NCBI RefSeq assembly: GCF_964204645.1
Contig: NC_134025.1
Coordinates: 18,079,101 to 18,143,100 of the forward strand
Direction of reading: 5' to 3'
Length of the DNA stretch: 64,000 nucleotides
DNA from: Tubulanus polymorphus
Taxonomy: Eukaryota > Animalia > Nemertea
Part shown: positions 1 to 64,000 of the stretch, in pieces
How positions within the stretch are numbered: position 1 is the stretch's first letter
Layout: every line of letters starts with the position of its first letter
Notes under the pieces: generated by a model
Seen by the model: only the letters and a program-made list of their open reading frames with translations
What the model was told of the DNA's origin: nothing
The model's database searches: none
Position numbers and translations under genes: made by a program

Positions 1-554
1 ATTAATTATTGAAAATTCGAACAACGTTGTAAACCTTAACAATGGTTTTTCACCCCATAATAAACTTATATCAAAATTCCTCTGTAAACTGGTTAAACTC
101 AACACTTGATTTCCCCTTTGATTATTTGTTATTTGTTCTCTCATCAATTTCGTCTCTGACTTAACTTGTATTCACCTTTGTTTTAATTTAAGTGCCCTCT
201 AGTTTGTCTTTCTTTTTAATACTGACTTTAAGTTTCATTTATATTTATACTCACTATTGTTGTTTATAATTACCCCTTAGTTTGCTTCCCTTTAATCTAT
301 TTTAGCGTGTAACTGTTTCTACGTTAATTTTCCTTTAGTTTGTATCATCTCTGATTACTTGAATTATTCTCTTTGTCTCTGGATTGTATATATATCTAAT
401 AATTTCTGTAGTATCTCATTATTCCTGAAGATGACTATAAGGATATAGTCGAAACGTTGAAATAAACTACTATCTCGAAGTTTCATTTTCGGACTTTTTA
501 TTATCATTGTGGGATTCTCTCCTCATCGCGTCAACACGGATATAGTGTTCTACC
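1..554 (+). mobile_element. Penelope-like retroelement 3' end (GIY-YIG C-terminal tail plus pLTR), inserted in the viral integrase gene
   Basis: 2-109 reads LIIENSNNVVNLNNGFSPHNKL..., resembling the tail of the Penelope ORF at 49491-49745. Hammerhead core at 425-458. TGTGGGATT motif shared with the other two Penelope remnants. Confidence 0.8.
421..463 (+). ncRNA. Minimal type I hammerhead ribozyme (Penelope pLTR)
   Basis: CTGAAGA (425-431), stem II GACTATA/TATAGTC, GAAAC (451-455), then palindromic AACGTT. Confidence 0.8.
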
Positions 555-593
555 AATCGTGAAAATCAACCAACATATCAAATCCACAAGAAA

Positions 594-1502
594 ATGGATA
601 AAACTTATTTAACAAGAAAAGTTATGGTTTCATATATCGATCAACAATGGCAAGCAGATTTAATTGACAGGAAGAATTTAGAAGAACACAACAAAGGATA
701 TTTCTGGATATTAAATGTTATACATGTATTCAGTAGATACGCATGGTCAATTCCAATCAAAAATAAAACTGGTATAGAAGTTACAAATGCTTTTAAAAAT
801 ATATTTAAAGAAGCTATTCCAGGTAAGATACAATTTGATGAAGGTAAGGAATTTTATAATAAACATTTTAAAAAACTATTATCTGATAACGATGTAGAGT
901 ATTTTTCAACACACTCAGATAAAAAAGCATCTATTATAGAAAGAATTAATAAAACATTGAAAACTAGAATGTGGAAATATTTTACTGCTAATGAAACATA
1001 TAAATATATCGATGTGTTAGATGATTTAGTGAAAGGTTATAATAATTCAAAACATAGTTCTATAAATATGAAACCTATACAAGCTAGAAAAGAAGATAAT
1101 TCAGTTTGGAATAATTTATATGAAGCATTTGTTACACATGATTTTGGAGAACCTAAATTTAAAATAGGGCAACATGTTAGAATATCTAAATATAGAAAAA
1201 CCTTTTATAAAGGTTATACCCCTTATTTTACTGAAGAAATATTCAAGATTAAAAAGATAATATTAACTAAACCTTTTGTTTATAAATTAGAAGATTTAAA
1301 AGTTGAAGAAATATTAGGTTATTTCTATGAACAAGAATTATCACTTGTACCAAATCCAGATGAAATAGAATACAAAATAGAAAAAGTATTGAAAACAAAA
1401 ACTCTTAAAGGAAAAAAGTATTCTTTGGTGAAATATAAAGGGTATGATGATAAATTTAATGAATGGAATTTATCTAGTAAAATTAAAAGAATAAATGAAT
1501 AA
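594..1502 (+). CDS. Retroviral-like (rve) integrase with C-terminal chromodomain, Polinton type; true N-terminus disrupted
   Basis: DDE triad in WQADLID / IQFDEGKEF / IIERINKTLK. Chromodomain YKIEKVLKTK...LVKYKGYDDKFNEW. In-frame upstream NQPTYQIHKK matches copy D. Confidence 0.92.
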   Translation: MDKTYLTRKVMVSYIDQQWQADLIDRKNLEEHNKGYFWILNVIHVFSRYAWSIPIKNKTGIEVTNAFKNIFKEAIPGKIQFDEGKEFYNKHFKKLLSDNDVEYFSTHSDKKASIIERINKTLKTRMWKYFTANETYKYIDVLDDLVKGYNNSKHSSINMKPIQARKEDNSVWNNLYEAFVTHDFGEPKFKIGQHVRISKYRKTFYKGYTPYFTEEIFKIKKIILTKPFVYKLEDLKVEEILGYFYEQELSLVPNPDEIEYKIEKVLKTKTLKGKKYSLVKYKGYDDKFNEWNLSSKIKRINE

Positions 1503-2093
1503 AGATTTATTTATATTTGAACCGCATAATATGTTAGTTTCCGGGGTAACCAACTGTGATAAAACACATTTCATATTAGACTTGTTAGAAACTATTTATA
1601 AGAATCATTTTGATAATATAATATTATTCTGTCCTACTTATGAAATGAATAAAACATATAATAGAGATAAAGTTAAGATAAAAAAGTTTATTATATTAGA
1701 TCCTAAAACAGTAAAAGAAAATTTAGATAATTGTATTAAAATAGCAATTGATATTTATAAAGGATCAAATACATAATTCATTATAGATGATTGTGCAAAT
1801 TTACATGAGAGAAAGAGAGTTGTGTTATCTCGCTTTCTCTGGGAGACATTTTGGGATAACAACATGGGTTTTAAATCAAAAATATAATTCAATTGTTAAA
1901 GACTTTAGGGAGACTAAGATTTCTAGTTTTATTTTATAACAAAGATAGAAAATCTATGCAACAATGATTGGAAGAAAATCAAATTATACCTACTGAATTA
2001 CATGATGAATATATGAATAAATTAAAGAATAATAAAGGTTCAAAATTACTTCTGAGGCTTCAATTTCCATATGAATATAAATCTATAAAATAA
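1495..2093 (+). pseudogene. A32/FtsK-like DNA packaging ATPase (disrupted)
   Basis: Walker A GVTNCDKT (G>D). After the stop at 1776 come Walker B FIIDD and, frameshifted, SGRHFGITTWVLNQKY. Confidence 0.85.
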
Positions 2094-2149
2094 TGTATTT
2101 TAAGTATTAATGTATTAGATATGTTAATTAAATAATTTAAATTATTTCA

Positions 2150-2782
2150 AATTAATACCCCCTTATGTCTTTATGGTCTTTAGTAGTTTTAGTACTTTAA
2201 GTACATAAAGAATAACTCTATTTTATCAGTACTGAATAAAATTATTTTTAAAACTACTAAACTACTAAAGACAATAAAGACAATAGAGACATAACAAACA
2301 CATAGATTTATCATTGCTGAATCAAATATAAATAATAAATCTGTGAGATAAATAAATCTTTGATATAATTATTGAATCAAATATATATAATATATCTATG
2401 TGTGTTTGTTGTGTCTTTATTAACTTTAGTACTTTTAGTACATAAAGAATATATCTTTATTTTATTAGTACTTAGAAAAATAAATATATAAATAATTTTC
2501 ATATATGATAAATCTATGATATTTATCATTATTGAAACAGTAATATATAATAAATATGTGTGATAAATAAATATTATTATTGAAACAGTAATATATAAAA
2601 TCTATCAGATGAATAAATATAATTATTGAAACAGTGATATATATATATATATATATTTATGTATTTATCTCTGTAGTAGTTTAGTAGTTCTATTATATTT
2701 TTGAAACTACTTATAATATAAAGATTTATTCTTTATGTACTAAAAGTACTAAAGACAATAAAGACATAAGGGGTATTATATT
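2150..2782. repeat. AT-rich non-coding region with inverted and direct ~55-bp repeats between the convergent viral gene blocks
   Basis: TAATACCCCCTTATGTCTTTA...AGTACATAAAGAATAA (2153-2216) is the reverse complement of 2726-2779. Partial copies near 2250-2295 and 2410-2452. ATTATTGAAACAGT repeats at 2528-2635. Confidence 0.75.
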
Positions 2783-2793
2783 CATATTTTAGA

Positions 2794-3920
2794 TTACTTT
2801 TCTGATTCTAATTCTAAAAACAATTTGAGCCATGCATCTTTCAATTCCTGTGATTTTCTATTACCTTCAACTTCACCTAATAGTTTGGTGTGATAACCAT
2901 CAACAGCATTCAAATTCTTAGCATACAATTCATAAGTTAAATAAATATATTGCTTTAATTTGTCTTCACTTATATTTTTATATTTATTTTTTGCATCATT
3001 TCTTATTTCATTTATAACATCCTGTGAAAAATCTTCATAACTGTAATATTGAATTATTTCATCAAAGTTATCACTTTTATCATCATAATTATCATTAGCA
3101 GCAACTTTTGTCAATTATATTAAAAAATCTGTATTTTTAAATTTTATGAAATAATGCATACCTGAATAATCACCCGGATATGTTTTTATACGTGTTCAAT
3201 CAGTTTTTAGACTTGTTTTGGATTATTTCTTACATAATCGATAAAATTTGATCTATATAATTTCCTATGATTATTATTTTCGATATCAAAAAATACACTT
3301 GGTGCTCTATAAAGACGTTTTGAATCAATAGCTTTTATTGTATGTTCAATAGAATTATCATGTTTAATTTTATCTTTAGGTAAGACAACAACATTACACT
3401 TTTCACATATATTTCTCTCTACATTATCAAAATGTATTTGAGTTAATTTATGCTTTGAAAAAATACTACGACTTATATATTTATCACATTCTTCACAATA
3501 TTTATCATTATTATTATCTTCTTTAGCATTATCATTATCAATTTCACTATCATTATTAAATTCATTTATAGTCTTGTTCTTATTTTTCTTATACTTGAGT
3601 GAATTAAGATGAGTTGCCCAATTCGTATAACTTTTATACTGTTTACATACGTAACAATATTTTTCATTTGTCTTTTTGGTTTTGATATCAGGTTCAATCT
3701 TATCATCATTCGATGTAGAAGGTATAAAATTATCTTCTATTTTAGATTCAATATTATCTTCTTTTTTTATTTCAATATTATCTTCTATTTTACTTATTCT
3801 ATATTTTAATTGATTAAAGTATTCTCCAAAATACTTACTGTATTCATCATGAGGTATTATATCATATATATCTGGTATCATTTCACTTGGAGTTTGTATT
3901 TCATATATTCCTCCTTCCAT
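2794..3920 (-). pseudogene. Viral zinc-finger protein (three CxxC...H...H fingers), probably one frameshifted gene
   Basis: CYVCKQY..THLNS, CEECDKY..KHKLTQIH and CEKCNVV..KHDNSIEH in ORF 3207-3920. Coding-like sequence bridges to ORF 2794-3114. Confidence 0.65.
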
Positions 3921-3944
3921 TTATTATAAAAAGTTTCATTAAAA

Positions 3945-5203
3945 TTAAAATTCTAATACATAGTACACACTATTTAATTGAGAATTTACGATATTTAATT
4001 GCGCGTCAGATATAATATAAACGTGCATTTTAAAATTTAAGCTTCCTTTTTTCTTTTTCATGAATAATTGTATTCCATCTTTAGTGTTCTGTAGTTTTTT
4101 CCCAGAACCATGTAATGAATTATCCTCCGTTGTTCTAAAATCTAACCATAGTGCATATTTATTACCGGTATAAAAATCAATTTGATTAATATTACAATTT
4201 TCAGATGATTTTACTTTTTCATTCATAAAATGTTTTCTAATTCCTGGCCATTGATCTATCATTCTCATTACTTGACAAAATATTTTATTTGCTATACCTT
4301 CGATAGTTATTTCTACTTTTGTTATTTCTGGATTATAATACTTATCAACCTGTATTGCACCATTAGAATATGTTGCAACGGTAAAAAATATTAATATACC
4401 TTTAATAGATCTTCTTGGGAAGTTAATATTCTCATTAATTATTTCATCATGTGCATTAATAGTTACAGTTTTAAATTTATCAATATAATCATATAATAAT
4501 GAAAATCCTTGATTGTATTGAGTTTGAATTATACTTGAAATATTTTTATGTTACTGTATCATATTCTAAACATATATTCGATAATTTATAACTCATATCT
4601 TTATTAACGCTAGATATTACAATTTCATTAACTGGAGCAAATGTTATCTCAAATATAACGTCTTCTTGAATTGCGTATTTATATAAAGGTGCATTATTAT
4701 TTATCAATTCAAAGTCTAATGGGATTTTATATTTGCTTCCATATATACTTTTTATCAATTTATCTAGAGCATTAGTTAATATTGCATTATGTGCTTCTGA
4801 TCTTAATTTATTTTGGTTTTCTGATTCGATGCCTTGAAATATCATATTATTTCTATTTTCTTTAGTTAATCATAAATCTTTATAATGCATAAATAAATTA
4901 TAATCATCTAATGAGTTAAACTGTTTCTGGACCAATCTTTATAGTTAATTTTTTAATCAAATATCTTCCAACATTATCAACAACATAATTATTACTATTA
5001 CCGGTTACTTTTATATCAGCTGATAGATAAATACTATTTGGAACATAAAAAGTATTTTGTGTTAATCGAGGGATTCTAACATATAAAGTTTCATCAGGAT
5101 TAATATAAGAAGGATTATGAGTAATTATATGATGAGATCTTTCTGCTTTAATAGCATTAGATATTCTAGGATTCTTAGAAGGATTTATATAACTCCCACT
5201 CAT
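3945..5203 (-). pseudogene. Putative major capsid protein (double jelly-roll/hexon-like), frameshifted
   Basis: Three collinear ORF pieces total ~420 codons, beta-rich (HHIITHNPSYINPDETLYVRIPRL; NICLEYDTV; KYALWLDFRTTEDNSLHGSG). Best-conserved gene against copy D. Fold is inferred from size, context and recollection of similar animal Polinton proteins. Confidence 0.7.
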
Positions 5204-5223
5204 TTATTTAACAAAAAAATTAA

Positions 5224-6928
5224 TTATTTATTTTTTATCATATTCACTAACCCAAAAATAATTGCACTTACAACTTTAATTAAAAATAAAATAATATGTT
5301 CAGCAGCAAAGTTAAGAATATTCCCAGCAGATTTCAATATAAAACCAACAATCGATGCAATAACTGCACGTAAAGCTGCAGCAGATTTTTGAGATAGTTC
5401 CCATAGATATTTTGCTAATTTTTTAAACCATCCGTAACTTTATCTTGTATAGAATTATTATTGGGAGGTTTATCAGGTTTATTGGGAGTAGGTGTAGATT
5501 TTAATGAATTTGATATGGCTAAACCTATTGTTGTGAATACCATAGTTACAGCTGTTAGAATTGAAAGAATTGTTATTCCTTCTAATTTAAATAATAATTT
5601 TATTCTATCTTTTAATGATATTTCAGAATTTGGTTTTATCGACAAATCTTTAAAAATAACTTTTAATATTTTAATATGATTAAGGTCAAATGATTTTAAT
5701 AATATATCTCTTTCCTTTTCCTGAAATTTTTATTATATTTTAAATCATCTATTTCTTTTTCTAAAGCTAACTTTCTGCATTCATAATCAACTTCATCAAT
5801 TACTTGAAGATTTTTATTTAATTCTAATTGTTTTAATTCTTCATTTGCATGAATTAATTCTTTTTCTAACATGGTTATTTTAGAAAATCTCATCTTAATA
5901 TTAGCAATTTCACCAGCTGATTCTTGCATACCTTTAATTTCTCTACGTGCTTGTTCAGGAAATGCTTCTAATTCGTCATCAGTTAAATCAAGTAATCCTT
6001 TTTCTAGTAAAGATTGCATTCGATTTATTCCAGTTTCAGCACCAGATGTATCTAACATACTATTCATCTGTTCTTCTGTATCACTTAATCTATCAATTTG
6101 TTTTTCTAATACTAATTGTAATTGACTTGAAACATAATCAATTTGTTGAATATCTCTTCTCGATGTTTCTGGTGTTGAAGATCTTAATTTATCTAATCGA
6201 TCTCCATACTCTTCCATTTCAGGATCATAAGTAGGATTTGGATTTGGTTTTTTAAATGGTGAATAATTGTTAATATCAATATTCGGAATTGGTTCTTTTT
6301 CATTTAACCTTTCGAGTACATTCCATATAATTCTGAGAAATTCTAAACCACCTTTTGAACGTTCAATCGTAGATCTTGCTTAATTTCAGGTTCATACATA
6401 TTTTCTTGTTCCATTCTAGATCATTTAATTGTTACAGTTTTCCTATTTAATTCCAGATTATAATACCACGCATCATTTTTAAATTCTAAATTATTCGTGA
6501 AAAATGGGTCATCTTTTAGAATTTGTATTACAATATCTTCTGAATCAACTTTATCTATTACATCTTTTGGTAATAATTCGTTTACAACTGTATCTGTTAT
6601 TCTAGTTTTCATAAAATATAATTCTTTTTTTAAATCAGGAAATTCTTCTTGTTGTAATTGTAATTGATTCATAAATCTTTTTTTTTCTGATCTAGTTGAA
6701 ATTCTACCACTTGCTTCAGCCGCTTTATATCTTTCTAATTTTTCATGTAATTCATCATAAGAACCACTATTATTAGGATCTTAAGTAGAATATACATCAT
6801 CACCATCACCTAAATAAGAATTGTATGCTGATCCATCATCATTATCAATATTAGTTTCATTAAAATCAGGTTGTGGTTCATCACTGTGGGGCGTCACCAA
6901 AAGTATCCATTGGAATATCTTCTTCCAT
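5224..6928 (-). pseudogene. Large viral protein: acidic N-terminus, coiled coil, C-terminal transmembrane helices
   Basis: ORF pieces 6421-6672, 5696-6217 and 5415-5645. TM segments ITILSILTAVTMVFTTIGLAI and IILFLIKVVSAIIFGLV. Homologues in copies C and D. Confidence 0.65.
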
Positions 6929-6943
6929 TTATGTAATAAAAAA

Positions 6944-8298
6944 TTAAAATTTGAAATATAATATTCCTCCTATAACAATTCCTATACAAGTAATAGCTAA
7001 TTCAGTATTTTTATGGGATTTATTATCATTGTTAGTTTTAGTTATATCATGTTGAATATTATCAGTTTTTATATCACCGTGTGGGTACCGTACGGCACCA
7101 TTTTCTGTAGTATTGTAATCTTTTATTTTAGAATCATTATTTAATTTGATATTCTTAGTTTAAGTTTCAGTTGATTGAATATGTTTTTTTATTTTTTTCA
7201 CCTTCCATCAATTTTGGAGCAGTAATAATCTTTTTATTTATATCATTCAATCCAAATGAATTATTTATTGTTGAAGTCTTAATTAAATTATTTTAACCAA
7301 TTATATTTCCCATCTTTAATATTAAATCATTAGAAATAATAAATAGATTAGGGCCTATACAATAATTTAATCTAATATGTGATTTATCTAAATAATTTTG
7401 ATATCTTACAATGTTTTCTGGAATCGATCTATTTTTATCATTATGAATGGAATCTTCAAATAATACTTTGAATTGTTTCTGTGCATCAAATGAAGTGTTA
7501 TCATTTCCAACTATTGGTGATCTTGTTTCACCTTGCGCACCTAGAATACATATCAAATAAGTTCTAATTGATTGATTTATTCTTTGTATACCTGATTTAG
7601 TAAAACCTTCACTATTTTCTAAAATGAAATTAATCCAACCATTATTATTTTGTTGTTATATATTATTATAATATTTTGCTAATTCATTCCAATTTAGTGT
7701 TCTTATATCTGTATTTGTCATTATTTTTCATAATTCTTTAGTATATAATATTCCTAATCCACCCATTTTACCAATTTTTGCTCTAAAATCATTATTTAAA
7801 TTAATATTAAATTCATTACATATTTTATAAAACTTAGAAAAATTAATATTATTATTTAGTTCATTAAAGTATTTTGAACCTGGTAAAGGGCACTCTAATT
7901 CATTCAATATTAATTTTTATTTGAAAATATGTATGAAATCTAAAAAGTGATAACATCAATGGTAAACTTGGTTTGTTTAAATGATCATTCCAACTTATAC
8001 CACACCCTGTTGTTGCGCAATTAACAGCAAAATTTAATTGGTTCTGCCAATACTTCATATTAGATTTTAATAACCATTGTTTTGCCTCATTTAAATTTTT
8101 AAAATTAATTACGTAAACATTGAATATATTTTCCATCTTTACATTAAAATTATTACTTTCAGTAACATAAATACCTAAATTAATTAATGAATTTAAAACT
8201 TCATTTCTATATGAAATATCTTTATTTAAATCTATTGCAGGAATATTATATTTAATTGATTTATAATATTGAAAAGCTTTTGGAAAACTATCTACCAT
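6944..8298 (-). pseudogene. Conserved viral protein with C-terminal membrane anchor
   Basis: ORF pieces 7900-8298 (YWQNQLNFAVNCATTGCG) and 7293-7556. Ends ...ELAITCIGIVIGGILYFKF. Homologue at 60570-61795. Confidence 0.65.
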
Positions 8299-8313
8299 TT
8301 ATATAATTAAAAA

Positions 8314-8768
8314 ATTAATAATTTATTAATTATTTTAATAATTTATTTTGTTCTTCAACTGTTATATTACCATTTAAACTTATTATATAATCTAGTGTGT
8401 TTTTTAATTAATTAATTTCTTTTATATTAGTTTTATATTTTATTTATTTTACTAATTTTTTCTTTATTACTTTTTATATTTAATTTTGAACTAATACCAG
8501 TTAAAACACTTGATGATAATCCTAGCACACCACTTGATATGGCTAAAGGTGTTAATGGACTGAATATTGCTAGAAATGTTATTACAGCACTAATTGTAAC
8601 TGAACCACTTATAATAAAATAATATATAATTTTACTTTTTAAATATTTTTTCTTTTTAACTTTTAAATCATTTTCAAATTCTAATATTTGTTTTTCTAAA
8701 TATGTTTTTAATTTAGTTTTATTTATATCATGGGGAATAATATCAATATTATCAACTTTATCATCCAT
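8314..8768 (-). pseudogene. Viral two-TM protein with coiled-coil flanks
   Basis: IIYYFIISGSVTISAVITFLAIFSPLTPLAISSGVLGLSSSVLTGI hydrophobic hairpin. Homologue in copy D. Confidence 0.65.
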
Positions 8769-9630
8769 TTATTTAGCAAAAAAAATTACTACTTAGTAAG
8801 TTTATATGCTACAAATATAACAATAACAGTTCCACCTAAAATCCAAATTATTTCATATTTATGTTGTTCTTTACTTGGGGTATGATAATCTGATAATTTA
8901 GGTTTGTATAGATGTAATTTTTCTTTATTGGTTACCGCGTTATATAAACTCATTGCATCATCAACTGATTGAAAATCTGGCGCTAGTCCAGTATACGACA
9001 TTATAGTGCGTGTGTAGAGTTACACTGCGTTCTTCGGTCAGTGTTAACAGCGTTTGACAGTTGACAGTTGACAGTTAGAGTAAACGACGAGACGAGCTGG
9101 CAACCTGTCAACCATGACTGCAGTGTGGCTTTTATTTCATCTGCCTTTTGCTGATATTTTTCTTCATTGTAGATTTTCATTGTTTATCATATATGCATTG
9201 TGTAAGAATCATAAGGTTGCGGATGACATAGGCCTATATCTGTTTAATATTTCGAAAATACCAAAAAAGGTACATGAATAAAATTGCAAATCTATTTCCG
9301 GGGCACATTCGCATGCACTTCAGCAATTTCACTGTCAAAACAGGCAAGTTCATGCGTGAATAAGCGTCCCCATATTTACCTATTCACCTAAGTTCATGGT
9401 GCATTGAGCGTTACGTTATTTCGGTATAAAAACGAAATATCAACAACCAATCTGTCAGCACAGATAGCAGCTGATTCAAGCATGAATTCTATCTAACCTC
9501 AAAAAGCGTCGGTGATAATTGACTTCGTAAAGGATGTCCTACCATGTCTGCGACAAGGCATTTATTCTTTAAGCCAGCTCCAGAAACACTTTCGCCAGGG
9601 GCAACCGCTTAACGCCGAAATGCCGAATCG

Positions 9631-9631
<1 letters not shown>

Positions 9632-9725
<94 letters not shown>
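9632..9725. repeat. (TA)n microsatellite
   Basis: Uninterrupted TA run of about 94 bp. Confidence 0.98.
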
Positions 9726-9728
<3 letters not shown>

Positions 9729-10059
9729 TTAACTAATAAAAGTAACAGTAAAATCATTATATTGGGTCTAAGGCTAGGGTTTCGATAGGGTTAGTGTCAA
9801 AAGGGTGAGAAGAGGGTCCGGAGGGTTCCGTTTTACCCCTAGGGATAGGATTAGGGTAAGGTGAGGTACTATAGATAGTTAAAACATTCACATGGTTGTC
9901 AGCGAGCTCGTTGGTCTTGTGGTATGACGCTGCGCTCGTAATCGTATCGGTGGGGTTTCGATCGAATTGCAGATGGCCACGACGTTTACTTTTTAATGAT
10001 ATTTCTTTCTCCTCTAATGCAACCAGACAAGTCGTTCATCTTGGGTTATCATAGGGAGG

Positions 10060-10315
10060 ATGTGTAGGGTGTCACATGTCAAACGTCCTGTGGAGTCATC
10101 ACCTAACTGCTGTGTAGGGTGTCTACTTGTCAACCGTCCTGTGCAGTCATCACCTAACTGTTGCGTAGGGTGTCTACCTGTCAACCGCCCTGTGCAGTCA
10201 TCACCTAACTGTTGTGTAGGGTGTCTACCTGTCAACCGTCCTGTGCATTCATCACCTAACTGTTATGTAGGGTGTCATCTGTCAGCCGTCTTGTGGAGTC
10301 GTCACCCTAGTATGT
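10060..10315. repeat. 51-bp minisatellite, about 5 copies
   Basis: Unit GTAGGGTGTCTACCTGTCAACCGTCCTGTGCAGTCATCACCTAACTGTTGT. Confidence 0.9.
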
Positions 10316-10749
10316 AAGATATCGCATGTCATCAGCTGTAGAATATGGATTCCCAATCAACGATCTATTTTCATGGAAATTCTTTTAGTTCCATATTACT
10401 ACGCGTTTATGTTTCAGCTTGCGCATTAATTCCCCGATTTACTTCAAAAGTATCTCTACACGTTGCACTATAATGTCGTATATCGGACTTGGGCCGAAAA
10501 TCTCTATGTGAAATCTTCTGATCATATAATTCTTTATTGATGTAATCCATATAGTTTTGCCTCTTTTCTCTATATTCTTCTGCTGCTTTATTGTATTTCT
10601 CTAATGCTAAGTTATGTCTTTTTTGTTCTGATAATGAACTATTTTTATCAATATGCTTAAACAAATACCCACCACCAGTAAATGCTAAAGCGTTAACAAT
10701 TGCCGATCCTATAATCGTTATAATTGCAGATGCCATTTATTTAGTAAAA

Positions 10750-10981
10750 ATATTATACATTTATATAGGAGGAATATATTTTTGTTTTCCCAAATAATCA
10801 ATAGCTAAATTAGATAAAGTAACTGCTAATGTTAATTTTAAAATATCATTTATATCAAATCTATCAACATTAACACTTCCCATTTTAAATACTTTTTTAA
10901 AAGCATTGAATAACCAACAGTTCCAACTGATAATAATGCTCCATTATATAATCCAGTTATTATCCACTTATTATCACTCAT
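10750..10981 (-). pseudogene. Small viral two-TM protein (MSDNKWIITGLY...)
   Basis: Frameshifted homologue of the intact ORF 40804-41031. Confidence 0.7.
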
Positions 10982-11152
10982 TTATTTATCAAAAAAATTA
11001 CTATCTTCAAAATATTTTGTTATCTTAGTTATAATGAGGACTCTACGATCGACTGTGGCAAGTCAGTATCACTAGATGGCGCTCAGAATAGTCAGACAGG
11101 ATCACCTGAATGGATGTATGTTGATTAACGCGGTTTTTCGACTATCATGACT

Positions 11153-13155
11153 ATGGAATACAACAAATACTCAAATTTAACCCTAAACGAGCTTAAAATC
11201 ATCCTTCGCAGCAGGAGTTTGAAGGTTTCTTGGAAAAAAGAAGGATCTTGTTGAGAGGTAGGTAGCCTTCAGGGGCGGATCTAGACGGGAGCACGCGGAG
11301 CACGTGCTCTTGTCGCAAATTCTGAGTGCCCTTTTTGAAAAATGTGCGAAATGAAAAATTTTTTAACCCATCTCTTAAAGAATTGTTGCAGAATGTCATT
11401 TTTGTGTCTCAGGTGCCTGGAAATTGCATTTAAATGGGTTAAAATTCAAAAATTTTCTGGGGGAGACCCAGACCCCCACGAAAATAAATAAATAGATTAA
11501 TAGATAGTTGCACTGCAGATTTCTGGATTTCGATTTCTGGGAAAACAGCTTCTAATGTTCTTCTCTAACGTTCGGAGCTGCTGAATTGGCTTTTCCACTA
11601 TGCTGGTCAGAATCGGAGCTTGTTCTTACAGTTATCTTGTACTTTCTTAGATTTTCATTACAGATTAATATTCAATGACGTGCATTTTCATAAAGATGAG
11701 CCCACTGTTGAATACCATATGGATCTCCCTGATTATTCACAGTACAAAGATATTCATAGTCAAATGCTGGATGATTTCCCGGAGGTTACCATGGACAGAC
11801 TGAATGATTATTTGACCACTTGCAGCAAAACATTTGATAAGAAATGTGAGGAGTTATATAATGGGGGGTAGGTCAAAGTTTATGCACTTCTTAAAAGTTA
11901 GTTTTTGTTTAAATGCCTTAACTTGGGTCTACTCATTTGCTTCAGGTATATTCAATATATGCGTACCTGCAAGAGCGATGACAAGATATATGTGACGGAC
12001 AATATATGGGCCGAGATGAAGAAGTCTGTGGCTTACAGGACGGATATCGCATTAGACAAGTTAGGTGTGGTGCAGGAGTGCCAGTGCGAATGTGCGGTGG
12101 GACAGGGTCCGGCTGCCCATTGCAAACATGTTAGCACATCATTGTACGCTTTATCAAGATTCTGTTTAACTGGAAGAATTCTCACAGAGTTGACCTGCAC
12201 GCAAGTACGTTACCAATCGAGTCTGCCTTTTTAAACTTTCAATAGATTTGTTGAAAATGTGGAAAATGATCTCTAATTTTAGGTTCTACAAAAGTTCCAT
12301 CAGGCAAAGGCCTACAAAGGAAGTCCCGTAAAAACAAGAAATATGACTGGAAGTAAAGGCGCATATATATATGATCCTCGCCCACCGTCGAAAAGACCTG
12401 CTGAAAAAATACAGGAAGATACAAGAAACATTATAATCAATTGGCCGGTAAGGTCCTCCATTCTGCTTAAACACATCACATTTATTTAATCGGAATTTAT
12501 GACTGGCCCCTTTTGAATTAATAAGATCAACTTGCAAATGTATATTCTCATAAAATGGCATGGTTGTTAGCAATTATTTTGCTGATTTGTGTTCTTTTGA
12601 CACAGTGATTTGTATTAGAAATTATTCCTTTCAGAACAAGGTAGCAAGACAGCCGATTTTACAATCCTATGGTCCAGGATACAAGGTTTGGCTCATGACC
12701 ATGATTATCAAGAATTTTCAATGGAACACAAGTTTTTGGTGGATGAAAAGGTATGGAAATCACTATGCACCGACATTTTTTTGATGCATGTTGTCTATAG
12801 ATTTGGCTTCAATGAAATGTTTTCCCATTTATAGTTAGTTCGTGTTTGTATGGAAGACGTCAAAGAAATCGAAGAAAGAACTCAAGGTCTAAGTAACAAC
12901 AAACTTTGGATGGAAGAACGAAGGAAGCGGATAACGGCCTCAAATTTCGGAACAATTTGTAAAATGACCAGTGTCAGAAATATAAATCAACTTGTGAATT
13001 CAATGATCTCACCAACAGAATTCTGGTCGAGAAGTATCCAACATGGAAAAAAATACGAGGATATAGCTGTAGATAAATTTGAACGTACAACTGGACTTAA
13101 AAGTAAAAAATGCGGTTTATTCATCTCGGCTAAAACCCCTGTCCTAGCCCATTGA
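11153..13155 (+). pseudogene. SAP + SWIM zinc finger + YqaJ (lambda-exonuclease-like) multi-exon gene, truncated
   Basis: SAP LTLNELKIILRSRSLKVS..KKDLVER; SWIM CQCECAVG...HCKHV; YqaJ RTQGLSNNKLW..ERRKRITASNF..HGKKYE..CGLFI. GT-AG introns near 11258, 11868, 12206, 12448 and 12751. Confidence 0.8.
11270..11490 (+). mobile_element. hAT-like MITE fragment in the first intron
   Basis: Begins CAGGGGCGGATCTAG. Internal GGGGGAGACCCAGACCCCC. Right TIR not found. Confidence 0.4.
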
Positions 13156-13447
13156 CATGATTCATTTCACTTCATCGAACAATACACAATACACAATTGC
13201 CATTCAACAACAATAAAAAGGGAGCCGAGTTTATTGTCACCTAGTTCCTTTCTTGTTGCTTATGTCATTGTTCAAAATGACAATACATGTACTTTAGCCT
13301 ATATCAAACGTTTTATTGAATTAAAGCCTAAAATTACCTTCAAGTGAAGTAGATAAGTAATCGACTTGGTCAAAATGCTCTCCACAAACAGTTGACCAAC
13401 GTGAAGGCGACCAATTATGTTCCCCTCGCTTCACTGCCTGTGTCCAT

Positions 13448-14129
13448 TTATTTCTCAAAATTATTAAATTGAGGAATGCATGGTTTGAAATCACATTCTG
13501 TTAAATTATAATTTATTAACGTTCCAAATTCTTTAACATTCTTCAATGGTAAAATGTTTAATAAACCAGAATTACAAGTTATATCTTTAGTTGCTTCGAA
13601 TGTTTGTGTAGGATCGATTAAATTGCAATAAATATAAAAGTGTGTTAAAGGTATTAAGTTTGGTGTAGCTTCAATATTTGTAAAAGATTTATCTGGAAGA
13701 ATTCCTAACAGTTTAGCTGTAGGTTTTTTTACCATAAATTTATGTTTTTCAATATCAGCCAACCTTATCTTTATTTTGTTAGAACTCTCAATTTTTAAAA
13801 ATCTAATATTAAACCCGGAATTATTACCTGACTTGTGCCATGCTTTTAATTTCTTGTGCCAATGTATCTAAATTATACAATCCTGGTTTTAAATATATAT
13901 AGGCCCATTCATTCTTATTTTTATTAAAAATTAAAAAGGTTAACAGTTTTAAATGTTCAACAGTTTTATTCGATATATTGTAAAATGAGTTACATAAACT
14001 TATATTTACTAATTATAAATCTACACAATTCTTAAATTCTCTATCTAATTGTACTAGTAAATTATGTGATTTATAATTTGTAAGTCTTCTTGAATCAACA
14101 AATATTCTATATTCTTTTAATTCTACCAT
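13448..14129 (-). pseudogene. Putative minor capsid protein (penton, single jelly-roll)
   Basis: MVELKEYRIFVDS..NLLVQLDREF; LKPGLYN; AKLLGI; FYIYCNLID; GLLNILP. Motif order is typical of Polinton/virophage pentons. Confidence 0.65.
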
Positions 14130-14139
14130 TTATTTTACA

Positions 14140-14488
14140 TATTTTCTTATTCGAAATCTATTTCATGGTGCCCTTTTTCATTCTTACCCTTATAAATGAA
14201 ATAGAAATCTCCAGAATATAATTCTTCTAAATCTTCACTTGATAATCTATGAAATCTATCTGGTAAATATGTTCTGAATTTAAATGTATTTCATTTTTAT
14301 CCTTCATATTCTAAGTGGATAACTAATTTATCTCCATATTTGTTAGTAACTGTATCAATATTTGTAATTAGATATTTCTTATGAATTGTTAATTCTGTTA
14401 ACTTCTTAAATTTATAATCTACTGATTTGACATTTGAAGTATCTTTGATTCTATCTAAGAATTCACTGTGTTTTTGTTTACTCTCCAT
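14140..14488 (-). pseudogene. Small viral protein, possibly OB-fold ssDNA-binding
   Basis: KKLTELTIHKKYLITNIDTVTNKYGDKLVIHLE..FRTYLPDRF. Homologue at 42140-42486. Function is inference. Confidence 0.45.
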
Positions 14489-14547
14489 TTTAATAACATA
14501 TTTTTTATTAAAATTGATATTAGAAGTTATTAGATGAATATTTTAAG

Positions 14548-14669
14548 AGTAATAGGGAATAAGTTGTTTCAAGTCAAAGGTTGAAGGGTCGGAAAATAAA
14601 TTCGAGTGTGCGAGAATTTATTTTTCGACCTTTCGACCTTTGGCTTGAAACAACTTATTCCATATTACT
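14548..14669. repeat. Terminal hairpin of virus copy A
   Basis: Two 56-nt arms with 51/56 complementarity and a 10-nt loop GAGTGTGCGA. Bounded by AGTAAT...ATTACT. Confidence 0.92.
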
Positions 14670-15034
14670 ATCGTTAACCATCGAATTTTCAAAACTTTTT
14701 TAATGCCTTGGTGACCACTGGTCTAGTACGCGGTTTTCTAAAACAAAAGTGACAAAGTTTAAAGAACAACTATTGTAACAAATGATTTCAAATATTAGGA
14801 GCCTAATGCGTTTAATGATTTAACTAATTGGTATCGCACTGATTGGTTGAAAGACGGGTGTCATCTTGCCTGTGACTTAAGACATGATTAAGTAAAGGAA
14901 TACTTGGATTTGATAATACGTAGAAGCTTCCCTCAAATCGGTCGATAAGGTCAAATGCTTTTCAGAAATCGAGGGAGAAACGCACTAGCTAATAGGATGG
15001 TTAAATTAAAGCTGTGGGTAGCTTGGTGTCTAAG

Positions 15035-15250
15035 TGGGTAGTGTACTGTGTGCGACGAGAGAAATCCAACAGTAACGAAGCCAAGATTGAAAAACTCTAT
15101 ATCAGAATGATTATATTTGAGGAGCGACGTTTCGGCTAACAACTGTAAGCCATCATCAGGCGTACTGATGAGTCTCATTCTGATATAGAATCTTGGCTTC
15201 GTTATTGTGGGATTTATCTCCTTTTCATCATACACGGATAATGTGTATCT
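15035..15250 (-). mobile_element. Penelope-like pLTR remnant with inverted duplication
   Basis: 15062-15110 is the reverse complement of 15175-15215, flanking a hammerhead core. Confidence 0.7.
15122..15164 (-). ncRNA. Minimal hammerhead ribozyme
   Basis: Minus strand reads CTGATGA-TGGCTTACAGTTGTTAGCC-GAAAC-GTC. Confidence 0.75.
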
Positions 15251-15454
15251 TCTCGTCTGATCTGTGTGCATTTGTGGCCAGCACGGCAGATCACAACGAT
15301 CATAGTTAGTGTAGTAATATACGCCAGGGAGAGGCAACATCTGAAATACGTTGAAAAATGCCAATATTTCAAAATTGTTCGTGTGTTCAAAGATCCATCT
15401 TAACCACGGGTCCCCCAGTATGTTGATAAAAACGTTGAATCACTAGATGCACGA

Positions 15455-16816
15455 CTAAACTAAGGGTCCAGGGACACCATGCCCACTTGGAAGTGGTTTC
15501 AAATGCTCAACAATCGAACAATATCAATATTCAATGCCCCCATCCAATGACTTTGAAAAAATACAATGACCTTGAAACTCACCACAATATCAGTAGCTAC
15601 GATTTTGAAATTGATTGTGCAAACAAAATATGCCAAGTTACCACTATCATATGGAAATACTAAGTTATTCTACTATACAACGCCCCCTGGTGACCATATG
15701 CAAAGCCATATGACTTTGAAACTGACCATAATCATAGAACATGTCATGAGCTACAACTTTTCAATTGGTCATGGTAACAAAATATGCCCAGGTGCCAATA
15801 TAATATGGGAATACTTATGTTATTGTATTTTTCAACGCCCCCTGCTGGCCGTATACAAAAACCAATGACCTTGAATATCACCACAATTATAGACCATGTC
15901 ATGAGCTGAGCTTTCCAATTGATTGAGGTACCAATATAATAAGGAAATACTAAGCTATTCTACTTTTCAACGCCCCCTCCCCCCTCGGTGACTATATAGA
16001 ATGACTAATGACCTTGAAACTCACCACAATCATTGAACACATCATGAGGTACAATTGTTCAATTGATTGTGGTGACAAAATATGCATAGGTACAAATATA
16101 ATATAGAAATACTAAGTTATTGCATTGTTCAATACCTCCTGGTGGCCATATACATAAACCTATGACCTTGAAACTCACCACAATCCTAGATCACGTTATG
16201 AGCTACAACTTTCGAATTGATTGTGGTAACAAAATATGCTTAGGTATCAATATAATGTGGAAATATTTTTTTCCACCTACGAATGAGTACCGATTACACC
16301 AAGATGGCCGCCGATTGCGTCACAAATGGCTGATAAAAAATACCAGTATCAGGTATAAAATAACACTTTTCAAAGAAAACCCATCACAAATTGCAATTCG
16401 GAAGTTACAGGACTCGGAATTCAGGCCAAAAATGACATTTTTTTCGGCACAAAAAGGTCTCAGGACAGCCATCTTGAGTCCGATCGACCCAATTTTTCTC
16501 ATGTTGATGAACCCTTGGGGGATACAAATATATCTAAAAGATCAAGGTAATTGGTGAAAGCGAGTTCAAAAATGTGTAGAAAGTGCTAAATTTGGCGAAC
16601 AACAATGGCTGCCAGTCGGCCATCTTGAATCTGAGAGGGCCAGTTTTTTGGGCTGTAGATGTGTCTAGGGTAGATACATGTATAAACCAAATATCAAGAC
16701 ATTACCTTGGAGCGTCTTCAAAACTTCCCAAAAAACTGGATTTCTCTACGGACGGACGATGGACGAAAAGTGAATGCAATAGCCTGCTGGGACTAAAGTC
16801 CCAAGTGGGCTAAAAA
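15455..16816 (-). mobile_element. Non-autonomous Helentron-type element (HINE/DINE-1-like), family II, with internal ~150-bp tandem repeats
   Basis: Minus strand: 5' GCCCACTTGGGACTTTAGTCCCAG, GTCC microsatellite, repeats of ATGACCTTGAAACTCACCACAAT (plus-strand reading), 3' subTIR TTCCAAGTGGGC with a GTCC/GGAC stem-loop and CTTAGTT. Homologous to 29036-30296. Confidence 0.8.
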
Positions 16817-18661
16817 TGCGAAAACGCTGTCAGAAATTGATTTAATCATGTAGATGTAAAATCGTAGAAAAGGTGGCCAGGTTGGCGGGTTCATGTAGGC
16901 TATTTGACGCTTTTGTTTTGAGCGCCGCGAACACGGTACAGCGAGTGGAGTGCACATGTGTGGATTGTGTTTACAATAATGCATAAGAATGAGGAGCGCG
17001 CAGTCCAAACATATGGCGGAAACTCTCAAACATGCAATTGATTATCGGCACTTTATAGCTGATAAGTTATGAATATATACCAAAAAAATCATATATGATA
17101 TTTGGCATTCATTGCCAGTTTCAATGATGCGCGATTCTCGCGAGATTTCAACAACAGGGAAGTAACATCTGGTAAATCATGACTTGGATTGAACGACTAA
17201 CTACAACCCCTCATTATTTCTCCAAAACCAAACGTTCCGCGCTGACTACAAATTATACTATAATTTAGCTATAATTTTAGAGATGGCCATAATTTCAGCA
17301 TAAGTTGTATATCATTATTATATTCCAATTGTGAATGCTAAAATGTTTTTGTAAACGGCCAATAAGGCTTCATGTTTCGTGTGCACTTAGCTGCAAATAG
17401 TTACGTACTACGCAAATTTATATGTTTTTACCGCTGTACACTCAATAATGACAGTTCGTGACTGACTTCACTGCGGCATTATCATTTATTAACATCGCCA
17501 TATCACATCATCTAGTTATATTGTGTCTTGAAACCCTAACAGCTTAAATAATTGAAATTCATGTACAATTTCTAAGGTTGAAAATTCAATAGGTGACCAT
17601 ATTTGTTTCTGCTGCTTCGTGTAAATCCCGCCTGGCGGCGAGTGGGGCCAATACGTCTAGAAAGTCTGCAAAAAGCTTCTGAATTTTGATATGGACGAAA
17701 TGGTTTAAAACAGCATTTAGTACAAACATCTGGTCGGTCTTCTACATGACGACCAAAAACCGGCCTGTGATTCACCTATGATAGAGTACGATTCACACCA
17801 TGACGATAACCTGTCATTCATGCCGGTGGAGAATAGTTTACCAACAAGAGCCCCATGGAGCTTGACGCGGCAGCTTCACAAATTATAAATGACCTTTCCT
17901 TCATTCAATTTCAAATATTTCAAATATGCTAGAGGGGCATATCTAGGAACGAATCCACGGATCCATGAACATTGAAAAGGGCAAGTTAAGTATCCATGCA
18001 CAAAATATTTAGCCCGGGCGCGTTTGGAGGCGGAGGCTTTCTCTAACACACTTCTTAGAGGTTCATACGCGGAGAAAATGGGCCGCCAAAATATTTCCTC
18101 AATCGACGATTTTTTTCACTTTCACATGTGGAACTTAGGCAATTTTACCTTCAATCATCATAGGGTCGGGCCTACCCAACCAATGTTTGCTTCCGATGTG
18201 TCTGTTAGATGCGTGTTCTTTGATCACAGGTGCGTCGGCATGTATCATATTTACATTAACACGTTTGACAGGTGCATGTTACAGGATAAAAACCACCATG
18301 TTACAGGATAAAAACCACTCGCAGTGAAAAGACTGCATTTTTTGCTAATTTTGAGAATTGCATAAACGCGGCTTATTAATCGGGCTTATCGACTTGGAGC
18401 AAAACTTTTGTCGGAAGATTTAAATGAACGCTAGTTAAAGATGATGAAGCGGGTTTGAAATTGAATTTTTCTCAGCTGTTTCAACAGTAGCTAAGCTAAG
18501 TTTCGCTGATAGCATTTTATTTTAGTGCAAAGCCAGTGCAATAAACAGCCCCGCAGGGGCTTTCGGCAGCAGAGCTGCCGCTGAAAATGGATAAAATAGT
18601 AATTTCCCTATACTGGTTCATTTGCTACATTTCGTGGCCCACTCTTATGTATGGGCGATAT

Positions 18662-18745
18662 TTATCCTTGACTCCATGCCTCTGGGTAAAAGCCGCTATC
18701 TAAAATGATATTGAATAAAATTGTTATTTGCTGATTAATCGGTTG
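18662..18745 (-). pseudogene. Short LINE ORF2 (pre-RT) remnant
   Basis: ITILFNIILDSGFYPEAWSQG matches the LFN..L.SG.FP..W motif of non-LTR retrotransposons. Confidence 0.5.
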
Positions 18746-20002
18746 CTCTCCGGCAATGAAAATTTCTCCTTTTAGTCCATCGATCGGGAAAACCGGCTTA
18801 CTATTTATAGTGATAGTGAAGAGATTCTGCGATTCCGTCATTCTGCGATATGACAACACCGGGAAAGTGCATACAGCTAGATCTGACATTTAATCTATGA
18901 TTTATGAAATTGGCGATCCAAAACTGAAAGTGTTATCAAGTTTGAAATGGTTAACATTCTAGTGCGAGTTCAAAAACATCCAATATCAGATATCAGCAGA
19001 GAAAGGTTCAAACATAATTCAGTACTGATACCAGGAACGGTGAAATTGTTCTAAACATTCTATAGCTGCTGTTGTTACACATGAATTATTGATTGAATGA
19101 TTATTATTTTCGATATATACTCCCTACTTCAGTATAAGACACTCTTAAGACGCCAAAAACTTGTCGTATTCTGAACGGACAGTTTAGAAAGAAGACAGAT
19201 TCCTGACGAATATAATAAAGTGGGCTATTGTAAATGCGTCTAATGTCTTGGGGGTGCCATCTTTAAAAGCATCGAAACCCTAGCAAACCTCAATACTTCG
19301 GGAAGGTGGATCTCTGCCGAAGCGAAATCGTAACAAATGCATTGGATTAACGCATGCTGGCTTAAGTTTAGTTTTATTCGATTCGATATTAATTCATGAA
19401 CTAATAATTGCAATCACTTATATGCCCTCGTACTGGTTCATTGACTAAAGTAAGAAGATTACATCGAAAATGAACCGAACATCTTTTCACAGGAGTCATG
19501 TAATGCATAGGCAAAATGAATTACCCCGAACATGAACTACTGTAGAAAGTTGTGTTTTCCAAGATTTTGATTTGCCTAACTTATTTAGCAGGCAAAAATG
19601 AATTATTCGTTCATTTCCAAATTGTTTGTATTCCTGGTGTTATCTTGAATCTTTGGGTAAAGACCAGTCGATGGTCCGACGAGACAGCTTTTGCTAAAAA
19701 GCAGGAAATCTTACTCTTGAGTTAATTCTTTGGTTAAGTGTTGGTCTGTCGAATCCTGAGCGGAAATATTTACTAATACTATCGAATAAGTGTCAAATAG
19801 GATGTGAGGTAGGGTGTCAGAGTTAACATTGACAGGTGCATAAATAATTTCATTGAATTTTCATATCTAGTGCACAGGTGTAGGAAGATATTTCATACGT
19901 TGTTTTTGATCCAATTTGACAAGATCCGAACATCCGACGATTGTAGACAGTTTTCAAGGCACACTGAGCGACTGGAAGATTGAATTCAACTACAAAATTT
20001 AC

Positions 20003-20248
20003 CTTCGTAATCAATTTTTCCGTCGTTGTCAACATCCGCTTCGCGGATCATCTCGTCAGCTTCCTCGTCAGATAACTTTTCCCCTAAATTTTTCATTACG
20101 TATTTCAGCTCTCTTGCATCGATGAATCCATCGTGATTAAAGTCAAATCTATCGAATGCTGCCTTCAATGCCGCTTCTTCGTCTTCCTTTGTTTTCTTCC
20201 GTTTGGCAATAACACGACAAAACTCGGCGAACTCTATCGAGTCATTTG
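20003..20248 (-). CDS. Exon of a host calmodulin-like EF-hand gene
   Basis: Canonical EF loops [12 protein letters not shown] and [11 protein letters not shown]. Acceptor TTCCTTCCAG and donor GAAG|GTAAAT. Too divergent to be canonical calmodulin. Confidence 0.85.
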
Positions 20249-20389
20249 CTGGAAGGAAAAACAATAAACGTACAGAACATTGAGCATTACGTGTCCCATA
20301 AAATTTTGTAGAGTATGGTGTCTTTGTGTGTGGTTTCCTACTGATTCTACTACCTTTAAGGCAAAGTGGGACATTGATGGAATATTTCT

Positions 20390-20735
20390 AGCGCCATCTT
20401 TAACTTTATCTTGTATAGAATTATCATCATTTGTTGGATTATCTGGTTTATTAGGAGTAGGTGTAGATTTTAATGAATTTGATATAGCTTAAACTATTGT
20501 TGTAAATATCATAGTTAAAGCTGTTAGAATTGAAAGAATTGTTATAACTTAAATAATTATTTTATTCTATCTTTTAATGATATTTCAGAATTTTGGTTTT
20601 ATTAACAAATTTTTGAAAATAACTTTTAATCTATTGACATTATAATCATATGATTTTAATAATACATCTTTTTTTCTTTCTTTTATTCTATATTATATTT
20701 TAAATCATCAATTTCTTTTTCTAAACTTTTCTTTT
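20390..20735 (-). mobile_element. Polinton-like virus copy C, left fragment
   Basis: Homologous to 5425-5780 and 59325-59670. Continues collinearly at 39630. Confidence 0.85.
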
Positions 20736-21148
20736 TTAGGGTTTTCTGTTGCTTCACAGAAAACCCTATTGAAATTCGCGTGATTATTAGGGTTTTCTGT
20801 TTTTTTCACAGAAAACCCTATTGAAATTCGCGTGATTATTAGGGTTTTCTGACTTTCGTCGAAAACCCTTTTGTAATTCTGTTGATTGTTATTATTATTA
20901 TTTACATATTTTCCCCTTTTTTCGCACATAAAATTCATCTTCTATCAGATTCGACAACTAACTGCTTCTAATTGAAATGTAGAATTCTGATAGTAATATA
21001 ACACGCATTCGCTCCGCGTAGATTATACCTATGCACTCTCCGTCCTATTTTAAACTTAAAATTACTTACTGAAAGATAACACCGGATGATAGTAGCAATC
21101 GCGACTCGCCCTGTCCGGTACTCCCACTAATGATAAAAACAGCGTCCT

Positions 21149-21220
21149 GTCCTGTGGCATGGTGGATAAGGTGTTTGACTCCCAACTGAGAGGTCGAGGG
21201 TTCGAATCCTAGTGAAACCA
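21149..21220 (+). mobile_element. tRNA-derived SINE head / Pol III promoter inside a HINE
   Basis: A box TGGCATGGTGG and B box GGTTCGAATCC. Acceptor stem does not pair. Confidence 0.6.
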
Positions 21221-22649
21221 TGCATTATCACAGTGCCGGCGCGCAACAATTGTTTTATTAATGAAACAACATGGTGGATGGTTGAAATTATTTTCGGCTT
21301 AAATTTATCGCGAGTTTTAGGACTTTAATGAATTTCACGAAACCATGATTTCTAAAATGAGTCAATTGATTAATTCTATTCGTAAATCAATTTACGTTGG
21401 CTACATTTCCTGAAGATTTCGGGGTCAAATCAACGTGATATGGACAGAAATTGTAGGAATTTTCACACGGAATTTTACTTCCGCGTTCAGTTGACGACTC
21501 GTATCGATGACAACGACAGCGGAGTTTATGTATCTATAACGGATATTCCGTTATAGCTCTACGATGTATTTTAAGGTGAGAATCCGTTAACCAGGGAATG
21601 TATTAAATGATTTCTTTAATAATATGACTATGGTAGCAAATGAGTAGGCCTACTCGGTGAAGCAATGATCATTGTTGGCTACTTACTTAATGCCTAGCTT
21701 TTTTGTTATTTCACAGAAAACCCTATTGATATCCGCGTGATTATTATTAGGGTTTTCTGTTATTTCACAGAAAACCCTATTGATATCCGCGTGATTATTA
21801 GGGTTTTCTGTTATTTCACAGAAAACCCTATTGATATCCGCGTGATTATTATTATTATTATTTTCTTCCACACTATTTTTACCAAAAGAACATAGGCTTT
21901 CTTACCTTACCGCTGTTTCATTTACAATCTATATAATATCGTTCAGCTCACTGAGATCTACAAATAGCCCGCGTGTTTTTTCACGAATCATCGTTACAAA
22001 AGCGCTGTCGGGCCGTAAACATCGAAAATTTAGCCCCATTCAATGGGGCGACATGTTTTTCGAGTCGTCATCCCGAAATCAACCCGCAGGCCGACTGTCA
22101 CTTCGATTATCAATTCAAGTTTAAATGAACTAATTTATTGCCGCAGACTTCACATTCAGTCGCGGTCTTCAAACAGTGATTTTGACAATAGCCCATTTTC
22201 CTCATCAAATCATATTACCGATACACTGGAAATTTACTACTTTAGATTTTAAAAGCACTGTCGAGCCGTAAACATCGACAAATCGATTGTGTTACTACAT
22301 CGTCGTTCCGGGGATCAGCTGCGAGTTTCTCCTCATCATGAACCTACGTGAAGTGAGCCTGTTATTCCAGCCTCGTATTCAGATATAGTGTGTACACACT
22401 GTACAGCTGCCTGTAGATACTGGTTGACATGAAATGTATAACTTAGCATGACGGAGCGATGATAACTAACGTTAACGTTAGTATATAGCATCGGATACTG
22501 ATACTCAAATTTCTCTGAAACAAAAACTCCAGGTTTCGTAAAAACTGAGTATATTACTGAGAAGCTCGATTGTTCAAGTAGATATATAAAGTAAATGTCG
22601 GGTGCATCGATTTGTTCAGGTATTATTTCAACTCACGATTGCATCATTC

Positions 22650-24405
22650 CGCGACAATTCAATATTTTGGTTTTGTCGCCCGCGACAATTCATTATTTTG
22701 GTTTTATCGCCCGCGACAATTCAATATTTTGGTTTTATCGCCCGCGATAATTCATTAATTTGGTTTTATCGCCCGGGTCAATTCAATATTTTGTTTTTAT
22801 CGCCCGCCACAATTCATTATTTTGGCTTTGTCGCCCGAGACCATTCATTATTTTGGTTTCATCGCCCGCGTCAATTCATTATTCTGGTTTTGTCGCCCGC
22901 GACAATTCATAATTTTGATTATGTCGCCCACGACGATTCAATATCTTGTTTTTGTCGCCCGAGACAATTCATTATTTTGGTTTTATCGCCCGCGACAATT
23001 CATTAGTTTGGTTTTGTCGCCCGCGACAATTCAATATTTTGGTTTTGTCGCCCACGAAAATTCAATATTTTGGTTTTATCGCCCGCGACAATTCATTACT
23101 TTTGTTTTATCGCCACCGACAATTCATTATTTTGGTTTTGTCGCCCGCGACAATTCATTATTTTGGTTTTATATTTTGTTTTTGTCGCCCGCGACAATTT
23201 TCTTTTTTGGTTTTATCGCCTGCGACAATTCAATATTTTTGTTTTATCGCCCGCGATTATTCATTATTTTTGTTTTGTCGCCTGAGACAATTCATTATTT
23301 TGGTTTTATCGCCCGCAACAATTCATTATTACGGTTTTATCGCCCGCGACAATTCATTGTTTTAGTTTTGTCGCTCGCGACAATTCACCATTTTGGTTTT
23401 GTCGCCCGCGACAATTCACCTTTTTGGTTTTGTCGCCCGCGACAATTCACCATTTTGGTTTTGTCGCCCGCGACAATTCATTATTTTGGTTTTATCGCCC
23501 GCGACAATTCATTAATTTTTATTTATAGCCCGCGACAATTCATTATTTTTGTTTTGTCGCCCCGACAATTCTTTTTTTGGTTTTGTCGCCCGCAACAATT
23601 CAATATTTTGGTTTAGTCGCCCGTGACAATTCAATATTTTGGTTTTGTCGCCCGCGACAATTCATTAATTTTGATTTATAGCCCGCGACAATTCATTATT
23701 TTTGTTTTGTCGGCCCGACAATTCTTTTTTTGGTTTTGTCGCCCGCGACAATTCATTAGTTTGGTTTTGTCGCCCGCGACAATTCATTAGTTTGGTTTTG
23801 TCGCCCGCGACAATTCAATATTTTGGTTTTGTCGCCCACGAAAATTCAATATTTTGGTTTTATCGCCCGCGACAATTCATTACTTTGGTTTTATCGCCAC
23901 CGACAATTCATTATTTTGGTTTTGTCGCCCGCGACAATTCATTATTTTGGTTTTATATTTTGTTTTTGTCGCCCGCGACAATTTTCTTTTTTGGTTTTAT
24001 CGCCTGCGACAATTCAATCATTATTTTTGTTTTGTCGCCTGAGACAATTCATTATTTTGGTTTTATCGCCCGCGACAATTCATTATTTTAGTTTTGTCAC
24101 TTCCGACAATTCACCATTTTGGTTTTGTCGCCGCGACAAATCACCTTTTTGGTTTTGTCGCCCGCGACAATTCACCATTTTGGTTTTGTCGCCCGCGACA
24201 ATTCATTATTTTGGTTTTATCGCCCGCGACAATTCATTAATTTTGATTTATAGCCCGCGACAATTTATTATTTTTGTTTTGTCGCCCCGACAATTCTTTT
24301 TTTGGTTTTGTCGCCCGCAACAATTCAATATTTTGGTTTAGTCGCCCGCGACAATTCAATATTTTGGTTTTATCGCCCGCGACAATTCATAATTTTGGTT
24401 TTGTC
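22650..24405 (+). repeat. 31-bp satellite array 1
   Basis: Unit TTTTGGTTTTGTCGCCCGCGACAATTCATTA, about 55 copies. Confidence 0.95.
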
Positions 24406-25579
24406 GGAACATTAAGTTTTTTGGTCGAACAGTGTGTTAAGGTCGTTTTGGAAATTTACTCGGTCTGGTATATTTTGGATTACTGTGTATGTCATTTGTC
24501 AGGACATTAAACAGAAGACGACTTAGGATACTACCTTGCGTGACTCCACTAGTTAGACCGTCTCATTCCAAGATGAGGCGTTCCGTTGATTTCGGTTACA
24601 AGTTTCCGTTCAGAGATAACTGCTGTGCCATTTGGGCGACCTATCATTGATACTGTTTCCTAATAGCCTGTTCAGTAATGGCTGATGTTGAGCCTTATCA
24701 AATGCTTTGTTGAAATCCACCGTTGAACAGGATTCTAAGACTGTGCAGAAAACCCGTTATCGCTGCTTTGCAGCTATATTTATTATTATTATTTTCTTCC
24801 ACACTATTTTTACCAAAAGAACATAGGCTTTGTTACCTTACCGCTGTTTCATATACAATCCATATAATATCGTTCAGCTCACTGAGATCTACAAATAGCC
24901 CGCGTGTTTTTTCACGAATCATCGTTACAAAAGCGCTGTCGGGCCGTAAACATCGAAAATTTAGCCCCATTCAATGGGGCGACATGTTTTTCGAGTCGTC
25001 ATCCCGAAATCAACCCGCAGGCCGACTGTCACTTCGATTATCAATTCAAGTATAAATGAACTAATTTATTGCCGCAGATTTCACATTCAGTCGCGGTCTT
25101 CAAACAGTGATTTTAACAATAGCCCATTTTCCTCATCAAATCATATTACCGATACACTGGAAATTTACTACTTTAGATTTTAAAAGCACTGTCGAGCCGT
25201 AAACATCGACAAATCGATTGTGTTACTACATCGTCGTTCCGGGGATCAGCTGCGAGTTTCTCCTCATCATGAACCTACGTGAAGTGAGCCTGTTATTCCA
25301 GCCTCGTATTCAGATATAGTGTGTACACACTGTACAGCTGCCTGTAGATACTGGTTGACATGAAATGTATAACTTAGCATGACGGAGCGATGATAACTAA
25401 CGTTAACGTTAGTATATAGCATCGGATACTGATACTCAAATTTCTCTGAAACAAAAACTCCAGGTTTCGTAAAAACTGAGTATATTACTGAGAAGCTCGA
25501 TTGTTCAAGTAGATATATAAAGTAAATGTCGGGTGCATCGATTTGTTCAGGTATTATTTCAACTCACGATTGCATCATT

Positions 25580-27198
25580 CCGCGACAATTCAATATTTTG
25601 GTTTTGTCGCCCGCGACAATTCATTATTTTGGTTTTATCGCCCGCGACAATTCAATATTTTGGTTTTATCGCCCGCGATAATTCATTAATTTGGTTTTAT
25701 CGCCCGGGTCAATTCAATATTTTGTTTTTATCGCCCGCCACAATTCATTATTTTGGCTTTGTCGCCCGAGACCATTCATTATTTTGGTTTCATCGCCCGC
25801 GTCAATTCATTATTTTGGTTTTGTCGCCCGCGACAATTCATTATTTTGATTTTGTCGCCCACGACGATTCAATATCTTGTTTTTGTCGCCCGAGACAATT
25901 CATTATTTTGGTTTTATCGCCCGCGACAATTCATTAGTTTGGTTTTGTCGCCCGCGACAATTCAATATTTTGGTTTTGTCGCCCACGAAAATTCAATATT
26001 TTGGTTTTATCGCCCGCGACAATTCATTACTTTTGTTTTATCGCCACCGACAATTCATTATTTTGGTTTTGTCGCCCGCGACAATTCATTATTTTGGTTT
26101 TATATTTTGTTTTTGTCGCCCGCGACAATTTTCTTTTTTGGTTTTATCGCCTGCGACAATTCAATATTTTTGTTTTATCGCCCGCGATTATTCATTATTT
26201 TTGTTTTGTCGCCTGAGACAATTCATTATATTGGTTTTATCGCCCGCAACAATTCATTATTACGGTTTTATCGCCCGCAACAATTCATTGTTTTAGTTTT
26301 GTCGCTCGCGACAATTCACCATTTTGGTTTTGTCGCCCGCGACAATTCACCTTTTTGATTTTGTCGCCCGCGACAATTCACCATTTTGGTTTTGTCGCCC
26401 GCGACAATTCATTATTTTGGTTTTATCGCCCGCGACAATTCATTAATTTTGATTTATAGCCCGCGACAATTCATTATTTTTGTTTTGTCGCCCCGACAAT
26501 TCTTCTTTTGGTTTTGTCGCCCGCGACAATTCATTAGTTTGGTTTTGTCGCCCGCGACAATTCATTAGTTTGGTTTTGTCGCCCGCGACAATTCAATATT
26601 TTGGTTTTGTCGCCCACGAAAATTCAATATTTTGGTTTTATCGCCCGCGACAATTCATTACTTTGGTTTTATCGCCACCGACAATTCATTATTTTGGTTT
26701 TGTCGCCCGCGACAATTCATTATTTTGGTTTTATATTTTGTTTTTGTCGCCCGCGACAATTTTCTTTTTTGGTTTTATCGCCTGCGACAATTCAATCATT
26801 ATTTTTGTTTTGTCGCCTGAGACAATTCATTATTTTGGTTTTATCGCCCGCAACAATTCATTATTACGGTTTTATCGCCCGCGACAATTCATTATTTTAG
26901 TTTTGTCGCTTCCGACAATTCACCATTTTGGTTTTGTCGCCCGCGACAATTCATTATTTTGGTTTTATCGCCCGCGACAATTCATTAATTTTGATTTATA
27001 GCCCGCGACAATTTATTATTTTTGTTTTGTCGCCCCGACAATTCTGGGCGACAATTCTTTTTTTGGTTTTGTCGCCCGCAACAATTCAATATTTTGGTTT
27101 AGTCGCCCGCGACAATTCAATATTTTGGTTTTGTCGCCCGTGACAATTCAATATTTTGGTTTTGTCACCCGCGACAATTCATAATTTTGGTTTGGTCG
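25580..27198 (+). repeat. 31-bp satellite array 2
   Basis: Same unit. Variant order nearly identical to array 1. Confidence 0.95.
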
Positions 27199-28371
27199 GA
27201 ACATTAAGTTTTTTGGTCGAACAGTGTGTTAAGGTCGTTTTGGAAATTTACTCGGTCTGGTATATTTTGGATTACTGTGTATGTCATTTGTCAGGACATT
27301 AAACAGAAGACGACTTAGGATACTACCTTGCGTGACTCCACTAGTTAGACCGTCTCATTCCAAGATGAGGCGTTCCGTTGATTTCGGTTACAAGTTTCCG
27401 TTCAGAGATAACTGCTGTGCCATTTGGGCGACCTATCATTGATACTGTTTCCTAATAGCCTGTTCAGTAATGGCTGATGTTGAGCCTTATCAAATGCTTT
27501 GTTGAAATCCACCGTTGAACAGGATTCTAAGACTGTGCAGAAAACCCGTTATCGCTGCTTTGCAGCTATATTTATTATTATTATTTTCTTCCACACTATT
27601 TTTACCAAAAGAACATAGGCTTTGTTACCTTACCGCTGTTTCATATACAATCCATATAATATCGTTCAGCTCACTGAGATCTACAAATAGCCCGCGTGTT
27701 TTTTCACGAATCATCGTTACAAAAGCGCTGTCGGGCCGTAAACATCGAAAATTTAGCCCCATTCAATGGGGCGACATGTTTTTCGAGTCGTCATCCCGAA
27801 ATCAACCCGCAGGCCGACTGTCACTTCGATTATCAATTCAAGTATAAATGAACTAATTTATTGCCGCAGACTTCACATTCAGTCGTGGTCTTCAAACAGT
27901 GATTTTAACAATAGCCCATTTTCCTCATCAAATCATATTACCGATACACTGGAAATTTACTACATTAGATTTTAAAAGCACTGTCGAGCCGTAAACATCG
28001 ACGAATCGACGTGTGTTACTACATCGTCGTTCCGGGGATCAGCTGCGAGTTTCTCCTCAGCATGAACCTACGTGAAGTGAGCCTGTTATTCCAGCCTCGT
28101 ATTCAGATATAGTGTGTACACACTGTACAGCTGCCTGTAGATACTGGTTGACATGAAATGTATAACTTAGCATGACGGAGCGATGATAACTAACGTTAAC
28201 GTTAGTATATAGCATCGGATACTGATACTCAAATTTCTCTGAAACAAAAACTCCAGGTTTCGTAAAAACTGAGTATATTACTGAGTAGGCTCGATTGTTC
28301 AAGTAGATATATAAAGTAAATGTCTGTGCATCGATTTGTTCAGGTATTATTTCAACTCACGATTGCATCAT

Positions 28372-30568
28372 TCCGCGACAATTCATTGTTTTGGTTTTGT
28401 CGCCCGCGACAATTTATTATTTTGGTTTTATCGCCCGCGACAATTCAATATTTTGGTTTTATCGCCCGCGATAATTCATTATTTTGGTTTTATCGCCCGC
28501 AACAATTCAATATTTTGTTTTTATCGCCCGCGACAATTCATTATTTTGGTTTTGTCTCCCGAGACCATTCATTTTTTTGGTTTTATCGCCCGCATCAATT
28601 CATTATTTTGGTTTTGTCGCCTGCGACAATTCATTATAATGATTTTGTCGCCCGCGACGATTCAATATCTTGTTTTTGTCGTCCGAAACAATTCATTATT
28701 TTGGTTTTATCGCCCGCGACAATTCATTAGTTTGGTTTTGTCGCCCGCGACAATTCATTATTTTGGTTTTATCGCCCGCGACAATTCATTAATTTTGATT
28801 TATCGCCCGCGACAATTCATTATTTTTGTTTTGTCGCCCGCGACAATTCATTATTTTGATTTTGTCGCCCGCGACGATTCAATATTTTGTTTTTGTCGCC
28901 CGAGACGATTCATTATTTTGGTTTTATCGCCCGCGACGATTCAATATTTTTGTGTTATCGCCCGCGACAATTCATTAGTTTGGTTTTGTCGCCCACGACA
29001 ATTCAATATTTTGGTTTTGCCGCCCGCGACAATTATTTTTCAGTCCACTTGGGACTTTAGTCCCAGCGGGCTATTGCGTTCACTTTTCGTCCGTCCGTCC
29101 GTCCATAGACGGAATCCAGTTATTTTGGGAAGTTTTGAAGACGCTTCAAGGTAATGTCTTGATATTTGGTTTATACATGTATCTACCCTAGACACATCGT
29201 CAGCCCAAAAACTGGCCCTGTCAGATTCAAGATGGCCGACTGGCAGCCATTGTTGTTTGCCAAAATCGGCACTTTTTAAACATTTTCGAAGTTTTCGTGG
29301 GAAATTTTGAAGACGCTTTGATCAATTACCTTGATCATTCGTTTATATTTGAATCTACCAAAGGCCCATCAGCATAAGAAAATTGGGTCGATCTGACTCA
29401 AGATGGCCGTCCTATGACCTTTTTAGTGCCCAAAAATGTCAATTTTGGCCAGAATTCTAGGTCACGTAGCTTCCTACTGGTTTGCCATTTCTCATTGCAA
29501 TTGCTGATGGGTATTCTTCAGAGAGGGATGTTTTATACCTGGGACAGGTATCTTTGATCAGCTAATTATAACGCAATTGGCGGCCATCTTGGTGTCATCA
29601 GTACTCATTCGTAGGTGGGAAAAAGTTTTTCCACATTAAATTGATACCTAAGCATATTGTGTTACTATATTCAATTGGAAAGTTGTAGCCCATAACGTGT
29701 TCTATGATTTTGGTGAGTTTCAAGGGCATTGGTTTTTGTATGTGGCCATCAGGGGGCGTTGAATAATACAATAACTTAGTATTGCTATATTTGTACCAAG
29801 GCATATTTTGTTACCATGATCAATTGCAAAGTTGTAGTTCATGACATCGTCTATGATTGTGGTGAGTTTTTAAGGACATTAGTTATTCCATATAGTCACC
29901 AGGGGGCGTTGAATAGTAGAATGGCTTAGTATTTCCGCATTAGATTGGTACCTAGGCATATTTTGTTACTATGATCAATTGCAAAGTTGTATTTCATGAC
30001 ATGTACTACGATTGGGGTGAGTTTTAAGGTCATTGGGTTTTGCATATGGTCACCAGGGGGCGTTGAATAGTAGAATAACTTAGTATTTCCATATTAAATT
30101 GGTAACGAGGCATATTTTGTTATCACAATCGATTACAAAATCATAGCTGCTCACATGTTCTATGATTGTGGCGGGTTTCAAGGTCATTGGTTTTTGTATA
30201 TGGTCACTAGAGGGCGTTATGTATTGAAATTGTTAGATTGTTGAGCATTTGAAACCACTTCCCAAGTGAGCATGGTGTCCCTGGACCCCTAGTTTGGTTT
30301 TGTCGCCCGCGACAATTCATTATTTTGGTTTTGTCGCACGCAACAATTCAATATTTTGTTTTTGTCGTCCGCGACAATTCATTATTTTGGTTTTATCGCC
30401 CGCGACAATTCAATATTTTGGTTTTATCGCCCCCGACAATTCATTATTTTGGTTTTTATCGCCCACGACAATTCATTATTTTTGTTTTGTCGCCCGTGAC
30501 AATTCAATATTTTGGTTTTGTCACCCGCGACAATTCATAATTTTGGTTTTGTCACCCGTGGTTTTGAC
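28372..30568 (+). repeat. 31-bp satellite array 3, interrupted at 29036-30296
   Basis: Same unit on both sides of a family II HINE. Confidence 0.92.
29036..30296 (+). mobile_element. Family II HINE inserted in a T-run of the 31-bp satellite
   Basis: 5' GTCCACTTGGGACTTTAGTCCCAG, (GTCC)n, ~150-bp internal repeats, 3' CCCAAGTGAGCATGGTGTCCCTGGACCCCTAGTT. No TSD. Confidence 0.85.
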
Positions 30569-33500
30569 GGAACATTAAGTTTTTTGGTCGAACAGTGTAT
30601 TAAGGTCGTTTTGGAAATTTACTCGGTCTGGTATATTTTGGATTACTGTGTATGTCATTTGTCAGGACATTAAACAGAAGACGACTTAGGATACTACCTT
30701 GCGTGACTCTACTAGTTAGACCGTCTCATTCCAAGATGAGGCGTTCCGTTGATTTCGGTTACAAGTTTCCGTTCAGAGATAACTGCTGAGCCATTTGGGC
30801 GACCTATCATTGATACTGTTTCCTAATAGCCTGTTTAGTAATGGCTGATGTTGAGCCTTATCAAATGCTTTGTTAAAATCCACCGTTGAACAGGATTCTA
30901 AGACTGTGCAGAAAACCCGTTACCGCTGCTTTGCAGCTATATTTTTGATTACTTTCTTTCCAGCTATTACTCGTGGAATGAACTGGGCACTACGGTCTTC
31001 AATTCCTTTGCGGATTCTTGCAGGAATATTAAACCACAGTGCGCAAATGTATGTTTCAAATAAGGCTTTTTCGACATTGACAGCCAAAGACGTAACTTAA
31101 CACGCTAACTTAAGCGCAACCGTCTCAGATGCTGTAAGTACTTGACGTTTTGCGTAATTTTTTTTTTTTGTAATGCAATATTTGGATTAGTAATCAGTCG
31201 TGCTAACGTACATGCAGAATTGGATTCATTGTAATGGGATGATAATTCATGGGCGTCACGAGTCCTGCGACATACCCTTGATATGAAGCTTTTTTAATGT
31301 TAATCATTGACTTGTTTTGGAGTAAACTGAATATCCCTTAAAATACCAATGCCACGTGGCTTGGTGTCTATGCTCTACGAGACTGTAGTAATAGATTTTC
31401 ACAACAAACTCATGATTTCAAATAGTCTCCTAAGATATCTATATGTTATTTCGCTCCTTACCTAAGTAGTTCTTACATTTGATTGCTTAATTACAGATGG
31501 AAAGAGGTCAGATGGCATGAAAATCGACTGTGGCTGACTAATTGGCACGAGTAACCAAAATGCTTCAATCATCAGGGGTAGACAAATTAGCCGAAGATGA
31601 ATGAAAACTTCACCTTGATGATCATCAGTTGATTTTGCTATCATTATTTGCCTGGATATATCCTTCATTTCAAAATCTGTCTTCAGTAGAATTTCTTTCA
31701 ATAAAATATTTTGAAGATTGAATTTGAATTGATCTTAAAACCAGAGAAAGCATTCAGAAATTTAGAAAATCCTTGACTCATAGGCCTAATCAAATTCTGT
31801 GAAGTCAGTTAAGGTATTTTGGGTCGAATCAAGCCGAGGGCTCAGGTGACTAAAACTCAATTCCTCACTGTCTTATAATGCCGAGTACGATGGAGTTTAC
31901 ACACTGAATAACGTTGGGCTGTGTAAGTGTAATTTGGATAAGTCCACAATATAATGACCGCCCTGCCCCGCTGCATCTGAGACGTCAACAAGTTAGACTG
32001 TATTGCTTCGATGACAAACTAACTCCTACGCAAGATGACCATCCAATTCAAATGTAAATTAAGAAAGAAAACAACAAAACTAGTTGCGTTGATCAACAAA
32101 AATAAATCAATAGTTTATTACAATACTTCAATTTCAAAATAAGGATAGGAAAAAATTGAACAATAAGTGTGTTTGCCATGCGTCTTTAAATATTTCCCAA
32201 GAATATGTCTTTGTCTGGCCACCACCTGCCTCGACGTCAGACTTTTTCGAGATTTTCGCTAAAAATACGAAACAAGACAAAATTGATGGATGGGAATCAT
32301 ACATGCTACATTCACTTTTACTGCGAACATTGGAATGAGCTAAAGCAATTTTCTAGGAGGAAAAATTTAGTCAAATGATTTTTTTACATATTACATCACT
32401 TACAACGATAAACGTCCGTCGCCGACTGATTCACAAAAACTTCCGCATTGAGAGCGCCACCGCACCAATTCAAATTGGATCGGAAACCCTCCAGCGATGC
32501 ACTCTATGATTTTTAGAACCTGTCTTTGCTGACTGGGAATAAGATATTTCTCAGCGCGAAGGGGGTGGGGCACAGCGTCACCAGGTCCCGCTCCGCGAGG
32601 AAGCTAGATTTTCAAAGAAATGAGTGCACGCGACAGCCGTGACCACTTGTTAGTGACGTCATCAAGAATGATGGCTCCGAGGATCGCCACATCACAGGTT
32701 ACTGTGAATAAATGGGATTCGACCATTCAAAAGTTCAAAATGTACTTTCTTGTTTTGTAAAACAAGTTTATTCATGTCGTTATATAAAGCATTTTGTTTG
32801 AAACATTCTTTTATAATGTTTGTTGAGTTTAAAGCCAATTGTCGTTGTGTAATTCGATACTGGTCACTGACATCAAAGTTTTAGTTTCTGTTCACACAAC
32901 TTGTATGTTCTATCTTTTAATACAGGCCATGCGTATCACTCCATTAGTTTAAAAAGAGAGCACATATTTCGATATTGTTAAATAATTAACTACATTTTTT
33001 TCTGTCACACGTTGATTTTTACCCATCACCTATAAAATTCAAATGTACGTGATGTATTCTGTAAGCTATGTAAGCTTGTTCTTAAAAATACACTATGAAT
33101 TTTCAATTTGTACTGACCATAATAGTTTATTTTTCGTAAATAAAATTTATATTTTAATTAAATAATTTCAAAATCTTTTCTATGCCCTCTGCAACAGAAA
33201 GTTACTAAGGACTATTACATATTCAGATGTACGTTGATAATTTATTTCAATCCTCCCTTCAAATAATTGAACATTATTTCGGAAGATGCAGGTGGCGCAC
33301 AATCATAATACATACAACTCATCAAGCTGACGAGTCGTTTCCGTAACCAATGTTACAGACGGGTAACCAATCTACTCGACTCCGCAGACAATAAACGACC
33401 CGAGTAACCCCCAATTTGACTATAACTATAAATTATGTTATGTTTAACCGCATTGGTGTGACTTGACACGTCAAATGCGTATCCCGTATTGATATATTTC

Positions 33501-35176
33501 TATTATCCACTTTTCAAACTATGAATAGCACGCCTGCTCAAAAAACCCGTTATCGCTGCTTTGCAGCTATATTTAGGGTTTTCTGTTTCTTCACAGCAAA
33601 CCCTATTGAAATTCGCGTGATTATTATTATTTTTTTCCCTTTTCCACATAGTTTTTGTTAAAAGTGTAAAGGCTTCCTTACCTTACCGCTGTCGCCGATA
33701 CAATCCGTATGATGTCCTTCAGCTCACTTCAATCTCCAGATACTGCATGGGAATTTTGATAAATCCACGTTATAAAGGCACTGTCGAGCCGTAAACATCC
33801 GAAATTTGGCTCCATTCAATTAGTAGCCATGTTGTGTTTTCTTACCGATATTTCTCTCTTCTTTTCGAGGAAGAGCTATCGAATAATTCCCTCTCTTCTC
33901 CACAATCAATTTCAAAGTCAATTTTATGAATTTATTGCTCAGCGGGTCCGAGTCCAAGAGTTTACGAGTCCGGCGTTCGCGTGTCTGACAGGTTTACGGG
34001 CATTTGTTTGTTACCTCTTTAATATTTTTGATTTCTTGTTATTCCGGTTATTTTATTTAAGTATATTGCTGATCAGTTCATGTAACCAAAAGCGTCAATA
34101 AACAGACTTTGAATTGATCAAGTTTAAATCAAGGTCGTTGAGTCGCGGAAGGCTACTAGAATTACGTTGGCATCAGACCACAATTAGGTTAGTAGCTCGA
34201 AGATGCGTAGGGCCGGACCCCAAAAATAGTACCTAGAGTGAAGAAGAGGTCCCCCATAAATGTTGCCATAATTTCTGCAAATGGGATAGGTAACGAATTT
34301 CGGTTATATGTATGAAATCGATTGATCCTGAGAGACAGCTTGATGATGAAATAAGGGATTCCCTGGACTTTTTTTGCTTGGAGTAAGGGTACCAAACACG
34401 GTGGGGGATTCCCTTAGATATTTGGCTCGGATGTACTGGCATACCTGTACTGGGATACCCCTCCTTTCTAAAGGTTTGATTATTTCAAAAGTTAGGTTGG
34501 GTATGTGGGGCGAAAACCACTTCAATGCGTAGTGTAGCGAAACTGGCGGATTTCGCCGTACATTGGCGCTAGATTTGAAATCACCTTCTCCCGGATTTCA
34601 CCGCTCTGCTCCTATCTTATAATATGTTGTCCTGTTCGATGTCTTTTAACTGTATTTATTCGGCGAGACCGTGTTGTATCATTTTATAAATTTTATAAAT
34701 ATACTAACTTAGTATTAGATAAAGTAACTTATGGTTTTTTTATTTAAATCTTTTTGATTTCTATTCGCGCTATTGGTTAACAAGAATTGACTAGAATTCA
34801 AATAGATTTAACAAGAAATTCAATAACTTTAACTGTTAGTATCACTCTTGTATTATTTCATTGTTTCTCTTACTGAATAAGCCAACTAACTAATATCACT
34901 CTTGTATTATCCTAGTTAAATGTAAAGAATTTAAAATATCATACTTGAATGAATTAAAACATAAATTACTTCTGTTACTTCATTTTCAGAAATAAAGCAT
35001 AATATGTATTCAATACCATTAATATGTATTTAATACCATCAATATGTATTTGATATGTATTAAATACATGGTATTAGGGTATCTAATAGGGTATCTAATA
35101 TATTGATACCTCAACCCCCTTTTTTATTAACTTACTAATATATTTTATATTTTCAGCTAATTTAAAAGTCGATTTC

Positions 35177-35491
35177 TTATTTTGATTCATATAATTTTTC
35201 ATCAAGTTCATGAATATACATGTGATTTCTCAAACTCTTTTTATTTTTATATCTTTTATTGCATTTTTCACAGCATTTAATATTATTCAATCTATCTGAA
35301 ATATAATTCATATTTTCTATTAATTCAGTGTATCTAATTTTACAGCAATCATAGAATTCTAACAACTGTTTTATAGTATAAACTGAGAATGAAAATAAAC
35401 CTGTAAGCATAATAATTGATTTAATATTCTGTTGATTTTTATATATTAGATGTAATAAGTTTAATATATTTTCACTCATTTTTATAGTCAA
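35177..35491 (-). CDS. Viral protein with a hydrophobic segment and a C2H2 zinc finger
   Basis: CEKCNKRYKNKKSLRNHMYIH. Confidence 0.6.
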   Translation of the reverse strand: MTIKMSENILNLLHLIYKNQQNIKSIIMLTGLFSFSVYTIKQLLEFYDCCKIRYTELIENMNYISDRLNNIKCCEKCNKRYKNKKSLRNHMYIHELDEKLYESK

Positions 35492-35517
35492 AATATATGA
35501 AATTAAAAGATGCTGTT

Positions 35518-35736
35518 TTAATCCTCTAAATCATTTAAATCATTAACTTTTTTATTGTTATTCTTTCTGTGATTGTTTCCATTTAACTTCTTTAATTTCT
35601 TGCTCAATTTTATATTTTCATTCATCAAATCCTTACTGATATTTTCATAATAAAAGAAAAGCGCAGCCAATATTAATCCGCCTGCTACTAAATAATGTTT
35701 CAAATCACTTTTCCCAGTTGGAATGAAACCATCCAT
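35518..35736 (-). CDS. Small viral single-TM protein
   Basis: YLVAGGLILAALFFYY followed by a basic tail. Preceded by TTTTT-N8-TAAATG. Confidence 0.6.
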   Translation of the reverse strand: MDGFIPTGKSDLKHYLVAGGLILAALFFYYENISKDLMNENIKLSKKLKKLNGNNHRKNNNKKVNDLNDLED

Positions 35737-35855
35737 TTATTTAAGAGAAAAATTAAACAGTTTATAAAATATTTGCTAGTTTTTAATTAAATATTTTATA
35801 ATCATTTTAAAAATATTAAACTTTTAAATGATTAAATCAAATAACAATTAAATTT

Positions 35856-37116
35856 ACAGCCAAACAATTTATCATTTCAACTGTTAAACAATTTATCATT
35901 TCAACTGTCAAAATATTTAATATTTCAACTGTCAAACAATTTATCATTTCAACTACCAAACAATTTATCATTTTAACTGTCAAACAATTTATCATTTCAA
36001 CTGTTAAAATATTTATCATTTTAACTGTCAAACAATTTATCATTTCAACTGTCAAAATATTTATCATTTCAACTGTCTTATCATTTCAACTGTCAAACAA
36101 TTTATCATTTTAACTGTCAAACAATTTATCATTTCAACTGTCAAACAATTTATCATTTCAACTGTCAAACAATTTATCATTTTAACTGTCAAACAATTTA
36201 TCATTTCAACTGTTAAAATATCATTTTAACTGTCAAACAATTTATCATTTCAACTGTCAAAATATTTATCATTTCAACTGTCTTATCATTTCAACTGTCA
36301 AACAATTTATCATTTTAACTGTCAAACAATTTATCATTTCAACTGTCAAACAATTTATCATTTCAACTGTCAAACAATTTATCATTTTAACTGTCAAACA
36401 ATTTATCATTTCAACTGTCAAAATATTTATCATTTCAACTGTTAAACAATTTATCATTTCAACTGTCAAAATATTTATCATTTTAACTGTCAAACAATTT
36501 ATCATTTCAACTGTCAAAATATTTATCATTTCAACTGTCAAAATATTTATCATTTCAACTGTTAAACAATTTATCATTTCAACTGTCAAAATATTTATCA
36601 TTTCAACTGTCAAAATATTTATCATTTCAACTGTTAAAATATTTATCATTTCAACTGTTAAACAATTTATCATTTCAAACAATTTATCATTTTAACTGTC
36701 AAACAATTTAACATTTCAACTGTCAAACAATTTATCATTTCAACTGTCAAACAATTTATCATTTCAACTGCCAAACAATTAATCATTTCAACTGTCAAAC
36801 AATTTATCATTTCAACTGTCAAACAATTTATCATTTCAACTGTCAAACAATTTATCATTTTAACTGTCAAACAATTTATCATTTCAAACAATTTATCATT
36901 TTAACTGTCAAACAATTTATCATTTCAAACAATTTATCATTTTAACTGTCAAACAATTTATCATTTCAACTGTCAAAATATTTATCATTTCAACTGTCAA
37001 AATATCTATCATTTCAACTGTCAAAATATTTATCATTTCAACTGTCAAAATATTTATCATTTCAACTGTCAAAATATTTATCATTTCAACTGTCAAACAA
37101 TTTATCATTTTAACAG
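35856..37116. repeat. 24-bp minisatellite (~50 copies) within virus fragment B
   Basis: Unit AACTGTCAAACAATTTATCATTTC with a variant AACTGTCAAAATATTTATCATTTC. Confidence 0.95.
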
Positions 37117-37170
37117 TCTATTAGATATTTAAATCTTTTAACTCAATTCAATAATTATAATGTAGAATTG

Positions 37171-37818
37171 TTACTCTTTACACCAGTTTTTATGTTTAAT
37201 TGTTTCATAATGCTTTGATTCATGTGATTTTAAATATTTACCTCCGCAATAACAATGCACTTTTTCATTAGGATTGAATTTTCTAAATTCATCATCTAAA
37301 TTACATTGAACTGCAATATTTGATGAATTTTCATTATAGATAATTTGTTTATTATCAAAATTGAAATAATATAATTGTCTTTTTTCAATTCTTAAGTTAA
37401 TCAAATCATTGTAATCTTTTGAAAGTATTATATCATCATTTCTTTCATTGAAAGGAGTTTTAAGAATATTAATTATGTTTTCATCTAAAGTTCCTTTAAA
37501 ATTTAAAACTGTATTGAATATTTTAGGATTTTTAACGCCATTATCAAAAGTATCTACTAGTTCAGTAAGTAAATATGTTTCATTTGATAATATTTGATTA
37601 ATCATAGTAATATTATCGATTTTATAATACCTTGCAGACACTAAATTTGTAGCTGAAATATAATTTTTAATGTAAAACTGTGAAAATGATTTATTGGTTT
37701 CATTGATTTCGATTTTAAAGTTGGGTTCTTCTTCTTTCTTCATTTTTATAACAAATTTTTTATTAAAATGAATCCAACGCATATAAATATTCAATGATTT
37801 ATGAATTATTTCACTCAC
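37171..37818 (-). CDS. Viral protein with a C-terminal CxCGG..H....H zinc finger
   Basis: KVHCYCGGKYLKSHESKHYETIKH. Open 215-codon frame in very AT-rich DNA; the true start may be downstream. Confidence 0.65.
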   Translation of the reverse strand: MSEIIHKSLNIYMRWIHFNKKFVIKMKKEEEPNFKIEINETNKSFSQFYIKNYISATNLVSARYYKIDNITMINQILSNETYLLTELVDTFDNGVKNPKIFNTVLNFKGTLDENIINILKTPFNERNDDIILSKDYNDLINLRIEKRQLYYFNFDNKQIIYNENSSNIAVQCNLDDEFRKFNPNEKVHCYCGGKYLKSHESKHYETIKHKNWCKE

Positions 37819-37839
37819 ACTTTACTCACACTTTCTTCT

Positions 37840-38005
37840 AGCGAGTAGAAAATGAAAAATAAATTCGAGCGTGTGAGAATTTATTTTTCATTTTTATGAG
37901 TTTCGCGAGTAATTCAAGTAGAAATTGTTATTATTTTTATGTTTTTCATTTTTTACGAGCTCGACCGTTCGACCTTTGGCCTGAAAGCCCATTACCCCTA
38001 TTACT
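37840..38005. repeat. Partial terminal hairpin of fragment B
   Basis: Inner stem AAAATGAAAAATAAATTC / GAATTTATTTTTCATTTT is kept. Outer right arm CTCGACCGTTCGACCTTTGG..TATTACT is present, outer left arm is absent. Confidence 0.75.
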
Positions 38006-40803
38006 TACGACAAGCCTACCATGCATATGTACTAGAAACACAACTTTTTCCCTCTCGTCGGCCCTACAGTGATGTTACTATAACTGGTGCCATTATAATA
38101 TGGATAGGATTTGGTCAGGACTAGCCTAAAGTCTAATTCAGTCTATGTACTAATTCACTCCATAGGCCTATTTTTAAAACAATACAGTGAAATATTCACA
38201 CGCAGAAAGGCTAATTGATTTGAGCCATGTGATTAAGTTTGGCCAGGCCTTCTCTGACCTGCTGACATTAATAGTCAAACCAAAACGTTCATGTGGTCAC
38301 GGCTTGTATTACCAGAAATCATTGTAGGCCTGTACATTTTGCTGTTCGTAGGTTTGGTATACCGATTTCTCCATTCTTGACTGATAAGTGTACGGTACAG
38401 CTGTACGCATTATACAATTGTTCCAATGGGAATAGGGCCTATTGATTGGGCTTATTATTTCCTGCTTTAGAATACTGAAATAAGCCCAACGTTCATTCAA
38501 ATATCCAACATCGGTGAAAGTTTGATTACTGTATAGGCCTACATGTACTGTAGGTTTTCATGTTGTATGAATATTTTGCAGTTCAAATGGGTATGATGCT
38601 GATTCCAATGTAGAATGCATGCAGTTAGATGGTTAAGGACAGTCAACACCAAGATATCTCTCTTCGACCGAAGTTGCACCGTAGAAGATCTGATTCTTTC
38701 AACTCAAGGAAAGTGATTCAACACGATCGACATAACACTGGAATAGGTTTGCAGTAACTAACGGTTCATTTCATTTAGTCCTATGTACTTTTTAGCCAAT
38801 TTGGATTTGATTGTAATTGAAACTCTGGAACAAAAGACGAAAAAACAAGTTATGCTTGATTCTCATGTTCAAATTTAATTCAAATTCAAATTTATTTTAT
38901 TACATCATATTTACAAAGCATATCATTGGTTCATACAGTAATAAAAATTAGGACAGAACAAATATTATTACAGAATTTCCAAAAAGGCAATAAATTTGTA
39001 TAGCTAAATGAACATTATTTTTCTAATAACTCAGATCAAGAATGACTTTCCCGTTTATTAGGAAACACACGCAACTAGTGGAATAGGTTTGATTTACACA
39101 CATGGTGCAGGTATCAATTGTTTATCACTATAGAATTTGTAATCCATAAAAGCCAAAATCAACATCAGCTGGAAACCCAGACCAAATCAATTCATAATTT
39201 ATTGATTGAATCTACACTACTATATATGTATTTATTCAAATATTTCAATAAAAACATTAACTTCTTAAATCTATTCTAAATCATAATACGTTCTTATCTG
39301 TGAATTCACTCAATCTATCGACTCAGCAGGTGCTTAAGATGAGTTCTTAATAGGACAGATCCATTTTTAAGCATGGTGATAATACAGTATCATGATGTTT
39401 GAATGCCAAAATAAATGCCTGGTCAAATAAATTAATATTTGTTGATTGTACGTCCGCGTATGTTCGGTTTCAAAGCTGAATCATATTTGACGTTAACACA
39501 GTGTTTGCATATTAGGTTCGAATCTGTCAATGCATTTTATTTTATGTATCGGTATTTCAATTTACTACAATTCCCATCATTCTGAATGGCCTTGCAGAAA
39601 ACCCGTCATCGCTGCTTGGCAGCTATATTTTTAATTCAATTTCTTCGATTACTTTACAATCTCTAATTTTAATTGTACAAATTCGTTATTAGATTTAAAT
39701 AATTCATCTTCTAAAGTGTTAATTTTATGAACTCTAATCATTTTATTGTGCACAATTTTATCAGCTTCATTTCTTATACTAATAATTTCTCTAATTGCTT
39801 TATCAGAAAATATATTAAATCTTCTAATTCTTGATCTGTTGCATCCACTAATCCATTCGGTAAAATGTTTTCAGTTTGAACTCTTCTTGAATTAAGTTTA
39901 CTAGTTTTGGAAGTTATATTCAGTTTAGATGTTGTTTCTGTTTCTAAATTATTATTGATTGTTTCAAATAATTCATTAAATCTGTGTTTGAATACTCTTT
40001 TATTTTGATTTATTTCTGTGTCGGTAAGATTTTCTATTTCATTACTATTACTCATTCTTTTAATTCTAGATGGTTCTAAATTACTCAAAGTTGATTCTGC
40101 TAATATTGTATTTTGATTTTTATAAGACATATTAATATAATAATCATCTTTCAAATAATAATAATATTCATCTAAAAATTTTAATTCTCTTACTAAATGT
40201 CTGGCGCCTCTATCATTTATATTGTATCTGATTATTTATATTGTAAATGATAAATATATTCATTATATTCTAAATTTTGTTTTACTAAATCTGGATTTTC
40301 ATTTTTAGGATTCATTCTCGATTCAGTTCTTCTATCAAACTCGTCTGTTGATGGATCTTTAGAACCGCTATCTGCTAAATTAGAATTATATGTTGTATCA
40401 TTATCATTATCAATATAAGTATCAGCAGACAAATAATCATCATTATTAGTATTGACATAATTATTATTTCCCATGTCTTGCATTTCATAATCTTCTCCAC
40501 CTTCTACATCCATTTATATCTTATAAAAATCAAAATTTCGACTGATTGAAAATCTCGGTGTGAAATTTTCTGATTATATAATTCTTTATTAATATAATCC
40601 ATATAGTTTTGTCTTTTTTCTTTATATTCTTCTGCTGCTTTATTATATTTTTCTAATGCTAAGTTATGTCTTTTTTGTTCTGATAATGAACCATTTTTAT
40701 CAATATGCTTAAATAAATAACCACCACCTGTAAATGCTAAAGCGTTGACAATTGCCGATCCTATAATGGTTATAATTGCAGATGCCATTTATTTAGTAAA
40801 AAA

Positions 40804-41031
40804 TTACGCGTTAATAGGAGGAATATATTTTTGTTTTTCTGAATAATCAATTGTTAAATAAGATAAAGTTACTGCTAACGTTAATTTTAAAATATCATTT
40901 ATATCAAATCTATCAACATTAATATTTCCAATTTTAAAAACTTTCTTCAATAACATTGTATAACCAACAGTTCCAACTGATAGTAATGCTCCATTATATA
41001 AACCAGTTATTATCCACTTATTATCACTCAT
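40804..41031 (-). CDS. Small viral two-TM protein, intact copy
   Basis: 75-aa ORF with two hydrophobic segments. Homologues in A and D. Confidence 0.7.
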   Translation of the reverse strand: MSDNKWIITGLYNGALLSVGTVGYTMLLKKVFKIGNINVDRFDINDILKLTLAVTLSYLTIDYSEKQKYIPPINA

Positions 41032-42567
41032 TTATTTATCAAAAAATCACCTTCTTCAAAATATTTAGTTATCTTAGTCATAATTATTTCAACATTTATA
41101 ATATTATTTGTTTCATTTTTATATATTTCAGTTATAATCTTTTTAATATCATCAATGATTAAATCTTTATCTAAATCATAAAATCTCGAAGAATTTCTAA
41201 TTTTTATCGGTAAATTTTTCTACATTAAAAGTTTCTTTATGTATTGTTGTTTCATAATCAAAAGATGTTTCATGAAAAAAATGCAATATCTTTAATATGT
41301 GTTATTACATCATTAATATCAAATTTCATTTCTTTCTAACGTTTAAAATCAAATCCAAAACATATACTCGGTCCTATCTTATAACTAATTCGTAAATAAC
41401 AGGGAAATTATTTAAATCAATTAAGTAATTATAATGATTTTTTATTTCTAAATTAAAATTATAAAATTGTGGAATACAAGGTTTGAAATCACATTCAGCT
41501 AAATTATAATTTATTTGTGTACCGAATTGTTTAACATTTTTAATGGTAAAATATTCGATAAACTAGAATTACAAATTGTATCTTTATTTGCTTCAAATAT
41601 TTTTGTAGGATCAATTAAATTGCAATAAATATAAAAGTGTGTAAAAGGTATTATATTTGATCTACCTATCTATCTATGTTTCCTGTAACAATATCTGGTT
41701 TAATTCCTAACAATTTAGCTATTGGTTTTTTTATAATAAAAGAATGTTCATTTTCATCATCTTACTTTATTTTTATTCTATTAGTGCTATCACTTTTCAT
41801 AAATCTAATTAAAAATTTATCATCACTTCTAAATTTCAACCGTGCTTTTCTATTAATTTCTTGCTCGTATGTTTCTCAATTATATAATCCTGGTCTTAGA
41901 TATAAAGTAAACCATTGGTTTTTATTTCTAATAAAAATCAAAAAAGGACTTTCTTCAATAGTTTTATTTGAAATATTACAAAAAGAATTACATTAACTAA
42001 TATTTACTAATTTTAAATCAACGCAATTTTTAAATTCTCTATCTAATTGTACTAGTAAATTATGAGATTTATAATTTGTAAGTTTTCTAGAATCATCAAT
42101 TATTCTATATTCTTTTAATTCTACCATTTATTTTACATATTTTTTCATTCGAAATCTATATCATGACATCCTTTTTCATTCGTACCTTTGTATATGAAAT
42201 AGAAATCACTAGAATATAATTCTTCAATATCTTCACTAGATAATCTATGAAATCTATCTGGTAAATATGTTCTGAATTTATATTTATTTCCTTTTAATCC
42301 TTCATATTCTAAGTGAATAACTAATTTATTACCATATCTATCTATTAGTAATTGTTTAAATGTGAGTAATTAAATATTTCTCATATAATGTTGATTCTGT
42401 TAACTTTTTGAATTTGTGATCTACAGATTTGACATTTGTAGTATCTTTGATTCTATTTAAGAATTCACTATGTATTTGTTTACATTTATTATACATATTT
42501 CTATTAAAATTGATTTCATTAATATAATCTTCATTTATATAATGTTCATAAATATGAATATTATTAG

Positions 42568-42718
42568 AGTAATAGGATAAGTCTTGTTTCAGATTAAAGG
42601 TCGAAAGGTTGAGTGAGTAGAAAATAAAAATAAATTCGAGCGTGTGAGAAATTATTTTTCATTTTTTATGAGCTCGACCTTTCGCCCTCTGGTATGAAAC
42701 AAGACTTATCCTATTACT
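42568..42718. repeat. Terminal hairpin of virus copy C
   Basis: 151 nt. Outer 24 nt perfectly complementary (AGTAATAGGATAAGTCTTGTTTCA / TGAAACAAGACTTATCCTATTACT). Loop GAGCGTGTGA. Confidence 0.92.
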
Positions 42719-43406
42719 TTTCAGTTTGGGTAGCTGCGCGGTCTTCTGAATGTCGGTATCCTGGATCTGCTCAGGCTTGGTGTTCTGATGATTATGATTG
42801 TCGAGGAATTTTTTTATTTTCAAGAGCCTGGCTGCGTCTTTCATTCGAATCTTTAATTTCTTTTTCGAATTCATCGTCGTCTTTTCGCACATTTCTTGGA
42901 TTCTTACTGCTAGTTTTTCTCTCGATTCGTGGACCAGTCGCATGTCGTCTAATAGTTATTCAATTTCGGTTGCATCGTCTTCAGCGATATTGACTGCTTG
43001 CATGAGTATTAAAATTCGCTCGTGGTTTGTATCAAATGTATCGTTGTCTGTTTGTCGTCGCTTTCGGAGCTGGTCCAGCGTTTCTTTTTCTTTCGGCATT
43101 TTGATCGTCTAGAGGTGTTCGATTTGATAATACCCTGGTCACGGCACCATTTCGTTACGAGGGTACCGGTTACGAGGGTAACGGTGGAGTATAGAAAAGA
43201 ACAACGTGGCTGCTTGTTTTAGATATCATAGCAAGAGTGTCGTTTATTTTACGTAATGGTTATAAATAGTATAGTACGCATGCGGGGGCTGGCAAGGATG
43301 AAGAGAAACAGCAGATGTAAACAGCTATATGTATGAATAGAATTAGTAACGCTTGACTTCAATATAATCATGTAAGTTGGCGAGAATTAGGACGCAGTTT
43401 CCGACA
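42719..43406 (-). mobile_element. BEL/Pao-like LTR retrotransposon 5' fragment (LTR, PBS, gag start)
   Basis: Minus strand: LTR begins TGTCGG at 43406. PBS TGGTGCCGTGACCAGG (43134-43149) is complementary to the tRNA-His 3' end. ATG at 43099 opens a charged coiled-coil ORF with a stop. Confidence 0.7.
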
Positions 43407-43644
43407 CCTAATCAGTGTGTATTAACTGCGCCATGGATGTCATTTTTTGTTTCTTATTCAAGTGGATTAAATATTTATTCTTATTCTCAGTGAATAATTA
43501 GCTATATTCACATTTTTCTTCATTACTACATTATGGATTGAATTAATCATGTTTAATCACCTAATGATAACTACATTGTATAACAATTGCTTATATATTC
43601 AATTATTATAATTCTTTTCACAATTATATCAATACTTTATGATT

Positions 43645-43695
43645 ATTAGGGTTTCTGCTGCCTTAGCAGAAACCATATTGTATTCCTGCTGATTA

Positions 43696-43734
<39 letters not shown>

Positions 43735-46700
43735 GGGTTTCTGCTGCCTTCGCAGAAACCCTATTGTATTCCTGCTGATTATTATTAGGGTTTCTGCTGC
43801 TTTCGCTGAAACCCTTTTGTAATTCTGTTGATTATTATTAGGGTTTCTGCTGCTTTCGCAGAAACCCTATTGTAATTCTGTTGATTATTATTATTATTAT
43901 TATATTCTTTTTCACACTGGATCGTACCGTAAGGATATAAACAACTGCAATTTACTTTCACTGTCGGTGAAACCATTCTGTATCACAAGTACTACGCTGC
44001 ATTGACAAATAGTGTGTATAATATTAATTAGAACTCAACTGTTTACTCACTGTGAGCCTCTAAACATCGGAATTTAAGCCCGATTCAAACAGTTTCCATC
44101 TACGTATGTGTATTGCATGCGTGTCATTCCCATAGCGCGTCAGTACGTGTGTTTGTGTCAGTGTCCCTATGAGTATTGATAGGGTTGGTGTACTAGATCT
44201 GTAGTTTTTTAGTATTTTTATCTCTTCTTATATATATGTGGCGCACTGAATGGGGTCAGTCTCGAGTGAACGGAACTGAGGAATTTTCATAGCCTTGTTT
44301 GTGCCGCATATACAAGCAACAGCATTCTTGCAGTAACATCCCTGGATAGAGCTAATGAATGCTGCCATCTATATGCGAGAGCCTGGATGACTATATTCTG
44401 CTAGCATTACAATATTCCTTGACGGATTTACTTGAAACTTTCGTGAGATGTACGGAACACAGGTACCTTGAGGTAAGTCCAAGGGATCTTTGATTGAGGA
44501 CCCCGTTCACCCACCAGGGGGTGTTTTACATTTGAAAATTCTGACATCGAAAAGTTACTGTGTGAGAAAATATTTTGTGTTTGACTTTTCAGCTTTGGGC
44601 GAGCACGAAAGTTGTTAATAACAGTCCGGAGGTTAAAAAAGTCAGTGGCACGCCCTATCTGCGATTAACGGTTTGGGCTCTACGGGCTCGAAAATGGGCA
44701 CCCAAATTTTTTAATGAGATTTTTGCTCCTAGCTCCTTAACCGTTGGAGATAGAATCGTGGTTGCAGCGAGCGACCAGTAGCCCTTGTGAAGACGCTTGT
44801 AGTGATGTATGGTATAACTATGTTACTCATATGGTTCTCCAGTAGCGCCACCTATAAGACGCTGAAATATGCATTTTCATCTATTTCGAGAAAGGGTATC
44901 AATGGATTTCTATAAAAATTGATACACATGTACCTGGCTACTAAACGAAACAAACCCCTCATATGATTAGTTCCCATTTTAACCACTAGGGGGGCGTAAA
45001 TTTTGAAAAATCGATTTCAGCATCCATTTTTCGCATTTAATGCGGTTTGTTTATTATGAAAATCACAAAACTTGGTATAAGTACAAAGACATGTGTGTAA
45101 TATACCATCCTGTATGAATAGTTCATACAACTGCCACCGGGGGACTGTGAAAACAACGATTTTTGCTCCTAGGTCCTTAACCGTTGGCGATAGAATCGAG
45201 GTTGCAATGTGTGGTTAGTAGCCCTTTTCAATATACTTTGATGTATGGTTTAAGTAGGTAACTTTTATGGTTCTCCAGGAGCGCCACCTACATTTTGCTG
45301 GAAATACATTTTTATTCATATCTACTAAGCGGACAAAGGGATTTCTATGAAAATTGATACAAGTATACCTGGATATGAGATACAACGAACCCTTCACATA
45401 ATAAGTTCCTATTCTTACCACCAGGGCGCGTACATTTCGAAAACCCATTCTAACATCCGTTTCCTTACGTGTAATTCAGTCATTTTATGAGAGACATAAA
45501 CAAAAACCTGGTATGAGTACATATACATAAGTATAGTACGCAAACCACCAAAATTAGTTGATACAACTGCCACTAGGGAATGGTAAGAATACTGTATCTT
45601 CGTTATTCTCGATTTCCCCTAAACTTGGTACATAAGCACTTTGCGCCTTGTGGGTCAACATCCATGTCATAAGCTGACCCCTAGGTGGCGCTACTTTAAA
45701 AAGGGGAACGTTTTGAACTGCTTTCGGTGAAATGTTTGCACGCACTCTTGTACGACATTGTATCTAGCAAGGCAGAAACCCGTAATCGCTGCTTTGCAGC
45801 TATATTTATTATTATCAACTGTTTACTCAATGTGAGCCTCTAAACATCGAAATTTAAGCCCGATTCAAACAGTATCCATCTACGTTTGTGAATTGCCTGT
45901 GTGTCATTCCCATAGCGCGTCAGTACGTGTGTTTGTGTCAGTGTCCCTATAAGCATTGATAGAGCTGGTGTACTAGATCTTTATTTTTTTAGTATTTTTT
46001 ATCTCTGCTACTATATACGGGGCGCACTGAATGAGGTCAGTCTCGAGTGAACGGAACTGAGGAATTTTCGTAGCCGCATATACAAGCAATAGCATCCTTG
46101 CAGTAACTTCCTCGGATAGAGCTAATGAATGCAGCTATCTATACGCGAGAGCCTGGATGACTATATTCTGCTAGCATTACAATATTCCTTGACGGATTTA
46201 CTTGAAACTTTTATGAGATGTACAAAACACAGGTACCTTGAGGCAAGTCAAAGGGATCTTTGATTGAGGACCCCGTTCACCCTCCAGGGGTGTTTTACAT
46301 TTGAAAATTCTGACATCGAAAAGTAACTGTGTGAGAAAATTTTTTGTGTTTGACTTTTCAGCTTTGGGCGAGCACGAAAGTTGTTAATAACAGCCCGGAG
46401 GTTAAAAAAGTCAATGGCACGCCCTATCTGCGATTTACCGTTTGGGCTCTTTGGGCTCGAAAATGGGCACCCAAATTTTTTAATGAGATTTTTGCTCCTA
46501 GCTCCTTAACCGTTGGAGATAGAATTGTGGTTGCAACGATTGACCAGTAGCCCTTGCGAAGACGCTTGTATTGATGTATGGTATAACTATGTAACTCATA
46601 TGGTTCTCCAGTAGCGCCACCTATAAGACGTTGGAATACACATTTTCATCTATATCGACTAAGGGTATCAATGGATTTCTATAAAAATTGATACACATGT

Positions 46701-47412
46701 ACCTGGTTACTAAACGAAACGAACCCTTCATATGATTAGTTCCCATTTTAATCACTAGGGGGCGTAAATTTTGAAAAATCGATTTCAGCATCCATTTTTC
46801 GCTTTTAATGCGGTCTGTTTATTATGAAAATCACAAAACTTGGTATAAATACAAAGACATGTGTGTAATATGCCAACCTGCATGATTAGTTCATACAACT
46901 GCCACCAGGGGACTGTGAAAACAACGATTTTTGCTCCTAGGTCCTTAACCGTTGGTGATAGAATCGAGGTTGCAATGTGTGGTTAGTAGCCCTTTACAAG
47001 ACACTTGTATCGGTGTATAGTTTAAGTAGGTTACTCATGGTGCTCCAGGAGCGCCTCCTACAAATTGTTGAAAATGCATTTTCATTGATATCTACTTATC
47101 AGATGGAGGGATTTCTATGAAAATTGATACACATGTATTTTGTTACGAGGGAATGGTAGAACACTGTATCACCTATTTTCTTGAAGTTATTTTCCCTAAA
47201 CTTGGTACATCATTACTTTGCACTTACGAGCCATGGGTCAACATATCCATGATATGGGCTGACCCATGATACAGGCTGACCCCTAGGTGGCGCTTCTTCT
47301 CAGATAGTGGTACGTAATGAACTGATTTCAGTGAAATCTTTTGCAACCTTCCTAGTACGGTATTTAACCCAGCAAGGCAGAAACCCGTTATCGCTGCTTT
47401 GCAGCTATATTT
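43645..47412 (+). mobile_element. Nested HINEs (family Ib): four stacked heads, two bodies with tails
   Basis: Heads AGGGTTTCTGCTGC..GAAACC at ~43648, 43734, 43787 and 43840. Near-duplicate bodies 44035-45806 and 45815-47412 each end GCAGAAACCCGT.ATCGCTGCTTTGCAGCTATATTT. Confidence 0.8.
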
Positions 47413-47640
47413 ATTATTGAATTTTGATTATTTCATTTTAAATATATCTTAGTCTGATCACCTAACCATAACTATGTTATAACTCTATTATGGTCATAAA
47501 TATATTAAGGGTTCATTGAATCAAGTCCAATCACCTGATATTTTGTCAGTATGTGTACGGTAATCTTCAAATGGGGATGTACATTTCAATATAATCAGTA
47601 GGCTATAAGTATTAACTAAATCTATTTTATCATGATTATA

Positions 47641-48752
47641 TTTAGGGTTTCTGCTGCTTTCGCAGAAACCCCCTTGTAATTCTGTTGATTATTATTATTA
47701 TTATAAATTTTCTACTTTCCAGCCAAAAATTGTTCATAAAATGTAACTCCCCTCAGATTCGACTACAAACAGCCTATAAGCGTAATTTTCAATTCTGTCA
47801 GAAATATAACTCAGCGCCTGACCATTACGAATTTGCGTACAGTAATTCATTATGAATTAATCTCGCATAATTATCGGGTCTAAACAGCGACAAGAATGAC
47901 GCAAAGAATCGTCAAGAAAAGCCTAAAATCTCCCGGACGACCTTGAGCGTTAACTCAACCGGAAATCACGGATTCGGGCTCACATTAGTCCGGACATGTC
48001 AATTCACGCTATCTGATTCATATATGAGTGATTCAAAAAGCCGTCATTTTGTTTTCGCAAATCACGTAATCGGACTGCTATAAGTCCCGATCCGTCATTT
48101 CCGGTTTCTGTTTCATCTATCTATCTATCGCCGCAATTTTATACCATCTTCCGTTTGGCAGATGAACTCAACATTACCTAAATCGCTTCAAAGACGTCGA
48201 CGCAGGTGATGCCAAATCGTGTTCGAATCCCGACAATGCAAAAATTTTGTTACCTTATAATTCCTTCTTTGTGATTAAAGTAAATTAATTTTCATTGAGT
48301 ATACATTGTTAAGGTGGTTTTCAAAGTTGTAGTTCAAACATATGTACAATATGTAAACTTTCACTGATAAATGAAAACAAAAAGAACTTTTTTAAAAAAT
48401 CGTTGTTTATTTCTGAATGCAAATTCCTCACTTAACAAATTGATGCATACAAGAAGATCAACCTACCGGTAGTATTAACGACATTATGGATCAAAACGCG
48501 CAAGGAGAGCATCTGGGACTAGTTCATGCAACTGCCACCAGGGGACTTTAGAAGAACTATATATTCGATTAAAACAATTTGGTACATCGATAATTTTTAC
48601 GTGGTAGCCCTCGTATGTAGCTGGATCCACATATCCAGCATATTGTTGACCCAGGTTGCGCCTCTTGGAAAAAAATCATATGTTATGAACTGTAGAATTA
48701 TTTCGATGACGCTTCCCAGTGCGATATATGAACCAGTTAGGCAGAAACCGAA
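47641..48752 (+). mobile_element. Further HINE head and body, tail degenerate
   Basis: TAGGGTTTCTGCTGCTTTCGCAGAAACCC..(ATT)n at 47643. GGCAGAAACCG at ~48740. Confidence 0.55.
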
Positions 48753-49227
48753 CTAAACTCTCGAATTTCTTGTTTTTGCTATAGGATATAGAAGATTTTG
48801 GAATAGTGGTCTGAGTTCAGAAAGAAAACAAACGACCGACAAGTATCAGGTGATTACGATAGCCTACAACGGAACACACGGTTGACAAATAGTGTTAGGC
48901 CTGTGCCGGTTGGTGCGTATTGGGACTAAAATATACTGGTAGGTCAGTTGGCTCGGTTTTGAAGTGCGGAAGCTAAGAAAGCCTACCGGTATTTATTTGT
49001 CTATAGGCTATTATATAGTAGCCAATACCATTTTAAGTACGAAGTTGTTACCGGTATCCGTACGTGACAGTACGATGATCTCCACAGGTTAACTGTACGT
49101 GAGGTCCCTACAAACGCCGGACGTGAGTTCCTATAATCTATAACCTATATTTTCGTACCCACATACGGCTAACCTATGGAATTTACCGTACAGTCACGTA
49201 GGGATAACGACGGCGTTTTATGTAAAT

Positions 49228-50462
49228 AAATGAAGAAATCCCACACTTCGAATTTAAAATTATACGATCAAATTTATTATAATGAAGCCACAACGTTTCG
49301 GCTGTTGACTAACAGCCATCATCAGGTGGAATGACCAGAAAAACAATAACAAAGTATATAAACTCACGGGATCTAAAATAGAAGCAGTGTGTCAAAACTA
49401 AAGATAAACACACCGAGCAATAAAACATCAAGGGGTACCGTAGAAACCACAGCAATTCTAAACAGTTCAGAGTAAAAACAAATTATGTAACTAAGTGAAG
49501 TGGACTGAAGAGGGTGGCGATAACAGAGTGACACATAGTGACATTAACCCAAATCTAATAAAGAGTGGATGTGTCTGGATAATAATTGGTGGAGAAAAAC
49601 CAGTATCGAAATTAGTAGATAAATTGGATTTCGAAAGTTTACATATTAGGGCTGATTCCACTATGTGTCTCTTATGAATATCTTTACAAGGGTAAAATAA
49701 GTTTCGAATTCTGAAAGTCAAATTGGTGATTGGTTGTAAAGACATGATTTGCTATTCCACTCTCAGGCTTTTGGTTGCGGATATCTATTTTGTGTTCTTT
49801 ATAAATACGCTGACTAAGATAACGTCCCGTTTCGCCGATGTACACCATATTACAGTCTTTAAATGGTATCTTATAGACCCCGGACTCAATTAGCTCACTG
49901 TTGGGTTTATTTTTGGTTAAAACATTAGTGAGTTTGTTATTATACTGTCATACTAATCTAGTGTCGATGGTGCTTAATGTGGATTTAAAGCGTTCCAAAG
50001 TAGGTAAATACGGGATTATAATATTCTTTTTAGCTCTGCGTTTTGTGGTCAGGTCATTACGTCCAAAGTGAGAAGATCGGGCTTTGAAATAAGCTTTGTT
50101 CAAAATTTTGTCTGGATAGGCTAGTTTCTTGAGAGCAGTTCTTACATGTTTGATTTCTTTATCTAAAAACATTTGATCACAAATACGTAGAGCTCGAAGA
50201 AATAATCCTTGGGCTATTCCTATTTTGATGTTCATAGGAGTAAATGAGAAAAAATGAAGATAAGCCTCAGCATTAGTCGGTTTTCTATATACAGAGAATT
50301 TCAAATTTGTTTTGAAATTATGAATGAGTACATCGAGAAACGGGATGCAGTTATTTTCTTCCCACTCAAAAGTGAAATTCAAAGTAGGATATAAAGAGTT
50401 CAAATAATATAAGAACCCATTCACATTAAAATCGGGGGAAACTAAACAAAGCATATCATCAT
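49228..50462 (-). mobile_element. 5'-truncated Penelope-like retroelement (RT C-terminus, GIY-YIG endonuclease, pLTR)
   Basis: LNSLYPTLNFTFEWEENNCIPFLDV..VYRKPT..YLHF (49948-50454); SGVYKIP..VYIGETGR..RIKEHK (~49790-49885); IVESALI. Confidence 0.92.
49287..49330 (-). ncRNA. Minimal type I hammerhead ribozyme
   Basis: Minus strand reads CCAC-CTGATGA-TGGCTGTTAGTCAACAGCC-GAAAC-GTT-GTGG, with stems I and II both pairing. Confidence 0.82.
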
Positions 50463-50487
50463 CAATGGCGTTCTAAGTATTAAGTGA

Positions 50488-52132
50488 GTACGATAAGCCT
50501 ACCATGCCTACGGCTACGTACTACAAACACAACTTTTTCGCTCTCGTCGGCCCTACACTGATGTAACTATAACTGGTACTGTTATCACATGGATAGGATT
50601 TGATTAGAACTAGCCCAAAGTCTAATTCAGTCTATGCACTATTCATTCCATATCATTAAAACAATACACTGGAGTACACAGGCAGAAAGGCTAATTGATT
50701 TGACCCATGTGATTAGATTTAACTAGGCCTTCTCTGACCTGCTGACATTAATAGTCAAACATAGGTCCAAAGCGTTCATGTGGTCACGGCTTGTATACCA
50801 GAATCATTGTAGGCCTGAACATTTAGCTGTACATAGGTTTGGTATACCGATTTCTCCAATCTTGACTGATAAGTGTACGGTACAGCTTTTCGCATTATAC
50901 AATTGAACCAATAGGAATAGGGCCTATTGATTGGACTTAACATTTCCTGCTTTAGAATACTGAAATAAGCCTAACGTTCATTCAAATATCCAAAAATCGG
51001 CGAAAGTTTAATTACTGTGTACATGTATTGTAGGTTTTCATGTTGTGTGAATATTTTGCAGTTCACGTGAGTATGATGCTGATTCCAATGTCAAACGCAT
51101 GAAGTTAGATGGTCAAGGACAGTCAACACCAAGATATCACTCTTCGACCGATGTTGCACCATAGAAGATCCGATTCTTTCAACTCAATCAAAGTGATTCA
51201 ACACGATCGACATAACACTGGAATAGGTTTGCTGTGACTAACAGTTCATTTCATTTAGTCCTATGTACTTTTAGCCAATTTGGATTTGATTGTTATTGAA
51301 ACTCTGGAACTGTTAACGAGAGAGAAGTAAGACAAGTGGAAAAACACAAGTCATTCTTGATTCTCATATTCAAATCGAATTCAAATCCAAATTTATTTTA
51401 TTACATCATATTTTCAAAGCATATCATTGGTTCATGCGGTAATAAAAATTAGGACAGAACAAATATTATAATAGAATTTTCAAAAAGGTATAGAATTTCT
51501 ATAACTAAATGAACATTATTTTTCTAATAACTAAGATCAAGAGTGACTCTCCCGTTTATTAGGAAACACACGCAACTATTGGAATAGGTTTGATATTAAC
51601 ACACATGTTGCGGGTATAAATTGTTTATCAGTATAGAATTTGTAAAATATAAAAGCCGAAATCAACATCGGTCGAGACCCAGACCAAATCAATTCATAAT
51701 ATATTGATTGGATCTACACTACAATACATGTATTTATTCAAATATTTCAATAAAAAGATTGACTTCTTAAATCTATTTCAAATCATAATACGTTCTTATC
51801 TGTAGATTTACTCAATCTATTGACTCAGTAGGTGCTTAAGACGAGTTCTTAATAGGACAGATCCAGTTTTAGCGTGGTGATAATACAGGGTCGTGATGTT
51901 TGAATGCCAAAATAAATGCCTGGTCGAATAAATTCATATTTGTTGATTGTATGTCCACGTATGTTCGGATTCACAGCTGTATCACATTTGACGTTTACAC
52001 AGTGGTTGCAAATTAGGTTCGAATCTGTTAATGCATTATATTCTATGTATCAGTATTTCAATTTACTAAATTCCCATCATCCTAGTGAATGGCTTTGCAG
52101 AAAACCCGTCATCGCTGCTTTGCAGCTATATT
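50488..52132 (+). mobile_element. Family I HINE body and 3' tail, paralogous to 38006-39629
   Basis: Collinear similarity over 1.6 kb. Tail GCAGAAAACCCGTCATCGCTGCTTTGCAGCTATATTT. Confidence 0.8.
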
Positions 52133-52952
52133 TATACTTAGAAATTCTAACATTTTGACTAACTTTAAATTTAGGTTCACCAAAATCCTCTATAAAAATA
52201 AATTATTCCAAACAATTTCAGCATTTTCAGGTTTTCTAGCATCAATAGGTTTCATTCCAATAGAAGAATGACAAGAATTGTTATAACCTTCTATCAATTT
52301 TGGTAAAATATCAATCCACTTATAAGTATTATTTGCTGTAAAATATTTTGACACTCTTGTTCTTAATGTTCTTTAGATTGTTCAACAACTGCTGCTTTTT
52401 TAACCGATTTTGTTGAAAAATATTTAATATTATGAAAATCTAAGAGACTATGAACAAATGAGTTATCAAATTCTTTTCCATCATCAAATTGTATTTTTTT
52501 CTGGTTTTAGTCTTCCACCCAAAAGAAACTTTCTTAAAATTAACGATGTTTGTACAGCGTCTTTTCTGTAAAGTGGGAAGCTCCATACATAACGACTAAA
52601 AATATCAATTATATTTAATATCCACCAATAATCATTATTATCTTTTTTAAGATTTTTCATATCAATCAAATCTCCCTGCCACTGTTGATCTTCATAACTT
52701 ACCATATTTTTACGAGTCTCTAGTTTATTTTCTAACAATTTTTTTGTGTGTTGTATATGTTGGTTGTTCTAACATAAAATCAATTATATCTTTTTATTTT
52801 ATTAAATTTTGTTGGATTATCTTATTTAATTTATCCTGTTTTACTTGGTACCATATATTTTTTGCAGAAGAATAAGCAACCGAACTCTCAGGGTTATAAT
52901 ATAAATTTCTTTAATATTGTTCTTTAGTATTCGGAGTTTTTTTATCCCCCAT
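52133..52952 (-). pseudogene. Polinton-type integrase, copy D (frameshifted, 3' end cut)
   Basis: YYNPESSVAYSS N-terminus; WQGDLIDM; IIDIFSRYVW; DDGKEF; KAAVVE. Confidence 0.85.
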
Positions 52953-52966
52953 TTATATATCGTTAA

Positions 52967-55900
52967 TTAGGGTTTTCTGACTTCGAAAACCCTTTTGTAA
53001 TTCTGTTGATTATTATTATTAATTATACATATTTTTTTTTATATATTTACACTAACGATAAAAACAGCATCCTGTCCTGTGGCATGGTGGATAAGGTGTT
53101 TGACTCCCAACTGAGAGGTCGAGGGTTCGAATCCTATTGAAACCATGCGTTATCACAGTATAGCGCCGGCGCAACAATTGTTTTATTAATGAAACAACAT
53201 GGTGGATGGTTGAAATCATTTTCGGCTTAAATTTATCGCGAGTTTTAGGACTTTAATGAATTTCACGAAACCATGATTTCTAAAATGAGTCAATTGATTA
53301 ATTCTATTCGTAAATCAATTTACGTTGGCTACATTTCCTGAAGATTTCGGGGTCAAATCAACGTGATATGGACAGAAATTGTAGGAATTTCCACACGGAA
53401 TTTTACTTCCGCGTTCAGTTGACGACACGTATCGATGACAACGACAGCAGAGTTTATGTATTCATAGAACTATAACGGATATTCCGTTATAGTTCTATGA
53501 TGTATTTTAAGGTGAGAATCCGTTAACCAGGGAATGTATTAAATGATTTCTTTAATAATATGAGTATGGTAGCAAATGAGTAGGCCTACTCGGTGAAGCA
53601 ATGATCATTGTTGGCTACTTACTTAATGCCTAGCTTTTTTGGGGTATGCGCCTAGAATAGATTTAGGCCCTAAATATAATGGGTAGTGCCAGTCAGTGGA
53701 ATGCCTTAATAGCAGCTAGTTATGACCTGGTTTACACTGAATGTGCATGACAATTTATTTTGATTACTTTCTTTCCAGCTATTATTCGTGGAATGAACTG
53801 GGCACTACGGTCTTCAATTCCTTTGCGGATTCTTGCAGGAATATTAAACCACAGTGCGCAAATGTATGTTTAAAATTAGGCTTTTTCGACATTGACAGCC
53901 AAAGACGTAAGTTAACAGGCTAATTTAAGCGCAACTGTCTCAGATGCTGTAAGTACTTGACGTTTTGCGTAATTTTTTTTTGTAATGCAATATTTGGATT
54001 AGTAATCAGTCGTGCTAACGTACATGCAGAATTGGATTCATTGTAATTATGGGATGATAATTCATGGGCGTCACGAGTCCTGCGACATACCCTTGATATG
54101 AAGCTTTTTTAATGTTAATCATTGACTTGTTTTGGAGTAAACTGAATAGCCCTTGAAATACCAATGCCACGTGGCTTGGTGTCTATGCTCTACGAGACTG
54201 TAGTAATAGATTTTCACAACAAACTCATGATTTCAAATAGTCTCCTAAGATATCTATATATTATTTCGCTCCTTACCTAAGTAATTCTTACATTTGATTG
54301 CTTAATTACCGATGGAAAGAGGTCAGTTGGCATGAAAATCGACTGTGGCTGACTAATTGGCACGAGTAACCAAAATGCTTCAATCATCAGGGGTAGACAA
54401 ATTAGCCGAAGATGAATGAAAACTTCACCTTGATGATCATCAGTTGATTTTGCTATAATTATTTGCCTGGATATATCCTTCATTTCAAAATCTGTCTTCA
54501 GTAGAATTTCTTTCAATAAAATATTTTGAAGATTGAATTTGAATTGATCTTAAAACCAGAGAAAGCATTCAGAAATTTAGAAAATCCTTGACTCATAATC
54601 AAATTCTGTGAAGTCAGTTAAGGTCTTTTTGGTCGAATCAAGCCGAGGGCTCAGGTGACTAAAACTCAATTCCTCACTGTCTTATAATGCCGAGTACGAC
54701 GGAGTTTACACACTGAAACACGTTGGGCTGTGTAAGTGTAATTTGGATAAGTCCACAATATAATGACCGCCCTGCCCCGCTGCATCTGAGACGTCAACAA
54801 GTTAGACTGTATTGCTTCGATGACAAACTGACTCCTACGCAAGATGACCATCCAATTCAAATGTAAATTAAGAAAGAAAACAACAAAACTAGTTGCGTTG
54901 ATCAACAAAAATAAATCAATAGTTTATTACAATACTTCAATTTCAAAATAAGGATAGGAGAAAATTGAACAATAAGTGTGTTTGCCATGCGTCTTTAAAT
55001 ATTTCCCAAGAATATGTCTTTGTCTGGCCACCACCTGCCTCGACGTCAGACTTTTTCGAGATTTTCGCTAAAAATACGAAACAAGACAAAATTGATGGAT
55101 GGGAATCATACATGCTACATTCACTTTTACTGCGAACATTGGAATGAGCTAAAGCAATTTTCTAGGAGGAAAAATTTAGTCAAATGATGTTTCAAAATCT
55201 GGACGGGAACAGTTTTACTGAATTGTATGGCTAATGGCAAATACATGTTTATATTGATAAGGTAAATATCTGTATAAAAGGTTGTATAGCAACTTGAATT
55301 GAAGGATTAATGCAATAGGTCTCTCATTCTAAAAGACGATTGAGCCATACTTACTGGATTGGTCATGTGAATCAACATCAAATTTAGAACTATCATCCAT
55401 TTTTAGTTTTCAATCAAAGACCAACCTATGAAATAAAGTAGATATTTTTCTGATAACAACCTGGAATAAATTAAAATAAATCTGAGGAATTCACCAAATT
55501 TCTGTATCGAACCCCTAATAGGGCCTATATAACCTATAGATTGATACTTACATACGACAAATTGACGAAGAAACTTCATTTGACAGTATACAAACTCGCG
55601 GACAAACTCCCAAAATGAATCATGTCCTATTCACCTAGAATCAAACAAAATACAACTAAAAAATTCACAATAGAGATTTCGGTTTCGAATCCTTCAAATA
55701 GCTGTTTACTTACATGAAACGAATTATCAAACTACTTCTGCCGACAGCATACCAACTCGCTGACAAACCCCCAAAATGAAACGTGTCATGATAAACATCT
55801 GGAATTAAACGTAATAAAGCTACAAAATTTACAAAATGTCAGTTTCGAATCCCTCAAATAGCCTTACACTTACAAATGATGGATTATCAAACAACTATGA

Positions 55901-57842
55901 ACTCCCAAAACGCCACATGTCTTTGATAATCTACAGTGAAAACCTGGAATTAAATGAAATAAATCTTAAAATTCCGGTTTGAACCCAACGTAGGCCCTCT
56001 CTCTACTTGTAGGCCTAAGATCTTGAAATAGGATAAATAATGTTATGATGAAAGAGGCATAATGGTTCGGAAGAAATTGAATTCAATATGGCTCTTGGCC
56101 CGGCAAAGTTTGCTTTTGAAATATCCTTTTGATTAGGCCTAGTTACACATTTTAAAAGCAAATTTCATTTTGCATCAAACTAAAAGCGGCTTTGTTGAGG
56201 AAAAGATTCGTTTGAGTCGTAAAATTTATAGCCTAGAACCAATTTCTTCGTCAAAGCGTGATGCACAATTTTGACTGGGTCTTATTTCCACGTGGTAGTG
56301 GATAGAAAATTTGAATAGGCCTAAATAATAGAATAATCTTTCTTAGGTTTCATGATAAAGATGCAGCATTAACATGGATTAATGCTTATCTTTTACAATT
56401 AGGCTTATGTTTCAAAGGAAAACGCCCACAGTTGGTCGAACAGGGGTTAGGCATTGATGGTAGGCCTAGAGGGGCTGTGTGTGTGAAACAGAGAGATAAA
56501 AATGCACGGGAACGAGTTTGTCGAGTGGAGCTTATTATTCCATCAGGGATAGTGTACTATATATAGTCATTTTATATATCAAAATGTTCCTTATTAGTTC
56601 CGCTGCATCGCTAAAAACAAATTGAGATAGGTTTCCCTGCATTTTTTTACATATTACATCACTTACAACGATAAACGTCCGTCGCCGACTGAAAAATTCA
56701 CAAAAACTTCCGCATTGAGAGCGCCACCGCACCAACTCAAATTGGATCGGAAACCAACCCTCCAGCGATGCACTCTATGATCTTTAGAACCTGTCTTTGC
56801 TGACTGGGAATAAGATATTTCTCAGCGCGAAGGGGGTGGGGCGCAGCGTCACCAGGTCCCGCTCCGCGAGGAAGCTAGATTTTCAAAGAAATGAGTGCAC
56901 GCGACGGCCGTGACCACTTGTTAGTGACGTCATCAAGAATGATGGCTCCGAGGATCGCCACATCACAGGTTACTGTGAATAAATGGGATTCGACCATTCA
57001 AAAGTTCAAAATGTACTTTCTTGTTTTGTAAAACAAGTTTATTCATGTCGTTATATAAAGCATTTTGTTTGAAACATTCTTTAATAATGTTTGTTGAGTT
57101 TAAAGCCAATTGTCGTTGTGTAATTCGATACTGGTCACTGAAATCAAAGTTTTAGTTTCTGTTCACATGTTTCGACTTATAAATATCCAACTTGTATGTT
57201 CTATCTTTTAATACAGGCCATGTGATTAATTGCGTATCATTAGTTTAAAAAGAGAAAAACTACATGTTTTCTGTCACACGTTGATTTTTACCCATCACTT
57301 ATAAAATTCAAATGTACGTGATGTATTCTGTAAGCTATGTAAGCTTGTTCTTAAAAATACACTATGAATTTTCAATTTGTACTGACCATAATAGTTTTCG
57401 TAAATAAAATTTATATTTCAATTAAATAATTTCAAAATCTTTTCTATGCCCTCTGCAACAGACAGTTACTAAGGACTATTACATATTCAGATGTACGTTG
57501 ATAATTGATTTCAATCCTCCTTCAAATAAGTATATGAACATTATTTCGGAAGATGCAGGTGGCGCACAATCATAATACATACAACTCATCAAGCTGACGA
57601 GTCGTTTCCGTAACCAATGTAACAGACGGGTAACCAATCTACTCGACTCCGCAGACAACTAAACGACCCGAGTAACCCCCAATTTGACTATAACTATAAA
57701 TTATGTTATGTTAAACCGCATTGGTGTGACTTGACACGTCAAATGCGTATCCCGTATTGATATATTTCTATTATCCACTTTTCAAACTATGAATAGCACG
57801 CCTGCTCAGAAAACCCGTTATCGCTGCTTTGCAGCTATATTA
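52967..57842 (+). mobile_element. Complete 4.9-kb family I HINE
   Basis: Head AGGGTTTTCTGACTTCGAAAACCC..(ATT)n and tail CAGAAAACCCGTTATCGCTGCTTTGCAGCTATATTT. Paralogous to 20841-21700 plus 30946-33572, which lacks ~55190-56640. Confidence 0.85.
53074..53145 (+). mobile_element. tRNA-derived SINE head inside a HINE (copy of 21149-21220)
   Basis: Same A and B boxes. Confidence 0.6.
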
Positions 57843-57856
57843 TTAACTTTATATTC

Positions 57857-59100
57857 TTAATATTGAATACTATCTAATTGAGAATTTATAATATTCAATT
57901 GCGCGTCAGATATGAAATAAATATGCATTTTATAATTTAAACCTTTTTCATGAATAATTGTATACCATCTTTTGTATTTTGTAATTTCTTCCCAGAACCA
58001 TGTAATAAATTATCCTCTGTTGTTCTAAAATCTAACCATCATGCAAATTTATTACCGGTATAATAATCAATTTGATTAATATTGCAATCTGCAGATGATT
58101 TTATTTTCTCATTCATAAAATCTTTTTTTTAATTTCTATCCATTGATCTATCATTCTCATTCCCTGATATAAAATATTTTATTTGCTAAACCTTCAATTG
58201 TTATTTCCACTTTTGATATTTCAGGATTATAATAATTATCAACTTTTTTGCACCATAAGAAAATGTTGCAATGGTAAAAAAGTATTAATATACCTTTGAT
58301 AGATCTTCTTGGGAAGTTAATATTATCAGTAATTATTACATCATTTGCATTAATAGTTACAGTTTTAAATTTATCAATATAATCATATAATAATGAAAAT
58401 CCTTGATTGTATTGAGTTTGAATTGTGCTCGCAATATTTTCATCAGTTAATGTGTCTTATTCTAAACATATATTCGATAATTTATAACCCATATCTTTTA
58501 CAACGCTGGATGATACAATTTCATTAACAGGGGCAAATGTTATTTCGAATATAATATCTTCTTGTATAGCATATTTATATAAAGGTGCATTATTATTTAT
58601 CATTTCGAAGTCTAATGGAATTTTATGTTTGCTTCCATAAATCTTTTTTATTAAATTATCTGCAGCATTACTTACTATTGCGTCATTAGCCTCAGATCTT
58701 TATTAATTTTGGTTTTTTTGATTGGATGCCTTAAAATATGATATTATTTCTATTTTCTTTTGTTAACCATAAATCATTATAATGCATAAATACATTATAA
58801 TCATCTAATGAAAAAGCTGTTTCTGGTCCACTCTTTACAACTTATTTTTTAATTAAATATCTTCCAACATTATCTACGACATAATTATTATCATGACCAG
58901 TTACTTTTATATCAGCTGATACATGAATACTATGTGGAACATAAAAAGTATTTTGTGGTAATCGAGGAATTCTAACATATAAAGTTTCATCAGGATTAGT
59001 AAGTATTAGATGGATTATGAGTAATTATATGATAAGATCTTTCTGCTTTAATTGCATTAGATATTCTAGAATTCTTAGAAGGATTTATATAACTCCCACT
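57857..59100 (-). pseudogene. Putative major capsid protein, copy D (heavily frameshifted)
   Basis: Collinear nucleotide similarity to 3960-5203. Confidence 0.75.
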
Positions 59101-59123
59101 AATTTATTAAGAAATAAAATTAC

Positions 59124-62100
59124 TTATTCATTTTTTTTAATCATATTCACTAATCCAAAAATAATTGCACTTACAACTGTAATTAAAAATAAAATTATAT
59201 GTTCAGCGGCAAAACTAATAATATTTCCAGCAGATTTTAAAACTAAACTAACAATTGATGCAATAATTGCGGGCAAAGCTGCAGCAGAATTTTTAGATAA
59301 TTCCCTAGATATTTTGCTAATTTTCCAAACCATCTTTAACTTTATCTTGTATAGAATTATGACTTGGAGGTTTATCTGGTGGTTTAGGAGTAGGCGTAGA
59401 TTTTAATGAATTTGATATAGCTAAACCAATTGTTGTAAAAACCATAGTTACAGCTGTTAGAATTGAAAGAATTGTGAAACCTTCTAGTTTAATTAATAAT
59501 TTATTCTATCTTTTAATGATAATTCAGAATCTGGTTTTATCAACGAATTTAAAAATAACTTTTAATCTATTGATATTATAAGCATATTTTTTTATAAATG
59601 TATTTTTTTCTTTTTCCTGTACTTCTAAATTATCTTTTACATTATCAATTTCTTTTTCTAAATATGCATTTCTTTTTTTAAATTCATTTTCTTCAATAAC
59701 TTTATTATCTCTATCTAACGTTAATTGTTCCAATTCTTCATTTGCTTTAGATAATTCATCTTCTAAAGTTTTTATTTTTTGATCTCTAATCATTCTATCG
59801 TGTGAAATTTTATCAGATGCATGTCTTACGCCTTTAATTTCTCTAATTGCTTCATCAGAAAATATATTTAAATCTCCTAATTCTTGATCTGTTGCATCAA
59901 GTAACCCATTTTGTAAAAGTTTTCAGTTTGAACTTCGGTTGATGTAAGTTTACTAGTTTTGGAATTAATAATTTCTTTAGGAATTGTTTCTGGTTCTAGA
60001 TTTTCATTAATTATCTTCAAAAAATCAACATTTCTTTGGTTAAATTCTCTTTTATTTAGAATTATCTCTTGTTCTGTAACATCAGTTATAACATCATTAT
60101 TGATTTTCTTAATTCTAGATATTTCTAATTTAATTAAAGTTGGTTTTGTTATTATTTTATCAAGACTTTTATTAGAAGATATCTAAAAATAATAGTCATC
60201 TTTCAAATGCAAATAATAATCACCATTTAAATATTTCAAATCTTTTACTAAATAATTCATACCTATATTAGTTATATTGAATCCAGATTTTTTAAATATT
60301 GGTTTAAATTTTTCAGTTAATTCATCATGTTCTAATTCTTTTTTTACTAAATCTGGATTTTGATTTTCAATATCCTATCTTGAACGTGCTTTATTATGTT
60401 ATTGATTAGTATCAGGTCTTGCTAAATTAGAATTATATGCTGTTTCATTATCGTTACTAAAACTTGTTTCATTAAAATCAAGCTGTGGTTGTTCGATTAT
60501 ACCAGGTCCATCGTAAGTACCCATATCATAATCTTCTACACCTTCCATTTATATAATAAAAAAAATTTTAAAATTTTAAAAAAATTCAGAATATAATATT
60601 CCTCCTATTACAATTCCTATACAAGTTATAGCTAATTTAGTATTTTCATGTGATTTATTATCATTATTAGTTTCAATTATATCATGTTGAATATTATCAG
60701 TTTTTATATTATCTGATGTATTGTAATCTTTTATTTTAGAATCATTATTTAATTTAATATTTTTAGTTTCAGTTACAGTTGACTGTATATTTTATTGAAT
60801 TTTTTCACCTTCCATTAGTTTTGGAGCAGCGATAATTTCTTTATTTATATCATTTAATCAAAATGAATTATTTATTGTTGCAGTTTTAATTAAATTATCA
60901 TAACCAATTATATTTCCCACTTTTTATATTAAATCATCAAAATAATTAATAAATAAGGACCTATACAATAATTTTATCTAATATGTGATTTATCTAAATA
61001 ATTTTGATATCTGACTATATTTTCTGAAATCGATCTATTCCTATCATTATGAATAGAATCTTCAAATAAAACTTAAAATTGTTTCTGTGCGTCAAATGAA
61101 GTATATTCCCAACTATTGGTGATCTTGTTTCAACTTGTGCTCCTAATTTACAAATCAAATATATTCTTATATATTGATTTATTCTTAGTATTCCAGGAGT
61201 GGAAAAACCTTCACTATTTTCTAAAATAAAATTAATCCAACCATTATTATTATCAATTTTATAATTATGATAAGCTCCAACTATATATAATCAATTGTTT
61301 TTATTTCAAACTGTTCACCCACACCATGCAATTTACCATGCGCTCTAAAATCGGAATTATAATTTATATTAAATTCATTACATACTTAGTAAAACTTAGA
61401 TAGATTAATATTATTATCCAATTCTTTTAAATATTTCGACCCAGGTAAAGGACTAATGTTAAATCAGAATAATTCAAATTTGTATCTAAGTTATTAAGGT
61501 GATTGTTCCAACTTGTTGTTGCACAATAAACAGCAATATTTAATTGATTCTGCCAATATTTCATATTAGATTTTATTTTATATATATTATATTCATCTCG
61601 AGTAAAAGTAACTTCATATGTATTAAATATATTTTCCATTCTAGAAATAAAAAACTTTGTTTCAGTAACATAAATTTCTAAATTAATTAATAAATTTAAA
61701 ACTAAATTTTTGTATGAAATATTTTTATTAAAATCTATTGCTGGAATTTTATATCTAATTGATTTATTATATTGGAAAGCTTTTGGAAACCCCATTTATA
61801 TAATAAAAAAATTAATAATTTATCTTGTTCTTCAAATGTTATATTACCATTTAAACTAATGATATAAGATAGTATATTTTTGAAATTTATTAATTTCTTT
61901 TATATTAGATTTTATTTTTTCTTTGTTACTTTTTATATTTAACTTGGAGTTTATACCAGTTAAAACACTTGATGATAATCCTAGCACACCAATTGATATA
62001 GCTAAAGGTGTTAATGGACTGAATATAGCTAAAAATGTTATCACCGAACTAATTGTAACTGAACCACTAATAATAAAATAATATATAATTTTACTTTTTA

Positions 62101-64000
62101 TGTGGGGGGGGGGCATACTATATTCACTTCGTCGTTCGTCCGTCTGTCCGTCCGTCTGTCCGCAGTGGTTTCCGTGCCCTAGCACCCAAACCCTTTGACA
62201 AATTTTCCTGAAATTTAACAACTGTGTTGTACTAGATGAGGTTAATAACTGATTAGATCCTTTTGGATCCTGTAGGTCCAAGATCAAGGTCACAGGAAGT
62301 CATTTTGTAAATTTCATTTCCGGGCTCAAACTCATCAACGGTTTAAGATAATAGGTGAAATTTTATGGATAAGTTATCCTAGAGACTGTGGGTAACTGAT
62401 TAGATTTGGGTCCCGTAGGTCCAAGGTCAAGGTCACAGGAAGCCATTTCGTAAATTTAATTTCCGGGCTCTAACTCATAAACGATTTGAGATAACTCAAT
62501 GAAATTCTAGGGATGGGTTATCCCAGGGACCGTGGGCAACTGATTAGATTTTGGAACCTGTAGGTCAAAGGTCAAGGTCACCAGGAGCTGTTTTGTATTT
62601 TTAATTTCCAGGCTCTATCTCATGAACGATTTAAGATAACTTGCTGAAATTTTATGGATGGGTTACCCTAGAGACCTTCAGTGACTGCTTAGATATCGGG
62701 TCCTGTAGGTCTAAGGTCAAGGTCACCAGAAGTTATTTTGCTATTTTGATTTCCGGGCTATAACTCATAAATGGTTTAAGATAACTTGGTGAAATTTAAT
62801 TGATGGATTGTCCTAGAGCAAATAGATAACTGATTAGATGTTGGGTCCTGTAGGTCAAAGGTCAAGGTCACCAGAAGTTGTTTACGTGTTCCTTGCGTAT
62901 TTTCTTTGTTTCCTATCATGTACATTTTTTACACATTATTTTGCCCCCTTGGGACTTACTCTGAGCAGGCTATTGCATTCACTTTTCATTCGTTGTGTCT
63001 CCGTCCTCAAGGACTAAGGGTTACTGATCAATTTTTTTGGCCTATAGGTCCTAAGTCACTGGCACGGGGAGTCATTTTGTTCTTTTCGTTTGCTGCGGCT
63101 TCATATACAATTCAATATATCCTCAAGGTGTACTTTACTCTCAGGCGTTTCACCTGATGTGGGGGCATCAGTCGTCTTCAGCGACATTCTAGTTAAATAT
63201 TTTTTCTTTTTAATTTTCAAATCATTTTCAAATTCTAATATTTTTTTCTAAATATATTTTTGATTTAGTTTTATTTATATCATGAGGTATAATATTAACA
63301 CTTTCAATTTTATCTTCCATTTATATTATGAAAAAATTACTAATAAGTAAATTTATATGCTACAAATATAACAATAATTGTTCCACCTAAAATCCAAATT
63401 ATTTCATATTGTTGTTGTTCTTTACTTGGGGTATAATAATCTGATAATTTAGGTTTGTATAGATGTAATTTTCTTTATTGGTTACCGCGTTATATAAACT
63501 CATTGCATCATCAACTGATTGAAAATCTCTATGTGAAATCTTCTGATCATATAATTCCTTGTTAATATAATCCATATAGTTTTGTCTCTTTTCTCTATAT
63601 TCTTCTGCAGCTATATTGTATTTCTCTAATGCTAAGTTATGTCTTTTTTGTTCTGATAATGATCCATTTTTATCAATATGCTTAAATAAATATCCGCCAC
63701 CAGTAAATGCTAAAGCGTTAACAATTGCCGATCCTATAATAGTTATAACTGCAGAAGCCATTTATTTAGTAAAAAAATTACGCGTCAATAGGAGGAATAT
63801 ATTTTTGTTTTTCTAAATAATCAATTGTTAAATTAGATAAAGTAACTGCTAATGTCAATTTTAAAATACCATTTATATCAAATCTATCAACATCAATACT
63901 TCCTATTTGAATACTTTTTTTAATACCATTGTATATATCCAACAGTTCCAACTGATTGAAATGCTCTATTATATAAACCAGTTATTAGCCACTTCTGATC
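59124..64000 (-). mobile_element. Virus copy D membrane-protein block (59124-60548, 60570-61795, 61820-63320, 63341-63761, 63778-64000)
   Basis: Same gene order as 5224-10981 in copy A. T-run/TAAATG starts at 60548, 61795, 63320 and 63761. Confidence 0.85.
62098..63194 (+). mobile_element. Family III HINE with ~150-bp GGTCAAGGTCAC tandem repeats
   Basis: Inserted in TTACTTTT|AAATATTTT (empty site at ~8640 in copy A). GGGGGCAT near both ends, (GTCC/GTCT)n, 3' GTCG..CGAC stem-loop and CTAGTT. Confidence 0.85.

Follow-up and report, generated by a model that had tools for sequence, protein, structure and literature searches.

A poxvirus-type late promoter motif at the gene starts of a decayed Polinton-like virus in a likely animal chromosome

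In the window (the whole 64-kb stretch of DNA that was analysed), which is likely part of an animal chromosome, one Polinton-like virus (PLV) is present as three or more decayed copies with the TAAATG motif of poxvirus late promoters at gene starts. The element was probably a virophage-like parasite whose genes were likely read in the cytoplasm by an RNA polymerase that a poxvirus-type helper supplied. The original prediction had claimed such dependence; a helper polymerase is still the most economical reading, and no helper gene or genome was found. The finding bears on whether Polintons and PLVs of animals live autonomously or parasitise large DNA viruses.

The element and its motif sites

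The identity of the element as a PLV was confirmed by its double jelly-roll capsid, A32 ATPase and rve integrase. The following features were recorded.

444..1502, plus strand: rve integrase with chromodomain, 5' end lost (Pfam rve 2.5e-8, Chromo 4e-5)
1492..1497, plus strand: TAAATG with A-rich region upstream; ATPase start, overlapping the integrase end
1495..2090, plus strand: A32-type packaging ATPase, in three pieces (sequence comparison with intact relatives)
2159..2773, no strand: very AT-rich non-coding stretch with nested inverted repeats, within the element
3918..3932, minus strand: T5-N4-TAAATG, start of zinc-finger-like ORF 3207-3920
3945..5203, minus strand: double jelly-roll major capsid gene, in three pieces (70-82% to intact relatives)
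5201..5219, minus strand: T7-N6-TAAATG, start of the major capsid gene
5224..6928, minus strand: ~485-aa family gene, fragmented; coiled-coil-like, hydrophobic C-terminus
6926..6943, minus strand: T6-N6-TAAATG, start of the ~485-aa family gene
6944..8298, minus strand: ~442-aa core gene, fragmented (61-77% to L003)
8296..8314, minus strand: T6-N7-TAAATG, start of the ~442-aa conserved core gene
8766..8784, minus strand: T8-N6-TAAATG, start of a ~144-aa hydrophobic protein gene
10734..10750, minus strand: T5-N6-TAAATG, start of a ~139-aa hydrophobic protein gene
10979..10997, minus strand: T7-N6-TAAATG, start of a ~75-aa hydrophobic protein gene
13451..14129, minus strand: probable minor capsid gene, fragmented (47-51% to L003 565-1329)
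14127..14132, minus strand: TAAATG with A run upstream, start of the probable minor capsid gene
14150..14488, minus strand: small gene adjoining the terminus (34% to L003 125-469)
14548..14669, no strand: element terminus, a palindrome beginning AGTA, 56-bp arms, 10-nt loop
35100..38005, minus strand: fragment of a related copy with terminus-like sequence, AT-rich ORFs and a 24-bp tandem array (motif 35736)
39625..42718, minus strand: second decayed copy, terminal palindrome 42568-42718 (motifs 40513, 40788, 41031, 42127)
52130..52960, minus strand: integrase fragment, TAAATG start at 52952
57855..64000, minus strand: third decayed copy, interrupted by host repeats (motifs 60548, 61795, 63320, 63761)

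The integrase at 444..1502, whose start is deleted, matched that of L005 at 77%, and an intact relative of the ATPase matched Pox_A32 at 4.6e-11. The zinc-finger-like ORF resembles L002 1748-3043. A Pfam search gave no match for the element's capsid. The capsid model of the natural relative P0001 (pLDDT 85.8) matched iridovirus, PBCV-1, mavirus and Sputnik capsids (E 1e-16 to 1e-10), and with the 70-82% identity of its pieces to relatives this places the window gene among the double jelly-roll capsids. The model of the ~442-aa core protein (pLDDT 72) had no match in the viral fold library or by PDB sequence. The ~139-aa protein gene is split by a ~1.5-kb insertion, with its remainder at ~8790-8977. 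The gene at 13451..14129 is one that we take to encode a minor capsid protein, mostly from its motif pattern; its profile match to the minor capsid protein of L276 was weak (E 0.01, probability 4%) and its family had no PDB sequence match. As a lead only, the 14150..14488 gene is a candidate phi29-like single-strand binding protein (Atlas 0.87 to Phi29_Phage_SSB).

One terminus type was seen three times, as a palindrome-bearing end; the opposite end and a target-site duplication were not identified. The capsid of the third copy (57860-59100) has 84% DNA identity to that of the first. All window copies are broken by stops, frameshifts and insertions. They are no longer able to make virus, and in them the motif survives as a fossil trace of how the lineage lived. 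An inducible antiviral defence, also proposed for this element, is unsupported at this locus because the copies are dead. Protein-primed PolB is absent from the window; it is present in the outgroup relatives L020 and L032, and a PolB-like fragment was found, by clustering only, in clade member L006. No Pfam match to an Ulp1/adenain protease was obtained for 44 proteins including nearly all ORFs of L003, at 11.5 kb the longest clade member seen, no complete element being among the sequences. Polymerase, TBP, TFIIB and pox factors had no match among 44 + 20 scanned proteins.

The pattern TTTTTN{4,8}TAAATG matched the window 15 times, always on the minus strand and at exactly the 15 coordinates of the original prediction, whose quoted motif sequences agree with the DNA. 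Whole-window shuffles gave a mean of 3.4 matches (maximum 10; 0/100 attained 15). The enrichment held over an AT-matched background, since shuffled AT-rich element segments (20.9 kb, 23% GC) gave a mean of 0.63 and a maximum of 5 in 300. In the interval 3918..11000, 7 matches were observed vs a shuffle mean of 0.2 (maximum 3 in 500). The recurrences claimed beyond 11000 are present but not independent, being mostly paralogous repeats: 40788 and 63761 of 10736, 41031 of 10981, 40513 and 60548 of 6928, 61795 of 8298, and 63320 of 8768. The sole recurrence that brings a further gene is 35736. Because the sites sit in at least three decayed copies of one PLV, they amount to 8 gene families and not 15. 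TAAATG starts lacking a T5 run, which had been overlooked, were found at 1495 (plus strand), at 14129 and 42127 (both of the probable minor capsid gene) and at 52952; the surviving start at 14488 is not TAAATG. Intergenic gaps are indeed short (15-24 nt from upstream stop to ATG where the upstream gene survives). They had been said to leave no room for a Pol II promoter, an argument rejected as weak because such promoters can lie inside the upstream gene.

Motif distribution and comparison with poxvirus promoters

TAAATG was present at 61/71 gene starts in 16 intact metagenomic relatives and at 43/898 out-of-frame ATGs within the same clade genes. The AT-rich, more distant outgroup (13 loci) had it at 1/44 starts and the GC-rich outgroup (51 loci) at 3/320. 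With core families alone, the counts were 46/56 for the clade, 0/36 for the AT-rich and 3/322 for the GC-rich outgroup. The motif is confined to one capsid branch: all 14 DNA loci inside one node of a quick capsid tree (SH-aLRT 92) carry it. A count of 8 label changes on this tree was discarded, since rows that had a protein but no DNA could not be given a label. Base -3 was T in 62/71 clade starts vs a purine in 38/44 outgroup starts, and base +4 was G in 44/71 clade starts. Genes of the sister group carried TATA within 16 nt of the ATG in 23/35 cases vs 4/35 further upstream.

For comparison, 362/768 ORFs from 36 chordopoxvirus loci begin with TAAATG. The T frequency peaks at -10 in chordopoxviruses (0.71) and at -10/-9 in the element clade (0.77 at -10, 0.82 at -9). 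T-minus-A profiles correlated at r=0.59 over -20..-1 (best shift -1/0), a value that derives from orthologous genes and from 20 positions that are not independent; a control set reached r=0.31. The match is inexact: T5 runs occur at 24/61 element TAAATG starts vs 21/263 poxvirus starts, and A at -1 has a frequency of 0.82 vs 0.38. Like vaccinia late/intermediate promoters (PMC11980589, PMC5294985), the element has TAAAT(G) overlapping the ATG, a 5-7 nt spacer and T at -10, and it shares an A-rich variant with vaccinia intermediate promoters (PMC12917281). It differs in placing these signals on a small element without transcription genes, with longer T runs and a more A-rich initiator. The poxvirus-type late promoter architecture was borne out as clade-specific, position-matched to real poxviruses, present at head-to-head starts and shared by a relative of the entomopoxvirus-associated PLVs; as a virophage-style promoter, it was compared with known chordopoxviruses.

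In the proposed mechanism, the helper polymerase would start inside TAAAT, slip and add a poly(A) leader, which would yield AAAAUG(G) from DNA with T at -3. T at this position breaks the animal translation rule, a fault that a poxvirus-type slipped leader would repair. An intermediate-like class may consist of the genes in which an A run, at -15 to -11, replaces the T run. Through the rve integrase, copies would enter the host germ line and stay silent there until a helper infects the cell.

Alternative explanations and the search for a helper

The motif could be a by-product of AT richness, tight stop-start packing, a translation context or the T-rich terminator of the gene that precedes it. 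The elements have 20-25% GC, the T run closely follows the upstream stop in the window, ASFV genes and early genes of poxviruses are known to end in poly(T) terminators, and TTTTTNT lies within 40 nt upstream of 10/15 motif sites. Yet the motif is missing from AT-matched shuffles, internal ATGs and AT-rich outgroups, and clade members with a GC of 30-44% retain it at 30/34 starts. The TAA is the stop of the upstream open frame in just 2/61 cases, and T runs stand at 12/15 head-to-head starts, where no gene ends, but at 5/12 tail-to-tail ends. As sole cause the by-product is largely refuted and very improbable, and the T run may have a second use as terminator. Another explanation is an autonomous nuclear element, whose own factor guides host Pol II to a private late promoter converged on TAAATG. 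The zinc-finger ORFs, the core ORFs without assigned role and the integrase, which implies that the element reaches the nucleus, speak for it. Against it, TBP, TFIIB and polymerase are unmatched, a T at -3 would serve Pol II mRNAs with a normal leader poorly, and a TATA-type factor acts about 25-30 nt upstream of the transcription start, not on the ATG. Polyadenylation hexamers near stops scarcely exceed background (17/57 vs 141/701, a weak test in such AT-rich DNA), and the motif recurs in L276, which belongs with a separate PLV lineage linked to poxviruses. An autonomous element is quite unlikely.

The helper could also be of a different kind with the same TAAA(T) initiator, either some other large DNA virus that lives in the cytoplasm or a linear element found there. 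TAAAN with poly(A) slippage is described in yeast virus-like elements (PMC6211774) and TAAAT in some ranavirus DNA polymerase promoters (PMC5294985). For most uncultured large DNA viruses the late promoter is not known, and compared with chordopoxviruses the initiator of the element has more A at -1/-3. The T peak at -10/-9 with TAAAT fused to the ATG nevertheless fits poxviruses specifically; asfarvirus uses TA/TATA and Cafeteria virus TCTA, and among 80 AT-rich viral loci chosen for a single match to the motif, none with at least 3 ORFs exceeded 4/9 TAAATG starts. This alternative is unlikely. The yeast elements' own polymerase also uses TAAAN, which means that this initiator is not diagnostic of the family Poxviridae.

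Three scans of viral contigs for the poxvirus-type helper returned known chordopoxviruses or chance matches only; the motif scan gave 120 mostly chance loci (59/604 ORFs TAAATG). Two poxvirus-polymerase scans recovered known chordopoxviruses only, with no entomopox, fish or uncultured relatives. The window contains no poxvirus genes by comparison with the central 20 kb of poxvirus genomes, and the element had no polymerase or transcription factor match to 20-kb poxvirus segments. No poxvirus name appeared among the dNK homologues. Searches for the element capsid found nothing in viral contigs and one fragment only in prokaryote genomes.

Related systems and implications

In EMALE04/mavirus with Cafeteria roenbergensis virus, an integrated rve- and PolB-type element likewise carries its helper's late promoter, and related EMALE types bear different motifs, read as different helpers (PMC10945749). 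Mavirus differs in its protist host, Mimiviridae helper, TCTA motif and virophage capsid with protease; its reactivation and protection were shown experimentally. By capsid plus protease, the element falls outside the Virophages (Virophaviricetes/Lavidaviridae); its family's 414-aa capsid had 8-10% identity to mavirus and Sputnik in structure alignments. With Mavericks/Polintons and the animal PLVs of corals, hydrozoans and bivalves (PMC11161782, PMC11131425, bioRxiv 10.64898/2026.06.19.733378), it shares the rve integrase, ATPase, pPolB in relatives, major and probable minor capsid, AG-starting terminus and endogenous copies. It differs from Mavericks/Polintons (Polintoviricetes) in that no Ulp1/adenain protease was detected and its capsid lacks a Pfam match. 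The word 'promoter' is absent from the searched passages of PMC11131425, PMC8502044 and bioRxiv 10.64898/2026.06.19.733378. The yeast cytoplasmic elements pGKL1/2 (PMC6211774) are also linear pPolB elements with a TAAAN initiator and slippage-made poly(A) leaders, but they have no capsid and carry genes for a polymerase, a capping enzyme and a helicase of their own, enzymes not found here. Promoter sharing is known for protist virophages, and no report was found for poxviruses.

The reported link of PLVs to entomopoxviruses was traced to Barth et al. 2024, who described AHEV_PLV1/2, CBEV_PLV1 and Ca_PLV1, one such PLV being integrated in a beetle chromosome (PMC11296320). These are also small double jelly-roll capsid viruses with an A32 ATPase, proposed as poxvirus hyperparasites. 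They have a protease and no rve integrase, the reverse of what was detected in the window element, and their link to the poxvirus is physical, through occlusion bodies; 'promoter', 'motif' and 'transcription' appear nowhere in the main text (PMC11296320). Their capsid lineage is unrelated, and the motif of the element's family is absent from the supplement. The element capsid appears to belong to neither of their lineages 1 and 2, lineage 2 having been compared by eye and by one motif search. The motif of lineage 2 itself matched no contig.

A helper polymerase, if confirmed, would carry virophage biology beyond protists and mimiviruses into animals and poxviruses. It would also add a mechanism to the 2024 report (PMC11296320) and suggest that poxvirus-type viruses occur in hosts not known to have any. 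The promoter signature offers a sequence-only route to assigning helpers. Tentatively, a widespread animal-associated PLV family may be split by helper into a poxvirus-type TAAATG branch and asfarvirus-like TATA sisters, with undiscovered poxvirus-type viruses in aquatic invertebrates and inducible germ-line anti-poxvirus virophages at other places in such genomes; intact germ-line copies would then be the first such virophages in an animal.

A search with the lineage-1 motif returned five contigs, four of which were unrelated. The capsid proteins of L276 match the metagenomic member of entomopoxvirus-PLV lineage 1 (PMC11296320 supplement) and have no sequence similarity to the element capsid. 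In L276, a metagenomic relative itself not seen together with a poxvirus, TAAATG stands at 6/12 starts, including capsid and ATPase, vs 3/196 control ATGs.

Element copies and their genes

Three copies of the endogenous Polinton-like virus (PLV) were present in the window, and further fragments were found besides these by self-comparison. The copies, their ends and the neighbouring satellites were as follows.

444–14669: main copy, with insertions at about 9000–10490 and 11035–13447
39625–42718: second copy, from window self-comparison
57855–64000: third copy, 84% identity over the capsid region
14548–14669, 42568–42718 and 37850–38005: palindromic element ends
22649–24406, 25580–27198, 28373–29034 and 30293–30558: 31-bp satellite arrays inside a 2.8–2.9 kb tandem duplication

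The element encodes an rve integrase with a chromodomain and an A32-type ATPase, and its gene order is that of the metagenomic contig L003. Gene 3945–5203 had 925 relatives among 1588 candidates. P0001, a natural intact relative of this gene, had a predicted fold (pLDDT 85.8) that matched, at 8–12% identity, the double jelly-roll capsids known from iridoviruses, PBCV-1, mavirus and Sputnik. The capsid, the ATPase and most other structural-region genes of the window copies are broken. PolB is missing from the window and present in more distant, outgroup relatives; no protease was detected among the 44 proteins scanned. In a conserved 442-aa core protein (window 6944–8298; L003 2996–4324), certain Gln, Cys, His and Asn residues are invariant and a hydrophobic helix lies at the C-terminus; the core of its model was confident, yet no fold match was obtained in the viral library. 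The element terminus is a palindrome starting with AGTA, with arms of 56–69 bp and a loop of 10–13 nt. The small gene beside it (14150–14488) resembles a single-strand binding protein, as a lead only.

The ATPase is separated from the following ORF by an AT-rich non-coding stretch (2159–2773), which carries nested inverted repeats with arms of 74 nt (88%) as well as a tandem unit of 46 bp, and is longer than the corresponding gap in the relatives L001 and L005. A 24-bp unit is repeated 54 times within an AT-rich element fragment (35861–37118), and a YqaJ-like recombinase/alkaline exonuclease fragment (12835–13152) lies in an insertion splitting the main copy. The flanks of the copies have about 36–41% GC and contain dispersed repeats, satellites and also an EF-hand frame (19989–20387), which directly adjoins a 340-bp element fragment (20394–20737). 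Judged by the types of repeat, the surrounding DNA may be an animal genome, perhaps that of an aquatic invertebrate.

Distribution and inheritance of the TAAATG motif

The original prediction had listed 15 late-promoter-like sites. The pattern TTTTTN{4,8}TAAATG matched 15 times in the window; all matches lay on the minus strand, and their positions were exactly those listed. None of 100 whole-window shuffles reached this number. When the AT-rich element segments alone were shuffled (20 925 bases, 23% GC; n = 300), 0.63 matches were expected and 5 were the maximum; in the interval of the original prediction, 7 sites were observed against 0.2 expected. The enrichment thus holds over an AT-matched background. 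Recurrence outside the main copy was confirmed as far as the sites themselves are concerned, but the outlying ones are paralogous by self-comparison, and the 15 sites represent only 8 gene families. TAAATG occurs 94 times in the window, for the most part with no long frame behind it.

A metagenome scan gave 125 relatives, of which the best 80 were used. Sixteen loci were chosen as the clade after gene starts had been looked at. They were those with at least 52% capsid identity, except that L002 was left out as duplicating L001, together with L066, which was included on account of its motif. TAAATG stood at 61 of 71 complete gene starts in these chosen loci, and at 30/34 in the nine of 30–44% GC. 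It stood at 1/44 starts in the AT-rich outgroup (13 loci below 40% GC) and at 3/320 in the remaining 51 loci, shadow frames counted in. With core families only, the counts were 46/56, 0/36 and 3/322, respectively. TAA directly preceded 43 of 898 out-of-frame ATGs in clade genes. In a quick capsid tree, built independently of the motif and omitting L018 and L050 as too short, 14 of 15 labelled rows fell under one node (SH-aLRT 92) with no motif-less DNA locus. L066 (capsid identity 36%) formed a long branch outside this node, and had TAAATG at all six complete non-capsid starts listed; its motif represents either a separate gain or an older origin. The motif is inherited and specific to the clade.

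Gene packing or transcription termination could also place such a motif between genes. Only 2/61 clade cases had a TAA that also ended an open frame lying upstream, and the T run was found ahead of 12/15 head-to-head starts vs behind 5/12 tail-to-tail ends, so neither cause explains the pattern.

Comparison with poxvirus promoters and the putative helper

The poxvirus late promoter is described as TAAAT followed by G across the start codon, with a conserved T ten bases upstream and a 5–7 bp spacer, and intermediate genes have an A-rich variant (PMC11980589, PMC5294985, PMC12917281); TAAATG has likewise served as a mark of late genes for one fish poxvirus and one entomopoxvirus (PMC4542343, PMC3061580). 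Among 36 chordopoxvirus loci of 20 kb each, 362/768 ORFs began with TAAATG (263 distinct). T was maximal at −10 (0.71), with A at −16 to −12; in the clade, the T maximum was at −10/−9 (0.77, 0.82), with A from −15 through −13. Between the two sets, T-minus-A profiles correlated with r = 0.59 over −20 to −1, best at shifts −1 and 0, vs r = 0.31 for a control set itself chosen for T runs. The match is imperfect: the clade has more T5 runs (24/61 vs 21/263 starts) and more A at −1 (0.82 vs 0.38).

The main rule of animal translation is a purine at −3. Clade starts had T there in 62/71 cases, and G at +4 in 44/71; a purine stood at −3 in 38/44 AT-rich outgroup starts. Polymerase slippage at TAAAT is described as adding an A leader (PMC6211774, PMC7163114), and such a leader on element mRNAs would provide the purine.

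A second upstream class, in which TTTTAATAAAAAA replaces the T run about 9–12 nt ahead of the initiator, is a candidate intermediate-type promoter. It was seen at:

14490–14511 and 37745–37767 in the window
2461 in L001, 565 in L003 and 2287 in L005, all metagenomic relatives

Pfam scans of the element-family proteins gave no polymerase, TBP, TFIIB or poxvirus factor, and comparison of the element with central segments of poxvirus genomes gave nothing resembling a polymerase or poxvirus factor. The longest clade contig found is 11.5 kb, and one close cluster member comes from a contig of 16.9 kb; at such lengths there would be hardly any room for a polymerase in addition to PolB. Mavirus bears the late promoter of its helper, and related types bear other motifs (PMC10945749 and bioRxiv 2025.10.09.676808). 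In the simplest model, that of mavirus, the element would use the late promoter of its own helper. Scans of viral contigs gave no helper virus; the poxvirus type proposed in the original prediction is rather probable. The antiviral defence also suggested there would require intact copies elsewhere, since those in the window are dead. Deoxynucleoside kinase genes were seen in two clade members (L003 10340–10981; L008 2895–3377) and would fit cytoplasmic replication.

Other PLV lineages and published reports

In the literature searched, mostly open-access and including term searches of PMC11296320, PMC8502044, PMC11131425 and bioRxiv 10.64898/2026.06.19.733378, poxvirus promoters were not described for PLVs or for Polintons (as defined in PMC11161782). 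The TAAATG feature of the element is real, and would be a case of helper-promoter borrowing, a kind already known.

PLVs were described from entomopoxvirus occlusion bodies by Barth et al. 2024 (PMC11296320), whose main text, term-searched throughout, makes no mention of promoters. Contig L276 (IMGVR_UViG_3300031924_000064) was retrieved with a motif from the lineage-1 capsid of that paper. Its major and minor capsid proteins have the same beginnings as the metagenomic member in table S4, and by its sequence L276 is a relative of this entomopoxvirus-associated lineage. TAAATG stood at 6/12 of its starts, capsid and ATPase among them, vs 3/196 control ATGs (p = 7e-7), a feature absent from the published main text. 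The L276 capsid had no similarity to the capsid family of the window element. The motif is thus common to two unrelated PLV lineages, one with poxvirus-associated members, L276 itself being a metagenomic relative of these.

The nearest branches to the clade lack TAAATG:

L015, L016, L026, L036, L038, L051 and L067: sister-group PLVs

Of their core genes, 23/35 had TATA no more than 16 nt from the ATG vs 4/35 further upstream, even at 47–49% GC. The clade itself scored 21/56 owing to a ATATAAATG variant of its own, which makes the contrast a lead only. TATA near the ATG recalls the asfarvirus late initiator, and the sister group possibly has an asfarvirus-type helper; a different motif there is in line with the mavirus model, where related types bear other motifs.

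Capsid relatives with 56% identity (the P0009 cluster) are annotated on short contigs of several Bartonella draft genomes. They are probably carried-along host DNA, and hint at a terrestrial arthropod branch.

What the first reader, a model, noticed from the sequence alone, without database searches (positions are those of the whole stretch)
14548..14669. Virus terminus is a 122-nt fold-back hairpin with AGTAAT...ATTACT at both ends
Seen: 56-nt arms with 51 matches and a 10-nt loop, sitting exactly at the virus/host boundary. Four of the five mismatches are G-T wobble-compatible on the + strand. Established: Polintons have TIRs starting AG(T) for protein-primed replication, whereas hairpin ends characterise poxviruses, asfarviruses and parvoviruses. 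Inference: the terminal motif is duplicated in inverted form, so the end could self-prime, be resolved as a cruciform by a helper resolvase, or act as a structured RNA.
Basis: partly seen in the sequence, partly recalled or inferred. Interest (0 to 1): 0.85.

Follow-up and report, generated by a model that had tools for sequence, protein, structure and literature searches.

The report
Hairpin-tipped Polinton-type endogenous virus
A 122-base fold-back palindrome forms the last bases of a decayed, many-copy Polinton-type virus in this genome, and it likely lets the loose DNA end prime or repair itself, as a 2026 preprint proposed for related viruses of a protist.

Summary
The hairpin is real: 56-nt arms, 51 pairs, 10-nt loop, z -18. 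It is a true element end: reads run into diverse flanks behind 14669. It recurs in the window, complete at 42568-42718 and half at 37840-38005, each beside a related terminal gene.

The outer 24 bp match within a copy (23/24, 24/24) but not between copies (17-18/24), so pairing is maintained. Reads suggest hundreds of copies, about two arms per loop, and longer forms.

The element is of Polinton lineage: double-jelly-roll capsid, rve integrase, A32 ATPase. More distant relatives encode pPolB; none was seen in the window or in the five closest contigs, all incomplete.

Best reading (0.45): the 3' end folds back to self-prime or repair the end. A July 2026 preprint already describes terminal palindromes and this model in protist virophages and PLVs. 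This is a new variant, probably in an animal.

Not shown: the other end, target-site duplications, flip/flop isomers, absence of pPolB, absence of free-standing copies.

The parts
14548..14603 (+). Inner arm of the terminal palindrome, an inverted copy of the element end beginning AGTAATAGG
14604..14613 (+). 10-nt loop; same loop core and same orientation in copies B and C
14614..14669 (+). Outer arm; last base 14669 is the element end
   Evidence: 355 loose ends, agreement 0.37
14484..14547 (-). Non-coding leader between palindrome and terminal gene; its 14484-14530 part is shared with another terminal gene type (likely promoter, inferred)
   Evidence: 611 reads diverge before 14484, depth rises to about 1100
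14153..14488 (-). Broken terminal gene, about 115 aa family of unknown function, read away from the end; also first gene in relative L003
   Evidence: no family or fold assigned
13454..14114 (-). Broken gene homologous to L003:565-1326; likely minor capsid protein (label recalled, not tested)
   Evidence: no Pfam or PHROG hit
11036..13446 (.). Later insertion, GC 38%, with YqaJ-like exonuclease remnant
10391..11035 (-). Small conserved element genes, collinear with L003
9021..10390 (.). Later insertion, GC 40%
5233..9020 (-). Broken conserved element genes of unknown function (homologues of L003 ORFs of 485, 442, 144 aa)
3945..5203 (-). Major capsid protein gene, broken into three frames; family folds as a double jelly roll
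2130..2800 (.). Nested inverted repeats between convergent genes; a hairpin lies at the same place in L001, L002, L005
1495..2090 (+). A32/FtsK-type packaging ATPase, broken
567..1502 (+). rve integrase with chromodomain, 5'-truncated; left limit of this copy
42568..42718 (+). Copy B terminal palindrome, 151 nt, end of truncated element 39628-42718
37840..38005 (+). Copy C terminus: loop core with an 18-bp stem and a long outer arm, no inner AGTAAT copy; end of AT-rich element about 35000-38005 with a distantly related terminal gene
57857..64000 (-). Copy D, capsid half of a related element; its integrase part lies at 52131-52946 (L003-type gene order); terminus beyond the window

Best explanation
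The palindrome is the end of a many-copy Polinton-lineage virus, and on a single-stranded intermediate its 3' end would fold back onto the inner copy of the end sequence, where a polymerase likely extends or repairs it without needing a terminal protein. Shown: position at the end, recurrence in independent insertions, arms matched within each copy, Polinton-lineage capsid, integrase and ATPase. Follows from geometry: on the + strand the terminal T (14669) pairs with A14548, with the element body as template beyond it. Inferred: a single-stranded stage, use of the 3'-OH as primer, copying of one arm from the other as the cause of arm matching, and the polymerase source (host or helper element). 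The AG...CT end would be kept for the rve integrase (inferred). How a hairpin-closed end is reopened is not explained; no nickase or resolvase gene was found.
For: (1) End position and recurrence: A, B, and one contig of run X1 (record 7) that covers 14534-14669 without gaps and then runs on for 29 unlaid letters. (2) Outer 24 columns match within copy 23/24 and 24/24, between copies 17-18/24; 6 of 6 left-arm differences are mirrored in the right arms, although the adjoining gene region differs by 12%. (3) A lacks 14-15 nt on each arm at mirror positions relative to B. (4) Mismatches lean to G-T on the strand whose 3' end is the terminus (10:2 pooled, p 0.039); that strand folds better (-49.2 against -40.4). 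(5) In reads the outer arm is about 1.9 times as deep as the loop (5366 against 2876), as expected if most ends are palindromic. (6) The end reads AGTAAT in 5 of 5 arms, not the (AGT)2 repeat that allows jumping-back in protein priming (PMC8097293). (7) No pPolB match in the window or in 5 of 5 contigs of the closest capsid clade. The two relatives whose AGTAGT-type ends were seen (L018, L063) encode pPolB and have no hairpin that includes the terminal bases. (8) The same association and model are in 10.64898/2026.07.28.741278 section 7.
Against: No flip/flop: 3 of 3 window copies have the loop in one orientation, and the inner-arm asymmetry is inherited by B and C; the reads could not test this. 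Copy C has no inner end copy, so not every end is a full palindrome. No HUH motif or resolvase hit. Absence of pPolB is unproven: all five close contigs (2.4-11.5 kb) and all window copies are incomplete, and L006, in the next enclosing clade (57% capsid identity), carries pPolB. The six mirrored differences sit in columns 10-16 and may be one or two events. Columns 25-45 show little within-copy matching (17/21, 15/21 against 13-17/21). Depth ratios come from two references and two likeness settings and are rough. The G-T bias is not significant in copy A alone. No experiment or extrachromosomal form was seen.
Confidence: 0.45

Rival explanations
1. Ordinary protein-primed Polinton end with a doubled recognition site: the palindrome acts in duplex or cruciform form as a binding or cutting signal for integrase or pPolB (own or helper), and arms are matched by gene conversion.
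For: AG...CT end kept; pPolB in 9 of 72 related loci on the capsid tree, including L006 in the enclosing 15-row clade; fixed loop orientation in 3 of 3 copies fits no hairpin transfer; L063, a pPolB element, has a 24-bp stem 130 nt inside its end.
Against: End is AGTAAT, not (AGT)2; a cruciform gives no reason for a strand bias of wobble pairs (10:2); no pPolB trace in the window or the closest clade.
Confidence: 0.22
2. The palindrome is a TIR-only mini-element (MITE or satellite made of two element ends) that moves alone using the integrase, and one such unit became fixed at the end of this lineage.
For: It has two correctly oriented ends around a 10-nt core; the loop core is 3.7 times and the outer arm 6.9 times deeper than the A-type terminal gene; lengths vary (122, 151 and longer).
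Against: 3 of 3 window copies sit at the same place beside related terminal genes; no direct repeat flanks the palindrome in A or B (TTTAAG/ATCGTT, TATTAG/TTTCAG); depth does not drop across the inner junction (about 780 at 14529-14565 against 772 in the gene); the loose ends of 2862 reads at the arm tip resemble the element's inner leader (agreement 0.43); other terminal gene types share the end and can explain part of the excess depth.
Confidence: 0.15
3. A neutral by-product: template switching or snap-back at the linear end once made an inverted duplication, which is carried along and occasionally re-copied without a function. The Halocafeteria preprint names this alternative too.
For: Copy C lacks the inner arm; arm length varies; inner asymmetry is tolerated.
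Against: Kept in lineages 12% apart with the outer 24 bp matched in each; the arm-to-loop ratio near 2 suggests that it is the rule, not an accident.
Confidence: 0.12
4. A structured RNA (long hairpin or small-RNA precursor) transcribed across the end on the + strand.
For: G-T compatible mismatches lie on the + strand; a conserved 10-nt loop.
Against: Rfam gives 5 hits, all below gathering score, four of them generic miRNA hairpin models; the matched genes of this half are on the - strand and start downstream of the palindrome; the stem ends exactly at the DNA end, which an RNA does not need.
Confidence: 0.06

Closest known systems
Terminal palindromes of endogenous virophages and PLV subtype 4 of Halocafeteria seosinensis (bioRxiv 10.64898/2026.07.28.741278; passages and section 7 read; supplements not seen)
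   Same: Palindrome at the very end of an integrated, rve-integrase, capsid-encoding element; linked there to non-pPolB replication genes; same hairpin-priming model and same by-product alternative.
   Different: There: protist host, 52-nt palindromes in subtype 5, complete elements with other replication genes. Here: capsid of the Polinton lineage, AG-type end, palindromes of 122-151 nt and longer, hundreds of copies, probably an animal host (inferred), and no replication gene found so far.
Polintons/Mavericks of animals (PMC8097293 passages; 10.1101/2023.08.22.554363 passages; coral polintoviruses 10.1101/2023.10.06.561300 passages)
   Same: DJR capsid, rve integrase, packaging ATPase, AG...CT end; capsid relatives include complete AGTAGT-ended pPolB elements (L018).
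   Different: End motif AGTAAT instead of (AGT)2; inverted inner copy of the end; no pPolB seen. 'Hairpin' has 0 hits in all three papers; 'palindrom' has 0 hits in the two searched for it.
Parvovirus terminal hairpins (recalled; AAV papers seen only as search listings)
   Same: 3' end folds back over about 120-150 nt and could prime synthesis.
   Different: No HUH/NS1 nickase motif found, no T or Y shape, no flip/flop seen, dsDNA-type capsid and an integrase.
Adenovirus mutants with embedded inverted terminal repeats and panhandle end repair (recalled; search did not return these papers)
   Same: An internal inverted copy of the end can template repair of the terminus on a displaced strand.
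   Different: Laboratory mutants of a protein-primed virus; here a natural and fixed feature of an integrating element.

Membership tests
Polinton/Maverick | [quoted passage not shown] | tested here: met
   Family model pLDDT 90.6 matches iridovirus, PBCV-1 and mavirus capsids, best E 1e-16; model is of relative P0001, 75% identical to the window fragment
Polinton/Maverick | rve integrase | tested here: met
   PF00665 34.5 bits, above cut-off 32.6; chromodomain just below cut-off
Polinton/Maverick | Packaging ATPase | tested here: met
   PF04665 weak on the broken window gene (E 0.004), above cut-off on the L003 orthologue, 73-89% identical pieces
Polinton/Maverick | Protein-primed PolB | tested here: inconclusive
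   No tblastn match in the window or in L001-L005, but all are incomplete; present in 9 of 72 loci on the tree
Polinton/Maverick | Terminal inverted repeats at both ends | not testable with these tools
   No copy in the window has both ends; no genome held
Polinton/Maverick | 5-8 bp target-site duplication | not testable with these tools
   Needs both ends of one copy
Polinton/Maverick | (AGT)2 or (AG)3 end repeat | tested here: not met
   AGTAAT in 5 of 5 arms: starts with AG but is not a perfect repeat (motifs)
Polinton/Maverick | Maturation protease and minor capsid protein | tested here: inconclusive
   No protease family hit in the ORFs scanned; minor capsid label for 13454-14114 is recalled only
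Palindrome-ended virophages/PLVs (Halocafeteria type) | Palindrome at the element extremity | tested here: met
Palindrome-ended virophages/PLVs (Halocafeteria type) | Non-pPolB replication gene (primase-helicase, PolA-helicase) | tested here: inconclusive
   None found in window ORFs or L001-L005 ORFs scanned; sequences incomplete
Rolling-hairpin replicons (parvovirus type) | HUH nickase | tested here: not met
   Strict HUH regex gave 0 hits in seven window regions and L001-L005; no Pfam or PHROG hit; a divergent Rep could be missed
Rolling-hairpin replicons (parvovirus type) | Flip/flop isomers of the hairpin | tested here: inconclusive
   3 of 3 window copies in one orientation; opposite-strand joints in short reads are explained equally by arm symmetry
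MITE | Independent insertion with own target-site duplication, unlinked to genes | tested here: not met
   For the three window copies: linked to terminal genes, no flanking direct repeat in A or B. Other genomic copies untested

The most novel reading that the evidence does not exclude
A polymerase-free family of about 12 kb animal Polinton-type viruses, keeping capsid, ATPase and integrase, has replaced protein priming by a self-priming hairpin end and is copied by host polymerase: a parvovirus-style start on an integrating double-jelly-roll virus, present in hundreds of copies. The hint for the size is L005, which has copy A's gene order and ends about 220 nt past its last gene in a terminus-like stretch with no polymerase in between; that similarity was not significant by local alignment (score 23, shuffle 95th percentile 26).
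Probability: 0.25. Interest if true: 0.8.

Novelty: new variant of a known kind. Interest (0 to 1): 0.5.

Why it matters
How Polintons leave the chromosome and replicate has not been shown experimentally (recalled); the standard model needs pPolB and a terminal protein. A high-copy Polinton-lineage family with palindromic ends, a non-repeated end motif and possibly no polymerase would extend the hairpin-priming idea from one protist preprint to (probably) animals. Hundreds of copies make it testable by sequence alone: flip/flop ratio, one end or both, link to polymerase loss. If pPolB turns up in full-length copies, it remains an unusual terminal repeat of modest interest.

Tried and rejected
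No whole genome is held, so no copy census. Viral contigs: loop motif 0 matches; capsid alignment 0 relatives of 137 candidates; L005 terminal ORF 0 of 13; the end-to-end motif gave 11 loci, none with a stem (2-14 of 31 further pairs), so chance. Function of the terminal gene: model pLDDT 57, no fold match with E under 0.001, nothing in PDB, Pfam or PHROGs for the 17-member family; my recalled guess of a single-strand-binding OB fold is untested, and the protein atlas did not answer. Terminus-like ends of L005 and L003: not significant or borderline against shuffles (23 against 26; 59 against 58 at the 95th percentile). The L069 hairpin encloses telomere-type repeats at a contig start and was set aside as unrelated. 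Opposite-strand read joints were rejected as evidence of flop isomers, because symmetric arms give the same signal. No RNA holder listed. Run X5 (marine metagenome) laid only 6 pieces, none on the palindrome: no evidence either way. The capsid tree is the quick tree; the careful search did not finish, and 11 of 83 loci with capsid matches under 330 residues were left out. Look-ups of earlier notes by sequence or place found nothing.

Full report
OBSERVATION. The sequence at 14548-14669 is as described: two 56-nt arms around a 10-nt loop, 51 pairs, four G-T type mismatches and one G-A. It folds at -49.2 kcal/mol as DNA, z -18.4, 0 of 200 shuffles. Apart from a TA microsatellite it is the only ungapped hairpin of score 22 or more with a loop up to 40 in the window (that scan misses copy B, which has gaps).

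IT IS AN ELEMENT END, AND NOT UNIQUE. Self-comparison shows 13447-14669 repeated at 41441-42718 (77%). Copy B ends in its own 151-nt palindrome (z -10.2), begins at the same inner junction, and diverges from A at the base after ATTACT. A third end, C (37840-38005), has the same loop core and a longer outer arm but no inner AGTAAT copy; its neighbouring ORF is weakly similar to A's terminal gene (35% over 59 aa, E 0.07). Raw reads of run X6 (same species label as the best holder X1; about 12% of the run read) give about 770x on A's terminal gene, against 6-16x from 14899 on, and 355 loose ends behind 14669 with agreement 0.37. An X1 contig matches 14794-15000 with no difference, which supports the same species. 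Taking the lowest bin (5.8x) as an upper bound of single copy, there are at least about 130 copies of the gene and 500 of the loop core. The immediate right flank (14677-14861) is another high-copy repeat.

ANATOMY ACROSS COPIES. In the outer 24 columns the two arms of one copy agree (23/24, 24/24) while arms of different copies do not (17-18/24); 6 of 6 left-arm differences are mirrored, and 7 of 51 consensus pairs changed on both sides. These differences cluster in columns 10-16 and may be few events. Further in, the arms are imperfect, and B and C share the same asymmetry and loop orientation. A lacks 14-15 nt on each arm at mirror positions relative to B. On reference A, 596 reads continue behind 14626 and 865 before 14593 with other sequence; the first set resembles C's longer arm, so longer palindromes seem common (my reading of mixed loose ends, agreement 0.61-0.72). 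On reference C the outer arm is 5366x and the loop core 2876x, a ratio of 1.9. This fits palindromic ends as the rule, but also free palindromes; the loop is 3.7 times deeper than A's gene. Other terminal gene types share the leader (611 reads diverge before 14484) and 48 reads join C's leader to an inner end copy, which accounts for part of the excess.

THE ELEMENT. Copy A runs from about 567 to 14669, with two later insertions (net 10.3 kb). It holds an rve integrase, an A32-type ATPase and a capsid gene with 925 homologues among 1588 candidates, whose family model is a double jelly roll. Of 173 metagenome stretches encoding relatives the best 80 were kept, plus 3 of 28 from genome contigs. 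L003 is collinear with A from the terminal gene to the capsid; L001, L002 and L005 share A's order on the integrase side. On the quick capsid tree the window fragment falls in a clade of six (support 100) with L001-L005, none of which shows pPolB on 2.4-11.5 kb. The enclosing clade (99) contains L006 with pPolB; overall 9 of 72 loci carry pPolB and 3 a helicase-type protein. L018 has an AGTAGT start and 99-nt inverted repeats; L063 also starts with that motif; both encode pPolB and neither folds its terminal bases into a hairpin. Most other loci do not reach an end, so they say nothing on hairpins. The host was not identified; 'animal' is my inference from the capsid family and repeat landscape (recalled).

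MECHANISM. On the + strand the last base is a 3' end, and fold-back places it on A14548 with the element body as template. That is the geometry of a self-primer, and of end repair from an embedded inverted repeat. It accounts for near-perfect pairing at the base of the stem, tolerance of wobbles in the middle on that strand (10:2 pooled, p 0.039; 4:0 in A alone, p 0.125), mirror-image deletions, and an end motif that is no longer the trinucleotide repeat that PMC8097293 links to jumping-back. Against it: no flip/flop in three copies, no nickase, copy C without an inner arm, and no proof that pPolB is absent. I put 0.45 on this reading, 0.22 on a doubled protein-recognition site in a protein-primed element, 0.15 on a TIR-only mini-element, 0.12 on a neutral by-product and 0.06 on RNA.

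WHAT IS KNOWN. Nine literature searches were run. One paper describes the same kind of end: bioRxiv 10.64898/2026.07.28.741278, section 7 read whole, reports palindromes within the TIRs next to the target-site duplication in four virophage subtypes and one PLV subtype, linked to non-pPolB replication genes, and proposes hairpin priming. Its supplements could not be seen. Passages read of three animal Polinton papers contain no 'hairpin'; passages of PMC11296320 and PMC11161782 describe replacement of pPolB by other replication modules. I found no report of such ends in animal Polintons in these searches, but the library lacks most subscription papers, and Kapitonov and Jurka 2006 was not read. 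Earlier AI notes of this scan mention hairpin-ended, polymerase-less Mavericks and giant palindromic satellites in other genomes; these are unchecked leads, not support.

VERDICT. Real, family-wide and maintained terminal palindrome of a Polinton-lineage endogenous virus; a new variant of a recently described kind. Interest 0.5. If complete copies lack any polymerase and show snap-back DNA, about 0.8.

Noticed in passing
window 2130-2800; L001 3102-3178, L002 3746-3822, L005 3183-3255: Inverted repeats or a 30-bp stem lie between the convergent capsid-side and ATPase-side genes in four copies with unrelated sequence: candidate bidirectional transcript-end signal, like the mimivirus hairpin rule (recalled).
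   Followed up: partly
window 35837-37117: Long 24-bp tandem array in element C, open as (MINCLTVE)n on the - strand, between a zinc-finger-like ORF and the terminal gene.
   Followed up: no
window 38006-39636 and 50489-52139: The same 1.6-kb repeat (88%) abuts terminus C and the truncated element B, and truncates the integrase of copy D.
   Followed up: no
window 15454-16816 and 29037-30298: Inverted arms of about 1.2 kb enclosing 12 kb with 31-bp tandem arrays and a thrice repeated 2.8-2.9 kb unit: a large fold-back type element.
   Followed up: no
window 422-455: CTGAAGA...GAAAC motif resembling a Penelope-type hammerhead ribozyme left of the truncated integrase (recalled pattern, not tested); a Penelope-like RT/GIY-YIG remnant lies at 49684-50472 (also by eye).
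   Followed up: no
L043, L044, L048: Relatives with the same capsid family carry a 1060-1200 aa superfamily-1-helicase-type protein in place of pPolB.
   Followed up: partly
L003 10343-10981, L008 2898-3380: Deoxynucleoside kinase genes in close relatives.
   Followed up: no
window 14147-14522: Reads that go back about 376 nt (26 reads at the main joint) suggest tandem duplication of the terminal gene with its leader in some copies.
   Followed up: no
L063 134-192: Perfect 24-bp stem 130 nt inside the AGTAGT-type end of a pPolB-encoding relative (z -10.3).
   Followed up: partly

Follow-up and report, generated by a model that had tools for sequence, protein, structure and literature searches.

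A Maverick/Polinton-type provirus in the 64-kb stretch of DNA analysed here (the window) ends in a palindrome with two distinct zones. The tips of its arms are homogenised, and the middle of its stem carries strand-polar mismatches. This two-part signature, which is new here, points to a hairpin formed by a single strand with its 3' end at the terminus. The palindrome is real and non-random, and it is terminal in the provirus. The evidence comes from two full copies (A and C) and one partial copy (B) in the 64-kb window, together with one outside study. Copy C begins with AGTAAT and finishes with ATTACT (Table 1). As single-stranded DNA it folds with -41.4 kcal/mol (z -11.5), and none of 200 shuffled sequences was equally stable. 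Perfect inverted repeats of at least 20 nt within 250 nt are found at two sites in 64 kb, copy C and a (TA)n microsatellite. A perfect 96-nt palindrome at 9631-9726 was rejected as comparable because it is merely (TA)n microsatellite sequence.

Table 1. Features of the provirus fragments, the terminal palindromes and their flanks (positions in the window)
Feature	Positions	Strand	Remarks
rve integrase with chromodomain, linked to the copy A fragment	546..1502	+	PF00665 E 2.5e-08; PF00385 E 4.3e-05
A32-like packaging ATPase, 5' part of broken gene	1495..1776	+	PF04665 E 0.0038, below the Pfam cut-off
Major capsid protein, broken gene	3948..5203	-	Intact relative 70-82% identical, predicted double jelly-roll fold
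Terminal palindrome of copy A, 122 nt with 56-nt arms	14548..14669	+	Watson-Crick 51/56
Copy B, core hairpin and lengthened outer arm, without inner tip	37841..38005	+	Adjoins a different gene
Host repeat cut at the copy B junction	38006..39636	.	Match to 50489-52139 begins at the first base of the flank
Decayed A+T-rich viral gene block in copy C	39636..42567	-	Homologous blocks adjoin copy A and occur at 59.7-64 kb
Broken small gene beside the copy C hairpin	42148..42480	-	5' end approximate; copy A counterpart 14150-14488
Copy C terminal palindrome, 151 nt	42568..42718	+	+ strand has its 3' end at the boundary and is the better-folding strand
Inner arm of copy C, 70 nt	42568..42637	+	First 24 nt exact complement of 42695-42718
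14-nt block, missing in copy A	42612..42625	+	Partner at about 42661-42675, likewise missing in A
Conserved 10-nt apex GAGYGTGYGA	42638..42647	+	In copies A, B and C
Outer arm of copy C, 71 nt; terminal ATTACT at the virus-host junction	42648..42718	+
Frame from a different repeat, interrupted by the copy C junction	42719..43105	-

The eukaryotic DNA of the window contains satellites and repeats, along with several A+T-rich pieces that derive from a single virus family. The rve integrase and the double-jelly-roll capsid identify a Maverick/Polinton-type (Polintoviricetes) provirus; the A32-like ATPase is a weak match on a broken gene. The integrase, an rve enzyme as in Maverick/Polinton elements, scored above the PF00665 cut-off, and a second copy is located at 52133-52950. 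The named proteins related to it, which are 44-49% identical, belong to a spider and a lancelet, and an animal host is therefore likely. A structure model of an intact capsid relative (P0121, 70-82% identical to the pieces in the window; pLDDT 87.4) matched the capsids of iridovirus, PBCV-1 and mavirus in a structure search (best E 4.3e-17). These matches predict the double-jelly-roll major capsid protein of Maverick/Polinton elements.

Other expected genes gave no match in these incomplete fragments. A tblastn search with one distant protein-primed polymerase (pPolB) reached a best E of 0.69, and Pfam scans of 27 and 60 proteins found no match to it. The opposite end of the element is missing, so a pPolB gene may lie outside the window. 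Pfam scans of the short broken frames in the window found no match to an adenain-type protease or a minor capsid protein. The frame at 13448-13867 is a minor-capsid candidate by its position. Nicking enzyme, HUH/SF3 Rep (NS1), helicase and polymerase genes were all absent among the scanned frames of the incomplete fragments.

Additional features were observed in and around the viral fragments. Compared to 546-5203, the segments at 52133-52950 and 57860-59100 show two integrase lineages (49% and 83% identity to P0001) that are oriented oppositely with respect to the capsid gene, which suggests two subfamilies or an inversion. A very A+T-rich spacer at 2130-2799 separates the converging integrase/ATPase and capsid blocks and contains imperfect inverted repeats (2409-2482 and 2696-2769, 88%). 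A fragment of a YqaJ/alkaline-exonuclease gene (11569-13155; PF09588 E 3.6e-08) is found in an insertion within a viral copy. The frame at 19986-20387 is EF-hand and calmodulin-like by eye, and adjoins a 340-bp viral fragment (20394-20737). Between 22535 and 30600, a 31-bp satellite is located inside a unit of about 2.8-2.9 kb that is present in three repeats.

The palindrome is the insertion boundary of the decayed provirus. Over the 1.2-1.3 kb that end with the palindrome, copies A and C are 77% alike; their outer sides are unrelated. The outer flank of copy B matches an uninterrupted copy of the host repeat from the first base after ATTACT. In run X1, the summed contig depth, which is not a copy number, falls about 40-fold, from 11,555 at 42680-42743 to 260 at 42744-42807. 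The inner-side homology of A and C, the repeat flank of B and the fall in depth all agree with the original prediction that this is a terminus. The end motif AGTAAT is present at all three junctions. It has the AGT/AG start of Maverick/Polinton ends and is one letter from the (AGT)2 motif. All three ends in the 64-kb window point the same way, and an end facing the opposite way is absent from it. In neither A nor C is the palindrome bracketed by a direct repeat. The frame cut at the copy C junction has motifs of what we take to be a BEL/Pao retrotransposon gag; the Pfam scan, which included this frame, gave no support to the retroelement labels of the flanks.

The pairing in copy C is perfect for the first 24 nt only, and is Watson-Crick in 58 of 71 columns overall. 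The arms had been described as about 15 nt longer in C than in A, and they measure 70 and 71 nt, compared to 56 nt for both arms of A (+14 and +15). The core and the 10-nt apex are common to all three copies, as had also been noted, with the apex at 14604 in A, 37867 in B and 42638 in C. Self-pairing, claimed for each copy, is found in A and C; copy B is without the inner tip and makes no full hairpin. It may represent an end that was damaged, or the opposite end of the element. The apex, first taken for a protein-binding loop, may be structure instead of an open loop, since it can itself close through tandem G·A pairs. In copy C, 42638-39 would pair in this way with 42646-47, followed by two more pairs, and the apex is closable by tandem G·A in 3/3 copies. 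A tandem G·A/A·G bubble is also present in the stem of copy C, within the extra block (42615-16 opposite 42670-71), and in copy B. Adjacent G·A pairs can stack without disturbing B-DNA (PMC11014236). We infer that tandem G·A pairs form in this hairpin.

Comparison of A and C revealed concerted change between the arms. Two 2-nt indels separate the tips of A and C, arm position 26 is substituted, and the 14/15-nt block is missing from A; every one of these differences is found in both arms. A MAFFT alignment of the four arms (71 columns) contains 16 copy-specific, 1 arm-specific, 18 single-arm and 36 invariant columns, and most of the 16 copy-specific columns come from these few indel and substitution events. 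The pairing energy is -51.6 and -43.8 kcal/mol for arms of the same copy, compared to -25.2 and -35.7 kcal/mol for crossed arms. The tips of the two arms agree at 24/24 nt in C and 25/26 nt in A. Gaps aside, arms of different copies are 83-89% alike, close to the 83% between the two arms of C, and the copy-specific signal thus comes down to three indels and the paired change at arm position 26 rather than many compensatory substitutions. With full copies in the window limited to A and C, the concerted signal depends on three or four independent events.

A third type of tip is found in one contig of run X4 (record 10), next to a third flank. It is complementary on both sides at 16/16 visible letters, the two loose ends of the contig being assigned by coordinates. 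The contig seems to run directly from the apex to the outer tip, without most of the outer middle arm, and has a depth of 71.5, compared to 6.4-19 for the other listed X4 pieces. It counts against a stem that is always intact, yet would fit a tip copied from the inner arm. Copy B, without its inner tip, and this contig, seemingly without its outer middle, indicate that an intact stem is not universal.

The middle of the stem behaves differently from the tips. Here the letters of the inner and outer arms stay distinct across copies. The transition mismatches on the + strand comprise 10 G·T and 1 A·C (4:0 in A and 6:1 in C; p 0.012), or 9:1 if a shared site is counted once (p 0.021). DNA folding favors the + strand over the - strand in A (-49.2 vs -40.4 kcal/mol), and only slightly in C (-41.4 vs -39.3 kcal/mol). 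The mismatches suit only the strand with its 3' end at the terminus, and together with tips that change in concert they point to a real single-stranded fold-back. The G·T bias could arise from single-strand deamination without selection, in which case the + strand would still have been single-stranded at some stage.

Variants in the contigs were set against the base on the partner arm of copy C. X2 and X4 come from a single sample, the four runs together from one study, and the variants are unphased across arms. Among the 30 variants listed for X2 and X4, 7 are the majority in both runs. Five of these make Watson-Crick pairs, two make G·T pairs and none is pair-breaking. Many of the other 23, which are minority variants, break pairs. 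The 8 tandem G·A positions contain none of the 30.

The original prediction offered either selection on the structure or copy-back of one arm on the other. Both appear to apply, in different zones: the tips are homogenised and the middle retains arm-specific letters. Copying of whole arms does not account for the middle, since it would erase the inner- and outer-arm letters that are kept there.

On balance, we favor a model in which the + strand folds back as a single-stranded 3' hairpin and its tip is re-copied from the inner arm, likely in self-priming or end repair. The + strand, with its 3' end at the terminus, would become single-stranded, and its 3' tip would anneal to the inner tip. The final 24-26 nt of the outer arm would then be rebuilt on the inner-arm template, so that a change in the tip would reach both arms in one step. 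The middle of the stem would merely be filtered for pairability, with selection keeping the fixed bubbles. A host or viral polymerase would use the paired 3' end as its primer and copy into the genome, or this end would serve in end repair. From the copies compared here we infer the hairpin in vivo, the templating of the tip, the selection on the middle and the priming role. An inverted (flop) form was not seen: 3/3 copies in the window have one orientation, and there are no outer-type letters at inner-arm positions among the matches listed, in contig runs where the comparison favors the reference orientation. Simple parvovirus-style terminal resolution would give such a flop form.

The gene next to the hairpins of A and C has three relatives at 61-66% and 111 clusters at E <= 0.001. 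The model of its intact relatives has a pLDDT of 66.8, and SSB/OB-fold proteins top three structure searches with weak matches (best E 2.2e-03; Z 5.2). These weak but consistent matches predict an OB fold like that of single-strand DNA-binding proteins. The predicted OB-fold protein, encoded next to the hairpin, would help priming. The gene beside copy B (37171-37821) is intact, encodes 203 aa, and has an upstream A+T motif in common with the gene beside A. An enzyme for reopening the hairpin was not identified among the fragments; the gene beside B gave just a sub-threshold GIY-YIG lead (0.88). Just inside copy B, at 37810-37830, two apex heptamers GTGTGAG are found on the opposite strand, possibly as putative duplex binding sites. 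A 24-bp tandem array (35767-37118) is located between small genes in the A+T-rich viral fragment beside B, and one of these genes has a weak C2H2 zinc-finger match.

The hairpin or a cruciform could instead be a recognition structure for packaging, excision or integration. Replication would then start by protein priming or a primase, and the arms would be kept matched by selection with occasional template switching. The conserved bubbles suit recognition by proteins, and in vaccinia the hairpin mismatches are required in maturation, not in DNA synthesis, in the part of that work available (PMC8956199). Vertebrate Mavericks have an (AGT)2 end motif (PMC8097293), to which the AGTAAT end is similar. 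A primase would be in keeping with group 2 Mavericks, in which, by one partial source, pPolB is often replaced or lacking and helicase-primase genes are frequent (10.64898/2026.06.19.733378). A duplex cruciform, however, folds both strands, whereas the mismatches favor the strand with the 3' end alone. Tips that are identical within a copy yet copy-specific are also left unexplained, and we regard a recognition role in place of fold-back as unlikely.

We consider it improbable that the palindrome is a by-product. In this reading, an ordinary terminal repeat of an ancestor folded back by accident, and neutral processes in the host genome, either gene conversion or template switching, have kept the result alike since. 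Neutral conversion should erase the arm-specific mismatches throughout, and these recur in A, B, C and the contigs and are strand-polar. The two worst mismatches of copy C (42651 and 42685) are missing from 92-100% of contig depth and are private decay. The independent events are few, and damaged forms exist (copy B and record 10 of X4), as an accident would allow. Accidental annealing is also offered as an alternative in the Halocafeteria preprint (10.64898/2026.07.28.741278).

G-U and tandem G·A pairs are common among RNA motifs. The stem contains both, and could be that of an outward + strand transcript, a small-RNA precursor or antisense RNA. RNA folding favors the + strand as well (-77.6 vs -62.1 in C; -80.7 vs -63.1 in A). 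The stem, however, stops exactly at the integration junction and starts with the end motif of the element, and no Rfam family reached threshold, the five weak matches having E 0.16-0.87 and the best reaching 20.7 bits where the gathering score is 96. A role as RNA is therefore very unlikely.

A separate miniature inverted-repeat element (MITE) that landed beside viral fragments could produce the layout of end motif, short spacer and inverted end motif and the peak of contig depth over the core, but is hardly credible, as A and C have the same viral neighbor and unrelated outer flanks and no direct repeat surrounds the palindrome.

The fold-back of a 3' strand has parallels in known systems. 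A 2026 preprint, the one report of terminal palindromes that we found, describes them for Halocafeteria seosinensis virophage subtypes 1, 2, 5 and 6 and PLV subtype 4, mostly with non-pPolB replication genes; hairpin priming or accident is proposed, and tests are called for (10.64898/2026.07.28.741278). There, as here, a palindrome ends an integrated element with an rve integrase and a jelly-roll capsid, and 3' hairpin priming is proposed; no pPolB was seen alongside the palindromes here. Those elements are protist virophages and PLVs, whereas here the capsid is Maverick-type and the host likely an animal. The palindrome of subtype 5 is 52 nt long, compared to 122-151 nt here. Target duplications and both ends are shown for Halocafeteria, and one end type only is found here. 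Concerted change between arms and strand-specific mismatches, both seen here, are not reported in the section of that preprint on the palindromes.

The provirus shares with Mavericks/Polintons (adintoviruses) the rve integrase with chromodomain, a candidate A32-like ATPase, the double-jelly-roll capsid and an end starting with AGT (PMC8097293, PMC10748475, PMC8502044). As far as the available parts of these sources go, vertebrate and nematode Mavericks and adintoviruses have plain terminal repeats, whereas here each end is itself a palindrome, and pPolB and protease have no match in the fragments here. Parvoviruses have an imperfect 3' palindrome, and the LuIII left end was reported in a single orientation, as seen in all copies here; their 3' hairpins prime synthesis into the genome (PMC1185569, in part). 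Unlike in parvoviruses, no NS1/Rep gene is present in the scanned frames, integration is by rve, and the capsid is different. The flip-and-flop telomeres of poxviruses have conserved mismatches in the terminal hairpin, but are closed and occur in two inverted forms, whereas the copies here are integrated and have one orientation (PMC8956199, in part).

In the literature outside subscription papers and Repbase, we found no report of palindromic ends in animal Mavericks; the available parts of PMC11296320 and 10.64898/2026.10.13.758929 added nothing on such ends. The apex pattern had no match in viral contigs. Its 18 matches in metagenome contigs were all rejected as unrelated: 17 are in a bacterial-looking intergenic repeat, one is inside a gene, and none has palindromic arms. 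The 17 loci (L001-L016 and L018) belong to a family of short bacterial-looking intergenic palindromic repeats whose match to the apex is a coincidence. In viral contigs, protein scans gave no locus with the integrase alone, two loci at 40% with the integrase alignment, and none with the capsid or the terminal gene. Among prokaryote genomes, three short contigs had a capsid at 34-42%. These contigs (L021, L022 and L023) carry Maverick-type capsid genes in prokaryotic MAGs, and are likely contamination. A comparable palindrome was not found in the five loci (two viral-contig and three prokaryote-binned), which are partial.

The signature bears on how replication is initiated in Maverick/Polinton-type elements without a protein-primed polymerase. 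A Maverick-type animal lineage may have given up protein priming. In a manner similar to parvoviruses, a G·A-stabilised 3' hairpin would prime the host polymerase, with the element's own SSB encoded alongside and rve integration kept; this scenario is tentative and we think it rather doubtful. Hairpin priming can be told from accident by mismatches that suit only the 3'-end strand and by tips that change together. The signature can be tested cheaply wherever a host assembly contains many copies, and it supplies a defined DNA substrate for biochemical work.
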